A stretch of DNA of 64,000 nt from an uncultured Pelagibacteraceae bacterium. Lineage in GTDB: Bacteria; Pseudomonadota; Alphaproteobacteria; Pelagibacterales; AG-422-B15. Position 1 is the first letter of the stretch. Every line of letters starts with the position of its first letter. Position numbers and translations under genes: made by a program. Below, piece after piece: positions 1-64,000 of this stretch. The notes beneath the pieces were generated by a model that was not told the DNA's origin, ran no database searches, and saw only the letters and a program-made list of their open reading frames with translations. The stretch lies in assembly GCA_902578305.1 (NCBI GenBank), contig CACHCK010000003.1, forward strand, positions 105 to 64,104. The letters are read 5' to 3'.

Positions 1-2
1 AA

Positions 3-1133
3 CCAAATAATAATCCTGAAAATGAAGGACCTCTTGAAGAGGAAAATGAACAATTCGGATTTTATTGGGGTCCAAGTTATTACAATGACTATGCTGTCTA
101 TAGAGAAGCAACATTGCATAATGGTATATATTATTTACCAGAGGAAAATGGGCTATATAACGATCCTGGATCAGCTTATTCTGCATTCTTAGCCGCTGGA
201 GGCGGCGGCGGTGGATTAGGTGGCGGAAGCTTTTCATATCCTGGTCAAGGTACATATGGTAATGCAAACTATCGTCCTCCTTTTCAATATTCATCTCAAG
301 CAGATTATGACTCTGCAACCGCTGGCGGCTATTTGGGCTATCAAACTTTAGCTGATTATGATTCAGATACTGCCGCTAGAGGAGAAGGCGGTGGAGGAGG
401 CGGTTTTGAAACTGTATCCGAAGGCGGCGACACTGTTTATGATAGCGGAAGCGCATCTCCAATTGGAACAATGGGTGTAACTTCTTATGATCTTCTAGGT
501 GGAGATGATACGTTTGGTGAAGCAAATCTTGCTGGAAATTTCTCAGGTGGAACCTCAAGCACAGACTTCGTAGATGGAGGAAATGGCAATGATACTTTAT
601 ACGGAGGCGGTGGACTTGACGTATTGAAAGGTTCAGCTGGAACGGATGAACTACATGGTAACGCTGGAGACGATGTGTTGATCGGAGGTAATGATATCGA
701 TTTAATCTATGGAGGCAGCGGTACTAATGTTCTTGTAGGAGGAAGTTTTACAAGCGATGCAGTTATACCGGGACTACCAGGAATGCAGTTGGAAGATATG
801 AGTGCTGCAACAGTAGATGACAATGCAGCGGATATATTTGCATTTACTTCAAATGACTTTGGAACGAATCTGATAGGAACTGTAATTGCTGATTTTAACT
901 ATGGCGAAGACCAGCTTGCATTCAGTGCTGACGGTGGAACCTCCTGGTCCAACACGCCACTTGCTAGTGGAGAGCTTACTACAAATAGTAATAATTTAGG
1001 CACCGGCGAAACATGGATACTCTCTGGTACTGAATTAGCAGGAATAGACCCAGGTCTTGTATTATTTAAAATTATGGATGATCCGGGTTTGGGTGGTATT
1101 ACTGACGCCGATTTCGTTACTTTAGGCGCTTAG
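3..1133 (+). CDS. RTX-type Ca2+-binding secreted protein (5'-truncated by window edge), probable T1SS substrate
   Basis: The frame is open from position 3 (PNNNPENEGPLEEENEQFGFYW...), so the TTG at 114 is unlikely to be the real start. Acidic and Gly-rich, with six tandem GGxGxDxLx-type nonapeptides and a C-terminal DIFAF...IADFNYGEDQL segment typical of T1SS substrates. Lies directly upstream of T1SS genes. Confidence 0.85.
   Translation, partial: PNNNPENEGPLEEENEQFGFYWGPSYYNDYAVYREATLHNGIYYLPEENGLYNDPGSAYSAFLAAGGGGGGLGGGSFSYPGQGTYGNANYRPPFQYSSQADYDSATAGGYLGYQTLADYDSDTAARGEGGGGGGFETVSEGGDTVYDSGSASPIGTMGVTSYDLLGGDDTFGEANLAGNFSGGTSSTDFVDGGNGNDTLYGGGGLDVLKGSAGTDELHGNAGDDVLIGGNDIDLIYGGSGTNVLVGGSFTSDAVIPGLPGMQLEDMSAATVDDNAADIFAFTSNDFGTNLIGTVIADFNYGEDQLAFSADGGTSWSNTPLASGELTTNSNNLGTGETWILSGTELAGIDPGLVLFKIMDDPGLGGITDADFVTLGA
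576..737 (+). repeat. Six tandem RTX nonapeptide-coding repeats
   Basis: GGNGNDTLY GGGGLDVLK GSAGTDELH GNAGDDVLI GGNDIDLIY GGSGTNVLV. Confidence 0.85.
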
Positions 1134-1161
1134 GATAGAAGTTTAGCTTTTTATTACCTTC

Positions 1162-1189
1162 GCACTCTTGATTATTTTGAGTGTTTATT
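1162..1189 (+). terminator. Weak putative intrinsic terminator after the RTX gene
   Basis: gcactc-N11-gagtgt stem followed by ttatt. Confidence 0.3.
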
Positions 1190-1239
1190 AGTTATATCTT
1201 TTAATGTTGAAACGTATTATATTTCTGTAACATATTGAT

Positions 1240-2883
1240 ATGTTTGAAATTTTTAATCGATTGAAGAGGAATCCTGCTTTACTAACTAAGATTATTATTG
1301 CATCTTTCTTTGTTAATATACTAGCGCTAGCAACTCCAATATATGTCATACAAGTTTTGCAAAGGTATGTCGCTTACGGTGTTAACTCGACACTTATTAC
1401 ATTGGTCGCAGGTATCGCCTTTGTGGTGATCTTTGAATTTTTCTTTCGAAATATTCGTCATCGTATGACCAGAGAAACCGAAGCAGAAAACACAGTTCTG
1501 TCAGACAGAGTGATGAAAAAAATAGTATCAATCAAATCAAGTTTTTATGCGCTGCAAAAAAATTTTAGACCAGACATCGTTACACAAAACTTACAAACGA
1601 TTAAGAGCACCTTAAATGCAACTACAACCCTGATACTCATCGATGTCCCATTCGTTTTAATATTCTTGATTGCACTGTTTCTTATTCATTATCAACTTGG
1701 AATCATTACAACATTATTTTTAACGATACCCTTTATAGTTATAAACTTTTATAGAAAAAAAATTAACGATCTCAATCAACAGTCTTTACAAATTGGGCTT
1801 AATACAGCGAGACTTCATGACAATTCAAGTTCAAGATTTGAAAGTATCAAATATTTTAATTTAATAGAAATAGTTAAATCCGCATGGAGCTCTTTGATTA
1901 AGAAATCAATAAATGTAACTGAAGATCTTGAGGCTCAAAAAAATATTGTTGCCTCATTCATGACCTCATCATCAGCCCTTCTTACGGTTATAATTATAGC
2001 ATGGGGCGCAGTTCTTGCAGTTGATGGCGAAATTTCTGTTGGAGCGCTTATTGGTGCAAATATTCTTGCTGCCCGTGCTTTAGCTCCAATAGTCCGTTTT
2101 GTTCAAAATATTGAACCACTATATAAAGCAAATCATGCAATCAATGAACTTGCACAATTTCTAAATCTTCCACAGGATTCATCAGATGGAAATCAAATTA
2201 ATGACTTTAGTGGAAAGCTTCAAATTTCAGATTTACAATTCAAATACCCTGAAAGTAAGATTCCAATTTTTGAGGGGTTAAATATTGAAACTAAAGCAGG
2301 AGAACTGCTTGTAATCAATGGCTCCAATGGGTCTGGAAAATCTACTTTAATAAAATCTGTGATAAGATTGCTTGAATTTAATCGAGGTCAAATATTCTAT
2401 GATTCAATTGAAATAAATCAGCTTTCATTGGATTGGGTCAGAGCCAATTTGATTTACTTGCCACAGGAGCCAAAATTTGTTGATGGAACAATGCTTAATA
2501 ATCTTCTTGGGCAAAATCAGATTAAGAAAGATAAAATGACAGAAATATTAAGATCAGTTGATCTTCTTGATTTTATAAATTCAGATCCAAAAGGTATCGA
2601 TATGCCGTTTACAAATAGAGGAGAGGACCTGCCATTTGGGATTAGAAAAAGAATTGCACTAGCCAGAGCTTTGGTTATTGGTGGTAAACTCGTTGTTTTA
2701 GATGAGCCAACGGAATCAATTGACGATAGAGGTCGAAAATCAATATATAAATTAATAAATGATTTATTAAAAAATAAAAAAACTCTCATTATAGCAACAC
2801 AAGATGAGAAAATTTTAAATATTGCTGATTGCATCGTGAATCTAGATGTCAAACCGATTCCAAAAATAATTAAAAGAAAATAA
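1240..2883 (+). CDS. Type I secretion ABC transporter (permease+ATPase, no C39 domain), degenerate NBD motifs
   Basis: N-terminal TM domain (NILALATPIYVIQV typical of T1SS ABCs), Walker A GSNGSGKST, Walker B VVLDE. Signature reads LPFGI and H-loop reads ATQD. Confidence 0.9.
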   Translation: MFEIFNRLKRNPALLTKIIIASFFVNILALATPIYVIQVLQRYVAYGVNSTLITLVAGIAFVVIFEFFFRNIRHRMTRETEAENTVLSDRVMKKIVSIKSSFYALQKNFRPDIVTQNLQTIKSTLNATTTLILIDVPFVLIFLIALFLIHYQLGIITTLFLTIPFIVINFYRKKINDLNQQSLQIGLNTARLHDNSSSRFESIKYFNLIEIVKSAWSSLIKKSINVTEDLEAQKNIVASFMTSSSALLTVIIIAWGAVLAVDGEISVGALIGANILAARALAPIVRFVQNIEPLYKANHAINELAQFLNLPQDSSDGNQINDFSGKLQISDLQFKYPESKIPIFEGLNIETKAGELLVINGSNGSGKSTLIKSVIRLLEFNRGQIFYDSIEINQLSLDWVRANLIYLPQEPKFVDGTMLNNLLGQNQIKKDKMTEILRSVDLLDFINSDPKGIDMPFTNRGEDLPFGIRKRIALARALVIGGKLVVLDEPTESIDDRGRKSIYKLINDLLKNKKTLIIATQDEKILNIADCIVNLDVKPIPKIIKRK

Positions 2884-2889
2884 ATAACA

Positions 2890-4098
2890 ATGACGGATTT
2901 TGCGTTACCAGAAAAGCACAGAAAAAATACAAGGATATTATTTATCATTTTTTCGCTCTTTGCTGTGACCATTAGTTTATGGATGTTTCTGTTTAACATT
3001 GACATAATCAGTAACGCTGAAGGGCAAGTAATTCCAGCCGGTGAAGTAAAAACTGTTCAGCATCTTGAAGGGGGCATCATTGATCAAATACTTATAAAAG
3101 AAAGTGATATTGTAAAAAAAGATGATCCATTGGTCATTCTCGCTGCAACCGCAAGCGAAGTTGATGTAAATGAGGCGCAAGTTTTAATAGATGCAAAGAT
3201 TATAGAGTCAATACGTCTTGAAGCTGAGATAAATAATTTTGATGTTCCAGTATTTTCCGATGATCTCGTCAATAACAGACCTGAACTTATTAATAAATCT
3301 TTAGAGTTATTTGTTAGTAGAAAAAATAAGCTTGAAGGAGATATTAGAGAAGTAACAGCCGCAGTGGTGCAGCATCAAACAGCAATTGATATTTTGATCA
3401 AACAAACTGAAATGAGCTCTCAACTATTAGAGGAAGGGATAATAACAGAGTTTTCGCATCTTAATTTACTTAAAGAATTAAATGCTGCGAAGGGAGCCTT
3501 AGAGGCAGCTTTAGAAGAAAAAGAAAATTTAACAAAGAAATTTATTGAGGATGCAAGAAATGATAGGCAAATTGCACAAAGAGAAATTTCAGAATTAAAC
3601 GAAACAATCAAGGCACTTGAAGATAACCTAAACAGAACCATAATTACAGCTCCTGTTGATGGAGTAGTTAAAAACTTATTTTTTGTAACTATTGGTGGCG
3701 TTATAAGGCCAGGAGAAGCAATTCTGGATATTGTGCCGACTAAAGATAATTTAATAGTTGAGGCTAGACTTCAAGAAAGTGATATAGGATTTGTAAAACC
3801 TGGACAGAGTGCGGTCGTAAAGCTATCTTCAGCCGATGCTGTTAACTTTGGTCAAATAGATGGTACAGTTGAAAGAATTAGTCCCGATACTGAACAGGAT
3901 GAAAATGATAACAGAATTGTTTTCTATAATATTTTTGTTGAGTTAGACCAAAACTATTTTGAAAGTAAGGAAAAAATATATTATTTAGTTCCAGGAGTTA
4001 AAGTCACTGCAAGTATTCAAATTGGTGAACGCACACTAGCGAACTATTTATTATCTCCTTTTATTGGCTCAATGGGACAATCTTTTCAAGAAAGATAA
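2890..4098 (+). CDS. HlyD-family T1SS membrane fusion protein
   Basis: N-terminal TM, VQHLEGGII, coiled coil, ITAPVDGVV, GERTLANYLLSP. Confidence 0.92.
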   Translation: MTDFALPEKHRKNTRILFIIFSLFAVTISLWMFLFNIDIISNAEGQVIPAGEVKTVQHLEGGIIDQILIKESDIVKKDDPLVILAATASEVDVNEAQVLIDAKIIESIRLEAEINNFDVPVFSDDLVNNRPELINKSLELFVSRKNKLEGDIREVTAAVVQHQTAIDILIKQTEMSSQLLEEGIITEFSHLNLLKELNAAKGALEAALEEKENLTKKFIEDARNDRQIAQREISELNETIKALEDNLNRTIITAPVDGVVKNLFFVTIGGVIRPGEAILDIVPTKDNLIVEARLQESDIGFVKPGQSAVVKLSSADAVNFGQIDGTVERISPDTEQDENDNRIVFYNIFVELDQNYFESKEKIYYLVPGVKVTASIQIGERTLANYLLSPFIGSMGQSFQER

Positions 4099-4110
4099 TG
4101 TCACTTTATC

Positions 4111-4138
4111 TTGTACATTTAAAAACAAGCACTACATT
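4111..4138 (+). promoter_or_regulatory. Putative sigma70 promoter giving a leaderless kinase mRNA
   Basis: TTGTAC-16 nt-TACATT, ending 6 nt before ATG 4145; no SD. Confidence 0.4.
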
Positions 4139-4144
4139 AAGATT

Positions 4145-4639
4145 ATGAAAATATTGATTTGTGGATTACCTGGATCCGGAAAAACATGGTTGGCTGAAAG
4201 ACTTGTTCAAAATATAGATAATTGTGCTTGGTATAATGCAGATATTGTAAGAACTGCATCAAATGATTGGGATTTTTCAAAAGAGGGTAGGTCCAGGCAG
4301 GCAATGCGAATGAAAACCTTTGCTGACTTTGAAAAAAATAATGGAAGAGATGTAATATGTGATTTTGTGGCTCCATCAAAAGCCGCGAGAGATTCTTTTG
4401 GCGCAGATTATTTAATCTGGCTTGATACAATTAAGGAAGGAAGAGTTGTAGAAAATAAAAAAAAAGAATTAGAGAGCTCCAAGGACCTTCCATTTGAAGT
4501 TGAAACACTTGAGAGTTCTCAAGCATTTAAAGACACAACCAATATGTTCGAAGCGCCTAATAATGCAAATAAAATCATTACAAGCTTCATGAATGATCAG
4601 GAAATTGCTGCACTAGCTGATGAGATAACTAATGTTTGA
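4145..4639 (+). CDS. Small P-loop kinase related to adenylylsulfate kinase (CysC-like)
   Basis: GLPGSGKT P-loop. NADIVR...DWDFSKEGR, DFVAP and FEAP parallel the CysC motifs DGDxxR, LGFSxxDR, SFISP and YEAP. Start moved to ATG 4145 to remove the overlap with hlyD. Confidence 0.7.
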   Translation: MKILICGLPGSGKTWLAERLVQNIDNCAWYNADIVRTASNDWDFSKEGRSRQAMRMKTFADFEKNNGRDVICDFVAPSKAARDSFGADYLIWLDTIKEGRVVENKKKELESSKDLPFEVETLESSQAFKDTTNMFEAPNNANKIITSFMNDQEIAALADEITNV

Positions 4640-5027
4640 TTGGAAAAAGCCAACATCTCAGATGCTTGGTCGTTGGCAACCCTGGCATAAAGGACATACG
4701 GAGCTATTTAAAAAAGCTTTCAATTTATCAGGACAAGTATGCATAATGTTTAGAGACGTCTCAGGAGTTGATGCTGGAGTTGATGGTCAATCAGATAATC
4801 CGTTTGAGTTTGAAGAAGTAAAGCGACGTATAATTAACAGTCTTGAATTAGAGGGATTTAAAAATGAGAGAGAATTTATTGTAATAAAGGTACCTAATAT
4901 AACTGATATTTCATTTGGTAGAGGGGTAGGTTACACATTTACAGAGCACGACTTAGGAGAAGAAATTCATAAAATTTCGGCAACAAAAATACGGAAAGAG
5001 ATGAGAGATAAGGAAGAATTAGCTTAA
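4632..5027 (+). CDS. Small HIGH-superfamily (cytidylyltransferase-like) nucleotidyltransferase
   Basis: GRWQPWHKGH (HxGH), DNPF, GRGVGY and ISATKIR motifs; overlaps the kinase stop by 8 nt. Confidence 0.8.
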   Translation: MFDWKKPTSQMLGRWQPWHKGHTELFKKAFNLSGQVCIMFRDVSGVDAGVDGQSDNPFEFEEVKRRIINSLELEGFKNEREFIVIKVPNITDISFGRGVGYTFTEHDLGEEIHKISATKIRKEMRDKEELA

Positions 5028-5374
5028 AATATTGTTGCCCCAAATATTTTTATTTCACCGTCTTCTGTCCCTAAAACTAATCTTCCAAGATAGTCGCCAT
5101 CTGAAATAGTACTTTTTTGTTTGAATAGCACCGTAACATGTTCGTCTCTTCTAATGCACCCGAGAAATTCATTCTCTTGTTTTAAATTTGTAATAACCTC
5201 GTTGTTTGTCCATTGTTTTGCGAGCTCAATTTCATTCGCTCCAAAAAGCATTCTTGCTGAAAAATCTTTAGTAAATCCAAAGTAATCTTGAGAATTTGAG
5301 CAAATAATTAAGTTATCCCAGAGAGGGGAAGCAATTTCTAAAATTTCTTTGTCAGATTTTTTTAGTAAATCCAT
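5024..5374 (-). CDS. Hypothetical protein (resembles DUF3887-like small proteins), coupled to aprA
   Basis: 116 aa; ATG directly follows the aprA stop (TAAATG on the minus strand). Confidence 0.7.
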   Translation of the reverse strand: MDLLKKSDKEILEIASPLWDNLIICSNSQDYFGFTKDFSARMLFGANEIELAKQWTNNEVITNLKQENEFLGCIRRDEHVTVLFKQKSTISDGDYLGRLVLGTEDGEIKIFGATIF

Positions 5375-7210
5375 TTAGTCGACAAGATTATGCATTGGAG
5401 CCTTATTCATACTGAATTCACCTGTTTCCCTGTCTCTTTGTGAAACCGTCAAACAGTGCCAATTAGCATCATCAATTTTCATGTGATCACCACGATAATA
5501 ATAGCCAGGCCACCGTGTTTCTTCCCTAAATAATGTATGACTCGTTACACACTGAGAAGTGGTAACTCTATGCTTTAATTCCCAAGCTCTCATTAGTTGG
5601 TGATAATCTTCTGCAGCTACATGCTCTAAATCTTCTTCAAGCATCTTTAGGAGGTTAGTCCCAATTTTTAATAAATTATCATTTGTCATATATGAAACCC
5701 CAACACCGCCTACGTATTCATCCATGATTTTTTGTAAACGTTGAAGCCCTTGAATTGGAAGAATATAGCTTGGCGATACTGTGCCGGCAGTAATTTCGTT
5801 TCTTCCTACTTTATAATTTTCAAGAGGTTTGTAGATTACTTCTTTTAAATCTTCGTATTGTTTATCAGTAACTTTAATTTCTTCATTTCGCATATCATTT
5901 ACGTATTTTACAGCAGCTTTTGCTGCAAGACGTCCCTCAGTAAATGATCCTGAGGAAAACTTATGCGCACTTCCACCAACTGTATCTCCTGCTCCAAACA
6001 AACCATTGACACTTGTCATCCTGTTGTATCCCCAGAAATAATCGCTTGGTGAAATATCCTCTGGACCACTCACCCAGGCTCCGGAACAAGTAGCGTGTGA
6101 GCCCATTACATACGGTTCGGATGTAGTAAGTTCAGGATTAGTATATTTTGGGTCAATGTTCTGAGATGCCCATACGACTGCTTGACCAACAGTCATACCA
6201 AGAAAGTTCTCCCAGCCAACTGTTTCCATGTGAGGATCTTGAAATGCTTCTTTGGTAACCATGTGAATAGGGCCACGTCCAGCTTTTACCTCTTCAATAA
6301 ATGCATGGTTTCTTAAGCAAGTTGGCACAGGGACATGATCAATATATTCGCCTACAAGTTTTTTAGTTTCTTCGTACCATTTTTTTTCATAATTCTCCCC
6401 ATTACCATTTTCTGTATAAGTCTTGAGATGTAAAAAATAAGCACCCACTGGCCCGTAACCATCTTTAAATCTTGTCAGAACTATTCTATTTTCCATTTGT
6501 GTCATTTTTGCTCCAGCCATAATAGGAAGAGCGTATGCTGAGCCATTACTCCATGGTGCATACCAAGTCCTTCCCATTCCTTCACCAACAGCTCTTGGTT
6601 TGAAAATATGAGATGCTCCTCCTGCAGCCACAATAACTGCTTTGGCTTTAAAAACATGGTAATTTCCTGTTCGCATATTGAAACCTACAGCTCCGCCCAC
6701 TCGGTCAGATTTACTTTCATCCATGAGAAGATGAGTAATCATTATTCTATTGTAAATTTTATCAGCTGATTTTTTTGCGGCTTCAGCTACAATGGGTTTA
6801 TAACTTTCACCGTGGATCATTATCTGCCATTTGCCTTCCCTTTGGTACCTGCCGGTTTCTTTGTCTCGCATGATTGGTAATCCCCATTCATCAAACATAT
6901 GAACAGTAGAATCAACATGTCTTGCGATATCGTATGTAAGATCCTCTCTAACTAAACCCATAAGGTCATTTCTGGCATATCGAACATGATCTTCTGGTTG
7001 GTTTTCATTCCATTGCATTCCCATATAGCAATTTATAGCGTATAGTCCTTGAGCTACTGCACCGCTTCGATCAATATTTGCTTTTTCAACACATACTATT
7101 TTAAGATCTCTGCCCCAATGTCTTGCTTCAAAGGTAGCTCCTGTTCCAGCCATTCCACCGCCGACAATGAGAATGTCACAATCCTCATGAATTGTTTTAA
7201 TTGAAGCCAT
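5375..7210 (-). CDS. aprA: Adenylylsulfate (APS) reductase alpha subunit
   Basis: GGGMAG FAD motif, RSGAVAQGLYAIN, WQIMIHGESYK, EETRWPGYYYRGD. Confidence 0.97.
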   Translation of the reverse strand: MASIKTIHEDCDILIVGGGMAGTGATFEARHWGRDLKIVCVEKANIDRSGAVAQGLYAINCYMGMQWNENQPEDHVRYARNDLMGLVREDLTYDIARHVDSTVHMFDEWGLPIMRDKETGRYQREGKWQIMIHGESYKPIVAEAAKKSADKIYNRIMITHLLMDESKSDRVGGAVGFNMRTGNYHVFKAKAVIVAAGGASHIFKPRAVGEGMGRTWYAPWSNGSAYALPIMAGAKMTQMENRIVLTRFKDGYGPVGAYFLHLKTYTENGNGENYEKKWYEETKKLVGEYIDHVPVPTCLRNHAFIEEVKAGRGPIHMVTKEAFQDPHMETVGWENFLGMTVGQAVVWASQNIDPKYTNPELTTSEPYVMGSHATCSGAWVSGPEDISPSDYFWGYNRMTSVNGLFGAGDTVGGSAHKFSSGSFTEGRLAAKAAVKYVNDMRNEEIKVTDKQYEDLKEVIYKPLENYKVGRNEITAGTVSPSYILPIQGLQRLQKIMDEYVGGVGVSYMTNDNLLKIGTNLLKMLEEDLEHVAAEDYHQLMRAWELKHRVTTSQCVTSHTLFREETRWPGYYYRGDHMKIDDANWHCLTVSQRDRETGEFSMNKAPMHNLVD

Positions 7211-7214
7211 CTAT

Positions 7215-7679
7215 TTAGTTGATTCCTTTTTGATTATCTTTCTTTAGACTTGGAAGACCTGTATCAATATTCAGTCCATTTGGTTCTGAGTATAGTAACT
7301 GTGAATTTACTTCTTCATTTGTTGGGGGAGCTTCATCTGCAAGTTTTGGAATATGCTTTCCCCAAGGTTTAGTTGTAATAGGCGAAACAAAATTTTTCTC
7401 GTGACCATTTCGAAATTTAATTCTCCAAGATATCGTACCTTTTTCCTCTTCACGTAAAACTCTCACCTTATGATGCATTGGCGCAAAATCAGCATATCCT
7501 CTCGCATCAATAGCATTCTGTGGACAGGCCTTTACACAAGAATAGCATTCCCAACACATGTTAGGCTCTATATTCACTGCACGTCTTGTTTCTTTATCTA
7601 TATGCATAATGTCTGATGGACATATATCCACGCAATGACCACAACCATCGCATCTTGTCATGTATACAAATGTTGACAT
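7215..7679 (-). CDS. aprB: APS reductase beta subunit (2x[4Fe-4S])
   Basis: CDGCGHCVDICP and CWECYSCVKACP, RGYADFAP. Confidence 0.97.
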   Translation of the reverse strand: MSTFVYMTRCDGCGHCVDICPSDIMHIDKETRRAVNIEPNMCWECYSCVKACPQNAIDARGYADFAPMHHKVRVLREEEKGTISWRIKFRNGHEKNFVSPITTKPWGKHIPKLADEAPPTNEEVNSQLLYSEPNGLNIDTGLPSLKKDNQKGIN

Positions 7680-7718
7680 ATATATTCCTCTTCTAGTTTC
7701 CTAGTAAATCAGTTTTTA

Positions 7719-8507
7719 TTAATAATGCCTAGGCGATTCTCGTTTAATTCCAAGCCCAAATTGTTTTGGTGCATCAGCTGGGGCAGGCAAGTCATCTCTA
7801 AAACCGTCTGCTTCAGATAGATTCTTCTGAATCGCTGCACCTGGCTTATAAAACATATGAGCAAATTTCGACCAATAAACACCACCAAACAATATAATAT
7901 TAGATATGCCAAAGAGCACTAAAAACAAAGTATCCAGTATTGGAATTTCTGATGACTGAGTAAATGACCAGGCTAATCCAAATGTTGCTGCAGCTAAAAG
8001 TGATAACACAAAAAGATCTGCTCTTATTATTCTATTCCATGGATTTGCTTCAGCAGAGACATCTACCCTTAAGAAAAACCAAAACCAATAACCTCCTAGA
8101 CAAGTCATTATAGCGCCAACATGCCATAACAATGAAAGTTGATGAGGAGCGGATGAATCAGCATATCCAAATATTAAGACAACAGAAGCAACCCAAAATA
8201 ATATAGAGCCATACATACCTAAAAGATGAGCAACTCTTCTTTGACCGCTACCTAATTCTGAAGTTGTTAGAATGTCGCTTGCAATTGTCTTGCTTACAAT
8301 TTTTGCTTTTTGAGAACCACTCAATTCATTTGTTGCAGACGCTTTTGCTCTTTTAAAATTAATGAAAAAATATTTTGCATTTTTCTTATGCGCCATATCC
8401 ACTAAAGTACCTATTGCAACCATCAGTATCATGACAACTACAAAGCCTTGTAACGCAATAGCGGGCACAAAAGTCATGAGTTCTTCAAAAGGATTTATAT
8501 AAATCAT
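7719..8507 (-). CDS. aprM: APS reductase membrane anchor
   Basis: Multi-TM protein upstream of aprBA; AHLLGMYG, WSKFAHMFYKP. Confidence 0.88.
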   Translation of the reverse strand: MIYINPFEELMTFVPAIALQGFVVVMILMVAIGTLVDMAHKKNAKYFFINFKRAKASATNELSGSQKAKIVSKTIASDILTTSELGSGQRRVAHLLGMYGSILFWVASVVLIFGYADSSAPHQLSLLWHVGAIMTCLGGYWFWFFLRVDVSAEANPWNRIIRADLFVLSLLAAATFGLAWSFTQSSEIPILDTLFLVLFGISNIILFGGVYWSKFAHMFYKPGAAIQKNLSEADGFRDDLPAPADAPKQFGLGIKRESPRHY

Positions 8508-8560
8508 AAGTATCAGTTCACTATAACAGAATCTATAAATAATAACTATTATTTATACTT

Positions 8561-9496
8561 TCAAGGCAGAAGATTAGACTCAAAACTATTATATAATTGT
8601 CTCAAATTTGAAACTTTTTGAATATCTTCTCTGAGATTTTTTGTGCCAGAGTCAATTGTATCTGAATTGAATTCGATAATACAGCTACTAAAGCTCTCAC
8701 GATTTTTTAAACGGGAATAGTAGTCTCTTAAATTGTCTAATTTCTCAGTGAATAGCTCAACCAGATTGACCTCATCAAGTCTGTGTAATAGTGTCATCCA
8801 GGTTATGTCTGCAATACTAAACTTATCCCCGTCAATCCAAATCTTATTCTCTAAATGACCATCTAATGATGTCAAATGTAATTTAAGATTCTCAAATGCC
8901 TTTACAGCAACTCTTTGATGTGGAGATTTTTTATTAAAGACTGAGTAGCCTAATAGTCGATATAAAGTAAAATTAAGCGCTCTAAACTTTGAAGGATGCT
9001 TTATAAAATAATTAAAAAATTTAAATAAACTAATTTTTCTAAGCATAGAAACAAACAATGGTTGAGTAAGTAACGATATGCAATTACCTGCGTACTCTTT
9101 TATTCCACTAACTGGGTCATCTCCTACTAACGAACCCTTTTTATTCCAATAGTCAACTGTTTCACTCTCCCCAAGTTTATTTGGAAAAGTTTCCATTAAA
9201 TATCTTATTTGTTCGTGAGACTCATAAATAGGCTGATTGTTATGTAATAGAACTGGTACTGTTGCTTTTGGATTAATTTTAAGAAAATCTTTTGATAAAT
9301 TTTCACAATCTTTTGTCTCAATAATATGTATATGAACAGGAAAATAATTAATTTTATATTCTTCAAGACATATTCTTACTTTACGAGAGCAAAGTGAGAA
9401 GTTGTTATGATAAAGCACCCATTCAGAATTTGAGTCTGATACTTTATATTTTTGTTTACCGATAAGATCTTTGTTTTTAGGACTCTTTTTCTTCAT
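8561..9496 (-). CDS. Glutathione S-transferase family protein (PcpC/LinD/GDAP1-like, long insertion)
   Basis: LYHNNFSLCSRKVR, INPKATVPVL, IYES, GDKFSIADI. Confidence 0.85.
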   Translation of the reverse strand: MKKKSPKNKDLIGKQKYKVSDSNSEWVLYHNNFSLCSRKVRICLEEYKINYFPVHIHIIETKDCENLSKDFLKINPKATVPVLLHNNQPIYESHEQIRYLMETFPNKLGESETVDYWNKKGSLVGDDPVSGIKEYAGNCISLLTQPLFVSMLRKISLFKFFNYFIKHPSKFRALNFTLYRLLGYSVFNKKSPHQRVAVKAFENLKLHLTSLDGHLENKIWIDGDKFSIADITWMTLLHRLDEVNLVELFTEKLDNLRDYYSRLKNRESFSSCIIEFNSDTIDSGTKNLREDIQKVSNLRQLYNSFESNLLP

Positions 9497-9848
9497 CCCA
9501 TACTTTGTTTAGCAATTGACTGGCTGAAACCGCTGTAGGAAAACCACTATAGTGAGCCACATGCAATATCATTTCTTCAATTTTTTCTTTCGTAATTCCT
9601 AAATTTTTAGCCCCTCTTAAATGAGATTTTAATTCATTCTCTCTATTAAGCGCTACCAAAACGGTGAGCGTAATCATGCTTCTTTCTTGAAGCGATAACT
9701 GCTCAGTTCGTGACCAGATTGTTCCATACAACATATCAATTATTTGCTTTAGCAAATCTTTAGAGACAGGAGTTTCATCGTTTTTAAGTAAATCCATCTT
9801 CTTCAGGATTTCTAATCCTTTTTTTCTATCTTGATCGTCTAATGGCAT
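9477..9848 (-). CDS. Carboxymuconolactone decarboxylase (CMD/PcaC-like) family protein
   Basis: YGTIWSR...ERSMITL...ELKSHLRGA...HYSGFP. Confidence 0.85.
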   Translation of the reverse strand: MPLDDQDRKKGLEILKKMDLLKNDETPVSKDLLKQIIDMLYGTIWSRTEQLSLQERSMITLTVLVALNRENELKSHLRGAKNLGITKEKIEEMILHVAHYSGFPTAVSASQLLNKVWDEEKES

Positions 9849-9878
9849 TTTTATATTTTACTCCTTAATATCAGTGTT

Positions 9879-11489
9879 TCAATTAAATTCAATTTTCTCT
9901 TTAATATTCAATAATACATTATTAATAATAGTTTCAAGACTATCGCTTTTATCAAAGTTAAATAAATCGAAAACATATTTATCAGGTCTTAAGATAATTC
10001 CAGAGCAATCAAACTTTTCACAGTAGATTTGTAAATCTTTATGAGTCTCTTCACACGCAATGTATCCCTCATAGTTTGAGTGGTCGTAATTGGGAGTTAT
10101 ATTTATGATCTTAAAATTATGACTTTTTAATAGTTCAAGATTGTCCTCTGAGATATTTTTATTACCTTCAAAATTATTTAAAATAATTCCAAAATTCTTT
10201 TTCAGTACATAATCTGTACTCATAATCCTGCCATCATGAAGACGAACATTTATCTCATTGAAGTAGTATCTCTCTATAGAAACATTCTTAATTTTTGGCA
10301 TTTTATGAGCGCCAGGTCCTAAACGGTTACCATTTAAAACAGGAAATATATTTTCTTTACCTCTTAAGTAACTTTGTGTTCTTAGCAATGCATTCCTGAT
10401 GAATGCTTTAAATTTACTTTTAGCATTAATGATGCCTCCCATTTTAATTGCCCCTCTAGTAATTCGTGCGACGTGCGGCCTTCTTTCTGATTGGTAGGTA
10501 TCTAATATTTTAGGCGAGTAAAGTCCCTTTAGTACGCCGTTAATTTTCCACAATATATTTTCAGCATCCCTACATCCAGAATTCATTCCTTGACCCATAA
10601 AAGGAGGCATTTGATGAGCAGCGTCACCGAGTAGAAAAATGTTTTCATTTTGCCATTTAACAGCATCAGCTGCATGAAATGAGTAAACTGCTGTTCTGCT
10701 AAATTCAACTTCATTATCTCCGATCCATTGGTCTATGTATTTTCTAAAAACCTCCTCTTTTTGAATTTCATCAACAGTATCACCTGGCATAAAGGCTATT
10801 TCAAATCTAAAGCAATCATCAACTCCTTGAATAATTGTTGTTGGTCGTGATGGATTGCAATATTGAATCGCATCAATATCTGTGAAACAGTCAAATTTAT
10901 TTTTAGTATACCCGTCTACCACCATCCAGGTCTCATCAGCATCTAAACTTTTAAGATCAATATTGTTGAGCTTTCGAATTGTACTATTTGCTCCATCGCA
11001 CGCCAAAAGATACTTACTGTTTGTTTTAAACTCTTCCCCGGTTTCAATATTCTTGTAGAAACAATTCACAATGCCATCTGATTGATTAACATTTAAAATT
11101 TCATAACCTGCTCTAATCGTATTCGTATTATACTTTTTTGCATTTTCTCTATGCGCTTCATCAAATTGAGGTTGATGAATGAATAGTATTGAATGTTGGT
11201 AATTATACGTATCAAACCCATCCATCGTAATTTTTAAAATTGATCTTTTTTTTGCATCTTTGTTATCAACGCCTCTAATTTTTCTCGTCTTTACATCAGT
11301 TAGAAAATTGCAATGAGTCATTGCTCGTTGGCATTCAGCATCCCATGTAATTGCTCTGGGCAAGGGGAAGGTTTCTTTTTCTTTCTCTAAGATTAACGCT
11401 TTAATGCCATAATACCCTAGCAAGTTTGCGCAAGTTTCACCCACTGGTCCATAACCTGCTACAATCACATCATATTCAGTATCACTCAC
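9879..11489 (-). CDS. FAD-dependent aromatic hydroxylase (MhpA/PcpB-like)
   Basis: GYGPVG, ACDGANS, GDAAHQMPPFMGQGMNSG, C-terminal LRPDKYV; GTG start. Confidence 0.88.
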   Translation of the reverse strand: MSDTEYDVIVAGYGPVGETCANLLGYYGIKALILEKEKETFPLPRAITWDAECQRAMTHCNFLTDVKTRKIRGVDNKDAKKRSILKITMDGFDTYNYQHSILFIHQPQFDEAHRENAKKYNTNTIRAGYEILNVNQSDGIVNCFYKNIETGEEFKTNSKYLLACDGANSTIRKLNNIDLKSLDADETWMVVDGYTKNKFDCFTDIDAIQYCNPSRPTTIIQGVDDCFRFEIAFMPGDTVDEIQKEEVFRKYIDQWIGDNEVEFSRTAVYSFHAADAVKWQNENIFLLGDAAHQMPPFMGQGMNSGCRDAENILWKINGVLKGLYSPKILDTYQSERRPHVARITRGAIKMGGIINAKSKFKAFIRNALLRTQSYLRGKENIFPVLNGNRLGPGAHKMPKIKNVSIERYYFNEINVRLHDGRIMSTDYVLKKNFGIILNNFEGNKNISEDNLELLKSHNFKIINITPNYDHSNYEGYIACEETHKDLQIYCEKFDCSGIILRPDKYVFDLFNFDKSDSLETIINNVLLNIKEKIEFN

Positions 11490-11494
11490 GCGAC

Positions 11495-12388
11495 TTAGTA
11501 TGCAGGTGTATCTTCTGGCTCTTCAATAACTTTATTGTTAATGAAGCCCAGTTTTTCAATTTCTATTTTAATTTCGTCACCTGCTTTAAGCCAATTTCTT
11601 GTCGTCACTGCAGAACCAGCCGGTGTACCAGTTGGAATTAAGTCTCCAGGTTCTAGAGTAAATGCGGTCGATAAATACTCAACTAGTGTATAACAGTCAA
11701 AAATTAAATCACTTGTTGAGGCAGATTGTCTTAATTCACCATTTACGAACGTTTCAAGTTTAAGGTCATGTGGATCGTCAACTTCATCGCTGGTCACAAT
11801 ATAAGGACCAAACGGACAATGAGTGTCCCATGACTTACCCATAGTCATTGTCATAGGAGGACCACGCATCTGCCAATCTCTGATTGTAACGTCGTTAACG
11901 ACCGTATAGCCGTAAATAACTCCAGCTGCTTTGTCATAAGGTACATGACGACATTTTTTTCCAATAATGAAACCAAGTTCGCCCTCATAATCTAAAAATT
12001 CTGAAGCACGCGGCCGATGAATATCATTGTATGGACCGTTAACGGAGCTATTTTGTTTGTTAAAAATATTAGGATATTTCTCTTGAGCTTTACCTATTGT
12101 TTTTGCAGCTGTTTGCGCAACTTCATCCTTATGTTCTTTATAGTTCAATCCAACTGCAAGAATTTTACTTGGTTTAATAATAGGAGCTTCTAAATGTACT
12201 TTGCTTAACTCAATTTTATTTTCACTATTATCAATAAGGTTTTTTGCTGTATCTAGACCCTGTTCTCCAAGAGCGATAAAATCTATCATGTTGATGGGTA
12301 ATGAACTATTTGAAAAATCCACTATATGGTCTCCATTTATTGCGCCTATGGATGTAGTGCCATTAAATGTAAAAGTAACTAATTTCAT
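11495..12388 (-). CDS. Fumarylacetoacetate hydrolase family protein
   Basis: VGLNY, LDYEGEL, NDVTIRD, GKSWDT, TGTPAG. Confidence 0.92.
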   Translation of the reverse strand: MKLVTFTFNGTTSIGAINGDHIVDFSNSSLPINMIDFIALGEQGLDTAKNLIDNSENKIELSKVHLEAPIIKPSKILAVGLNYKEHKDEVAQTAAKTIGKAQEKYPNIFNKQNSSVNGPYNDIHRPRASEFLDYEGELGFIIGKKCRHVPYDKAAGVIYGYTVVNDVTIRDWQMRGPPMTMTMGKSWDTHCPFGPYIVTSDEVDDPHDLKLETFVNGELRQSASTSDLIFDCYTLVEYLSTAFTLEPGDLIPTGTPAGSAVTTRNWLKAGDEIKIEIEKLGFINNKVIEEPEDTPAY

Positions 12389-12462
12389 AAAACTAAATCA
12401 ATAAATATCTAAAAGCTGGATTTGTAACAAGTTTAAATAATGTATATTATTTTATCATATAT

Positions 12463-14166
12463 ATGAAGAAATCTATATCAAGACGCTCTTTTATTAAAAA
12501 GTCTGCAGCCTCAATTGCTTTAGGCGGTCTTGCATCTATCTTACATTTTCAAAATGCGCCAGCCTATATTAAGCCTAAGAATTATAATATTTTATTAATA
12601 TTAAATGATCAGGAGAGGGCATGGCCATATATTCCAAAAAGCATTGATTTGCCAGCGCGCAGGTACTTGGAGAGTGTCTCAACCTATTTCAATAGATCCT
12701 ATACCTCAACACCAATATGTTCACCTGCACGTAGCTCTGTTTATACTGGGCAGCATGTTCAATTCACTGGTGTATGGGATAATACGGTAACCCCTTGGGT
12801 TCCAGGTTTATACGATAATGTAAATACAATAGGCCATCTTTTAAAAAATCAAGACTACGAAACAGGTTATTTTGGCAAATGGCACTTAACAAATATTACT
12901 GAAAGTAACGTAAATGAAAATGCTCTCGGATATGAAGGCATGAAAAAAATGTTTTCAAAATATGGTTTTGATAATTCAGATCAACCAGGTGAGCGTGATT
13001 TAGGGCAGGGAGGTTTTAAATTTGATGGCTTGACTGCTGAGTCTGCATCAAATTTTATCAGAGATAAAAAAGGAAATGAAAAGCCTTGGTCTGTATTTGT
13101 AAATTTTGTCAATCCTCACGATATAATGTTTTTCAGGGCATCTTCTGAAATATTGGGTACAGGATTTGTTGGTGAAAATCAAAAATTTGCACCAGATGAT
13201 CCATTATATAAAAAAGAACACGATTTTGATTTTCCTAAAAATTTCGGTCCAAGATTAATAGGCACAGATGACTTTGGAACTGAGATCATGAATACGGTGT
13301 ATGGTGAAATCTCATACGATCGACCAGATTTATGGAGAAATTTTTGTAATTACTATTTCAACTGCTTACGTGATGTTGATAGGCGTATGATGAAACTTAT
13401 TCATTCTCTTGAGGAGACTGCTCAAATGGATAACACAATTATCTTTATGATCTCTGATCATGGAGAAATGCTTGGACAACAGGGGTCGCGCGGAAAAATA
13501 GTTTCTTGGGAAGAGTCTATCAGAGTTCCTACTCTTGTTTACCACCCAGATCTGAAAGATAAAAAATTGTGTAACTCAGTAATATCAAATATTGATATTG
13601 TTCCGACATTATTAGAATTTACAGGTCTTAGTAAATCTGAACTTAGAGATAAGCACCCTGAATTAAAAGGTAACAGCTATGCGGAGTTGGTTGAAAATGT
13701 CAACTACGACAATATACGTGATAAAGAAGGCCATCTAATTCATGGAGTTCAAATTATACCTGCGGTTTTTGAGGTCGCTGAAAAATTTCGACTTACTGGA
13801 CTTGCTGAAGGTTTTTATGAAAAAACAAAAGCATTTATGACTAGGGGCAATTTTTTGCCAGATTTTGCACCGCCCCTTAATTACAAAGGCGTTGTGGACA
13901 AAAAGTATAAATTTTTAAGATTTTTTTCACCTCGTCAAAATAACATACCGTCAAACTTTGATGAATTGACTAAATACAATTCAGACTATCAATTATATGA
14001 TTTAGAAAAAGATCCATTTGAAATGAATGATTTGGCAAAAGATGAAAATAATAGAAAATTACTAATGTCTATGAATGATAAATGCAATAGACTTGCAGAC
14101 AAAGAAATTGGTTTGGAAAATCATGTCATTCACTTACCTGGCCCCGATTGGTTTTGGACTGTTTAA
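12463..14166 (+). CDS. Tat-exported formylglycine-dependent sulfatase
   Basis: SRRSFIKK Tat motif, NILLILNDQ, CSPARSS (CxPxR), GKWHL, NPHD, SDHG. Confidence 0.9.
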   Translation: MKKSISRRSFIKKSAASIALGGLASILHFQNAPAYIKPKNYNILLILNDQERAWPYIPKSIDLPARRYLESVSTYFNRSYTSTPICSPARSSVYTGQHVQFTGVWDNTVTPWVPGLYDNVNTIGHLLKNQDYETGYFGKWHLTNITESNVNENALGYEGMKKMFSKYGFDNSDQPGERDLGQGGFKFDGLTAESASNFIRDKKGNEKPWSVFVNFVNPHDIMFFRASSEILGTGFVGENQKFAPDDPLYKKEHDFDFPKNFGPRLIGTDDFGTEIMNTVYGEISYDRPDLWRNFCNYYFNCLRDVDRRMMKLIHSLEETAQMDNTIIFMISDHGEMLGQQGSRGKIVSWEESIRVPTLVYHPDLKDKKLCNSVISNIDIVPTLLEFTGLSKSELRDKHPELKGNSYAELVENVNYDNIRDKEGHLIHGVQIIPAVFEVAEKFRLTGLAEGFYEKTKAFMTRGNFLPDFAPPLNYKGVVDKKYKFLRFFSPRQNNIPSNFDELTKYNSDYQLYDLEKDPFEMNDLAKDENNRKLLMSMNDKCNRLADKEIGLENHVIHLPGPDWFWTV

Positions 14167-14169
14167 TAT

Positions 14170-14862
14170 ATGAAAGATAATGTAATATTAAATTTTGATT
14201 TATATAAAAAATATAAATCAGAACATGCCCCAGACAGTTTTCATCATGTTGCTTTTAAAACTCAAAATTATGATGCAATGGTCGAATTTTATGAAAAACT
14301 TTTTGGTTGTAAGCCAATGTACAAAAGCAATGATATTGCTTTTTTGGCTTTTGATGAGGAGCATCATCGTATTGCAATTGCAAACACTGAACCAGGAGTA
14401 AAGAAATTAGGATTTATTTCGAAGATTATATTAGCATTTAGAAATTGGCTTAATAAAAATATTCCAACAACTATTGGGCTGGATCATATCTCTTATTGTC
14501 TTAACCCAATCGATAAATGGTTTGATTTTTATCATAAGGCAAAAGATAGAGGTCTTGAGCCTTACTGGACAATCAATCATGGATGGATAACGGGCATGTA
14601 TTACAAAGATCCAGACGGTAATCTTGTAGAACTATTTTTTGAGCATTGGACAAATGATGAAGAATATAAAAATGAAATTTCTGCTAGAGGTTTTCCTGAA
14701 GAGCCAGTAGGTACGAATATGGATATCGATATACTCTATCAAATGTACAAAAACGGTGAATCACTAAAAAATTTAACAAAAAAAGGAAACACAGTTCCAG
14801 AGGGTAAGAAGCCAGTTGCGGGAATTCAGGCCGCTATCAATATGCGTAAAAAATTTAAATAA
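14170..14862 (+). CDS. VOC/glyoxalase-superfamily protein, extradiol dioxygenase-like
   Basis: [37 protein letters not shown]. Confidence 0.8.
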
Positions 14863-14866
14863 TTAT

Positions 14867-15382
14867 ATGGATCTTTATGATCAAAATCTTATTCCAAGAA
14901 TAATATTTACTGTCATATCAGTTGTATTAACTATAGGACCCACTATTGCTGATTTTAATAAAACGCATGCAACTCATCCTGATTGGACAGGGCACGCTCG
15001 CTTTCATGTGGTTTGGCAAGTCTTAGGTTTTTATCCGATAATGATATTAAATTTAATTGTTCTATGGATCAATATTTCAAACTTTTACTATCCATATCAG
15101 TTATTCTTTTGGCTTTTCTGGTATGTTGGCTTTGTAGGTTCTTTTTTGATTACATTATTGAGCATGCCATTATTTAAAGGCAAATTGTCTGACCCTGGAG
15201 GAAGAACACCTTTTTTGTATACATTCGGAAGGAAATTTAAATTTTTACCTGGTAAGGATAAACACTTACCCTTCAAGATAAATGGAGAAGTGAAGACCTA
15301 CAAAGTAGATGAAAACTTGCACAATTTAGTTCTACCTTCAATAATTGTCATTATAACTTCTATTTATTTTATAGTTCTATAA
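14867..15382 (+). CDS. Membrane protein (DUF6640-like)
   Basis: [24 protein letters not shown] plus TM helices; start moved to ATG 14867. Confidence 0.65.
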
Positions 15383-15394
15383 AAGAGCATATTC

Positions 15395-16015
15395 ATGATT
15401 GAATATTTTTTTCCATTATTATTGTTATGCGTCATTCAATCTGGCACTCCAGGCCCAAACAATATCATGCTTACAGCTTCAGGAAAAAACTTTGGTTATG
15501 TAAAAACAATTCCTCATATGGCAGGTGTTGTCTTTGGGTTTTTAACTTTATTAATTGTGATGGGATTGGGATTAATATCTATTTTTACGAGCTACCCAAT
15601 AGCACAAACCATTTTGCAAATACTAGGCTCGCTATATTTACTGTACTTGTCTTATAGAATTTATTTTACTTATAGTTCTGATGATGACGATCGATCAAAG
15701 CCAATAACATTTATAGAGTCATCTCTTTTTCAATATGTAAATCCAAAGGGTGTTATGATGGCAATAACGACTATTTCTATTTATACGGACTATAAAAACT
15801 TTCAGTTTATAGACAGTTTTCTTGAAGGAATGGTTTTTGTACTCTTGGGATTTACCATATCTAATACTTTTTCAGTTCTCACGTGGACATCAGTCGGAGT
15901 TTTTTTAAATAATTTCATAAAGTCGAAGGCTGCAATTAGAAGTTTTAATGGCTTAATGGCAACTTTACTTGTTTTAACAGTTATATGGATTAATTATGAG
16001 TTTTATGGATCTTAG
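15395..16015 (+). CDS. LysE/RhtB family exporter
   Basis: TPGPNN, YLLYLSY, FQYVNPKG. Confidence 0.9.
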   Translation: MIEYFFPLLLLCVIQSGTPGPNNIMLTASGKNFGYVKTIPHMAGVVFGFLTLLIVMGLGLISIFTSYPIAQTILQILGSLYLLYLSYRIYFTYSSDDDDRSKPITFIESSLFQYVNPKGVMMAITTISIYTDYKNFQFIDSFLEGMVFVLLGFTISNTFSVLTWTSVGVFLNNFIKSKAAIRSFNGLMATLLVLTVIWINYEFYGS

Positions 16016-16598
16016 TAGAAAATTAATAACTTATTTAGTTTTAGGACACTGCTTTATCATTGCTATATCAAATTATTTAGTGCAATTTCCAGTAAATATA
16101 TTTGGTTTGGATTATACAATCGGTACATTCACTTTCCCAATTATTGTTTTGGCGACAGATTTAACTGTACGACTTTCAAATGCAAGAAATGCACGTAAAG
16201 TTATTGGCTTTGCTTTCGTGCCCGCTTTCATAATTTCATATATATTTGCTGACTTTAGAATAGCTATTGCGTCTGTTTTAGCTTATTCAATTGGGCAGTT
16301 ACTTGATGTGCTTGTATTCTCAAAAGTAAGGGACAGAGTAGGTGATGATGGGTTAAATTTGAGTTCTTATTGGTATCTTGCGCCAGTTGTAAGTACCTTT
16401 TTTGCTCAACTAATTGATACATATCTATTTTATGGTGTTGCATTCTATAATTCTACAGATGACTTCATGCGCAATAATTGGGATCTGATAGCATTTAATG
16501 ATTTCATTCTAAAGTTAGTGGTTTGCTATCTAGCATTTTTACCAATTTATGTTTTAATTCTTAATAGAACTTTTAATTATATAAGAACACGCACTTAG
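16005..16598 (+). CDS. yhhQ: Queuosine precursor transporter (YhhQ/VUT family)
   Basis: IIAISNYLVQFP, TFTFP...ATDLTVR, RIAIAS..AY..GQLLDV; start may be 15996 or 16005. Confidence 0.85.
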   Translation: MDLSRKLITYLVLGHCFIIAISNYLVQFPVNIFGLDYTIGTFTFPIIVLATDLTVRLSNARNARKVIGFAFVPAFIISYIFADFRIAIASVLAYSIGQLLDVLVFSKVRDRVGDDGLNLSSYWYLAPVVSTFFAQLIDTYLFYGVAFYNSTDDFMRNNWDLIAFNDFILKLVVCYLAFLPIYVLILNRTFNYIRTRT

Positions 16599-16602
16599 AA
16601 TA

Positions 16603-17565
16603 ATGATATTTACTTCTATTACACCTGAAGCTTTTGATCATAAAAATATCCCAAATGACATTCATGAAATGAATGATCATATAAAAAACTTACTAGTCAA
16701 CGCACCTCCATCACATGAAATACCATTTGAGGTTTTGCAAGATATAAGAAGACAAGGGGGTGGATTACTCGCGTTTCAACCATACTCTGATCGTGCTGAA
16801 AATAGACAAGTGGGTGATGGTGACCAGAAAGTAACAATACGAATATTTAATCATGATAGTCCTGATTTTATCTATATGCATATTCATGGTGGCGGTCACT
16901 GTATCGGCGCTGCAGATATGCAAGACCAATCTTTGGAAAAAGTTTCAAAAGAGCTAAATTGCGTTGTTGTAAGCGTGGAATATCGTCTTGCGCCAACCAA
17001 TCCTTATCCTGCCGCTCCAGATGATTGTGAAACAGCCGCTACTTGGTTGATAGAAAATTCAAAAAAGGAATTCAATACTGAAAAGATTATAATTGGTGGC
17101 GAGTCGGCTGGCGCCAACTTATCAGCAGTTACATTGTTGAGATTGAAGAGTAAAGGGCTACTAGATACTATCAAAGGAGCAAACCTTATTTATGGATCTT
17201 ATGATGCTCGTCTAACTCCAAGCGCAATCAGACAAGAAGATTCTGATGAGATTTTCTTATTATCATATGCCATGATTAGAAAATTTAGGGACTCATATTT
17301 TCAGGGAGATGTAGACAAAAGTTTACCAGATGTTTCTCCTATACAAGGTGATTTAAGTGGGATGCCTCCAGCACTATTTACAGTCGGAACAAGAGATTTA
17401 TTGCTTGACGATTCATTATTTATGTTTGGTCGATGGCTAAGTTATGGTTCTAATGCTGAGATTATAATTGTACCTGGAGCAGATCATGCTTTTAATGCAT
17501 TTCCATCAGAAACAACTACCTTGGTTGAAAATAAGATTAACGAGTTCTTGCAATCAGTTCTTTAA
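16603..17565 (+). CDS. Hormone-sensitive-lipase family alpha/beta hydrolase
   Basis: HGGG, VEYRLAP, GESAG, catalytic D and H (DLLLDDS, GADHAF). Confidence 0.9.
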   Translation: MIFTSITPEAFDHKNIPNDIHEMNDHIKNLLVNAPPSHEIPFEVLQDIRRQGGGLLAFQPYSDRAENRQVGDGDQKVTIRIFNHDSPDFIYMHIHGGGHCIGAADMQDQSLEKVSKELNCVVVSVEYRLAPTNPYPAAPDDCETAATWLIENSKKEFNTEKIIIGGESAGANLSAVTLLRLKSKGLLDTIKGANLIYGSYDARLTPSAIRQEDSDEIFLLSYAMIRKFRDSYFQGDVDKSLPDVSPIQGDLSGMPPALFTVGTRDLLLDDSLFMFGRWLSYGSNAEIIIVPGADHAFNAFPSETTTLVENKINEFLQSVL

Positions 17566-18399
17566 ATTACTGAGATAGTTTTCAGCTACACGTTGCCCTA
17601 GGTTGTAATCAGCTTTTAAAATATCAACATTTTTAGAATCTCTTTTTGATTTAAGTCTTGTTGGCGGACATAATTGCATTACTTCACAATCTGAAGGAGG
17701 GTTTTGTATGAAATCTAAAGCAGCGTTGTAAGTTTTGTCATGCTTAAGCAGAGCTTTTCTAAGTTCAGGGTATTCTTTAGAAAAAAATGCTCCAATATAA
17801 TTTTCAAGTTTTAATTTTCTCTTAAATTTTTCTTCATAGGTTCTGATAACTATGATGCGTTTGGCGCCGAGCTCATAAGCCTTTCTGACAGGCAGAGGAT
17901 CGGCTACGCCACCATCAAATTTACGACGTCCGTCTATCATACTGGGTGTTCTTACTAGTACAGGCAAAGTTCCAGATGCTATCATTTTAGGCATCCATTC
18001 ATCGTCTCCAAATTCATGATATTCAGCTTGAGCACTAAGAGCATCAGTCACAACCGCAATGTATTTTTTGCCTTGAACAGTTTTTCTAATTTTTTCCATA
18101 TTAGGCTTGAACATTTTCTCGCCGTCTTCGTACATTTTATGAAATTTGATTATGTCGCCACCTGTGAAGATATTTTTATAATCTAAGTAATCTCCTCGCG
18201 CAGCATAAAGCATCTTTTCTAAATTATTGTCAGTTTCTCTAATGAGGTACCAGCAAAGAACCGCAACACCATTTGATACTCCAATATAAATATCGAATGG
18301 GTCGTATTTTCTTTTTATAAATGTATCGGTGATTCCAAAAGAAAATACTCCTCTTTGTCCACCACCTTCAACAATTAGAGCTGTTTTTTTATTTTCCAT
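17554..18399 (-). CDS. Patatin-like phospholipase
   Basis: EGGGQRG, GVSNG, DGG; start moved to MENKK. Confidence 0.88.
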   Translation of the reverse strand: MENKKTALIVEGGGQRGVFSFGITDTFIKRKYDPFDIYIGVSNGVAVLCWYLIRETDNNLEKMLYAARGDYLDYKNIFTGGDIIKFHKMYEDGEKMFKPNMEKIRKTVQGKKYIAVVTDALSAQAEYHEFGDDEWMPKMIASGTLPVLVRTPSMIDGRRKFDGGVADPLPVRKAYELGAKRIIVIRTYEEKFKRKLKLENYIGAFFSKEYPELRKALLKHDKTYNAALDFIQNPPSDCEVMQLCPPTRLKSKRDSKNVDILKADYNLGQRVAENYLSNLKN

Positions 18400-18435
18400 G
18401 ATACAATAAATTAGTAAGGATATATAAGAAATCAA

Positions 18436-19191
18436 ATGTGTTCGATAGTAATTTTAAAACAAACTGACTCTGAGTGGCCCATTATAATTGGAGCCAATCG
18501 AGATGAAATGAGTAATCGAGACGCTTTGCCACCTGGTCGTCATTGGGACGACAGACCGCATATTTTTGCAGGCAAGGACATGACGGCGGGCGGTACCTGG
18601 ATAGGAATTAATGACTTTGGTGTCGTTGCTGCAATTATGAATAGAATGAACAGTCTTGGACCTATGGATAATAAAAGAAGTAGAGGAGAATTGGTTCTTG
18701 ATGCACTAGATCATGCAGATGCATCTGAGTCATTAAATGCAATAATTGAAATCGAAAAAGACTCATACAGAGGTTTTAATATGTTTATTGCAGATAATTT
18801 AAATGCATATTGGATTAAGTCAGATGAAAAAAATTCTGTAATTGAATACTTCAATATACCTGATGGCTTATCAATTATAACTGCTTACGATCGAAATGAT
18901 TTAAATTCTAAGCGTATAAAAACTTATTTATCAAAGTTTGCTTTATCGTCTGATCCAAAACCAGGAAGAGATGAATGGCAGGACTGGGAAATGTTATTGG
19001 GCAGCACATATTCTGATAACAACGATCCTTTGTCAGCAATGTGTGTGAAAACAGACATGGGTTTTCAAACTGTATCTTCCACTCTTATCGCTCTTCCAAG
19101 TTTTCAGCCAAAGATGGGATCGGCAAAGCCTGTTTACAAATTTGCCAATGGCTCACCAGACTCAGCAAGTTTTATGGAAATGGATATTTGA
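18436..19191 (+). CDS. NRDE/TANGO2 family protein
   Basis: MC N-terminus, ANRDE, GGTWIG, SRGEL. Confidence 0.9.
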   Translation: MCSIVILKQTDSEWPIIIGANRDEMSNRDALPPGRHWDDRPHIFAGKDMTAGGTWIGINDFGVVAAIMNRMNSLGPMDNKRSRGELVLDALDHADASESLNAIIEIEKDSYRGFNMFIADNLNAYWIKSDEKNSVIEYFNIPDGLSIITAYDRNDLNSKRIKTYLSKFALSSDPKPGRDEWQDWEMLLGSTYSDNNDPLSAMCVKTDMGFQTVSSTLIALPSFQPKMGSAKPVYKFANGSPDSASFMEMDI

Positions 19192-19329
19192 ATTCTATAA
19201 TTGCTCTTTAAATTATTGATTTCTATATACTATTTTTCTTAGAAATTACAAAACAAGCTCATATTTAGTATTGTTAGATGATTATGAATTATTATAATCT
19301 TCAATCTTATTAATAATTGGAGCTTTTAA

Positions 19330-20538
19330 ATGACTGATTGCTATATTTACGACACCGTTAGAACTCCTCGTGGTAAGGGCAAAAAAAATGGAACCCTTCA
19401 TGAGGTAACAGCACTGGAACTTGCAACTCAAGTTTTAAATAATATTAAAGATAGAACAAATATTGATACAGCAGATGTAGATGACGTTGTACTAGGATGT
19501 GTTGCACCAGTTGGTGAACAAGGCGCCTGTATTGCAAGAACAGCTGTGTTAAATGCTGACTATGATCAATCAGTTTCAGGTGTTCAGATCAATAGATTTT
19601 GTGCATCTGGTTTAGAAGCAACTAACATGGCAGCTGCACAAGTGATGTCTGGACAGTCACAAATGTCCATCGGCGGTGGTGTTGAGTCTATGTCCAGAGT
19701 TCCTATGGGCTCGGATGGTGGCGCAATGGTTGCTGACCCTTCAGTTGCAATAAAAAATTACTTTGTTCCACAAGGTATTAGTGCAGATTTAATTGCCACC
19801 AAATATGGTTTCTCAAGAGATGATGTAGATAGTTACGCTGTTGAAAGTCAGAAGAGGGCAAAAAAAGCTTGGGATGAAAAAAGATTTTCAAAATCAATAA
19901 CACCTGTGAAAGATATCAATGGCTTAACAGTGTTGGACCATGATGAACATATGAGGCCTGATGCTACAATGCAATCACTTGGTTCTTTAGACCCTTCTTT
20001 TGCAATGATGGGAGAAATGGCCGGCTTCGATGCAACTATTCAACAACGATACCCTGAAGTTGAAGCTGTTAATCATGTTCATACTGCTGGTAATTCATCA
20101 GGAATAGTTGATGGAGCAGCTGGAATATTGCTTGGAAATAAAGAAATGGGTGACAAATATGGTTTGAAAGCTCGCGCTAAAATTAAAGGTTTCGCGTCAA
20201 CAGGTTCTGAGCCAAGTATCATGCTTACTGGCCCTGGTTATGTTTCTGATAAGCTTCTAAAAAACCTAGGCATGAGCAAAAGTGATATTGACTTGTGGGA
20301 GCTAAACGAAGCATTTGCCGTTGTTGTACTAAGATATATGGAACATATGGGTATTGACCACTCTGACATTAACGTGAATGGGGGCGCAATAGCTATGGGG
20401 CACCCATTAGGTGCAACTGGGGCTATGATTTTAGGAACTGTACTTGATGAGTTAGAGAGAAGTAATAAGTCTACTGCTCTTGCCACACTTTGTGTTGGTG
20501 GCGGTATGGGAACTGCGACCGTAATCGAGCGCGTTTAA
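19330..20538 (+). CDS. fadA: Acetyl-CoA C-acyltransferase (thiolase)
   Basis: NRFCASG, NEAFA, GHPLGATG, CVGGG; paired with a multifunctional beta-oxidation enzyme. Confidence 0.92.
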   Translation: MTDCYIYDTVRTPRGKGKKNGTLHEVTALELATQVLNNIKDRTNIDTADVDDVVLGCVAPVGEQGACIARTAVLNADYDQSVSGVQINRFCASGLEATNMAAAQVMSGQSQMSIGGGVESMSRVPMGSDGGAMVADPSVAIKNYFVPQGISADLIATKYGFSRDDVDSYAVESQKRAKKAWDEKRFSKSITPVKDINGLTVLDHDEHMRPDATMQSLGSLDPSFAMMGEMAGFDATIQQRYPEVEAVNHVHTAGNSSGIVDGAAGILLGNKEMGDKYGLKARAKIKGFASTGSEPSIMLTGPGYVSDKLLKNLGMSKSDIDLWELNEAFAVVVLRYMEHMGIDHSDINVNGGAIAMGHPLGATGAMILGTVLDELERSNKSTALATLCVGGGMGTATVIERV

Positions 20539-20564
20539 TAACATAAAATTTTAGGACAATAATC

Positions 20565-22757
20565 ATGGCTGATGTAACTTATGAAATAGATAGCGACGGT
20601 GTTGCCGTTGTAACTTGGGATTTAGAAAATCGTTCAATGAACGTTTTAAATTTTCAATCTCTTGGTGAATATAGATCAATTATTGAGAAATTAATCTCAG
20701 ATGAGTCAGTTAAAGGCATTGTTCTCAGAAGCGCAAAAGATGCATTCATAGCTGGCGCAGATTTAACTTCATCTGAAGTTTTTGGTTTTGATAGCGTTCA
20801 AGAAGATAAAGTTAAAGCTGCGGAAAAAATTTATAATGGCAACATGGACATGCAGCTATTGTTCAGAAGCATGGAAACATCAGGCAAGCCATTCGTAGCT
20901 GCGATAAACGGCCATGCTTTAGGTGGTGGTTTTGAAATATGTCTCGCATGTCACTATCGTGTAGCGATAGATAATGATAAAATTCAGATTGGACAACCTG
21001 AAGCGAAAGTTGGTTTGATACCTGGTGCAGGTGGAACTCAAAGAGTTCCTAGACTTGCCGGTGTAACTCAAGAGATAATGGGCTTTCTACTAGCAGGTAC
21101 TCCATTTACTCCAAAAAAAGCTCTTAGTGCTGGCCTTATTAACGAAGTCACAGACCCAGATAACTTAATTAATGCAGCAAAAAAATATATTGTGGATGGT
21201 GGAAAATCAGTTCAACCATGGGATGAGAAAGGATTTAAATTTCCTGGCGGCCTTCCTTATACCCCAAAAGGTGCAATGATTTGGGCTGCGGCATCATCTT
21301 CATTGAGAAAAAATTCTTATAATAACTATCCTGCACAAACTGCAATCCTTTCTGCTGTTTATGAAGGTGTTCAGGTGCCGATTGATGCAGCATTACGAAT
21401 TGAAGCACGTTATTTTACAAAAGTTGTAATGGATCCTAGATCTCAAAATATGGTTCGAAGCCTTTTTGTAAATATGCAAGCTTTGAGCAAAGGTGCAAGA
21501 AGACCAAAAGATTTCGATAAATATGATGTTAAAAAGATTGGAATTCTTGGAGCAGGTTTGATGGGTGCAGGAATTGCATATGTTACCGCTAAAGCAGGCA
21601 TTGAAGTTGTATTAATTGACATGGATCAAGCTGCAGCAGAAAAAGGAAAAGAATATTCCACTAAGATTTTAGATAAACAATTAAGTAAGAAAAAAACCAC
21701 TGAAGAAAAAAAAGAAAAGCTATTAAGTCTCATTACAGCTACAACTGATTACTCTCTTTTAAAGGGGGCAGATCTTATTGTTGAGGCAGTATTTGAAAAT
21801 AGGGACATAAAAGCAGATGTAACCGCTAAAGCAGAAGCGCAAATATCAGAAACTGCTGTATTTGGTTCTAATACATCCACTTTGCCAATTACAGGTTTAG
21901 CTCAAAATTCAAGCCGGCCTGCAAACTTCATAGGTATACATTATTTTTCACCAGTAGAGAGAATGCCTTTAGTTGAGATCATCATGGGAAAAGAAACTTC
22001 TCAAGAAACATTGGCAAAAACAATGGATTATGTTCAGAAAATTAGAAAGACACCAATTGTTGTAAACGACAGTCGAGGTTTTTATACAAGTCGTGTATTT
22101 GGTACTTATACAGGCGAAGGTGTTGCAATGTTAGCAGAGGGTATAAAACCTGCTTTAATTGAAAATGCGGGTAAGATGACAGGCATGCCAATGGCTCCAC
22201 TAGCTCTTTCTGATGCTGTGGCATTGGATCTTGCATGGAAAGTAACAACTCAAACGAAAAAGGACTTTGAAGCTGAAGGCAAAGAATTCCCAATAACTCC
22301 GATGTATTCAATTATGGAAGAAATGGTTGAAAAGCAAGGCAGGTTTGGGAAGAAAAACAATAAAGGCTTTTATGAGTATCCTGAAAATGGAAAAAAATAT
22401 TTATGGCCTGAACTATCTAACTTATGCAAGGAAAGTGACGATCAACCAGATGTTGAGGAATTAAAGAAAAGGTTCCTATATATACAGGCACTTGAAACAG
22501 CTAAATGCTATGAAGAAAACGTACTAACGGATGTTAGAGATGCGGACATTGGGGCAATACTCGGTTGGGGAATGGCGCCATGGACCGGAGGTCCACTATC
22601 CTTTATAGATATGGTTGGTGTTAAAGAATTTGTGGCAGAGGCAGATAAACTCGCACAAAAATATGGCGAAAGATTTACTCCGTGCAAAATGCTTCGTGAT
22701 ATGGCGGCTAAAAATGAGAGTTTCCACAAGGGCGGTAGCTCTAGTCAAGCAGCTTAA
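20565..22757 (+). CDS. fadB: Multifunctional enoyl-CoA hydratase/3-hydroxyacyl-CoA dehydrogenase (FadB/FadJ family)
   Basis: AGADL, LGGGFE, PEAKVGLIPGAGGTQR, GAGLMG, SNTSTL, HYFSP. Confidence 0.92.
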   Translation: MADVTYEIDSDGVAVVTWDLENRSMNVLNFQSLGEYRSIIEKLISDESVKGIVLRSAKDAFIAGADLTSSEVFGFDSVQEDKVKAAEKIYNGNMDMQLLFRSMETSGKPFVAAINGHALGGGFEICLACHYRVAIDNDKIQIGQPEAKVGLIPGAGGTQRVPRLAGVTQEIMGFLLAGTPFTPKKALSAGLINEVTDPDNLINAAKKYIVDGGKSVQPWDEKGFKFPGGLPYTPKGAMIWAAASSSLRKNSYNNYPAQTAILSAVYEGVQVPIDAALRIEARYFTKVVMDPRSQNMVRSLFVNMQALSKGARRPKDFDKYDVKKIGILGAGLMGAGIAYVTAKAGIEVVLIDMDQAAAEKGKEYSTKILDKQLSKKKTTEEKKEKLLSLITATTDYSLLKGADLIVEAVFENRDIKADVTAKAEAQISETAVFGSNTSTLPITGLAQNSSRPANFIGIHYFSPVERMPLVEIIMGKETSQETLAKTMDYVQKIRKTPIVVNDSRGFYTSRVFGTYTGEGVAMLAEGIKPALIENAGKMTGMPMAPLALSDAVALDLAWKVTTQTKKDFEAEGKEFPITPMYSIMEEMVEKQGRFGKKNNKGFYEYPENGKKYLWPELSNLCKESDDQPDVEELKKRFLYIQALETAKCYEENVLTDVRDADIGAILGWGMAPWTGGPLSFIDMVGVKEFVAEADKLAQKYGERFTPCKMLRDMAAKNESFHKGGSSSQAA

Positions 22758-22806
22758 ATAAGACTACTATATAACTTATAACTTTTACTGATTTGAGAGG
22801 ATCTAT

Positions 22807-24129
22807 ATGGCAAATACCACACCTACGACTAATTCTTTGGAAAACTATTTTTTACCTTTTACTGCAAATAAAGACTTTAAGAAGGATCCAAGATTATTAG
22901 ATAGAGGTGAGGGAGTATACTACTGGAATCATAAAGGTGACCAGGTAATAGATGCTTCATCCGGTCTATTTTGTGTTCCATTGGGACATGGCAGAAAAGA
23001 AATAGCTGAAGCCGTTCATCAGCAATTATTAAAATTAGATTACTCTCCCAGCTTTCAAGTTTCTCATTTACCTGCTTTTGCATTAGCTGAAAAAGTAGCA
23101 AATCTTCTACCAGGTGATTTAAACAATGTATTCTTCACAATTTGTGGATCTACTGCAATTGACTCTGCAATTAAAATAATTCAGGCATATCAGCACGCAA
23201 TTGGACAATCGCAACGTGTAAGGTTTGTATCAAGAGAGCGCGCATACCATGGTGTAAACATCGGAGGAACTTCTTTAAGTGGCATGATTAAAAACCGTGA
23301 GATATTTACTGCAACAATGCCTGGAGTTATTCATTTAAGACACACTTGGTTAGAAGAAAATAAATATACAAAAGGTCAGCCGCAACATGGAGCTCATCTT
23401 GCTGAGGATCTTCAGAGGTTTGTAGAAATGTATGGCCCCGAGTCTATCGCTGGGTGTTTTGTTGAACCTATTGCTGGTTCAACAGGAACCATTGTTCCCC
23501 CTATTGGATATTTAGAAAGGCTAAGAGAAATTTGTGATAAATACGGAATTGTTCTTGTTTTTGACGAAGTAATTACTGGTTTTGGCAGAACAGGAAAATC
23601 ATTTGGAGCTGTAAAATATAACGTACAGCCTGATATGATTACTATGGCAAAGGCTATTACCAATGGAGCGCAGCCTATGGGGGCAGTTGGTGTTTCAGAT
23701 AAAATTTATAACGCGATTGTTGATAATGGACCAGAGCACGGAGTAGAGTTCTTTCACGGATATACTTACTCAGGCCATCCAGCTTGTGTAGCAGCCTCTC
23801 TTGCTACCTTAGATGTATACGAAAAAGAAGATGTATTTGCAAGAGCGGAAAAGATGTCACCATACTTCATAGACGCAGTGTTTGATGCATTTCAGGATAT
23901 ACCAATTGTTACAGATGTAAGGGCTGATGGAATGATGGCTGCTTTTGACCTAGCAGTTGATAAAAACCCTGGCGTGAGAGGATATGATGCTCAAAAGAAA
24001 ACATTTGCTAATGGTGTTCATATAAAATTTACTGGGGATGCTGGTATAGTTGCCCCTGCGTTAATTGCTGAAGAGAAACACATAGATGAAATGCTTCAAA
24101 GAATTAAAGAGGTATTAGTAAAATACTAG
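22807..24129 (+). CDS. Class III PLP omega-amino acid:pyruvate aminotransferase (beta-alanine/taurine-type)
   Basis: PFTANKDFKKDPRL N-terminus, AYHG, FDEVITGFGRTG, PDMITMAK, HGYTYSGHP. Confidence 0.88.
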   Translation: MANTTPTTNSLENYFLPFTANKDFKKDPRLLDRGEGVYYWNHKGDQVIDASSGLFCVPLGHGRKEIAEAVHQQLLKLDYSPSFQVSHLPAFALAEKVANLLPGDLNNVFFTICGSTAIDSAIKIIQAYQHAIGQSQRVRFVSRERAYHGVNIGGTSLSGMIKNREIFTATMPGVIHLRHTWLEENKYTKGQPQHGAHLAEDLQRFVEMYGPESIAGCFVEPIAGSTGTIVPPIGYLERLREICDKYGIVLVFDEVITGFGRTGKSFGAVKYNVQPDMITMAKAITNGAQPMGAVGVSDKIYNAIVDNGPEHGVEFFHGYTYSGHPACVAASLATLDVYEKEDVFARAEKMSPYFIDAVFDAFQDIPIVTDVRADGMMAAFDLAVDKNPGVRGYDAQKKTFANGVHIKFTGDAGIVAPALIAEEKHIDEMLQRIKEVLVKY

Positions 24130-24137
24130 CAGCTTAT

Positions 24138-26582
24138 ATGTCAAAGCTTCCTTCACACACAGAGGTTGTCATTATTGGAGGAGGTATTGCTGGTACAAGC
24201 ATCGCATACCACCTTGCTGAGAGAAATGTTCAGGTCACATTAGTTGAGAGAAAGAGTTTAACTTGTGGCACAACTTGGCATGCAGCTGGATTGGTTGGTC
24301 AACTAAGGGCAACAAAAAATCTTACAAAAATGGCTAAGTATTCAACGGAGCTCTATCATAAACTTAATCAAAAAGAAGATCTATCTGCTGGATTTTTGAT
24401 AAATGGTTCAGTTTCTATTGCGGAAAATGAGGGGCGTTATCAAGAAATGAGTAGAGGCGCATCAATGGGTCGAAGTTATGGCTTGGAAATAAATGAAATT
24501 TCAATTGATGAAGTAAAGGAGAAATACCCACTTCTCGATACTAAGCATGTTAAAGGAGCTTGGTTTTTGCCTCAGGACGGGCAAATTAACCCGGTAGATA
24601 TTACAATGTGCCTTGCAAAAGAAGCAAGACGAATGGGTGCTAACATTATTGAAAATAACAAAGTCATTTCAATCGAACAAGAAGGTGACAAGGTCACAAA
24701 AGTTATTACAGAACTAGGTGATATTACATGTGATAAGATTGTTATATCTGCTGGAATGTGGAGTAGGGAAGTAGGTAAAATGTGCGGGGTAAATATTCCT
24801 CTGCACGCATGTGAACATTTTTACGCTGTAACTGAATATTCAGAAGATATACCAAAAAATTTACCCATCTTAAGAAACCCAGATGCCTATATTTATGTGA
24901 AGGAAGACGCTGGAAAACTTTTAATAGGCGCCTTTGAAAAGAAAGCAAAACCTTGGGGCATGAACGGAATTCCTGAAGATTTCGAATTTGATAGTTTGCC
25001 AAACGATCTTGATCATTTCGGACCTATTTTAATGGAAGCAATGGATAGGCTTCCAATACTGAATGAGCTTGGCATTAAAACATATTTTAATGGACCTGAA
25101 AGCTTCACACCTGATGATAGGTATTATTTAGGCAAAGTTCCTTACAAAGAAAATATATTTGTTTCAACTGGCTTCAATTCAATAGGAATACAATCTGCTG
25201 GAGGTGTTGGCAAAGTTATGGCTGATTGGATCATAAATGACAAAAGTAAGATTGATTTGTGGGATGTAGATGTCGCTAGAGTATTAGATTTTCAAGATGA
25301 TGATGAATATCTAAGAGAAAGAAGCTCTGAAACGCTTGGGCTCTTGTACGCTGTACATTGGCCCTACTATCAATTTGAAACTTCTAGAAATAAAATTAAA
25401 TCACCACTCTATGGCCAACTTGAAAAAGAAGGAGCTTGCTTTGGAGAAGCGGCTGGATGGGAAAGGCCAAATTGGTTTACCAATAATGGTCAAAGACCTC
25501 AATATCAATACTCGTATCATAAACAAAATTGGTTTGAAAATGTAAGGAGCGAATGTGTTGCTGTAAGAAATGATATTGGTTTATTTGAACTTACATCTTT
25601 TTCTAAGTTTATTATTCGAGGAGATGATGTAGTTAATTTTTTAAACTATATGTGTGTAAGTGAGATGAATGTACCAATTGGGCGAATTATATATACACAA
25701 ATGTTAAATGACGAAGCTGGAACAGAAGGTGACATTACTTTTACGAGAATAAGTGAAAATGAATATATGTTTGTTACGGGCCCAACTGCACATAATAAAG
25801 ACTATTACTGGTTATTATCTCATTCAAAAAAATTTAAAAATATAGAAATTATTGACGTAACTAAACAATATGGCTGTCTTTCAATAATGGGACCTAATTC
25901 AAGGGAGCACCTTCAAAGAATATGTAATGAGGATATTTCAAATGAAACATTACCGTTTGGATTTTCTAAGAAAATAAATCTTGGCGGCACTGAATGTAGG
26001 CTTCATAGAATTACATACGTAGGCGAATTAGGTTTTGAAATTTACATTCCCTATAATAATTTGGAAAAAGTATTCGACGTTGTTTATGCAAAAAATGGAA
26101 AAAGCCCGGTAAAACTTGCAGGCTATCATGCACTAAATTCACTGAGAATGGAGAAAGGGTATCTTCATTGGGGGCATGATATTGGAGTTGAGGAAAACCC
26201 TTTTGAAGCGGGTGTTGGATTTTGTGTAAATCTTAATAAGAAGATGCCTTTTTTAGGACAGGCAGCACTTGAAAAAAAGAAGAAGTCTGGTCTTAGTAAA
26301 AGAAAAGTAAATTTTGCATTATCTAACAATGACTTATTGATTTATCACAATGAGCCAATCTATTTTGACGGTAAGATTGTTGGTGAAATTTCTTCAGGCA
26401 TGTATGGTTTCTATTTAGACAAATCACTGGGCATGGGTTACATTTCAAACAATGACAGCTACTCTATTGAGGAAATGATGAGTCATCAAAAATTTGAAAT
26501 TGAAGTTGCAGAAACTAAATATTCTGCAGAGGGGTCAATAAATTGTTTTTATGATCCAGGCAGAGAAAAAATATTAGTATAG
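24138..26582 (+). CDS. Dimethylglycine/sarcosine dehydrogenase-like flavoprotein with GcvT (THF-binding) domain
   Basis: GGGIAG, GTTWHAAG (covalent-FAD His), NGPESFTPD, GWERP, TYVGELGFE, SLRMEKG. Confidence 0.9.
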   Translation: MSKLPSHTEVVIIGGGIAGTSIAYHLAERNVQVTLVERKSLTCGTTWHAAGLVGQLRATKNLTKMAKYSTELYHKLNQKEDLSAGFLINGSVSIAENEGRYQEMSRGASMGRSYGLEINEISIDEVKEKYPLLDTKHVKGAWFLPQDGQINPVDITMCLAKEARRMGANIIENNKVISIEQEGDKVTKVITELGDITCDKIVISAGMWSREVGKMCGVNIPLHACEHFYAVTEYSEDIPKNLPILRNPDAYIYVKEDAGKLLIGAFEKKAKPWGMNGIPEDFEFDSLPNDLDHFGPILMEAMDRLPILNELGIKTYFNGPESFTPDDRYYLGKVPYKENIFVSTGFNSIGIQSAGGVGKVMADWIINDKSKIDLWDVDVARVLDFQDDDEYLRERSSETLGLLYAVHWPYYQFETSRNKIKSPLYGQLEKEGACFGEAAGWERPNWFTNNGQRPQYQYSYHKQNWFENVRSECVAVRNDIGLFELTSFSKFIIRGDDVVNFLNYMCVSEMNVPIGRIIYTQMLNDEAGTEGDITFTRISENEYMFVTGPTAHNKDYYWLLSHSKKFKNIEIIDVTKQYGCLSIMGPNSREHLQRICNEDISNETLPFGFSKKINLGGTECRLHRITYVGELGFEIYIPYNNLEKVFDVVYAKNGKSPVKLAGYHALNSLRMEKGYLHWGHDIGVEENPFEAGVGFCVNLNKKMPFLGQAALEKKKKSGLSKRKVNFALSNNDLLIYHNEPIYFDGKIVGEISSGMYGFYLDKSLGMGYISNNDSYSIEEMMSHQKFEIEVAETKYSAEGSINCFYDPGREKILV

Positions 26583-26593
26583 AAAGTATTGTT

Positions 26594-28372
26594 ATGACTA
26601 AAATGACGACAGAAGAAGCATTCGTAAAAGTTTTGCAAAAACACGGTATACAGCACGCATTTGGAATAATTGGATCTGCATTCATGCCAATTTCCGATTT
26701 ATTTCCAAAGGCAGGTATTACTTTCTGGGATGTAGCTCATGAAAATAATGGCGGTATAATCGCAGACGGCTATACAAGAGCGACAGGAAAAATGTCTATG
26801 TGCATTGCACAAAATGGCCCTGGCATTACTAACTTTGTTACGCCAATAAAAACTGCATACTGGAATCACACTCCAATGCTTCTAGTTACTCCACAAGCGG
26901 CAAATAAAACTATAGGACAAGGTGGCTTTCAGGAAGTAGAACAAATGGCATTGTTTAAAGATATGGTTTGCTACCAGGAGGAAGTGAGGGATCCTACTAG
27001 AGTTGCCGAAGTACTAAATCGAGTAATTTCAAAAGCATTCAAAGGTTCTGCTCCAGCACAAATAAATATTCCTCGCGATATGTGGACACAAGTTATAGAT
27101 ATCGAGTTACCGCCAATAATAAAATTTGAAAGACCATCAGGAGGAATCGAAGCAATAAAAGAAGCGGCAAAACTTCTATCTAATGCTGACTTTCCAGTAA
27201 TATTATCAGGAGCTGGAGTGGTCTTAGCTGATGCAATCAATGACTGCAAAGCTTTAGCTGAAAAATTAGACTCACCTGTTGCTTCTGGCTATCAACATAA
27301 TGATAGTTTTCCAGGTAGTCATCCACTTGCAGTGGGGCCTTTAGGTTATAACGGCTCAAAAGCTGCTATGGAGTTAATTTCTAAAGCAGACGTTGTTCTT
27401 GCCTTAGGGACTAGACTAAACCCATTTTCAACATTACCTGGTTACGGAATAGATTATTGGCCAAAAGATGCAACTATTATTCAGGTTGATATAAATTCTG
27501 ATAGAATTGGATTAACAAAAAAAGTTTCAGTAGGTATATGCGGTGATGCAAAACAAGTTGCTCAGCAATTATTACGTAGTCTTTCTCCTGAAGCGGGAAA
27601 CAAAAATAGAGATGAGAGAAAAGCTCTAATTCATCAAACCAAATCTGCTTGGTTACAAACATTGAGTAGTATGGATCATGAAGATGACGATCCTGGAACA
27701 TCATGGAATGAGGAAGCTAGAGTAAGAGATGCAGATCGCATGTCTCCTCGCATGGCTTGGAGGGCTATACAGAATGGCTTACCAAAAAATGCAATAATTT
27801 CATCCGACATAGGCAATAACTGCGCAATAGGAAATGCTTATCCAACATTTGAAGAAGGTAGAAAATATTTAGCTCCAGGTCTTTTTGGACCTTGCGGTTA
27901 TGGCTTCCCTTCAGTTTTAGGTGCTAAAATAGGCTGTCCAAATATTCCTGTTGTTGGTTTTGCTGGAGATGGAGCTTTTGGCATAAGCATGAATGAAATG
28001 ACATCTTGCGCTAGGGAAGAATGGCCTGCAATTACAATGGTGATATTTAGAAACTATCAGTGGGGCGCCGAAAAAAGAAATTCGATATTATGGTATGACA
28101 ATAATTTCGTTGGTACCGAACTAGATCCAGAATTAAGCTACGCAAAAGTCGCAGAAGGCTGTGGATTGAAGGGTGTTATAGTTAAAACCATGGATGAGTT
28201 GACAAATTCACTCAGAACTGCGTGTGAAGAACAGTCAAATGGAGTTACAACTTTTATTGAGGTTATTTTAAATCAAGAACTTGGAGAACCTTTCAGACGA
28301 GATGCAATGAAAAAACCAGTTGAAGTTGCCGGCATCAATCCTGATGACATGAGTCAAGAGCAACACGGTTAA
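26594..28372 (+). CDS. xsc: Sulfoacetaldehyde acetyltransferase
   Basis: MTTEEAFVKVL..HGI.HAFGIIGSAFM, TPP motif GDGAFG...NYQWGAEK, ELGEPFRRDAMKKP. Confidence 0.95.
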   Translation: MTKMTTEEAFVKVLQKHGIQHAFGIIGSAFMPISDLFPKAGITFWDVAHENNGGIIADGYTRATGKMSMCIAQNGPGITNFVTPIKTAYWNHTPMLLVTPQAANKTIGQGGFQEVEQMALFKDMVCYQEEVRDPTRVAEVLNRVISKAFKGSAPAQINIPRDMWTQVIDIELPPIIKFERPSGGIEAIKEAAKLLSNADFPVILSGAGVVLADAINDCKALAEKLDSPVASGYQHNDSFPGSHPLAVGPLGYNGSKAAMELISKADVVLALGTRLNPFSTLPGYGIDYWPKDATIIQVDINSDRIGLTKKVSVGICGDAKQVAQQLLRSLSPEAGNKNRDERKALIHQTKSAWLQTLSSMDHEDDDPGTSWNEEARVRDADRMSPRMAWRAIQNGLPKNAIISSDIGNNCAIGNAYPTFEEGRKYLAPGLFGPCGYGFPSVLGAKIGCPNIPVVGFAGDGAFGISMNEMTSCAREEWPAITMVIFRNYQWGAEKRNSILWYDNNFVGTELDPELSYAKVAEGCGLKGVIVKTMDELTNSLRTACEEQSNGVTTFIEVILNQELGEPFRRDAMKKPVEVAGINPDDMSQEQHG

Positions 28373-28989
28373 ACTCTTTGAAGAGTGTGCATTCGCGACC
28401 TTGCACTATCTTTGTGGTTAGGCAAAGCAATAAAAGGTTTTGATAATTTGATATAATTGAACTCATTCGATCTTTTCTCTAATTCACGCTTAAATCCAAG
28501 TTTTGTGAAAATCTTCTCTGAAATTGAGAGTATGAGATACCCCCCAGGCTTTGTTAATCTAATTAATTCCTTTATTGATGACGATCCCACATGACCTGAC
28601 GTCAAAACACCTGTGCATATAACTAAATCAAATTGATTTCCTTTTAAACTTGTTTTTTTGCTTAACGACTCGCAAACTAGTTTTTTATATATTTTTTTAG
28701 AGCGAGCTACTTTTAACATATCTTTTGAATAATCTATCCCTACGATATTATTGTAACGAAGAGCTTTCAAAATTTCAGCGACATAGCCAGTACCACACCC
28801 TGCATCAAGAATTTTTGAGCCTTTCTTTACAGTTATATACTTTTCTAGAATCTGTTTAACTTTACTTGGGTAAGCGTAGCCCCAGTCTTTTAGGTCACTG
28901 TCATAACCGTCAGCCCATTCCCTATAATGTTTTTTTAGGCGGGTTGAATTCTTTTCCTTATAAACAATGTTTAGCCATTTTTTACCCAT
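28369..28989 (-). CDS. Class I SAM-dependent methyltransferase
   Basis: YREWADGYD, ILDAGCGTG, GIDYSKDML, KPGG. Confidence 0.88.
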   Translation of the reverse strand: MGKKWLNIVYKEKNSTRLKKHYREWADGYDSDLKDWGYAYPSKVKQILEKYITVKKGSKILDAGCGTGYVAEILKALRYNNIVGIDYSKDMLKVARSKKIYKKLVCESLSKKTSLKGNQFDLVICTGVLTSGHVGSSSIKELIRLTKPGGYLILSISEKIFTKLGFKRELEKRSNEFNYIKLSKPFIALPNHKDSARSRMHTLQRV

Positions 28990-29044
28990 AATGAGCGCTT
29001 TCCTCTTTTGAATATTTAATAAATAGTATAAAAATTAGTCATAT

Positions 29045-30160
29045 ATGTTGATCGGTGTTCCCAAAGAAATTAAGCCGCAAGAAAATAGAGTAGGCCTAAC
29101 TCCTGAAAGTGTAAAGGAACTTATTGATGATGGTAATGAAGTAATCATTGAAAGAAAAGCCGGTCAGGGGTCAGGTTTTGACGATCAAAATTATAACGAT
29201 GTTGGGGCAACAGTTTTTGAAAATGCGCAGGATATTTTCGATCGCGCTGAGTTGATCATCAAAGTTAAAGAACCTCAAGATGATGAAATAAAAAAATTGA
29301 AAGATGGCCAGCTGCTATTCACATATTTACACCTTGCTGCAAGTAAAGCATTGACAAAAGGATTAATGAATTCTGGCGCAACATGTATAGCTTACGAAAC
29401 TATAACCGATAACAATGGAAGGCTTCCGCTACTTGCTCCAATGAGTGAAGTAGCCGGTAGAATTTCAATTCAAGCAGGAGCCAGAGCTCTTGAAATGACA
29501 AACAAAGGAAGAGGCGTGTTATTATCTGGCGCAACAGGAGCACCACCAGCTAAAGTTGTAATTATTGGTTGTGGAGTTGTAGGGTTTAATGCCGCCCTTA
29601 TTGCTCATGGAATGAAATCAAATGTAACGCTTATTGATCAATCTGAAGCAAGGCTCAATGAATTAGAAAATTATTTTAATAATGAAGTCAATACATCAAT
29701 ATCAACACCTGAAACTATAGCCGAAGAAGTTAAAAACTGTGACTTGCTAATTGGAGGTGTGCTAATCCCAGGTTCTAGTGCGCCCAAATTAGTATCAGAT
29801 GAACTAGTTTCCAAAATGAAAAAAGGAGCAGCCATCGTGGATGTCGCAATAGATCAAGGTGGGTGCATTGAAACCAGTAAGCCTACTACTCATGCAGACC
29901 CAGTTTATATTAAACATGACGTGGTACATTACTGTGTAACCAATATGCCTGGGTGCGTTCCCCGTACATCTACCATCTCTCTAAATCAAGCTACATTACC
30001 GTTCGTAAAAAAATTAGCGAGAGAAGGGTTAAAAAAAGCATTATCAAATGACAGGAATTTTATGAATGGACTAAATGTAATAAAAAATAAATGCACTCAA
30101 GCAGATGTTGCAAGAGATCTAAACATAGCTTTTTCAAATCCTGAAGATTTAGTTGCTTAA
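29045..30160 (+). CDS. ald: Alanine dehydrogenase
   Basis: GVPKEIK..ENRV, KVKEP, LFTYLHLAA, PLLAPMSEVAGR, DVAIDQGG, NMPG. Confidence 0.95.
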   Translation: MLIGVPKEIKPQENRVGLTPESVKELIDDGNEVIIERKAGQGSGFDDQNYNDVGATVFENAQDIFDRAELIIKVKEPQDDEIKKLKDGQLLFTYLHLAASKALTKGLMNSGATCIAYETITDNNGRLPLLAPMSEVAGRISIQAGARALEMTNKGRGVLLSGATGAPPAKVVIIGCGVVGFNAALIAHGMKSNVTLIDQSEARLNELENYFNNEVNTSISTPETIAEEVKNCDLLIGGVLIPGSSAPKLVSDELVSKMKKGAAIVDVAIDQGGCIETSKPTTHADPVYIKHDVVHYCVTNMPGCVPRTSTISLNQATLPFVKKLAREGLKKALSNDRNFMNGLNVIKNKCTQADVARDLNIAFSNPEDLVA

Positions 30161-31203
30161 ATACTTTTTGCGGCCTTTGACAGGTTTTTTAATTTAAGCA
30201 TTGCCATATCCCTGCTTAAATATCCTAGCCCACAATCAGGAGCTGCTATAAGCCTCTCTTTATCAATATGGTTTAGACAGGACAGCAATCTATCCCTAAT
30301 CACATCAATTTCTTCTACTTCACTTGAGGCAACCTTTATTAACCCAAATATTATTTTTTTTGACTTATACAACTCAAGTAGTTTTAAATCATTGTGTCTA
30401 TGAGCATCTTCAATAGATATGGTATCAATCAGACTATTCTCTAAGGCATCTGCAATTTCAAAATAACTTATTAATGGCGCTTTTGGATAATCATCTGCAT
30501 CAATTTTATCTGGATATCCACAACATATATGAGTTATCTTTTCACAGTCTGTAACTCCATGAAAACATCTTTCAAGATTATCTATTCCAAATTCGATTGC
30601 CTCTTTTGATTTTCTTGCAAATAAAGGTTCATCTACTTGTATATATTTACAGCCAGAATTGACTAATGACTTTATTTCTTTATTTATTGCCTCCCCTAAA
30701 TCTACTCCTAACATTTTATGATCATTATAAAATTCATCAGCAATTGTATCTGTGATAGTCAATGGTCCAGGTATTGTAACTTTAATAGGATTTTTTGATA
30801 TTGACTGATTAATTTCGTATTCTTTATTTAAAAACGACCCAATAAATTCAACTTTATTTGTGATTGTTGGAAGCCAACAATCATAATTACCTGTTCTCGC
30901 TGTTTTCTTAGTTAACTTTTCAAAATCGATCCCACCGAGATGCCTGCAGTGATAATGAATATAATTTTCTCGTCTCACTTCACCGTCCGTAATAATATCA
31001 ATCCCGCACTCAATTTGATCTTTAATAATATTCTCTGAGGCAAGTTTTATTTGGACCTCATATTCTTCTCCCATTTTTAGTTTTGCTTGTTCCCACTTAG
31101 ATGTTGGGTATTCAGCATCTGTTCCTTTCTCATCTTTGAACCAATCAGGTAAAGTTAAGGAATCCGGCTTAGGGTAGGCGCCAATTGTAGTTGTTAAAAT
31201 CAT
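30157..31203 (-). CDS. Single-barrel (core) MetE-like Zn-dependent thiol alkyltransferase
   Basis: TTTIGAYPKP, TDGEVRR, PGPLT, IQVDEP, HICCG, APDCGL; 348 aa, lacking the N-terminal barrel of MetE. Confidence 0.85.
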   Translation of the reverse strand: MILTTTIGAYPKPDSLTLPDWFKDEKGTDAEYPTSKWEQAKLKMGEEYEVQIKLASENIIKDQIECGIDIITDGEVRRENYIHYHCRHLGGIDFEKLTKKTARTGNYDCWLPTITNKVEFIGSFLNKEYEINQSISKNPIKVTIPGPLTITDTIADEFYNDHKMLGVDLGEAINKEIKSLVNSGCKYIQVDEPLFARKSKEAIEFGIDNLERCFHGVTDCEKITHICCGYPDKIDADDYPKAPLISYFEIADALENSLIDTISIEDAHRHNDLKLLELYKSKKIIFGLIKVASSEVEEIDVIRDRLLSCLNHIDKERLIAAPDCGLGYLSRDMAMLKLKNLSKAAKSI

Positions 31204-31209
31204 ACAAAA

Positions 31210-31237
31210 AGTCTATTTAAAACAATAATTTAGCCAA
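31210..31237 (-). promoter_or_regulatory. Putative promoter giving a leaderless MetE-like mRNA
   Basis: Minus strand TTGGCT-16 nt-TAGACT-6 nt-ATG. Confidence 0.4.
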
Positions 31238-31474
31238 GAAATAAATGAACTAAAAAATAAAAATAATAATCATTTTTATCAATGCTTTATAGGATAAATC
31301 TAAAGTATCTATTTATGATTAATTTTTATGTATATTTATCATGTATTTAGATAAAGATCCATTTAAAGAAAATTAATTAACTTATTAAATTTCTCTAACT
31401 TTGTTCTTTACAGCTACCTCTATATGTATGAAAATTTTTATCAATTAAACAAATAAATTAAATGAGGAGTAGCC

Positions 31475-32620
31475 GTGAAGAAAATTAATAAAACTCTTAA
31501 GGCTGCAAAAGTTTCAAGAAGATCAGTCCTGAAAGGTGCAGCTGCAACTGGTGCAGCAGCAGCTATTGGGCCTTGGTATATTCCAAACGCTTTTGCTGCT
31601 CCCGTTGTTAATGTTTTAATGTGGGGCGAATATTTGCCGGACTCAGTAGTTGCAGATTTCAAAGCAAAAACTGGAATTACTGTTAACCATACTAAAATAG
31701 GTGATAACGGTGAAATTATATCAAAAATGAAAGCTGGTGGTGGAGCCGGTTATGACCTTGCAAGTCCAACAAATATGAGAGCTTTGCAATGGGCTGACCT
31801 TGGCGTACTTGCCCCATTTGATATGAATCGAATAAACACAAGCGCTGTTAACCCAGGAATGCTAGCTGTTGGTGAGCGTGACTGGAATTTTGGTGGAAAA
31901 GGATCTCACTGGGTACCACAACTTTGGGGTACTGAGTCAATTTCTTGGAGAACCGACAAATGGCAACCCGATGGACTTCCAAGCTTTGGAGATATTTGGG
32001 AGCCTAATCCTGGAATAGATGGCGCATTCATGATGGGTAGAACATACTCAATGATGACTGGATGTGGTATTTGGATGCATCATCAAGGCAAAATGGATTT
32101 CTGGTCTTCGTATAACGATGAAGATACAATGAGAAAGAATTGGGAAACAATTACTGACTATTGTATTTCAAAAAAAGGAAATCTTGTTAAATTTTGGTCT
32201 GGTGCCGATCCTCAGAAACAAGGTTTCACATCTGATGGTGTTGTCGTTGGACAAACTTGGGATGGTCCTATAGCAGCAATGATGAAAGCTGGAGAACCAG
32301 TTGCGTACCAAACTACTGATGAGGGTGCGTTGGCATGGATCGACGGTATAACAATGTCTGCAAAAGCAGAAAACATTGATGAAGCTTATGAGTTAATCAA
32401 TTACAGTTTTACACCAGAAGTAGGCGGTCAAACTGTGAATGAAATCGGTTATAACTCAGCTGTTAATGGAGCTTCTGACCATTACTCAGATGAAACTAAA
32501 GCTTTAGCAAAAGCAATATATCCGGGGGATACTTCGACCAAGTTAAATCCTTGGCCACCAGAACCGCCATGGTATGCTGATGCAAGAGCTGAATACGCTA
32601 ACAAATTTGAAACAGCGTAA
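31475..32620 (+). CDS. PotD/PotF-family ABC substrate-binding protein with Tat signal
   Basis: SRRSVLK Tat motif, WGEYLP, GQTWDG, EGALAWIDG; SD gaggag before GTG. Confidence 0.88.
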   Translation: MKKINKTLKAAKVSRRSVLKGAAATGAAAAIGPWYIPNAFAAPVVNVLMWGEYLPDSVVADFKAKTGITVNHTKIGDNGEIISKMKAGGGAGYDLASPTNMRALQWADLGVLAPFDMNRINTSAVNPGMLAVGERDWNFGGKGSHWVPQLWGTESISWRTDKWQPDGLPSFGDIWEPNPGIDGAFMMGRTYSMMTGCGIWMHHQGKMDFWSSYNDEDTMRKNWETITDYCISKKGNLVKFWSGADPQKQGFTSDGVVVGQTWDGPIAAMMKAGEPVAYQTTDEGALAWIDGITMSAKAENIDEAYELINYSFTPEVGGQTVNEIGYNSAVNGASDHYSDETKALAKAIYPGDTSTKLNPWPPEPPWYADARAEYANKFETA

Positions 32621-32643
32621 TTAGTTCTCTAGGATTAGGTATT

Positions 32644-32676
32644 AAAAGCGCCCAAGGCATTGTCTTGGGCGTTTTT
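32644..32676 (+). terminator. Intrinsic terminator/stabilising hairpin after the binding-protein gene
   Basis: aaaagcgcccaagg-cattg-tcttgggcgttttt. Confidence 0.85.
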
Positions 32677-32718
32677 ATTGAATCGTGTTTTTCAGTTAAA
32701 TCATTATAATTTGTATCA

Positions 32719-33816
32719 ATGAGCGCAGACGTAGAGTTAAGTGATGTTTCGGTAACATTTGGCAGTTTTTATGCCGCCAAGAATGTCAATGTGAAAGTAA
32801 ATGGAGGTGAGTTCTTCAGCTTCTTAGGACCTTCGGGCTGCGGGAAGACTACTCTTTTAAGGGCTATATCTGGATTTCAAGAACCTTCTGAAGGTAAAGT
32901 GCTTATTGACAATAAAGATATGTCTGGAATTGGTCCAAATAAAAGACCAACCGCGTTAATATTTCAAAACTTAGCTCTGTTTCCTCTCATGAGTGTATCA
33001 GAAAATATTGCATTTTCCCTTGAAGTAAGGGGCGTATCAAAAGAAGAAAGAAAAAAAAGAGCGGATGAACTTTTGGAACTGATAGCCTTAGAGGGACAAG
33101 GAGATAAAAAAGTTCATCAACTCTCTGGAGGTCAAAAACAAAGAGTAGCCATTGCAAGAGCCTTAGCTGTTGAGCCAAAAGTTCTTCTTTTAGATGAACC
33201 ATTGTCTGCCTTGGATTTAAAACTTCGTCAAAGAATGAGAACAGAACTTAGAGAAATACAAAAAAGAGTAAACATTACATTCATTTATATAACGCACGAT
33301 CAAGGAGAAGCTCTAACAATGTCTGATCGAATAGCGGTTATGAATGAAGGAGAGCTCGAGCAAATTGGAAAATGCGACGAAGTTTATAACAATCCATTAA
33401 CACCATTTGTTGCAACATTCGTTGGTGAGAATAATCCTTTATATGGAAAAGTTACGGGTATTGAGGGAGATAAAGCTAGAATTGAAACTGCTGATGGGCA
33501 ATATTTAGCAACGATGAATGAAAGCAAAAAGTTAAATATTGGTGATGAGTCAATTGCATTTGTTAGACCTGAGTCTTTGTTTATACCAAGAGATGGCGAT
33601 AACTTTGATAATAAAATTGATGTGAATATTGAAAGTTTTGAATTTGAAGGTAATTTAAAAAATTTTTACGCAAGCCTTAAATCGGGAGCAAAAATTAAAT
33701 TTTCAGTACCAAACGCCATAGATACATCCTCTATAACCTCAGGATCGTCAATCGTGCTAGGTTTTGAATCTTCAAAATCAGTAATATTACCTAAAGCATC
33801 TCTAGCTATAGATTAA
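32719..33816 (+). CDS. potA: Polyamine-type ABC transporter ATPase
   Basis: GPSGCGKT, FQNLALFP, LSGGQ, LLLDEP, THDQ, C-terminal TOBE-like region. Confidence 0.88.
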   Translation: MSADVELSDVSVTFGSFYAAKNVNVKVNGGEFFSFLGPSGCGKTTLLRAISGFQEPSEGKVLIDNKDMSGIGPNKRPTALIFQNLALFPLMSVSENIAFSLEVRGVSKEERKKRADELLELIALEGQGDKKVHQLSGGQKQRVAIARALAVEPKVLLLDEPLSALDLKLRQRMRTELREIQKRVNITFIYITHDQGEALTMSDRIAVMNEGELEQIGKCDEVYNNPLTPFVATFVGENNPLYGKVTGIEGDKARIETADGQYLATMNESKKLNIGDESIAFVRPESLFIPRDGDNFDNKIDVNIESFEFEGNLKNFYASLKSGAKIKFSVPNAIDTSSITSGSSIVLGFESSKSVILPKASLAID

Positions 33817-33819
33817 GTC

Positions 33820-34749
33820 ATGAACAATTTTTTATTTACTCAACCATTTTTTAAGAAAAACGGTAAGGCAGTTGCGATATATTTTTTAGTAGCAATAATA
33901 TTTTGGTTTGTTTTCTTAGTTATAATTCCACAATTTTATATGTTAGATTTATCATTTAGAACCAACGTCCCCCCTTTAGCAAGAGGTGGACCTGAAGATT
34001 ATTATACTTTTGAACACTATAGCCACTTTATATTTGGATCTAAGACAGCCACTGATGCTTTTAACTTTGTTGATTTAGGTGTATTTGGAAGAACTATCTT
34101 TGTTTCAATGCTTGTCACAATTGCAAATCTGCTATTTTGCTATCCAATAGCATTTTACATAGCGAAAATTGCAAACCCTAGTACCGCTAGACTTCTTATT
34201 GTTTCTCTGATTATTCCTTTCTGGATTAATGAATTGCTTAGATCATTCGCATTGAGGATTTTGTTTGCAAACGAAGGTGTAATTAACAATTTCTTGACCG
34301 GGGTTGGAATACTTGATCAAGGAATCCTATTTATCACTTATGATATCGGTTTATATACCGGCTTAATATACGCTTATATTTTGCTAATGATGTTCCCTCT
34401 CTATAATGCAATCGAAAGTTTGGACATTAATCAAATCGAGGCAGCAAAAGATTTAGGTTCCTCATCTTTTAGAACGCATTGGAGAATAGTTATTCCTCAT
34501 GCTAAACCAGGCATTGTATCTGGCTGTACAATGGTTTTTATGTTAACTGTTGGAGCACTAGCAACGCCAGTTGTTTTAAGTAGCCCTAATACTTTATGGT
34601 TTCCTCAATTGATATATCAATGGTTTAATATGAATGACAACTGGTCACGAGGATCAGCTTATTCAATCATTTTGTTAATTGTTTCTGTTATTTTCGTACT
34701 CACAATGATGCGAATATTTAAAGTTAGGATTGGAGAAATTATTAGGTGA
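33820..34749 (+). CDS. potB: Polyamine-type ABC permease
   Basis: IIPFWINELLR, EAAKDLG, KPGI. Confidence 0.85.
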   Translation: MNNFLFTQPFFKKNGKAVAIYFLVAIIFWFVFLVIIPQFYMLDLSFRTNVPPLARGGPEDYYTFEHYSHFIFGSKTATDAFNFVDLGVFGRTIFVSMLVTIANLLFCYPIAFYIAKIANPSTARLLIVSLIIPFWINELLRSFALRILFANEGVINNFLTGVGILDQGILFITYDIGLYTGLIYAYILLMMFPLYNAIESLDINQIEAAKDLGSSSFRTHWRIVIPHAKPGIVSGCTMVFMLTVGALATPVVLSSPNTLWFPQLIYQWFNMNDNWSRGSAYSIILLIVSVIFVLTMMRIFKVRIGEIIR

Positions 34750-35954
34750 GACCGAGCTATTTTATAAATTTCATGATGGGAATATATATTTTTATATTTT
34801 TTGCATACTTATTCGGACCTTTAATCATCATGAGCATTACAGCATTCAACTCTGCAGAATTTCCCTCGATCACACCTTGGGAATGTTTTAGTTTTAGATG
34901 GTTTAATGAAGGTAAAATTGCTTACGATGGACAACATCTGGCAGGGCTTTTATCTGACTGGAGACTTCACGATGGCATTATTAGCAGTTTGATTATAGGA
35001 GCAGGAGTTGTAACTCTCTCCGTACCAATTGGAATGGCCGCAGCAATAGTATTAACTCAAGTGCGTTCGCAGTTGAGGGATATTTATTACTCAATTTCGA
35101 TTATGCCCGTTTTATTTCCCGGTGTGATAATTGGTATTTCAACAGTCGTTTTATGGGACCGAATAGCAGGCTTAGGAGGAGAGGGTTTTATTGCAGATAT
35201 TGGAAGAAACGGAATATTTCTAACAATTTTGGCTCAAACCTGTTTTATATCTACCTATTGTTTTTTAATATTTGTTGCAAGACTACAAAGATTTGATCAG
35301 ACTCAAGAAGAGGCAGCTTTAGACCTTGGAGCGTCGCAAACTCAAGTATTTTTTAAAATTTTAGTTCCTTACTTAAGCCCCGCAATAGCATCGGCTGCAG
35401 TAATTGCTTTTTTATTTTCATTTGAAAATTATAACACGACTGTATTTAGCATTTTATCGGATCAAACATTAACAACTGTAATTGCATCAAAAGTAAGGCT
35501 GGGAATAAGTCCTGCATTGAGTGCATTAGCTTTAACAATAATAGCGTTAACTATTATAGCTGCAGTTACCTATGAGGTTTTACGAAGAAAAGCAGAAAAA
35601 CGATATGCAGAGTCACAGGAAAAGTTTGTAAAAGAAAAAGCAGCAGACAATAGAATTAATAAAAAATATAAAGCTGGTTTTAAAATTCCAAAGGGAATTA
35701 CCGCTATATTGTTAATAGTGGTCTTTGCTACCTATGGAGCTACCCAAATAGTGAAAAATGATCTATACGGACAATCATGTATTGATGCTGCTGATAAGGA
35801 GAAAAAATCCAAATTTCTTGAACAATTGCAAACTTTAGAGTCTAATGAACTTACTGATGAAGAGCTTTCTGGAGGGTCCTTAGGTGGCAATCAGGATTAC
35901 GGAGATATATTTGGAGACCCATCATTATTCCAAGATTTTGGAGGATTTGATTAA
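34746..35954 (+). CDS. potC: Polyamine-type ABC permease with long C-terminal extension
   Basis: EEAALDLGA, FLFSFEN; GTGA overlap with potB. Confidence 0.82.
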   Translation: MRPSYFINFMMGIYIFIFFAYLFGPLIIMSITAFNSAEFPSITPWECFSFRWFNEGKIAYDGQHLAGLLSDWRLHDGIISSLIIGAGVVTLSVPIGMAAAIVLTQVRSQLRDIYYSISIMPVLFPGVIIGISTVVLWDRIAGLGGEGFIADIGRNGIFLTILAQTCFISTYCFLIFVARLQRFDQTQEEAALDLGASQTQVFFKILVPYLSPAIASAAVIAFLFSFENYNTTVFSILSDQTLTTVIASKVRLGISPALSALALTIIALTIIAAVTYEVLRRKAEKRYAESQEKFVKEKAADNRINKKYKAGFKIPKGITAILLIVVFATYGATQIVKNDLYGQSCIDAADKEKKSKFLEQLQTLESNELTDEELSGGSLGGNQDYGDIFGDPSLFQDFGGFD

Positions 35955-35960
35955 TAGATT

Positions 35961-36920
35961 ATGAGCGATAAAAAAGAACCAATTCAACCAGTAAGCGGAA
36001 CAGTTGTTCCTAGGTATGCTGGCCCATCTACATTTGCACGTCTTCCCGAGCTGAGAGATGTTGAAGATTGTGATGTAGCAATTATAGGCGTACCATTTGA
36101 TGCGGGTACGAGTTATCGTCCTGGGGCTAGATTTGGTCCTCAAAGTGTAAGACAAGCCTCTCGACAACTAAGAACGAATTATCATCCAAATTATGATGTT
36201 GAACCTTTCAAAGTTCAACAGGTAGCTGATGCTGGGGACATAGCCTGTAATCCCTTCGATATTGACGAAGCAATTAAGCAAATTGAAAAAGGATCTACTG
36301 AGCTGCTTCAAGAAGTTGGAAGTATTGTAACTATTGGCGGTGACCACACGATTGCATTGCCATTACTCCGATCAATTAATAAAAAGGTTGGTGGTCCGGT
36401 TGCCTTAGTCCACTTTGACGCTCACTTGGATACTTGGGACACGTACTTCGGAGCTCCTTATACGCACGGTACACCATTTAGAAGAGCAAGAGAAGAAAAG
36501 TTATTTTTGGATGATGCATCAATGCATATTGGAATTCGTGGCCCTCTTTACAGTACAAATGATTTAAAAAATGATCGTGAATTAGGTTTTAAAACAATTC
36601 ACTGCGATGAATTCCAAACAAACACAATTGATCAAATTGTTAAAAGAATAAAAGATAGAATTGGCAATAATCCATTATATATATCCATAGATATTGATGT
36701 TTTAGATCCAGCTCATGCTCCTGGAACTGGAACTCCAGAAGTTGCGGGAATGACCACAAGAGAAATTTTAAACGTATTAAGAGGATTGGCAGGTTCACAG
36801 CTTATTTCAGCAGACGTAGTCGAAGTCGCTCCAGCCTATGATCATGCAGAACTTACGTCGACCGCTGCAGCAACAATTGTTTATGAGCTAATAAATATTA
36901 TTGCAAGAAACCCAAAGTAA
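35961..36920 (+). CDS. speB: Agmatinase/guanidinobutyrase-family ureohydrolase
   Basis: RPGARFGP, GGDHT, DAHLD, HGTPF, DIDVLDP..APGTGTP. Confidence 0.88.
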   Translation: MSDKKEPIQPVSGTVVPRYAGPSTFARLPELRDVEDCDVAIIGVPFDAGTSYRPGARFGPQSVRQASRQLRTNYHPNYDVEPFKVQQVADAGDIACNPFDIDEAIKQIEKGSTELLQEVGSIVTIGGDHTIALPLLRSINKKVGGPVALVHFDAHLDTWDTYFGAPYTHGTPFRRAREEKLFLDDASMHIGIRGPLYSTNDLKNDRELGFKTIHCDEFQTNTIDQIVKRIKDRIGNNPLYISIDIDVLDPAHAPGTGTPEVAGMTTREILNVLRGLAGSQLISADVVEVAPAYDHAELTSTAAATIVYELINIIARNPK

Positions 36921-36921
36921 T

Positions 36922-37701
36922 CTATTTAATTTCAAACCAGATTGGAACATGATCAGAGGGTCTTTCAAGACCTCTAAATTGTTTTTCTATTTGACAGTCA
37001 GTTATTCGATCAACAGCACTTGGTGTTGCAAGAAAATGATCAATTCGAAGACCGTTGTCTTTTTCCCATGATCCCCTTGAATAGTCCCAGTATGTGAACT
37101 CATATGGTTTAGAATTATAAATTCTTAGCACATCAGACAGACCTAAATTTATGATTTCTCTGTAAATTTTTATAGAGTCTGGATGATGCAAAGCGTCATT
37201 TTTCCACTTATTAATATCAACCGCGTCATCAGAACCTGGTATAATATTGTAATCCCCTCCAAATATAACTGTTTCGTGGTTTTCTATTTTATTTTGAGCA
37301 TACTTTTTAAATCTCCTCATCCAATCTAATTTGTAAGGAAATTTTTCAGTATCAATAGGATTGCCATTAGGGAGATATAAAGAGACAATATTAAAAGGAT
37401 TTTCGACTTGTACTTGTGCATCAATAAATCTTGCTTGAGCATCTTCTTTGTTTCCTGGTAAAATATCTGTAATTTTTTTTATTGGGGCTTTTGATAAAAT
37501 AGCCACTCCATTATATGATTTTTGACCCTTTTTAATTATTTGGTACCCAAGTGAAGAAATCTCTTCTTCTGGAAAGTTTTCATCAGTTGATTTCGTTTCC
37601 TGAAGCATGATTATATCTGGTTTAACTGTTTTATCTAATTCAATTAAATGAGGTAAACGAACCCTTATTGAATTTACATTCCAACTTACTATTTTTACCA
37701 T
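36922..37701 (-). CDS. xth: Exodeoxyribonuclease III
   Basis: SWNVNSI, LQETK, YNGVA, YLPNG, GDYN, GLRIDH, SDHVP. Confidence 0.95.
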   Translation of the reverse strand: MVKIVSWNVNSIRVRLPHLIELDKTVKPDIIMLQETKSTDENFPEEEISSLGYQIIKKGQKSYNGVAILSKAPIKKITDILPGNKEDAQARFIDAQVQVENPFNIVSLYLPNGNPIDTEKFPYKLDWMRRFKKYAQNKIENHETVIFGGDYNIIPGSDDAVDINKWKNDALHHPDSIKIYREIINLGLSDVLRIYNSKPYEFTYWDYSRGSWEKDNGLRIDHFLATPSAVDRITDCQIEKQFRGLERPSDHVPIWFEIK

Positions 37702-37787
37702 CCGTATTCTTTTATTGTTATTTTAAGATTCTTAAAGTAATGAGTTTATTGTACAATAAAAATTTATGTTACCAATTCTATTTAGTG

Positions 37788-38924
37788 ATGATTTCTGAAG
37801 ATTTATCTTTTATTTCAACCAATCAAGAAACTTCGAAAGGTAGGCTGTATAAAGAGAATTACAGTCAAACTAGATCAGAGTTCCAGCGGGATCGTGATCG
37901 AATTCTTCATTCTGCTGCCTTTAGACGGCTTAAACACAAGACACAGGTATTTGTTTCAAATGAAGGAGATCACTACAGGACAAGATTAACACATTCGCTT
38001 GAAGTGTCACAAATTGCTAGGTCAATAAGTAAAATATTCAATCTCAATGAAGATTTAACTGAAACATTATCCTTAAGTCATGATATTGGTCACCCACCAT
38101 TTGGACATGCTGGAGAAGATGCTCTTTCAGAATGCATGGTTTCCCATGAGGGGTTTGACCATAATGATCAGGCAATTAGAATTGTACATTTGTTAGAAAA
38201 AAAGTATTTTGATTTTGAAGGCTTAAACTTAACGTGGGAAACACTTGAAGGACTCGTAAAGCATAATGGGCCGATGACAAAAGATGTTCCAAAAACCATT
38301 GAAGCTCTCGATAAAGAGTTTGACTTAAAGTTGAATGAGTTTTCTTCAATTGAAGCGCAAATAGCTTCAATAGCAGATGACATTGCATACAACAATCATG
38401 ATTTAGATGATGGACTAAGAGCAGGTTTTTTTTCGTATGATGATCTGGCTGAATTGCCAATGATTGGTGAAATTATAAAAAATTTTCCAAAAAATTATAA
38501 CTCTTATGATATGCAGCGCATAAATAATGAAATTACAAGAAAATCAACTTCAATTATGATTACTGATGTAATTAATACAATTAGTAAGAAAGTTAAAAAA
38601 TCAAAAGTAAGATGCAATGAAGATGTTAGGCTTAATAATGAAAAAATTGCTGACTTTTCAGATAAAACAAAAGAAGAAGTAAAGTATATTAGATCTTTCC
38701 TATCAATGAAAATGTATAATCATGATAAAGTAAAAGCAATGACCAGTAACGCCCATCAAATTATATCATCACTATTCAAACTATTTATAGAACAAGATGA
38801 AAAATTCATAAAAGAACATATGAAAAAAATTATTTCTGATAAGGATAAACCAAGAGCAGTATGCGACTTCATAGCTGGAATGACTGATAATTATGCTCAG
38901 AATTTTTATAATAAATTTAATTAG
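37788..38924 (+). CDS. dgt: Deoxyguanosinetriphosphate triphosphohydrolase
   Basis: FQRDRDRI, RTRLTHSLEV, HDIGHPPFGH, GMTD; start moved to ATG 37788. Confidence 0.93.
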   Translation: MISEDLSFISTNQETSKGRLYKENYSQTRSEFQRDRDRILHSAAFRRLKHKTQVFVSNEGDHYRTRLTHSLEVSQIARSISKIFNLNEDLTETLSLSHDIGHPPFGHAGEDALSECMVSHEGFDHNDQAIRIVHLLEKKYFDFEGLNLTWETLEGLVKHNGPMTKDVPKTIEALDKEFDLKLNEFSSIEAQIASIADDIAYNNHDLDDGLRAGFFSYDDLAELPMIGEIIKNFPKNYNSYDMQRINNEITRKSTSIMITDVINTISKKVKKSKVRCNEDVRLNNEKIADFSDKTKEEVKYIRSFLSMKMYNHDKVKAMTSNAHQIISSLFKLFIEQDEKFIKEHMKKIISDKDKPRAVCDFIAGMTDNYAQNFYNKFN

Positions 38925-38927
38925 CTT

Positions 38928-40667
38928 ATGAGAAACATAAATGGTTATTTAAAGAATATAATCGGAGCAGAATTTTCAAAAATATTCAATGTTTCGAATG
39001 AAACTATAGATAATAGTTCATTTGTAGTTGAGTACCCAAAAAACAAATCTGATGGCGAGCTAAGTACAAATATTTGTATGGTTCTTGCAAAAGAGATATC
39101 GGCAAATCCAGTGGAGGCAGCGAAAACTCTCATTAAATCACTAGAGAAAATTGAGGACTTTGAGATGTTGGAAGTTGCAGGTCCAGGTTTTTTAAATTTT
39201 AATATTTCTAAAGATACTTGGTTTAGATTTTTAAGTCAGTTGCTAGAAACGAACTTGCTCTTTAATGAAGAAATTGGTCTAAATAAAAATATAAATGTCG
39301 AATATGTTTCAGCGAATCCTACAGGCCCCTTACATATCGGTCATTGTAGAGGAGCGGTTTTTGGTGATGTACTATCAAATCTACTTAAAGTTACAGGTCA
39401 CAACGTAACAAAAGAATATTACATAAATGATGCAGGTACTCAAATTGATACCCTTGCAAACTCTACAATTATTAGAATAAAAGAAATCATCAATAGCAAA
39501 AGCTTAGAAGATTATCCAGATGATTTTTATCCTGGTGAGTATCTAATCGATGTTGCTAAAAAAATAATAGACAAATACGGTACATCTATTCTTGAAAACG
39601 ACAATCACTTTTCAACAATAAAAGGTGAGTGTGTAAATTTACTATTAGAAAACATAAAAGAAGACTTAAGTAAACTATCTATTAATCAGGATATTTTTGT
39701 TTCAGAAAAAGAATTAATAACCCAAGGTAAAATCGACAAAACCATAGATGAACTCAAAAATATGAATTTAATCTATAAGGGCATTTTAGATAAGCCTAAA
39801 GGTAAACAAATTGAAGACTGGGAACCAAGAAAGCAGTTATTATTTAAATCATCTGAATATGGAGATGAAATCGATAGACCATTACAAAAATCAGATGGTG
39901 AATGGACTTACTTTGCAAACGATATTGCCTATCATTATGATAAATACTTAAGAGGATCGACACATTTAATTGACATATTAGGCGCTGATCATGGCGGATA
40001 CATTAAGAGAATGAGCGCTTCGATTCAGGCCCTAACTAATAACAAAGCAAGATTTACAGCAAAGTTATGTCAAATGGTAAAACTTATCAGTGATGGCAAG
40101 GAATTAAAAATGTCAAAAAGATCTGGTGACTTCATTACCTTAAGTGATTTAGTGAAAGAAGTTGGCAGTGACAGTATAAGATTTATGATGATGTACAGAA
40201 AAAATGAAGCACCATTAGAGTTTGATTTTAAAAAAGTAACTGAACAGTCTAAAGAAAATCCAGTTTTTTATGTACAGTATGCTCATGCAAGAATTTCGTC
40301 TGTATTAAACAATCTTCATTCTCAAAATATTAAATTAAATTTAGAGAATTTTAGTGAATGCAATTTTTCTGAACTAAATGATCTTTCTGAAATATCTCTT
40401 TTAAAAAAAATCCTGGATTATAGTAATATCATTAATACGTCAGTTTCTCTATTTGAGCCACATCGAATTGCATATTACCTGTATGAATTAGCATCAGAAT
40501 TTCACTCTTTATGGAGTCAGGGAAAAGTAGATAACAGTAAGAAATTTATAGATGCAGATAATATACCAAGGACTTATGCTCGAATGGCGCTACTGATTGC
40601 TACTCAAAGAACAATAAAATCTGGACTTGATATTCTTGGAGTTTCCTCGCCAGATGAAATGAAATAA
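38928..40667 (+). CDS. argS: Arginine--tRNA ligase
   Basis: SANPTGPLHIGH, GADHGGY, MSKR, YVQYAHAR. Confidence 0.97.
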   Translation: MRNINGYLKNIIGAEFSKIFNVSNETIDNSSFVVEYPKNKSDGELSTNICMVLAKEISANPVEAAKTLIKSLEKIEDFEMLEVAGPGFLNFNISKDTWFRFLSQLLETNLLFNEEIGLNKNINVEYVSANPTGPLHIGHCRGAVFGDVLSNLLKVTGHNVTKEYYINDAGTQIDTLANSTIIRIKEIINSKSLEDYPDDFYPGEYLIDVAKKIIDKYGTSILENDNHFSTIKGECVNLLLENIKEDLSKLSINQDIFVSEKELITQGKIDKTIDELKNMNLIYKGILDKPKGKQIEDWEPRKQLLFKSSEYGDEIDRPLQKSDGEWTYFANDIAYHYDKYLRGSTHLIDILGADHGGYIKRMSASIQALTNNKARFTAKLCQMVKLISDGKELKMSKRSGDFITLSDLVKEVGSDSIRFMMMYRKNEAPLEFDFKKVTEQSKENPVFYVQYAHARISSVLNNLHSQNIKLNLENFSECNFSELNDLSEISLLKKILDYSNIINTSVSLFEPHRIAYYLYELASEFHSLWSQGKVDNSKKFIDADNIPRTYARMALLIATQRTIKSGLDILGVSSPDEMK

Positions 40668-40670
40668 AAA

Positions 40671-40853
40671 ATGAGGTTCATTATTTTCTCTTTAATTTTA
40701 GCAATTTTTATTACTGCCATTTATTTTTATACTAAAAAAGAAGAAGAAGAGATTATCGAAATAAAAACCAATTTAAATGATTATAGAATAATACCGAAAG
40801 ACAAGGGAGGCGTTGATACTCCTGACTTAAATATATACGATCTTGGAGATTAA
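40671..40853 (+). CDS. 60-aa membrane protein, probable minimal FtsN-like protein lacking the SPOR domain
   Basis: Single TM plus IIPKDKGG..P...IYD motif; occupies the argS-[SPOR/ftsN]-nagZ slot. Confidence 0.6.
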   Translation: MRFIIFSLILAIFITAIYFYTKKEEEEIIEIKTNLNDYRIIPKDKGGVDTPDLNIYDLGD

Positions 40854-40862
40854 TTTAATAAA

Positions 40863-41873
40863 ATGAAAAAATACCTACCTTTAATTTGTGGTATTTCCGG
40901 AGAAAAATTAACAACCGAAGAAATAAAATTTTTTAGAGATTACAAACCTTGGGGAATAATTTTATTTGAAAGAAACTGTATTAATAAGGACAACTTAAAA
41001 AATTTAACAAAAGAACTCAAAGAAATTAATCATCAAAATATTCCAATATTGATAGACCAGGAAGGTGGAAGAGTTTCAAGACTAAATTTTAAGGGTGTTA
41101 ATAAATTTAAATCAAATCTTTTTTTTGGGAAATTTATTGAGAAGGATGCAGACTTAGGGTTTGAATTATTAAGACTTAATACTGAAATTTTAGCTCATAC
41201 CCTAAAAGAATTGGGAATTAACACAAACACAGCGCCAGTTTTAGATTTACCAGCAGCAAATGAAAGTGGTGTAATTGGAGATCGAGCTTTTTCGATAAAT
41301 GAAAGGACCGTCTCTAAAGCAGGCAAGATAGTAATTAAAACAAATAATAAATGCGGCATAGCTTCTGTGATTAAACATTTACCTGGGCATGGCCGAGCAA
41401 GAGTTGACAGTCATTTTGAAATGCCTGAAGTAGATGAAATTGAAGATGAACTTTTAAGTACTGATTTTAAGCCTTTTCAGAATAACTCCGACGCATTATT
41501 AGGTATGACGGCACATATTTTATTTAAGTCTTTAGACGATCAAAATATTGCTACTTTTTCAAAAAAAATTATTGAAACAATAATAAGAAATAAAATTGGC
41601 TTTAAAGGGCTACTGATGACCGATGATATTTCAATGAAAGCTATTTCAGATGATGTTGAAATTGCTGCTTTAAAATCACTTAGTGCCGGCTGTGACCTTG
41701 TTCTTCATTGTAATGGAAACATCAATGAAATTAATAAGATAGCTGAAAGAATTAAGAATGAAGCTGAGCCTATTTTAATACCTGACGATCTTATCAATAT
41801 CTATCAGACAAAATCTGATTTCGTACATGAAGAAAACATAAAAGCCTACGAATATCTAACCAAGCAACTTTGA
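40863..41873 (+). CDS. nagZ: Beta-N-acetylhexosaminidase
   Basis: DQEGGRV, KHLPGHG...DSH, MTAH, TDDISM. Confidence 0.93.
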   Translation: MKKYLPLICGISGEKLTTEEIKFFRDYKPWGIILFERNCINKDNLKNLTKELKEINHQNIPILIDQEGGRVSRLNFKGVNKFKSNLFFGKFIEKDADLGFELLRLNTEILAHTLKELGINTNTAPVLDLPAANESGVIGDRAFSINERTVSKAGKIVIKTNNKCGIASVIKHLPGHGRARVDSHFEMPEVDEIEDELLSTDFKPFQNNSDALLGMTAHILFKSLDDQNIATFSKKIIETIIRNKIGFKGLLMTDDISMKAISDDVEIAALKSLSAGCDLVLHCNGNINEINKIAERIKNEAEPILIPDDLINIYQTKSDFVHEENIKAYEYLTKQL

Positions 41874-41933
41874 TGTATTTTATCGTATATAAACATCATC
41901 TGTTATATAATAAAAGAATCAAAAAATTGAAAA

Positions 41934-42731
41934 ATGGAAGATATTTCAAGTACTTATACTGAACAGGAAGCATCTAATCAAACTAGCCCAGATGATTTGA
42001 TTGTAAACTTGGGAGAATTCGAAGGTCCCCTAGATCTGCTGTTAACATTAGCTAAATCTCAAAAAGTAGATTTAATGAAAATTTCCATTCTCCAGCTCAC
42101 AGAGCAATACTTGGAGTTTATAGAAAAAGTTCGTAATCGCAATTTAGAGTTGGCGGCTGACTATCTTGTTATGGCAGCTTGGATGGCTTACTTAAAATCC
42201 AATTTGTTAATACCAAGAGAAGAGTCAGGTGAAGAATTGAGTGCTGAAGAAATGGCAGAAAGATTGAAATTTCAACTCAAGAAACTTGAAGCGATCCGAC
42301 AAGTTTCTCAAAAATTAATGAATTTACCAAAACTTGGTACAGATTTTTTTAATAGAGGGATGCCTGAAGGCATAAGGTTGATACGAACGCCTGAATATTA
42401 TCTGGATTTATACGATCTTTTAAAATCATATGCAGATCAAAGGTACAGAACTGCCTACTCATCGATGACTATTGAAAGACCGCCTGTTTTTGCAATGGAA
42501 GATGCGCTTGTTAGACTTCAAAGAATGATAGGTGATGTACCAGAATGGACTCGGCTTGAGAAATTTTTACCACATGAATTTTCAAATGGTAAAAGCGCTA
42601 GATCAGGTGTTGCAGGAACCCTGGCTGCAGCAATGGAACTTGTAAGAGAAGGGGTACTTGAAGTGCAGCAGCTGGTTCCTTTTGGACCAGTATTTTTAAA
42701 AAATAAAAAGGACGATGAATTCATTAATTAA
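41934..42731 (+). CDS. scpA: Segregation and condensation protein A
   Basis: FEGPLDLLL, AADYLVMAA. Confidence 0.93.
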   Translation: MEDISSTYTEQEASNQTSPDDLIVNLGEFEGPLDLLLTLAKSQKVDLMKISILQLTEQYLEFIEKVRNRNLELAADYLVMAAWMAYLKSNLLIPREESGEELSAEEMAERLKFQLKKLEAIRQVSQKLMNLPKLGTDFFNRGMPEGIRLIRTPEYYLDLYDLLKSYADQRYRTAYSSMTIERPPVFAMEDALVRLQRMIGDVPEWTRLEKFLPHEFSNGKSARSGVAGTLAAAMELVREGVLEVQQLVPFGPVFLKNKKDDEFIN

Positions 42732-42738
42732 ATAAATT

Positions 42739-43422
42739 ATGTCTGATGAAGTAGAAAAAAATAATGTCATGAATTTTCCATCTGAGGATATGGACAATCT
42801 TAGAATTCTCGAGGCTCTTCTATTTGCAGCAAATGAACCCCTTGATGCAGAGAGTTTAAAGGCAAGATTGCCGAAGGGTACAAATTTAAACAAATTACTA
42901 AATTTAATTGAAGCTCAATATAAAAATAGGGGAGTTAATCTGGTCAAAACTAGCAATAAATGGAGCTTTAAAACTGCCACCGATCTTGCACCAATGATGA
43001 AAAAAGAAAAAATAGTTCAAAGAAAACTATCAAAGGCTGCTACTGAGACTTTGGCAATAATCGCCTATCATCAACCTGTTACAAGAGCTGAAGTTGAAGA
43101 CATAAGAGGAGTTCATTTTAGTCCTGGAACTCTTGATGTTCTTATGGAGTTAAACTGGGTGAGGCCAATCGGTAGAAAGAAGGTACCAGGAAGGCCCATT
43201 ATTTATGGTACAACTGAGAGGTTCTTAGAGTACTTCCAGCTAGAACAAGTAACAGATTTACCTGGACTTGAAGAATTAAAAGCAGCTGGACTTTTAGAAA
43301 GCCGCCTGCCTCCAAATTTAGACATTAGAGAACCAAAAGAAATTGATCACAGCCAGATAGAACCATTCGGAGAAGATGAAAATATAGATGATCTGATTCA
43401 AAGTGGACATGAGGCAGAATAG
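42739..43422 (+). CDS. scpB: Segregation and condensation protein B
   Basis: EALLFA, LSKAATETLAIIAYHQPVTR, PGRP..YGTT. Confidence 0.95.
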   Translation: MSDEVEKNNVMNFPSEDMDNLRILEALLFAANEPLDAESLKARLPKGTNLNKLLNLIEAQYKNRGVNLVKTSNKWSFKTATDLAPMMKKEKIVQRKLSKAATETLAIIAYHQPVTRAEVEDIRGVHFSPGTLDVLMELNWVRPIGRKKVPGRPIIYGTTERFLEYFQLEQVTDLPGLEELKAAGLLESRLPPNLDIREPKEIDHSQIEPFGEDENIDDLIQSGHEAE

Positions 43423-43438
43423 AAATTAGCCTTAAATT

Positions 43439-44839
43439 GTGAAACGTCTATTTAAAGCAATCCTGTTTGCAAACATTTTTTTATGTATTTGCACTTCAAT
43501 ATCTTCAGACCCGTTACTGCCAGGTGGCAAAACCTCGAATGAGGTTGAAAATAAAAATAGTTTTTCACTGGTTGCAAGAAATTTAGGAGATAATTTAAAA
43601 ATCAATTTTCTTGTAGGAAATGCTTTATTTGAGAGAATTTGGGAAGATGCAAAATTCTCAGAAAATATTGCAAGAGATGGTTTAGGGCCTTTTTTCAGTG
43701 CTCGTTCGTGCGAAGCATGTCATATTTCTGATGGACGAGGACATTTGCCCATAGATGAATCTGATGACGCTGTATCTGTTGTTATTCAAATTTCAAAAAA
43801 TCAGGACTCAATTTCAGATGGTATTAAAAATCTACCAGATCCCATTTACGGAAATCAAATTAGTGAATTCTCGGTTGAAAGTATTCCAAGAGAAGCGGAC
43901 ATTGTTATTAATTATGAATATGTTCCAATATCTTACAATGATGGTCGTATAATCGAATTAAGAAAGCCTGTAATTAAAATTAGAAATTTTAATTACGGAG
44001 ATATCAATCAAGATACAAACTTTTCAGCAAGAATCGCACAACCAATGATTGGCCTAGGTTTAATTGAAAACATTAGTGAAACGGATATTTTAATAAATGC
44101 AGATGTGAATGACATAAACGGTGATGGAATATCTGGAAAAGCAAATATTGTTTGGCATAATGAAAAAAATGATTATTCCCTTGGTCGGTTTGGCTGGAAA
44201 GCATCACAACCTACGGTTTACCAACAAACTGCAGATGCCTTTTTTCATGACATGGGTTTATCAAATAAACTTTTTGAAAACCCATTTAACTGTACTGATG
44301 TGCAATTAAGCTGTCAAAATGCAGTCAGTGGAAATAGCGAAAGCTATGATGGCTATGAAGTTTCTAATGATCAATTGGATCTAGTGGTTTTTTATTCATC
44401 GCAACTTGGTGTGCCAGTAAGAAGAAACGCGAAAGATATTAACGTGGTGAAAGGTAAAGAAATATTTTTTAAAATTGGTTGCAATTCTTGTCATACTGAG
44501 AGATTTGTTACAAAAAATGAAAGTACGCATCAAAATTTAGCCAATCAAATCATATACCCTTATTCAGATTTTTTGTTGCATGATATGGGTGAACAGTTGT
44601 CTGATGGTGTTTTTGAATTCAATGCCAGTGGCTCTGAGTGGAGAACACCGCCTTTGTGGGGAATAGGGTTGACATCAGTGGTATCTGCAGAATATGGATT
44701 TTTACATGATGGCAGAGCTCGAACAATTGAGGAGGCTATATTATGGCACGGCGGGGAAGCCTCTAGAGTGTTAGAAGAGTTCAAATCATTAGATAAAAAT
44801 CAAGTAAATCAATTAATTAGCTTTGTAAATTCTCTATAA
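43439..44839 (+). CDS. Di-heme oxidoreductase family protein (DUF1111-like), exported
   Basis: Signal peptide, two CxxCH motifs (CEACH, CNSCH), DGLGP, GRFGWKA, LHDMG, WRTPPLWG, HDGRAR. Confidence 0.88.
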   Translation: MKRLFKAILFANIFLCICTSISSDPLLPGGKTSNEVENKNSFSLVARNLGDNLKINFLVGNALFERIWEDAKFSENIARDGLGPFFSARSCEACHISDGRGHLPIDESDDAVSVVIQISKNQDSISDGIKNLPDPIYGNQISEFSVESIPREADIVINYEYVPISYNDGRIIELRKPVIKIRNFNYGDINQDTNFSARIAQPMIGLGLIENISETDILINADVNDINGDGISGKANIVWHNEKNDYSLGRFGWKASQPTVYQQTADAFFHDMGLSNKLFENPFNCTDVQLSCQNAVSGNSESYDGYEVSNDQLDLVVFYSSQLGVPVRRNAKDINVVKGKEIFFKIGCNSCHTERFVTKNESTHQNLANQIIYPYSDFLLHDMGEQLSDGVFEFNASGSEWRTPPLWGIGLTSVVSAEYGFLHDGRARTIEEAILWHGGEASRVLEEFKSLDKNQVNQLISFVNSL

Positions 44840-44869
44840 ACTCAAATCAGTAAAGTGCGTCATATTTGC

Positions 44870-44890
44870 TATTGATAATCATTCTCAATA
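44870..44890 (+). promoter_or_regulatory. Fur-box-like iron operator upstream of the Fe3+ binding-protein gene
   Basis: tattgataat-c-attctcaata: 10-1-10 inverted repeat with one mismatch, containing TGATAAT-n-ATTcTCA. Confidence 0.75.
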
Positions 44891-44938
44891 AGATATATAG
44901 AATGAAACTTAGTATCATTCTAAAGAAGGGAAAAATTT

Positions 44939-45970
44939 ATGAATTCAGTATTAAGATTCTTAGCAACAGCTGTAATTAGTTTTGTAACAGTTGGTAGTTC
45001 ATTCGCTAAAGAAGTCAATTTGTATACGTCAAGGCATTATGATTCAGACGATGCATTATATCAAAAGTTTACGGATGCTACTGGCATCAAAGTAAACGTT
45101 ATTTCAGGTAAAGGAAAAGCATTAATGGAAAGACTTGCTTCAGAAGGAGCAAATTCTCCTGCTGATGTCTTTATTACTGTTGATGCTGGTAATCTATGGA
45201 AAGTTCAAAAAGATGGAATGTTCCAAAGTATTAACTCAAGTACTATCGATTCAATTGTGCCTGAAAATTTAAGAGGCCCAAACAATGAGTGGGTGGGAAT
45301 AGCTAAACGCTCTCGAGTGATTTATTATAATCCAGTAAATGTTTCTGCAGAGGATATGGAAGGGCTTACGTATGAAGATCTTTCAGATCCAAAATGGAAA
45401 GGCAGAGTTGCAATAAGAAGTTCTGGCAATATGTACAATCAGTCTTTAGTTGCCTCATTGATTGCTAATAATGGTGTCGATGCTACCGAAAAGTGGGCAC
45501 ACAGATTTGTAGGCAATTTTGTAAGAAAACCTGAAGGTAATGACAGAGCACAAATTATGGCAGTTGCAAATGGCGAAGCAGATGTTGCTGTAGCGAATAG
45601 TTACTACATTGGTTTGATGTTATCTGGTAAAAAAGGCGAAGAACAGCAAGCCGCTGCCAGAAAAGTTGAACTTCATTTCCCAGGCCAAGATGGACGAGGA
45701 GCTCATATTAATGTAAGTGGAGCTGGTCTTATGAAAAATGCTCCAAATGCAGGTAATGCTGTTAAGTTCATAGAGTTCTTGCTTAGTGAAGAAGCTCAAA
45801 GTCACATAGTTAATAACACTTACGAGTTTCCTATGCTTGAAGGTGTTGCACCTAGTGATTTAATAGCTCAATTTGGTTCTGGTTTTAAAGAAGATCAGAC
45901 TTCAGTTGCAAGCTATGGTGAATTCAATCCTGATGCTGTTAAGTTGATGGATAGAGTTGGTTGGCAATAA
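44939..45970 (+). CDS. futA: Fe(III) ABC transporter substrate-binding protein (FutA/SfuA/FbpA)
   Basis: YTSRHY, SPADV..TVDAG, YNQSL, GNDRAQ, ANSYY, HINVSG. Confidence 0.92.
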   Translation: MNSVLRFLATAVISFVTVGSSFAKEVNLYTSRHYDSDDALYQKFTDATGIKVNVISGKGKALMERLASEGANSPADVFITVDAGNLWKVQKDGMFQSINSSTIDSIVPENLRGPNNEWVGIAKRSRVIYYNPVNVSAEDMEGLTYEDLSDPKWKGRVAIRSSGNMYNQSLVASLIANNGVDATEKWAHRFVGNFVRKPEGNDRAQIMAVANGEADVAVANSYYIGLMLSGKKGEEQQAAARKVELHFPGQDGRGAHINVSGAGLMKNAPNAGNAVKFIEFLLSEEAQSHIVNNTYEFPMLEGVAPSDLIAQFGSGFKEDQTSVASYGEFNPDAVKLMDRVGWQ

Positions 45971-45983
45971 TTTATCGCTAACC

Positions 45984-46058
45984 AGTTTGAGGTAATTTGG
46001 CCACCGTCTCTTCTTCTCATTAGTATCCAAGGTCAAATTACCTCAACTAAATTGAGGT
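45984..46058 (+). ncRNA. Putative structured RNA element (16-bp stem, CU-rich loop, alternative SD-sequestering hairpin)
   Basis: ttgaggtaatttggcc (45987-46002) pairs with ggtcaaattacctcaa (46031-46046); acctcaa can alternatively pair with ttgaggt (46052-46058). Confidence 0.55.
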
Positions 46059-46065
46059 TATATTT

Positions 46066-46599
46066 ATGAATAGATTACCAAATGTAACATTTAAGATCAG
46101 GTCTCAAAATGAATTTGAGACTGGGGAAATGTGTTATCTTGAAGGAGACAAGGCATGGATGTCAATTTCCTCTAGCGATTTATTTTCAGAAAAAAGAGTT
46201 TTAATATTTTCATTACCTGGTGCCTTTACTCCAACTTGTTCATCACAGCAATTGCCTGCATTTGATGAGAAATTTGAAGCTTTTAAAAACTTAGGAATTG
46301 ATGAAGTATTCTGTATCTCCGTTAATGACTCATATGTCATGAACGCTTGGAGTAACTATATGGGCGTTAAAAATGTACAAATGATTCCAGATGGAACGGG
46401 TCAATTTACAAGGATGATGGGCATGCTTATTAATAAAGATCATAATGGATTCGGCATGAGGTCTTGGAGATATGCAGTTGTTGCAAATAATATGGAAATT
46501 GAACAGATGTTTGTCGAGCCAGGTCTTAATGATACAGGAAATGATGATGATCCTTATATTGAAACAAATCCTGATAATATATTAGAGTTTCTTAAATAA
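46066..46599 (+). CDS. Peroxiredoxin (Prx5/redoxin family)
   Basis: PGAFTPTCS, SVNDSYVM, PDGTGQFT, GFGMRSWRY. Confidence 0.92.
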   Translation: MNRLPNVTFKIRSQNEFETGEMCYLEGDKAWMSISSSDLFSEKRVLIFSLPGAFTPTCSSQQLPAFDEKFEAFKNLGIDEVFCISVNDSYVMNAWSNYMGVKNVQMIPDGTGQFTRMMGMLINKDHNGFGMRSWRYAVVANNMEIEQMFVEPGLNDTGNDDDPYIETNPDNILEFLK

Positions 46600-46624
46600 A
46601 TAGTATAGATAACAGCAACTATTT

Positions 46625-48238
46625 ATGAAGTTAGATTTTTGGCAAATAACACCAGTTGCAACATTTGCAATTTTTATTGCTCCAGTATTTATTGTGCTAT
46701 TCAGTCTTGCTGGTGATTACTCTGACAACTGGACACATTTGTATAACCATGTACTTTTTGGTTATATAGAAAATTCTATTTATTTAGTTCTTGGGGTCTC
46801 AATTATGGTTGCCATAATTGGTGTCGGCACTGCCTGGCTGGTAACCAACTATAATTTTACAGGAAAAAATATTTTTGAATGGGCGTTAATTTTACCACTT
46901 GCTGTACCTCCATATATACTTGCTTACACTTTCACTGGTTTATTCGATAACTTTGGTACTGCGAATAATTTAATAAGGGATCTTTTTGGGCTAGGTGCAG
47001 ATTTTACTTTTTTTCCTAAAGTAAGAAATGTTCCAGGAGCGATTATAGTATTTTCCTTCACACTATATCCATATGTATATCTTGTGAGCAGAATGGCCTT
47101 TATAAATCAATCTAGATCAATTCTTGAAGCGGGTAGAACTCTTGGACTTGGTAAACTAGAAGTATTCTATAAATTAGCTGTTCCAATGATTAGACCTGCA
47201 ATTATTGGGGGCCTCATGCTCGTAGTCATGGAAACTTTATCTGATTTCGGAGCAGTTGATCACTTTGCTATTTCAACTTTTACAACTGGAATATTTAGAA
47301 CATGGTACGGTATGTATGATATTGAAACCGCAAAGCAGTTAGCTTCATTGTTACTCATATTTGCAATTCTATTAATTATATCTGAACGTTACTCCCGAAA
47401 AAATGCTAGATATTCAAATGCCAGCTCAGTCTTTAAGCCGCTTTATTTAACTAGACTGAAAGGTAGTTCAAATATTTTAGCAATATTAATTTGTTTCGTT
47501 CCAATCTTTGTTGGTTTTTTATTGCCTGTGATGGAACTTGGATACTGGGCATTTAATTACAAGTTAGATTTTTTTAATGATAAGTTTCTTACGACTGCAT
47601 GGAATACATTTTACTTAGCAATAATAGCGGCCTTCTTATGCAGTCTATTAGCTGTTCTTATAAATTTCTCAATTAGATATAAAAAAAATAATTATCTGAA
47701 GTTTATGAGTTCCTTTTTGACTGTTGGTTATGCGGTGCCAGGTTTGATACTTGCAATTGGCGTTATGCAACTACTTACATTTTTAGACAGAAACATGGGA
47801 GATTACTATTTTGATTTTGTGCTTACAGGTAGTCTAGTTGGATTAGTTTTAGCTTATATAATAAAATCCTATGCGCTTTCAAGTTCTACGATTGAAGCTG
47901 GATATCAGCGTATAAATATGAGAATTGATGATGTAGCAAAAACACTTAAAACATCAGGCTGGTCTCTTTTATCATCAGTTCATTTACCATTATTAAAAAC
48001 TAGTTTTTTAACAAGCATGTTATTGGTAGTTTCAGAAGTCATAAAAGAACTTCCCGCAACGCTTATTTTGAGACCATTTAATTTTGATACATTAGCTGTA
48101 TATACTTATATATATGCAGCAGAAGAAAGAATGTACGATGCTGCTGCACCTTCTATTGCAATAGTTATGGTAGGGCTTATTCCAATAATAATATTGACTA
48201 GAATGATCAGAAGTTCTAGACCTGCATCAAGAGATTAA
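46625..48238 (+). CDS. futB: Fe(III) ABC transporter permease
   Basis: Duplicated permease; LPLAVPPY, YPYVY, METLSDFG, KELPATL. Confidence 0.9.
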   Translation: MKLDFWQITPVATFAIFIAPVFIVLFSLAGDYSDNWTHLYNHVLFGYIENSIYLVLGVSIMVAIIGVGTAWLVTNYNFTGKNIFEWALILPLAVPPYILAYTFTGLFDNFGTANNLIRDLFGLGADFTFFPKVRNVPGAIIVFSFTLYPYVYLVSRMAFINQSRSILEAGRTLGLGKLEVFYKLAVPMIRPAIIGGLMLVVMETLSDFGAVDHFAISTFTTGIFRTWYGMYDIETAKQLASLLLIFAILLIISERYSRKNARYSNASSVFKPLYLTRLKGSSNILAILICFVPIFVGFLLPVMELGYWAFNYKLDFFNDKFLTTAWNTFYLAIIAAFLCSLLAVLINFSIRYKKNNYLKFMSSFLTVGYAVPGLILAIGVMQLLTFLDRNMGDYYFDFVLTGSLVGLVLAYIIKSYALSSSTIEAGYQRINMRIDDVAKTLKTSGWSLLSSVHLPLLKTSFLTSMLLVVSEVIKELPATLILRPFNFDTLAVYTYIYAAEERMYDAAAPSIAIVMVGLIPIIILTRMIRSSRPASRD

Positions 48239-48240
48239 TA

Positions 48241-48954
48241 ATGGATATAATTCTTGAACTAAAAAATATAAAACACAGCTTCACAAGAGATAATGAAGTT
48301 TTAAAAGATATTTCTCTACAAGTAAATCGAGGCGAGATAATTACAATCTTAGGACCCTCTGGATGCGGCAAAACTACATTGCTAAGAATCATTGCAGGTC
48401 TAGAAGAACAATCAGCAGGAACAGTATCGATAGATAATGAACTTGTTTCAGGACATTTAAATCATGTAAATACTGAGGAACGAAATATTGGATTGGTTGT
48501 TCAGGAAAGAGCATTGTTTCCACACCTCTCAATTGTGAACAATGTAAAATTTGGTATAAAAGGTACGAATAAAAATAATACAGAGAGAGCTATGAGTTTA
48601 TTAAAGTTATTTAGTGTTGAGAGATATGCAAAAAACTATCCCCATGAAATATCAAGTGGTGAACAACAAAGGGTTGCATTGGCAAGAGCTATGGCGCCAA
48701 ATCCAAAAATTTTGTTAATGGATGAACCTTTTGGAGCTTTGGATAAAGAATTAAAAGTAAGATTGAGATCTGAAACAAATAAAATTCTTCGTGATAACCT
48801 CACTACAACTATCATTGTTTCTCACGATACTGAAGACGCGCTAGCAATGTCTGATAGAGTTTTAATCATGAAAGATGGTAATTTCATTCAAAACGGCAAA
48901 CCTGAAGATGTCATCTCTATAAGTTCAACCGCATCTCAAAAAAACCTTATTTAA
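48241..48954 (+). CDS. futC: Fe(III) ABC transporter ATPase (short, no C-terminal TOBE domain)
   Basis: GPSGCGKT, ALFPH, SSGEQQRVALARA, LMDEPF, SHD. Confidence 0.85.
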   Translation: MDIILELKNIKHSFTRDNEVLKDISLQVNRGEIITILGPSGCGKTTLLRIIAGLEEQSAGTVSIDNELVSGHLNHVNTEERNIGLVVQERALFPHLSIVNNVKFGIKGTNKNNTERAMSLLKLFSVERYAKNYPHEISSGEQQRVALARAMAPNPKILLMDEPFGALDKELKVRLRSETNKILRDNLTTTIIVSHDTEDALAMSDRVLIMKDGNFIQNGKPEDVISISSTASQKNLI

Positions 48955-49037
48955 TTACCTTTTATTTGATGGTAATTTTTAACTTTTACTAATAAGGTAT
49001 TAATATATATATATTATTAGAAATAATTGAGGAACAA

Positions 49038-49220
49038 ATGGGTATTAGTTTTTGGCAAATATTAATAGTTGTAGCGCTTCTTGTTATACTTTTCGGTAGA
49101 GGAAAAATATCTGAATTAATGGGTGACGTAGCCAAAGGTGTAAAAAGTTTTAAAAAAGGCATCAACGACGATGATGAACCAAAGTCAATAAATAAATCAG
49201 ACGAAGACTCCAAAGATTAA
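49038..49220 (+). CDS. tatA: Twin-arginine translocase TatA
   Basis: [25 protein letters not shown]; SD gagg. Confidence 0.95.
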
Positions 49221-49235
49221 CCTTAAGTAATTGTT

Positions 49236-49532
49236 ATGTTACCTGGTATCGGAGGAGTAGAGTATCTTGTCATTGCAGCATTAATTATCATTTTTGTTGG
49301 ACCGAAAGATTTGCCAGCAGTATTAAGAACTTTTGGCAGGTGGTGGGGTAAAATTAGAAACTTTTCAAGAGAATTTAGATCTAGTATCAATGAGATAGCA
49401 AAAGAAACAGGCGTAGATGATATTAAGTCTAAAGTTGAAAATACAAATCCCAAAAACTTTACAGACGAGATGCGTGACTCGATAAATAAAAATATCATTC
49501 AGTCAGAAAAGCAGAAAAAAGAAAATGAGTGA
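49236..49532 (+). CDS. tatB: Twin-arginine translocase TatB
   Basis: E.LVI...IIFVGPKDLP. Confidence 0.92.
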   Translation: MLPGIGGVEYLVIAALIIIFVGPKDLPAVLRTFGRWWGKIRNFSREFRSSINEIAKETGVDDIKSKVENTNPKNFTDEMRDSINKNIIQSEKQKKENE

Positions 49533-50301
49533 TACAAATGAAACACTTGATGAAGGAAAGCAACCTTTAATTCAACATCTTGTAGAACTTAGAAGCAGAC
49601 TTATTAAGTCACTAATTTTGATTACTGTTATGTTTGTTGTTGCATATATCTTTGCAGACACAATTTATAACTTTTTAGTTCAACCATATGCTGATGCTGT
49701 ACAAGGTGAATCTGGCAGAAGGCTTATATTTACTGCTTTACACGAAACCTTTTTTACTTATTTAAAAGTAGCACTATTTGCCTCTATTTTTGTTTCTCTT
49801 CCATTTATACTGATACAAATTTGGATTTTTGTTGCACCTGGTCTTTATCGCAATGAGAAAACTGTTGTTATTCCATATTTAATTGCAACGCCAATATTAT
49901 TCTTATTAGGAGCGGCATTGGTTTATTATTTTATTATGCCACTTGCCATCAAATTCTTTCTATCTTTCGAATCGATTGGTGGCCAAGGAACATTACCAAT
50001 CCAATTAGAAGCTAAGGTAAATGAGTATTTAAGCTTAATTATGCGTCTAATATTTGCATTCGGTATCAGTTTTCAACTACCAGTTCTTTTGACATTATTA
50101 GCAAGAGTAGGTTTTGTCAGTTCTGAAGGATTAAGAAAAAATAGAAAGTATGTGATTGTAGGAGTTTTTGCAGTAGCGGCTATTTTAACACCACCTGACC
50201 CGATCTCCCAAATAGGGCTTGGAATACCAATATTATTGCTGTATGAAATTTCAATATTTGCTGTAAAATTTATCGAAGGGAAAAAACCTAAATCCGAGTA
50301 A
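49525..50301 (+). CDS. tatC: Twin-arginine translocase TatC
   Basis: HLVELRSRL, FVAPGLY, FQLP, LTPPD. Confidence 0.96.
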   Translation: MSDTNETLDEGKQPLIQHLVELRSRLIKSLILITVMFVVAYIFADTIYNFLVQPYADAVQGESGRRLIFTALHETFFTYLKVALFASIFVSLPFILIQIWIFVAPGLYRNEKTVVIPYLIATPILFLLGAALVYYFIMPLAIKFFLSFESIGGQGTLPIQLEAKVNEYLSLIMRLIFAFGISFQLPVLLTLLARVGFVSSEGLRKNRKYVIVGVFAVAAILTPPDPISQIGLGIPILLLYEISIFAVKFIEGKKPKSE

Positions 50302-50304
50302 GAC

Positions 50305-51573
50305 ATGCATGACATTAAGAAAATAAGAGAGAATCCCTCAGATTTAGATGAGTTATTAGCCAAAAGAAAACATCCGCCAGTTTCAAATCAAATAATTGAA
50401 TTAGATGAAAAGAACAGGGAAATTATTGGTGAGCTTCAAGTTATTCAAGAAGAGAGAAACACCAAGTCAAAGCTTATAGGAGAATATGCGGCTAATGGAA
50501 AAAATGATGAAGCCGCTAAGTTAAAGGTCGAAGTTACAAGTTTAAAAGATAAAATGCAGGAGTTAGAGAATAGTCAAAGAGAAAAACAAGAAGAACTCAA
50601 TACTGTTTTATCTTCTTTACCAAATAATCCAGCAGATGATGTGCCGGTTGGTGATGAAAGTTTAAATAAAGAGATTAAGTTGGAAGGCAACAAAAAAGAA
50701 TTTTCTTTTACTCCAAAAGAACACGATGAACTAGGCGAAAACCTCAACATGATGAGTTTTGAACAAGCCACAAAAATCTCTGGAGCGAGGTTTGTTGTAC
50801 AAAGTGGCTTGATTGCTAGAATGGAAAGAGCAATATCTAATTTTATGTTAGATCTTCATACAAATGAATTTGGATACACAGAGATGAATGTTCCTATACT
50901 TGTTAAAGACCAATCAGTTTATGGTGTAGGACAGCTTCCAAAGTTTAAAGATGATTTATTTAAAACAACTGATGACTATTGGCTTATACCAACGGCTGAG
51001 GTTCCTCTTAGTAATATGACTAGAGAATCAATTATTGATATTTTAGATTTGCCTAAACGATATGTATCTCATACGCCATGTTTCAGATCTGAAGCTGGTG
51101 CAGCAGGGAAAGATACAAGAGGTATTATGAGACAACATCAATTTTATAAAGTTGAGCTTGTAAGTTTAACATCAGAAAGTCAATCTAAGGATGAACATGA
51201 AAGAATGTTAAGTTGTGCAGAGGAAGTTTTAAAAAGATTAAATCTTCATTATAGAGTTGTCATATTGTCTTCTGAGGATATGGGCTTTGCTGCGCAAAAA
51301 ACATATGATATTGAAGTATGGCTGCCTGGTCAAAAAGCATACAGAGAAATATCTAGTTGCTCTAATTGTGGAGATTTTCAAGCAAGAAGAATGAACTCTC
51401 GTTACAAAGAAGGTAAAGAAACTAAATTTTTGCATACATTAAATGGATCAGGTTTAGCCGTAGGACGAACCTTAATATCTATTCTTGAAAATTATCAAAA
51501 CGAAGATGGGACTATTCAAGTGCCAGATGCTCTTATTCCATACATGGGTGGAATAAATCAAATTTCAAATTAA
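50305..51573 (+). CDS. serS: Serine--tRNA ligase
   Basis: PTAEV, FRSEAG, RQHQFYKVE, EISSCS, TLNGSGLAVGR. Confidence 0.97.
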   Translation: MHDIKKIRENPSDLDELLAKRKHPPVSNQIIELDEKNREIIGELQVIQEERNTKSKLIGEYAANGKNDEAAKLKVEVTSLKDKMQELENSQREKQEELNTVLSSLPNNPADDVPVGDESLNKEIKLEGNKKEFSFTPKEHDELGENLNMMSFEQATKISGARFVVQSGLIARMERAISNFMLDLHTNEFGYTEMNVPILVKDQSVYGVGQLPKFKDDLFKTTDDYWLIPTAEVPLSNMTRESIIDILDLPKRYVSHTPCFRSEAGAAGKDTRGIMRQHQFYKVELVSLTSESQSKDEHERMLSCAEEVLKRLNLHYRVVILSSEDMGFAAQKTYDIEVWLPGQKAYREISSCSNCGDFQARRMNSRYKEGKETKFLHTLNGSGLAVGRTLISILENYQNEDGTIQVPDALIPYMGGINQISN

Positions 51574-51582
51574 TTCATCTAT

Positions 51583-52407
51583 ATGTCAGTTATTGATCTT
51601 AATGAAGCGAGGATATTGATTACAAATGATGATGGAATATCTGCAGAGGGTATTAAAATACTAAGAGTTATTGCTAATGAATTTTCAGATGATGTCTGGG
51701 TCGTTGCACCTGAACATGAAAAAAGTGGTGCATCACATGCTTTGTCTTTTCAAAACGAATTAACACTTAAAAAGTACGATGAGAAGATATTTTCAGTTAA
51801 TGGTACTCCTAGCGATTGTGTTGCAATTGGTATAAGCAATGTTTTAAAAGATAAAAGACCAGATTTAATTCTGTCAGGTATCAATAGTGGCTGCAATGTT
51901 GGAGAAGATGTTACATATTCAGGCACAATTGCTGCAGCAATGGAAGGTTTAATTAGACGCATTCCATCAATTGCAATCAGTCAAAATTATGAGGCTGGCA
52001 AAAAAAATCAAATTGTTTGGGATGCTTCAAAAAAATTTTTAAAAAATATTTTACTTGAACTTACAATTCTTGGCTGGCCAAATAATGTATTCATGAATAT
52101 TAATTTTCCATATTGCACAGCTGATTTAGTTAAAAGTATACAGATAACAACACAAGGAAACAGGGAAACTGACGACTTGATAATTAATGAAGTTCAGAAG
52201 TCAAAATTTAGATTCGGTTTACGAAGGCGGCTTGAAGAAAATGTTAATCTAAGTATTCCTCCTCTAAATGAAACAGTTGAGGGATATATGAGTGATGTAG
52301 AGGCATTGGCAGATCATCACATATCAATAACACCTCTTCATTTAGATCTTACGCATCACAAAAGTCTAAGTGATTTAAAAAAAGGTTTAAAAACTGATCT
52401 AAATTAA
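51583..52407 (+). CDS. surE: 5'/3'-nucleotidase SurE
   Basis: ILITNDDG, VVAP...SG, GTPSDC, SGIN.G.N, YSGT. Confidence 0.95.
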   Translation: MSVIDLNEARILITNDDGISAEGIKILRVIANEFSDDVWVVAPEHEKSGASHALSFQNELTLKKYDEKIFSVNGTPSDCVAIGISNVLKDKRPDLILSGINSGCNVGEDVTYSGTIAAAMEGLIRRIPSIAISQNYEAGKKNQIVWDASKKFLKNILLELTILGWPNNVFMNINFPYCTADLVKSIQITTQGNRETDDLIINEVQKSKFRFGLRRRLEENVNLSIPPLNETVEGYMSDVEALADHHISITPLHLDLTHHKSLSDLKKGLKTDLN

Positions 52408-52471
52408 TTATTTAGTTCAAAAATATTACCTAAGTATGTATATTGCCTAAGTTATTTTAAAGGAGAATTCC

Positions 52472-52750
52472 ATGGAACAAATGCTCATTCAATTAATGCC
52501 ATTATTCTTAATTTTTGCGATTTTTTATTTTTTATTGATAAGACCTCAGCAAAGAAGAGCAAAAGAACATAGAGAGATGGTTGCTGCTGTTCAGCGAGGT
52601 GATAAGATTGTCAGCTCAGGAGGAGTCAGAGGAAAAGTAGTCAAAGTAATCGGAGATACTGATGTGGAAGTTGAAATATCCTCAGGAGTAAATGTTGTAA
52701 TGATTAAATCAACAATTGCCGAAGTAGAGAAAGTAAATACATCACAATAA
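52472..52750 (+). CDS. yajC: Preprotein translocase subunit YajC
   Basis: FYFLLIRPQ, GD.IVSSGG; SD aaggag. Confidence 0.95.
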   Translation: MEQMLIQLMPLFLIFAIFYFLLIRPQQRRAKEHREMVAAVQRGDKIVSSGGVRGKVVKVIGDTDVEVEISSGVNVVMIKSTIAEVEKVNTSQ

Positions 52751-52756
52751 ATTTTC

Positions 52757-54367
52757 ATGCTGTACTTTTCAAATTTAAAAATATTTTCAGTATTGACTGT
52801 AATCATAATTACATTACTTTTTGCTGTTCCCAATTTTTTTGGGAAAGATCAATTAGAAACATTTCCAAATTTTTTTCCTAAGCAAAAAGTAAACCTCGGC
52901 TTGGACCTTCAAGGGGGCTCACATTTATTGTTAGAGGTTGATACCGAAGAAATTATAAAGGAGAGAGTAGAAAACCTTAATGCAGACGTTCGAAGAGTCT
53001 TAAAGAAAAACAATCTTAATTATAGTAATTTCAAGGTTTCAAATGAATCCCTAAAATTCATTGTTGAGGGTTTTAACAGTGAAATTCAAAAAGAAATTTC
53101 CGAGCTATCCATGAGTAACTCTCAAAATATTCTTGCAATGGGAGATCAAACTAATCTAATTATTACCCAAGAAGAAAATACTGTTCAGATAAATTTTACT
53201 GAAGAATTTATAAAACAATCTGTTTCGAATGCAGTTGCCCAATCGTTAGAAATTGTTCGAAGGAGAATAGATGAACTTGGCACAAGAGAGCCATCAATAC
53301 AAAGAGAAGGATCATCCAGGATAATAATTCAATTACCAGGCATTGATGACCCAGACCGTATTAAGTCTTTACTGGGCCAAACGGCTAAACTTACTTTTCA
53401 ATTAGTTGATACTTCTGTGAATTTCGACCCTTTTAATCCCTCAAAGGCACCAATTGGTTCAGAAATTTTGGCATCTGATGCGGATGAAGAGTTTAAATAC
53501 ATTGTAAAAAAGCGAATTATGGTTGGAGGTGAAAATCTTGTTGATGCGCAACCTGGTTTTGACCCTCAAACAAATGAACCAATTGTATCTTTTAGGTTTG
53601 ATCGTATAGGTGCAACAAAGTTTGGAAGGGTTACACAGCAAAATGTAGGCAAACCTTTTGCGATTGTACTTGATAATAAAGTAATAAGTGCGCCAGTAAT
53701 AAGGGAAGCTATTTTGGGTGGTTCTGGTCAGATTTCTGGCGGTTTTGACTCAGAAGAAGCAAATGATCTTGCTATTCTTTTGCGAGCTGGTGCTTTACCG
53801 GCTCCACTAATTATTTTAGAAGAAAGGTCAGTTGGACCTGATCTTGGCGCTGACTCAATTGAAGCTGGTCAGTTTGCAGCAATAATTGGTTTTATTGCTG
53901 TCATTATTTTTATGATATTTGTCTATAGATATTTTGGCCTGCTTGCAGATATAGCATTAATTATAAATTTATTTATGGTCCTTGGCGTTTTATCTTTGTT
54001 TCAAGCAACTCTAACATTACCTGGTATCGCTGGAATAATATTAACAATTGGAATGGCTGTGGATGCAAATGTTCTAATTTTTGAGAGAGTAAAAGAAGAA
54101 ATTAGAAATGGATCGAATATGATGAATGCTGTTGAAAACGGGTATAAAAGAGCTTTATCAACTATATTAGATGCAAATATCACAACATTGATTGCTGCAA
54201 TAATATTATTCTTTATGGCTTCGGGGCCAGTGAGAGGTTTCTCTATTACATTGGCTATTGGAATCTTTACATCAGTTTTCACTGCATTTACTTTCACAAG
54301 ATTACTAATTTCATTCAACGCTAAAAGATTAAAACCAAATTTTGTAGGTCTAAGTAAAAATGCTTAA
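52757..54367 (+). CDS. secD: Protein translocase subunit SecD
   Basis: LGLDLQGG, RRIDELG, LRAGALPA, GMAVDANVLIFER. Confidence 0.96.
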   Translation: MLYFSNLKIFSVLTVIIITLLFAVPNFFGKDQLETFPNFFPKQKVNLGLDLQGGSHLLLEVDTEEIIKERVENLNADVRRVLKKNNLNYSNFKVSNESLKFIVEGFNSEIQKEISELSMSNSQNILAMGDQTNLIITQEENTVQINFTEEFIKQSVSNAVAQSLEIVRRRIDELGTREPSIQREGSSRIIIQLPGIDDPDRIKSLLGQTAKLTFQLVDTSVNFDPFNPSKAPIGSEILASDADEEFKYIVKKRIMVGGENLVDAQPGFDPQTNEPIVSFRFDRIGATKFGRVTQQNVGKPFAIVLDNKVISAPVIREAILGGSGQISGGFDSEEANDLAILLRAGALPAPLIILEERSVGPDLGADSIEAGQFAAIIGFIAVIIFMIFVYRYFGLLADIALIINLFMVLGVLSLFQATLTLPGIAGIILTIGMAVDANVLIFERVKEEIRNGSNMMNAVENGYKRALSTILDANITTLIAAIILFFMASGPVRGFSITLAIGIFTSVFTAFTFTRLLISFNAKRLKPNFVGLSKNA

Positions 54368-55286
54368 TATTTCTGGAACACAAATTAATTTTTTAAAAGT
54401 AAGGGTAATTACCTTTATTCTTTCTGCAATATTGATATTTCTTTCAATAGGTGCTTTTTTTGTAAATGGATTGAATTTTGGAATTGATTTTAAGGGTGGT
54501 ACGCTTATTGAAATCGAAACATCTCAAGAAATAGAAATTTCTGGTTTAAGAGATAACTTGAATACCCTTGAATTAGGGGATGTTCAAGTTCAAGAATTTG
54601 GATCTAGTAAAAATTTACTAATTAGAGTAGAGCAACAATTAGGTGGAGATCAAGTTCAACAAGATGTTGTTCAAATAGTAAAAGATAGTTTAGGGTCTTA
54701 TCTTTCATCCGATATTAATTTTAGAAGAACTGAGGTTGTAGGGCCTAAGGTTAGTGGAGAATTAATACAATCTGGTGCTATAGCAATTTTTGTCGCTGTA
54801 TTTGCAATGCTTGTTTACATTTGGTTTAGGTTTGAATGGCAGTTTTCACTAGGAGCAGTTCTCGCACTTGTTCATGACGTCATATTAACCATAGGTGTTT
54901 TTTGTATAACTCAATTAGAGTTCAATTTACCCATCATTGCTGCAATACTTACTATTGTTGGATACTCTATGAACGATACAGTTGTTGTGTACGATAGGGT
55001 CAGAGAAAACTTACGTAAGTACCGTTCAAAGGAAATTACAGATTTATTAAATTTGTCAATTAACGATACTTTATCAAGAACAATCGTCACTTCTGTGACT
55101 ACGCTTTTAGCTTTGTTATCGTTATTCATTTTTGGAGGTGAAGTGATTAAAGGGTTTACGTTTGCAATGATTTGGGGAGTTATAGTTGGAACATATTCAT
55201 CAATTTTTGTAGCAGCGCCATTACTGAGATACCTTGATGTAAAACGTGAGTGGAATACGACGTCAGCAGTAGACTCAACTAGATAA
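54360..55286 (+). CDS. secF: Protein translocase subunit SecF
   Basis: GIDFKGG, VGPKVS, GYSMNDTVVVYDRVRE, GTYSS. Confidence 0.96.
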   Translation: MLNISGTQINFLKVRVITFILSAILIFLSIGAFFVNGLNFGIDFKGGTLIEIETSQEIEISGLRDNLNTLELGDVQVQEFGSSKNLLIRVEQQLGGDQVQQDVVQIVKDSLGSYLSSDINFRRTEVVGPKVSGELIQSGAIAIFVAVFAMLVYIWFRFEWQFSLGAVLALVHDVILTIGVFCITQLEFNLPIIAAILTIVGYSMNDTVVVYDRVRENLRKYRSKEITDLLNLSINDTLSRTIVTSVTTLLALLSLFIFGGEVIKGFTFAMIWGVIVGTYSSIFVAAPLLRYLDVKREWNTTSAVDSTR

Positions 55287-55287
55287 T

Positions 55288-55896
55288 TTAGTAAAGATTT
55301 TGTGCAACTACCATTGCTAACAGCATAGGAATAGAAAGCACGGTGTTTGTTCTTGAGAATAGCATTGCTGTTCTAGCTGATTTTGCTTTTGTATCTGCAT
55401 CAACTTCAACAATTCCCAATGCTTTCTTTTGATTTGGCCAAATAACCATCCATACATTATAAGCCATAATGATAGCAAGCCACATACCAATTCCTATTGT
55501 AAGTTCTTTACCATTAAATCCATAAGCCAATGTAAATGTAAGAGCATTGACTGATCCCTCATGTCCATAATAAAGAGCTAGAGTTGTAAGACCTGTAATT
55601 AATGTTGCCAAAGCAGCCCATCTGAACCAGAAAAGAGCCGCTGGGGCAATAACTTTTCCTATCGCTGGTTTTTGCTCATCAGGAATATTTGGCATATTAG
55701 GAATCTGTACGAAATTAAAGTAATAGAGGAGGCCAATCCACATGACTCCAGATATGACGTGAAGAAATCTCGAGAGTGAGGCCCAATATAGTTGGTCAAA
55801 GCCACCATAGTGGCCTGTAACCATAATGAGCAAAAGAATTGCCAACAAAGTTCCAAGAATGACTGTTTTTTGCAATGATTGTAATATTGATGCCAT
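55288..55896 (-). CDS. Membrane protein of the urate hydroxylase PuuD N-terminal family (no cytochrome c domain)
   Basis: RFLHV..GVMWIGLLYYFN, ALFWFRW.A, NVW.VIWPNQK, SRTNT. Confidence 0.75.
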   Translation of the reverse strand: MASILQSLQKTVILGTLLAILLLIMVTGHYGGFDQLYWASLSRFLHVISGVMWIGLLYYFNFVQIPNMPNIPDEQKPAIGKVIAPAALFWFRWAALATLITGLTTLALYYGHEGSVNALTFTLAYGFNGKELTIGIGMWLAIIMAYNVWMVIWPNQKKALGIVEVDADTKAKSARTAMLFSRTNTVLSIPMLLAMVVAQNLY

Positions 55897-55944
55897 TAAC
55901 GATTCATAGCATGTTTTATGCGTGTGTGTAAAATATTTATGTGA

Positions 55945-58773
55945 CTATTTGAGAATTTTATTTAAATACTGTCCTGTATAACTTTTTTTGAGTTTTGCAA
56001 TATCTTCTGGTGAACCGCTTCCTATTATTTCACCGCCACCGTCACCCCCTTCCGGGCCCAAGTCGATGATCCAATCAGCTGTTTTTATGACGTCTAAATT
56101 ATGCTCTATCACAACAACAGTGTTACCTTGATCTACTAAAATTTGGAGTACCTCGAGTAGTTTCTTAATGTCATGGACATGAAGTCCCGTAGTTGGCTCA
56201 TCAAGTATGTACAAGGTTTTGCCTGTGGCTCTTTTTGAAAGTTCTTTTGAAAGTTTAATTCTTTGTGCTTCACCACCCGATAAAGTAGTAGCTTGCTGAC
56301 CAATTTTTATATAGCCAAGTCCTACATTTTGAAGTGTATCGAGTTTCTTTTTAATCATTGGGATTGTTTCAAAAAAAGAACATCCTTCTTCAACTGTCAT
56401 ATCTAAAATATCTGCAATACTCTTATCTTTGTACTTAATTTCAAGCGTTTCTCTGTTGTATCTTTTGCCCTCACATTCATCGCAAGTGACATATACATCA
56501 GGAAGAAAGTGCATCTCTATCTTAATTACACCATCACCTTCACAAGCTTCGCATCTACCGCCCTTAACATTGAATGAAAATCTTCCAGCTTTATAACCTC
56601 TGGCTTTTGATTCTGGCAAACCGGTAAACCAGTCTCTTATAAAAGTGAAGGCCCCGGTATAAGTTGCAGGATTTGATCTTGGGGTCCTTCCAATTGGAGA
56701 TTGGTCAATATCTATAACTTTATCAAGCTCTTGAAGACCCTTTATTTCCTTGTGCTTTGCAGGTGTGTACCTTGACCCGTTTAACGTTTGTGCGACTGAC
56801 TTAAAAAGCGTATTAATTGTTAAAGTTGATTTACCGCTACCAGAAACTCCGGTAATACAAGTAAGTGTTCCAAGAGGAATTTCGCAGTCGACATTTTTAA
56901 GATTATTGCCCTCAGCTTTTATAATTTCTATATATTTATTATTTAGTGCTTTTCTTCTATTGCTAGGTATTTCAATTTTTAGTTTACCAGATAAGTATTG
57001 ACCAGTTATGCTATTTTGATTTTTTTTAATTTTAGTAACATTGCCCTCAGCAACTACTCTTCCGCCATTAACACCAGCAGCCGGTCCCAAGTCAACTACA
57101 TGATCAGCTGTCGTGATTGCCTCTTCATCATGCTCAACGACAATAACTGTATTTCCAAGATCTCTTAATCTTTTAAGAGTTTTTAACAATCTTTCATTAT
57201 CACGCTGATGCAAGCCAATCGAAGGTTCGTCTAGCACATAGAGAACTCCTGTCAAACCTGATCCAATTTGTGATGCAAGACGAATACGTTGTGACTCACC
57301 GCCTGATAAACTACCCGAACCTCTTGAAAGAGTTAGATATTCAAGACCTACATTATTTAAAAAAAGTATCCTTTCATTGAGTTCCTTAAGAATTCTAAAT
57401 GCAATTTCTTTTTCTTTTTTAGTTAATTTTTTCTCAAGTTTCTGAAACCAAATAACAAGTTCTTTAATAGATTTGTCGCATACCTCACCTATGTGCAGCT
57501 TATCTATCTTTACAGCCAATGCAGTCTCTTTAAGCCTAAAACCATTGCATGCATGACATCTTACTTCACTCTGATATCTCTCTATTCTTCCACGCATCCA
57601 ATCACTTTCTGTCTCTAGATATCTGCGCTCAAGATTATTGATTACTCCTTCGAAAGGTCTTTCATACTCATAACCGTCATCATAAGTAAACTTTAATTCT
57701 GTTTCACCAGAGCCATAAAGTAATATGTTTTGAATTTTTTTTCCTAGTGATTTCCAAGGTGTATCAAGTGAAAATTTATATTTTCTAGCTACAACCTTTA
57801 AAATATTTCTAAAATACCCGTATCTCGAAACTGGCCAAGGAGCAAGCGCATCCTCATTTATTGAAAGGTTTTTATTTGGAACAACTAAATTAGGATCAAT
57901 TGATAAATCAGTACCAATTCCATCACACTCTTCACATGCTCCATAAGGATTATTAAAAGAAAATAACCTTGGTTCAATTTCGTCAATTGTGAAACCGGAT
58001 ACAGGACAAGCAAATTTTGATGAAAATAGTTCATTATCTATTTTACCATTTTTCATCTCGAAGTTTTCAACGATCACCAATCCATCACTTAAATTGAGGG
58101 CAGTTTCGACACTATCCGCCAACCTGTTACCTATTTCATCGTTTAGTACGATACGGTCTACTACAACCTCGATGTCATGTTTCTTTTTTTTATCAATTTC
58201 AGGTAAAGAGTCGAATTCGTATAATTCCCCATCAATCTTTACTCTTTGAAAACCTTTCTTGTGCAATTCTTGTAATTCCTTTTTGTACTCACCTTTTCTT
58301 CCTCTGATAATTGGAGACAATATTAGAAACTTTGAACCTATTTCTCTTTCTTTTATTCGATCAACTATTTGGGTCACTGTCTGACTTTTAATGGGTAATC
58401 CTGTTGCAGGAGAATAGGGTATTCCAACCCTCGCAAAAAGAAGACGAAGATAATCATATACCTCTGTAACAGTACCAACTGTTGACCTAGGATTTTTTGA
58501 TGTTGTTTTTTGTTCGATGGAAATTGCGGGACTTAACCCTTCTATTAAATCAACATTTGGTTTTTGCATCATTTGCAAAAACTGTCTTGCATAAGCTGAT
58601 AAGCTCTCAACGTATCTTCTTTGGCCTTCAGCATAAATCGTATCAAAAGCAAGGGAAGATTTACCTGAGCCAGACAAACCAGTTATTATTGTTAGCTTCT
58701 CACGGGGTATTTTGACGTTAACATTTTTTAAATTATGTTCACGGGCTCCTTGTACTGAAATTGTCTTACTCAT
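55945..58773 (-). CDS. uvrA: Excinuclease ABC subunit A
   Basis: Two ABC domains ([23 protein letters not shown]), zinc fingers. Confidence 0.98.
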
Positions 58774-58814
58774 AAGAATTAATTAATCTTAACACTCCTG
58801 ATTTAAAGATAACC

Positions 58815-58823
58815 TGTGCATAA
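58815..58823 (-). promoter_or_regulatory. Possible DnaA box in the uvrA/ssb divergent spacer
   Basis: TTATGCACA on the minus strand matches TTWTNCACA. Confidence 0.3.
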
Positions 58824-58882
58824 ACAGCAAAATAGGGATTTTTGTATGTACAGTGCATCAATATCTGGATAAATTACAATAT

Positions 58883-59341
58883 ATGGCTGCTAGTTTAAAT
58901 AAAGTAATGCTAATAGGTAATCTTGGAGCAGACCCTGTAATTCGTCAGACTCAAGATGGGAAAAGGCTTGCCCAACTTAGCTTAGCTACATCCGAGTCAT
59001 GGAAAGACAAGGCTACAGGCGAGAAAAAAGAAAAAACCAGTTGGCACAGAATAGTCATATTTAACGATGGTTTAGCAGGTGTTGTTGAGAGTTACCTTAA
59101 AAAAGGTTCAAAAATTTACATTGAAGGCCAATTACAAACTAGGAAATTTACAGATCAGAGTGGAGTTGAAAAATATACGACGGAAATAGTTCTTGGAAAC
59201 TATAATGGCACACTTACCATGCTTGACTCAAGGAACTCAGGAGGCGGCGATTCAATTCCAGATATGGGTTCAGATATAAATCAAGACATGGGAGACAGTG
59301 CTCCACCTGACCTTGATATAGACGACGAAATACCCTTTTAA
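58883..59341 (+). CDS. ssb: Single-stranded DNA-binding protein
   Basis: [28 protein letters not shown]-terminal DDEIPF; start moved to ATG 58883. Confidence 0.97.
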
Positions 59342-59463
59342 GTCTACTTTTTTCAATCGAATACTGGGCAAATTTCTGATATAATATTCTTAATTTTTAT
59401 AACAAAATCGTGCTTATTTTTCCTATTTTTTAGGGATTTTTAGCGATTCAATAGGTAATAGAA

Positions 59464-62169
59464 TTGACTGATTCCAAGGATCAAAATGAAGATCTTAAAA
59501 CAGGTAAAGAGCAATCTGTAATCCCCATATTAATCGATACAGAAATGCAAAATTCTTACCTCGATTACGCTATGAGCGTAATCGTTAGCAGGGCATTACC
59601 CGATGTTAGAGATGGACTAAAACCAGTTCATAGAAGAATTTTATATGCAATGCATGAGTCAGGCTATGAGTGGAATAAACAGCATAGAAAGAGTGCTCGA
59701 GTTGTCGGTGATGTTATTGGTAAATACCATCCGCATGGAGATCAAGCTGTTTATGATGCGTTGGTCAGACTTGCTCAAGACTTCTCAATGAGCGTACCAC
59801 TATTAGATGGTCAAGGTAATTTTGGATCAATGGACGGTGATAGGGCCGCTGCAATGAGATACACGGAAGTTAGAATGGCAAAAATTTCTAGTTTCCTTCT
59901 TGAAGATATAGAAAAAGAAACTGTCGACTTTAGACCTAATTATGATGAAACTGAAAGTGAGCCATCTGTTCTTCCTGCAAAATATCCAAACCTACTTGTC
60001 AACGGTGCAGGTGGTATAGCCGTTGGTATGGCGACTAACATTTTACCTCATAATTTAGGAGAGGTTATTGATGCTAGTATTGCTTACCTTAAAAATACCG
60101 ATGTAACTTTTGAGGAAATAAATCAAATTATAAAAGGCCCAGACTTTCCTACGGGTGGAACAATTATTGGCATAAAAGGCATAAAAGACTCACAGTCATC
60201 AGGAAGAGGCTCAATCATTGTTCAGGCAAAATCAAACATAGAGGAATTTAAAACAGATCGAGAGGCAATCGTATTTACCGAAGTACCTTACCAAGTTAAC
60301 AAATCATCTTTGCTTGAGAAAATAGCTGAACTTGTCAGAGATAAAAAAATTGATGGTATAAGTGATTTAAGAGATGAGTCTGATCGCCAAGGAGTGAGAG
60401 TTGTTGTTGAATTAAAAAAAGGGGTAATATCACAAGTTGTATTAAATAAATTATATAAATTTACTGCACTACAAAGTTCTTACGGTGTTAATTCATTGGC
60501 GTTGGTAAACGGAAAACCAAAATTAATGAATATAAAAGAATTCATTCACCATTTTATAGAATTCAGAAAAGAAATCATCAGAAACAGGACTCGTCATGAT
60601 CTAGGCAAAGCGAGAGATAGGGCCCATGTATTGATTGGCCTAGCAGTTGCTGTTGCTAATGTTGATCAAATAATAGAAATAATTAAAAGCTCCAAAGATC
60701 CTAATGAGGCAAGAACCTCGCTTCTTAAAACTAAGTGGCTAAGCAATGATATTGATGATTTGTTAAAGTTAGTTGATGACCCAAGGCAAATTAAAAATGA
60801 AAAAGAAATTTATTTAACAGACGAGCAGGCCAAAGCGATATTAGAGTTAAGATTGCAACGTTTGACTGCTCTAGGCAAAGATGAGATCAAGTCAGAATTA
60901 TCAGATCTTTCCAATCAAATAAACAAATTCCTCTCAATATTAAGGGATAGGGAGGTATTGAATGATGTAATAAATGTTGAGCTAAATGAAATTAAAAAGC
61001 AATTTGCAATACCAAGAAGAACAGAAATTAATGAAGGCGAGGCTACAGATATTGATCAAGAAGACCTAGTTCAAAGAAGTGATATGGTCGTAAGTGTAAC
61101 AAACTCAGGTTATATAAAAAGGGTTCCTTTAAATATGTACAGAGCACAGAAAAGAGGTGGCAAAGGAAGAGCGGGAATGAAAACCAATGAAGAAGATTTT
61201 GTAACTCAAGTTTTTACCTCAAGTACTCATGACAATATGTTGTTTTTCTCGTCTGGAGGAATAGCTTACAAACTTAAGACATGGAAGATTCCTGAGTCAT
61301 CACCTCAAGCTAAGGGCAAAGCAATAATCAATCTCTTAAATCTTAAAGACACTGAAAGTCTATCAAGTATCCTTGTGTTGCAAGAAAATAAACAATCAAA
61401 TGGAAATGAGTATTTAATATTTGCTACATCGGACGGTAGCGTCAGAAAAAATAGTTTAGAAGATTTCAAAAGGATTCAAGCAAATGGTAAAATTGCAATG
61501 AAACTAGATAATAATAATGCAATCGTAGGTGTAAAACTTTGTAGTGACGAAGACGATATTTTACTATCAACAAAACATGGAAAGTGTATTCGAACTCCTG
61601 TTTCAAAATTGAGAACAACTAAAAGTAGAAGTTCGGTGGGTGTAAGGGGCATCAGGCTAACAAAAGATGATAAAATTATTTCAATTTCTGTCATTTCTCA
61701 TACTGATGTATCGTCAGCAGAAGCAAAAGCTTACTTAAAAATGATTTCAAAGGAAAAAGGAATGCAAGAAGAAACCGAGAGTGACGATAATGATACTGAT
61801 AACTCTGTCTCTGACATTGAAATATCTAAGGATCGATATGATGAATTAAAAGCGAGAGAACAATTCATTTTAACCGTTACTGAAAATGGCTTTGGTAAAA
61901 GATCTTCTTCTTACCAGTTTAGAGTTTCTAATCGCGGAGGATCGGGCATTATGTGTATTGCGACATCAGATAGAAATGGCGATGTTCTAGCTTCTTTTCC
62001 AGTCAATAATGATGATGATATAATGCTGATAACTAAAACAGGTCAATTAATTCGCTGCCCGGTAAAAGATGTTCGCGTAGCTGGTAGAAATACGCAGGGA
62101 GTAAGTATATTTAAAACAACAAAAGAAGAAAAAGTTGTTTCTGCAAGCAGAGTTGAGCTAGATAGTTAA
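59464..62169 (+). CDS. gyrA: DNA gyrase subunit A
   Basis: [25 protein letters not shown], GyrA-box QKRGGKG; TTG start. Confidence 0.97.
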
Positions 62170-62212
62170 TTAATTACTAGAGGTCTTTAAATAATCATTA
62201 TATATTCCAAAC

Positions 62213-62692
62213 ATGAGTAGAACTGGCATATATCCTGGAAGCTTTGATCCCATTCATAAAGGGCACATTGATATTATCAATAGGGCTACAAAACTTGTTG
62301 ATAAATTATATATCGCAGTTGCTGACAGCCCGCATAAATCACCTTTATTTGATTTAGATGAAAGAAAAGAAATGATAGAAAATGAGTTTTCATCAAATGA
62401 TAAAATTGAAGTAATTGCATTTGATAATTTATTGATTGATTTAGCTAATTCGCTAGATGCAAAGATACTCATAAGAGGTCTTCGTGTAGTTTCGGATTTT
62501 GAATATGAGTTTCAGATGTTGGGTATGAATAGACAATTAGATAATAATATTGAAACAGTATTCTTGATGGCAGACGCTCAACGGCAATCAATTTCCTCTA
62601 ATTTTGTAAAAGAAATTGCACGTTTGGGAGGAAATATCAGTAATTTTACAAATAAGTTTGTTGAGCAAAAATTAAAAGATAAATTTAAATAA
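62213..62692 (+). CDS. coaD: Phosphopantetheine adenylyltransferase
   Basis: YPGSFDPIHKGH, RGLR, DFEYE, ISS. Confidence 0.96.
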   Translation: MSRTGIYPGSFDPIHKGHIDIINRATKLVDKLYIAVADSPHKSPLFDLDERKEMIENEFSSNDKIEVIAFDNLLIDLANSLDAKILIRGLRVVSDFEYEFQMLGMNRQLDNNIETVFLMADAQRQSISSNFVKEIARLGGNISNFTNKFVEQKLKDKFK

Positions 62693-62697
62693 ATAAA

Positions 62698-63249
62698 ATG
62701 AAATTAATAAGAACTTTAATCTTTGTATTTTCATTTTTTATAGCGTTAATCGCAGAAGGAGTTGTCATGGCAAATGATCCAGAAAATTCAATCCAAATAG
62801 AGCTGAAAGATGGTAATGTAATAATAGAATTACTACCTGATATTGCCCCAAATCACGTAAATAGAATTAAAGAACTTGCAAGAGAAGGCTTTTATGATGG
62901 AGTACCCTTTCACCGTGTTATAGAGGGCTTTATGGCTCAAACTGGTGATGGCGAAAATAGAAATGGAACAGGCGGATCAACCAAGCCTGATTTGAAAAAT
63001 GAATTTGGTGATACACCTCATCTTCGTGGAACAGTATCGATGGCAAGAACAGCCGACCCAGATTCAGCTAATAGTCAATTTTTTATATGTTTTGCCGAGG
63101 CTCCGCATCTAGACGGCCAGTATACTGTATTTGGTCAAGTAGTAGAAGGGATGGAGTTTGTTGACAAGATTAAACGAGGAGAGCCAGGCTCTGGAAGTGT
63201 AGATGACCCAGATGAAATGATAACTGTAAGGGTCATTTCAGATCTATAA
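62698..63249 (+). CDS. Cyclophilin-type peptidyl-prolyl cis-trans isomerase (possible signal peptide)
   Basis: FYDG..FHRVIEGFMAQTG, SMAR, ANSQFFI, HLDGQYTVFG. Confidence 0.95.
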   Translation: MKLIRTLIFVFSFFIALIAEGVVMANDPENSIQIELKDGNVIIELLPDIAPNHVNRIKELAREGFYDGVPFHRVIEGFMAQTGDGENRNGTGGSTKPDLKNEFGDTPHLRGTVSMARTADPDSANSQFFICFAEAPHLDGQYTVFGQVVEGMEFVDKIKRGEPGSGSVDDPDEMITVRVISDL

Positions 63250-63254
63250 TTTTC

Positions 63255-64000
63255 ATGAAATTAAGTCAATTTGACTTTGAACTACCAGATAATCTGATCG
63301 CGGAAAGACCATGTGAGCCTCGAGAAGAATCGAGGATGTTGGTTTATAAAAATGAGATATCTGATACGAACTTCAGTAAATTTATTGATTATGTTGGCCA
63401 TAATGACTTGGTTGTAATTAATAACACAAAAGTTATCCCTATTTTCCTTGAGGGATTTCACTCAAAAAAAAACATCAAGGTTACGCTTCATAAAAAACTA
63501 TCAAGCAATAAGTGGTTTGCATTTTTGAAACCTGCAAAGAATGTAAGTGAAAACAGTATAATCAGTTTCAATAATGAGATCTCTTGTACAATTAGAAAAA
63601 AATTAGATTATGGTGAGGTTGAATTAGAATTTAATTGTAGAGAGGAAGAACTTGATAATTATTTGAATCAATTTGGACTTATGCCGCTGCCACCATATAT
63701 TCAAAAAAAAAGGAAAAGTGATCAGAGGGATTTTACTGATTATCAAACTGTATATGCAAAAGAAAAAGGTTCTGTAGCAGCTCCTACTGCTGGTTTACAT
63801 TTTAATTATGAAATAATAAACAAACTGGTTGAGAGTGATCAATTAGTTGAGATTACTTTACATGTTGGGGCCGGTACGTTCTTACCTATAAGAAACGAGG
63901 ATGTTGATAATCATGTAATGCATTCTGAGTACGGTATAATTGATGAAAAAACTGCACTGAAAATTAATCAATGTAAGAAAAAAGGTGGAAAAATTATTGC
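63255..64000 (+). CDS. queA: S-adenosylmethionine:tRNA ribosyltransferase-isomerase (3'-truncated by window edge)
   Basis: Not in the ORF track; hand translation gives MKLSQFDFELPDNLIA..., NNTKVIP, MPLPPYI, DYQTVYA, GSVAAPTAGLHF, LHVGAGTF. Confidence 0.95.
   Translation, partial: MKLSQFDFELPDNLIAERPCEPREESRMLVYKNEISDTNFSKFIDYVGHNDLVVINNTKVIPIFLEGFHSKKNIKVTLHKKLSSNKWFAFLKPAKNVSENSIISFNNEISCTIRKKLDYGEVELEFNCREEELDNYLNQFGLMPLPPYIQKKRKSDQRDFTDYQTVYAKEKGSVAAPTAGLHFNYEIINKLVESDQLVEITLHVGAGTFLPIRNEDVDNHVMHSEYGIIDEKTALKINQCKKKGGKII

Follow-up and report, generated by a model that had tools for sequence, protein, structure and literature searches.

SAR11 bacteria have been described as possessing AprBA without sat or cysDN (excerpt of PMC5069961), which leaves open the fate of the adenylylsulfate (APS) that the enzyme forms, and aprAB have been placed among the most strongly conserved SAR11 core genes (excerpt of PMC12636525). 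The locus analyzed here raises the question of whether two small genes convergent on the apr operon handle this APS. They lie in a 64,000-nucleotide stretch of DNA from an uncultured Pelagibacteraceae bacterium (the window) and are called KIN and NT. The relevant features are as follows.

2890..4098, + strand: secretion gene of the HlyD type that marks the left side of the slot, outside the module (Pfam; synteny)
4145..4639, + strand: KIN, P-loop kinase of 164 aa, APS-kinase-like and without a lid (PF01583); predicted APS + ATP -> PAPS
4445..4525, + strand: charged 27-residue insertion, KIN residues 101-127, where CysC has its lid (alignment)
4632..5027, + strand: NT, HIGH-fold nucleotidyltransferase of the NMNAT branch, 131 aa; predicted ATP sulfurylase
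5024..5374, - strand: orf116, uncharacterised, 116 aa, fourth gene of the apr operon, downstream of aprA (ORF; adjoins aprA in other loci)
5375..7210, - strand: aprA, adenylylsulfate reductase alpha subunit (TIGR02061, 992 bits, cut-off 642)
7215..7679, - strand: aprB, adenylylsulfate reductase beta subunit (TIGR02060, 192 bits, cut-off 136)
7719..8507, - strand: aprM-like membrane anchor, 262 aa (position; PMC2211403)
8561..9496, - strand: glutathione S-transferase (GST)-like gene, right marker of the slot (Pfam)
26594..28369, + strand: xsc, sulfoacetaldehyde acetyltransferase (TIGR03457, 962 bits, cut-off 676)
62213..62689, + strand: canonical coaD (TIGR01510, 197 bits, cut-off 103)

The first-pass annotation had described an overlapping kinase-nucleotidyltransferase pair abutting an aprMBA operon. 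The pair was confirmed as two real genes, which overlap by 8 nt. However, it does not abut aprA: orf116, which had been overlooked, lies between them, and its stop overlaps that of NT by 4 nt. No Pfam match was obtained for orf116, and its clusters in the ESM Atlas are unnamed. As for aprMBA, aprA and aprB exceed the NCBIfam cut-offs, but the third gene shows only weak TcuB/QmoC matches and is named aprM from its position and an excerpt of PMC2211403. The product of xsc is the likely sulfite source for AprBA. A link to the type I secretion genes upstream was rejected, since their identity is variable (46-94%) and they are missing in other lineages. KIN and NT are both covered by contigs from four of four marine RNA runs, but neither transcription nor its strand or level can be read from contigs, and this coverage does not count as evidence here.

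The absence of sat, noticed at first in the window, extends to the host genome: no PF01747 Sat was detected by profile search in this 94.56%-complete assembly. CysD was not found there (the two PF01507 matches read as TilS and GuaA), nor was a GalT-type gene (PF01087). In a genome of the same genus (G057; 99% complete), which has neither NT nor aprA, CysD and CysN-CysC lie between the orthologues of the GST and hlyD genes. The same slot holds CysD and CysN-CysC in a second genome (G036), where a 39-codon remnant of KIN with a damaged P-loop persists at the old position (72% amino acid identity; 77.5% nucleotide identity over 120 nt). The order GST-cysD-cysNC was also found in G033 and G038; the contig of G027 is too short at the slot. 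In the host family, cysD is present in seven of 22 NT-less genomes and in none of 38 NT-bearing ones; the corresponding numbers in an 80-genome set are 7/40 and 0/40. No exclusion of Sat by NT was seen (2/40 versus 3/40 genomes), and the sat genes in this comparison sit in polysaccharide-type islands. Since the standard sulfate-activating genes occupy the slot of the pair in close relatives, the pair likely supplies the ATP-sulfurylase and APS-kinase steps in miniature, as a predicted function of a different enzyme family.

The pair is linked to apr in 44 of 80 loci. Thus, the first-pass annotation's contrary case, a canonical sat elsewhere together with no linkage to apr in relatives, is not what was found. 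Of 301 genomes sampled from the Pelagibacterales, 243 carry NT, which co-occurs with aprB across this order even where the genes are unlinked: in one such family (f2, n=281), 213 genomes have both, 29 neither, 17 NT only and 22 aprB only. In the apr-less loci, cysQ precedes the pair in 35/36, with xsc nearby. In bacteria, the pair thus has cysQ, aprBA, xsc, sulfotransferases and DMSP/C1 genes around it and no glycan genes. A role dedicated to Apr, as proposed at first, was rejected, since no aprA match was found in 34 of 44 further NT-bearing genomes (completeness not given), NT occurs in three and aprB in none of the five genomes of another genus (g10), and phages and the apr-less cysQ operons also carry the pair.

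These observations bear on an alternative in which KIN is a true APS kinase and NT catalyzes another APS reaction, namely APAT-like phosphorolysis to ADP and sulfate or hydrolysis, with no APS made from sulfate. It fits the linkage to aprBA, the non-Sat fold of NT and the fact that neither Sat nor a GalT-type gene was found. However, the 34 aprA-less genomes, the phages and the haloarchaeal sulfotransferase operons would then have no source of APS; among the NT-bearing, aprA-less genomes tested, 13/15 lack Sat and 15/15 lack CysD. In addition, the HxGH and SxTxxR motifs of NT are NTP-binding motifs. We therefore regard this alternative as unlikely.

In the reading that we prefer, the pair is probably a mini PAPS synthase in split form, and its NT would in addition turn the APS made by Apr into ATP and sulfate. 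Such a synthase was one of the options in the first-pass annotation, and this predicted function gains support from the gene replacement, the co-occurrence, the fusions and a degenerate copy. Gene anatomy, fusion, fold class, replacement, neighbours and co-occurrence are the observed part of this explanation; from them we infer each reaction and its direction.

KIN is the sole PF01583 match in the genome (30.2 bits, cut-off 21.1), although the match covers only profile positions 5-91 of 152. It falls below every NCBIfam CysC cut-off (TIGR00455 equivalog, 23.4 versus 138.7 bits). The P-loop, DxxR, FSxxxR and FxxP motifs are present, as seen in the alignment to 2yvu and in the conserved columns. 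KIN had been described as having a charged segment in place of the canonical RDPKGLY lid. The segment is there, with a length of 27 aa, but the KIN family is normally lid-less (RDxKGxY absent), and the alignment identifies the segment as a lineage-specific insertion. Among 160 loci, 12 of which could not be parsed, the 27-aa insertion was found in 39 apr-linked loci and one other locus, an insertion of 11 aa in two viral loci, and none in 33 apr-less bacterial loci and 73 of 80 viral loci. Since the insertion tracks apr linkage across 80 loci, and KIN alone follows apr in two genomes (G067 and G094), an Apr-docking device was considered. This idea was not adopted because the 135-aa Pelagibacter kinases lack the insertion despite aprB in their genomes; moreover, the carriers of the insertion are close kin.

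KIN and NT both map to a single phage family, phrog_10255 (KIN at phrog_10255 positions 2-113). There are 1823 longer homologues, and among the matches listed most are 250-290 aa long with PF01583; the fused form was found in 78 of 160 viral loci. In matches on haloarchaeal plasmids, NT is fused to an annotated CysC in 9/10. These fusions have the RDxKGxY lid, and the one tested passes TIGR00455 at 160.3 bits. The two genes of the window are the split form of a widespread kinase-nucleotidyltransferase fusion of about 250 aa. In a tree of 98 NT domains (FastTree), split viral forms join the clade of the window with a support of 0.80, and the Pelagibacter forms lie elsewhere, which does not imply a direction of transfer.

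The degenerate copy is in a Microvirga nod cluster with the order nodC, nodI, nodJ, sulfotransferase, KIN-NT, CysD, and CysN without a kinase domain. In its kinase half, all but one of the 19 conserved columns are intact. In the NT half, 10 of 33 columns differ, including G21, P57, R97 and R121, which are 99% conserved.

NT is a single domain with the HIGH nucleotidyltransferase fold, for which the ESM Atlas label is only 'cytidyltransferase-like'. By sequence and by fold, NMNAT and PPAT rank above Sat, and the GRxQPxHxGH and SxTxxR motifs of the archaeal/NadM NMN adenylyltransferases are both present. GRWQPWHKGH, which had been lined up with a Sat motif, corresponds residue for residue to the NMNAT motif GRFQPFHxGH (1f9a, 2qjt); in the Sat alignment (TRNxPHxxH), the Arg is one position nearer the first His than in NT, and the Sat motif (Q/H)(T/S)RNxPHxxH is absent from NT. 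Of the other motifs quoted, all of which are present, hhalign aligned none but ISATKIR with Sat (probability 4.4%, with a profile of only four Sats), and GRGVGY (family consensus GRDVGY, compared with VGRDHAG in Sat) is the sole one that may be Sat-like. No PF01747 match was obtained for NT, and it has no N-terminal PUA-like domain, whereas the Sats of relatives carry PF14306. Thus, sequence and fold place NT with the NMN adenylyltransferases, and it is very probably not a cut-down Sat. Its genomic context nevertheless favors a function as ATP sulfurylase.

This kinship, together with the frequency of the pair in phages and one homologue named NMN adenylyltransferase in its source annotation, is what could favor a NadR-like salvage pair, in which NT is an NMN/NaMN adenylyltransferase, KIN a nucleoside/NAD-type kinase and the closeness to sulfur genes historical. 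We consider it quite improbable. It leaves the cysD-cysNC replacement, the fusion to canonical CysC and the decay beside CysDN unexplained, and the best PDB sequence matches of KIN are APS kinases, not NadR. NT is far below the NMNAT cut-offs (NF002243, 27.2 versus 127 bits; TIGR01527, 19.2 versus 181.2 bits). It is 35-50 residues shorter than the archaeal/NadM enzymes (1f9a, 1ej2, 2qjt, 2qjo) and differs from them in its invariant Arg at residue 41, GRxVGY and its APS-kinase-like partner. In its model, the stretch from strand 82-87 to the GRGVGY loop (residues 87 to 110) appears to lack a helix; in NMNATs, this part after strand 3 carries the nicotinamide-stacking residue. CoaD, NadD-like and RibF-like proteins are encoded elsewhere in the host genome, and with a canonical coaD present the PPAT job is already filled.

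The pair might instead activate a non-sulfur group for surface glycans, as a nucleotide of a sugar phosphate, phosphonate or phosphoramidate that is then 3'-phosphorylated, as for Campylobacter Cj1415. This is just as improbable as the salvage pair, given the sulfur-related bacterial neighbours of the pair and its swap with cysD-cysNC. Literal descent of NT from the Sat catalytic domain, which concerns origin and not function, is the least credible proposal: the low hhalign probability, the NMNAT register of the first motif, the fold ranking and the lack of any Sat match in a profile search of PDB sequences at E up to 10 all speak against it.

Among known systems, the pair resembles bifunctional PAPS synthases such as human PAPSS1 (1x6v) and the fusions of Sat with APS kinase (Aquifex, 2gks) in combining an APS-kinase domain with a HIGH-fold adenylyltransferase in one unit, and in its sulfotransferase and CysQ partners. 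In human PAPSS the kinase is N-terminal, the order of the fused pair. The pair, whose activity is predicted, differs in its total size of about 250 aa, its lid-less kinase and an NT without the PUA-like domain, PF01747 or QxRN. CysD and CysN-CysC (NodPQ), which sister genomes carry at this chromosomal position and which never occurred together with NT in any genome searched, have an unrelated fold (PP-loop and GTPase) and about 1100 aa, compared with 295 aa for the pair. Like NT, the Sat encoded with aprMBA in sulfur oxidisers of Apr lineage I (sat-aprMBA locus) is a HIGH-fold adenylyltransferase beside aprMBA, with Xsc in the genome; however, NT is convergent or divergent to apr and not co-transcribed, is unlinked in Pelagibacter, and also occurs in apr-less genomes and phages. 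phrog_10255 (for example, Xylella phage Sano gp35) is the same family in fused form, annotated as 'kinase' or hypothetical only, with no function given to its C-terminal half.

In the preferred reading, a split mini PAPS synthase, NT would use the NMNAT-branch version of the HIGH fold to act as an ATP sulfurylase (ATP + sulfate <-> APS + PPi), and KIN would convert APS to PAPS. The sulfite would come from taurine through Xsc and be oxidised by AprBA, with AMP, to APS. KIN may divert some of this APS to PAPS for the host TPR-sulfotransferase, and PAP would be converted back to AMP by CysQ. The host CysQ is above its cut-off; the TPR-sulfotransferase orthologue is split by an assembly gap, and its catalytic domain was not found. 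NT in reverse would convert surplus APS to sulfate with a gain of ATP, as Sat does in sulfur oxidisers. NT may well represent a third family of ATP sulfurylases, only about 125 residues long, that evolved independently and derives from NMN adenylyltransferases, and may well be the missing SAR11 Sat that gives AprBA substrate-level ATP from the oxidation of organosulfur sulfite to sulfate; with the lid-less kinase it would form the smallest PAPS synthase, present in hundreds of marine phages, haloarchaea and soil bacteria.

If so, a 131-aa enzyme closes the taurine-type pathway from sulfite to sulfate and adds an ATP-yielding step in the most abundant heterotrophs of the ocean. Listings and abstract openings from literature searches contained no description of the pair as an ATP sulfurylase. 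The text of the SAR11 Genome Atlas preprint contains none of 'adenylyl', 'cysC' and 'PAPS'; supplements may annotate these genes. Current ATP-sulfurylase models would miss the whole family, and therefore certain viral genes classed as 'cysC-only' could encode entire PAPS systems.

The forward direction is predicted for the pair in apr-less bacteria, haloarchaea and phages. The haloarchaeal fusion is behind a sulfotransferase in all four loci viewed. Among 160 viral loci, 25 have a sulfotransferase motif no more than 5 kb away, compared with 0/80 and 0/54 control loci. Counting viral sulfotransferases by tblastn gave 48/160 against 0/80 and 3/54; since its queries were partly drawn from the same loci, the motif count is preferred. 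When 12 viral sulfotransferase candidates were scanned, four matched nothing and eight matched sulfotransferase Pfams.

KIN, a lid-less APS-kinase-like P-loop kinase, and NT, a HIGH-fold nucleotidyltransferase of the NMNAT branch, form a real pair convergent on aprMBA, as the first-pass annotation had described. Its gene description needed three corrections, among them orf116 between NT and aprA. The layout in the window is as follows.

1240-4098, + strand, hlyB-hlyD
4145-4639, + strand, KIN, 164 aa
4632-5027, + strand, NT, 131 aa
5024-5374, - strand, orf116, 116 aa, unannotated, no Pfam
after orf116, - strand, aprA, aprB, aprM and a GST-like gene, in that order

KIN shares 8 nt with NT, and at their stops NT and orf116 have 4 nt in common. 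In the loci examined, orf116 comes after aprA even with NT elsewhere (genomes G067 and G094). Its nearest named Atlas clusters are DUF4019/DUF4864, below 0.9, and it is possibly an Apr accessory subunit. Positions 1-4098, comprising the end of a glycine-rich repeat protein and the type I secretion ABC/HlyD pair, are hypervariable in relatives (46-94% identity) and often a contig end. The GST, carboxymuconolactone decarboxylase, FAD monooxygenase, FAA hydrolase, sulfatase and glyoxalase-fold genes at 8561-17565 are kept across the genus and resemble an island for the catabolism of aromatic or sulfated compounds.

The host, taken as SAR11-type, has a 1.24 Mb genome in 34 contigs. The lack of sat was confirmed beyond the window: Sat, CysD and GalT-type proteins had no match anywhere in this 94.56%-complete genome. 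xsc (sulfoacetaldehyde acetyltransferase) lies inside the window and cysQ on contig C1. The host also has a TPR-sulfotransferase orthologue, the catalytic part of which falls in the assembly gap between C25 and C32; this protein is present in 5/5 complete relatives. Two small contigs, C23 and C34 (50-53% GC vs 33% for the genome), are candidate rRNA or contamination.

The pair is linked to apr in relatives. KIN adjoins NT in 78/80 genome loci, and apr genes are found at 44/80 (34 convergent as in the window, 10 divergent). In the host family, NT occurs in 38/60 genomes and aprA in 37/60, and at the single mismatch the contig stops inside aprA. Since the genes are adjacent, this match is not independent. 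In another Pelagibacterales family (f2), NT and aprB are unlinked (G116: 325 vs 378 kb; G148: 775 vs 403 kb), and they co-occur: among 281 genomes, 213 have both, 29 neither, 17 NT only and 22 aprB only. Both are missing from genera g3, g5, g7, g8 and g11. The NT/aprB tallies across 301 genomes take in unpublished G159 (1/301), on which none of the conclusions depends. In f2, the pair is surrounded by genes presumed to serve C1 and methyl-sulfur metabolism (enoyl-CoA hydratase, sulfur transporter PF04143, SBP56, homocysteine methyltransferase). Genus g10 has NT without aprB. Furthermore, apr is absent from 36/80 loci, of which 35 have the order cysQ-KIN-NT or cysQ-NT near xsc, and aprA was not matched in 34/44 further NT-bearing genomes. 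Thus, a role of the pair with Apr only is disfavoured.

In G067 and G094, KIN adjoins apr while NT remains beside cysQ. A membrane gene lies directly 5' of the apr-linked kinase (L240:6649-7557 and L241:10495-11400, respectively); it had no NCBIfam match at 1e-40, and we take it to resemble TauE sulfite exporters. About 30 loci (L102:6398-12016 and similar) carry HisD-like, SnoaL, bicupin and MetE-like genes after NT. Three frameshifted copies of the apr-KIN-NT region in one MAG (G063, L061-L063) probably reflect strain mixing or assembly error.

Within the host family, cysD was detected in 7/22 NT-less vs 0/38 NT-bearing genomes (Fisher p 4e-4, a significance inflated by the relatedness of the genomes). 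The interval from GST to hlyD is occupied in G057 by a PF03601 membrane gene and the genes for a 490-aa CysD and a 612-aa CysN-CysC. G036 has the same gene order and a damaged 39-codon KIN remnant between the upstream genes and cysNC (truncated kinase, L552:2405-2525), which is the scar of a cassette swap. Hence, at this site, the KIN-NT-apr block has been replaced by cysD-cysNC. In G033 and G038, GST-cysD-cysNC is followed by ilvD; the contig of G027 is too short at the slot. Unlike cysD, Sat showed no exclusion with NT. CysD of the host family carries a conserved N-terminal extension of about 190 aa, with no Pfam match, in the following genes.

L223:7686-9155, CysD with the extension
L224:7991-9460, CysD with the extension
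L225:7864-9354, CysD with the extension
L226:8401-9885, CysD with the extension

Gene layout, fusions, fold class, cassette swap and gene neighbourhoods are observed, and the reactions of KIN and NT are predicted. Sulfite is set free by Xsc, AprBA converts sulfite + AMP and APS into each other, PAPS is the substrate of sulfotransferases, and CysQ converts PAP to AMP. KIN would convert APS to PAPS, and it is very probably a producer of PAPS. NT would catalyze ATP + sulfate <-> APS + PPi, a reaction that we consider probable. In apr-bearing cells, NT may run in reverse, releasing sulfate + ATP. An exit to sulfate would be needed because KIN and CysQ alone would merely cycle APS, and NT is the sole candidate found for it. 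That NT performs another APS reaction is unlikely. Elsewhere, the host genome codes for CoaD, NadD-like and RibF-like proteins (the last label is our presumption from the sequence) as well as two more proteins with a HIGH domain. A part for the pair in NAD salvage is improbable. As a predicted function, the ATP-sulfurylase/PAPS module proposed in the first-pass annotation is well supported by comparative evidence; the suggested descent of NT from Sat is unsupported.

Outside Pelagibacterales, the pair was found with sulfotransferases. Among 11 plasmid matches, 10 are haloarchaeal (nine bearing a cysC annotation), and the order sulfotransferase, CysC-NT fusion, YqcI/YcgG was seen in 4/4 viewed (L184-L187). 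The CysC part of these fusions has the lid, and the unit is likely a small sulfated-metabolite pathway. The eleventh match comes from a nod cluster of Microvirga, which has in order nodC, nodI, nodJ, a sulfotransferase (presumably nodH by position), KIN-NT, CysD and CysN, the last with DUF2061 at its end instead of a kinase domain (L188:9758-11344). Its kinase half retains 18/19 conserved columns, whereas G21, P57, R97 and R121 are lost from the NT half. This pattern, seen in one case, would be expected if KIN replaces the missing CysC and CysDN makes NT redundant. Activation of glycan donors by the pair has little probability.

NT occurs in 9/401 Alphaproteobacteria, six outside SAR11 with long frames; a sulfotransferase lies within ~3 kb of NT in 3/5 of the latter looked at (unpublished G568 left out). 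At viral loci, KIN occurs together with NT in 157/160, and the sulfotransferase motif was detected at 25/160, vs 0/80 and 0/54 control loci; it was also present at 9/80 short metagenome loci.

In the available portions of PMC5069961, SAR11 is described as being without cysDNCHIJ and sat, and AprBA is thought to detoxify sulfite. In the flattened text of its Table 3, the five strains listed with cysC are also those with aprA, and cysD is assigned to HIMB59; this cysC would correspond to KIN. Excerpts of other reports describe aprAB as under strong purifying selection, with incomplete pathways (PMC12636525), and lineage I apr as accompanied by aprM (PMC2211403). The listings and abstract openings searched contained no description of the pair.

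DUF2061 was also observed at the pair in 29/160 viral loci, where it often separates KIN from NT (e.g. L152:2192-2410), and is possibly an accessory of sulfate activation.
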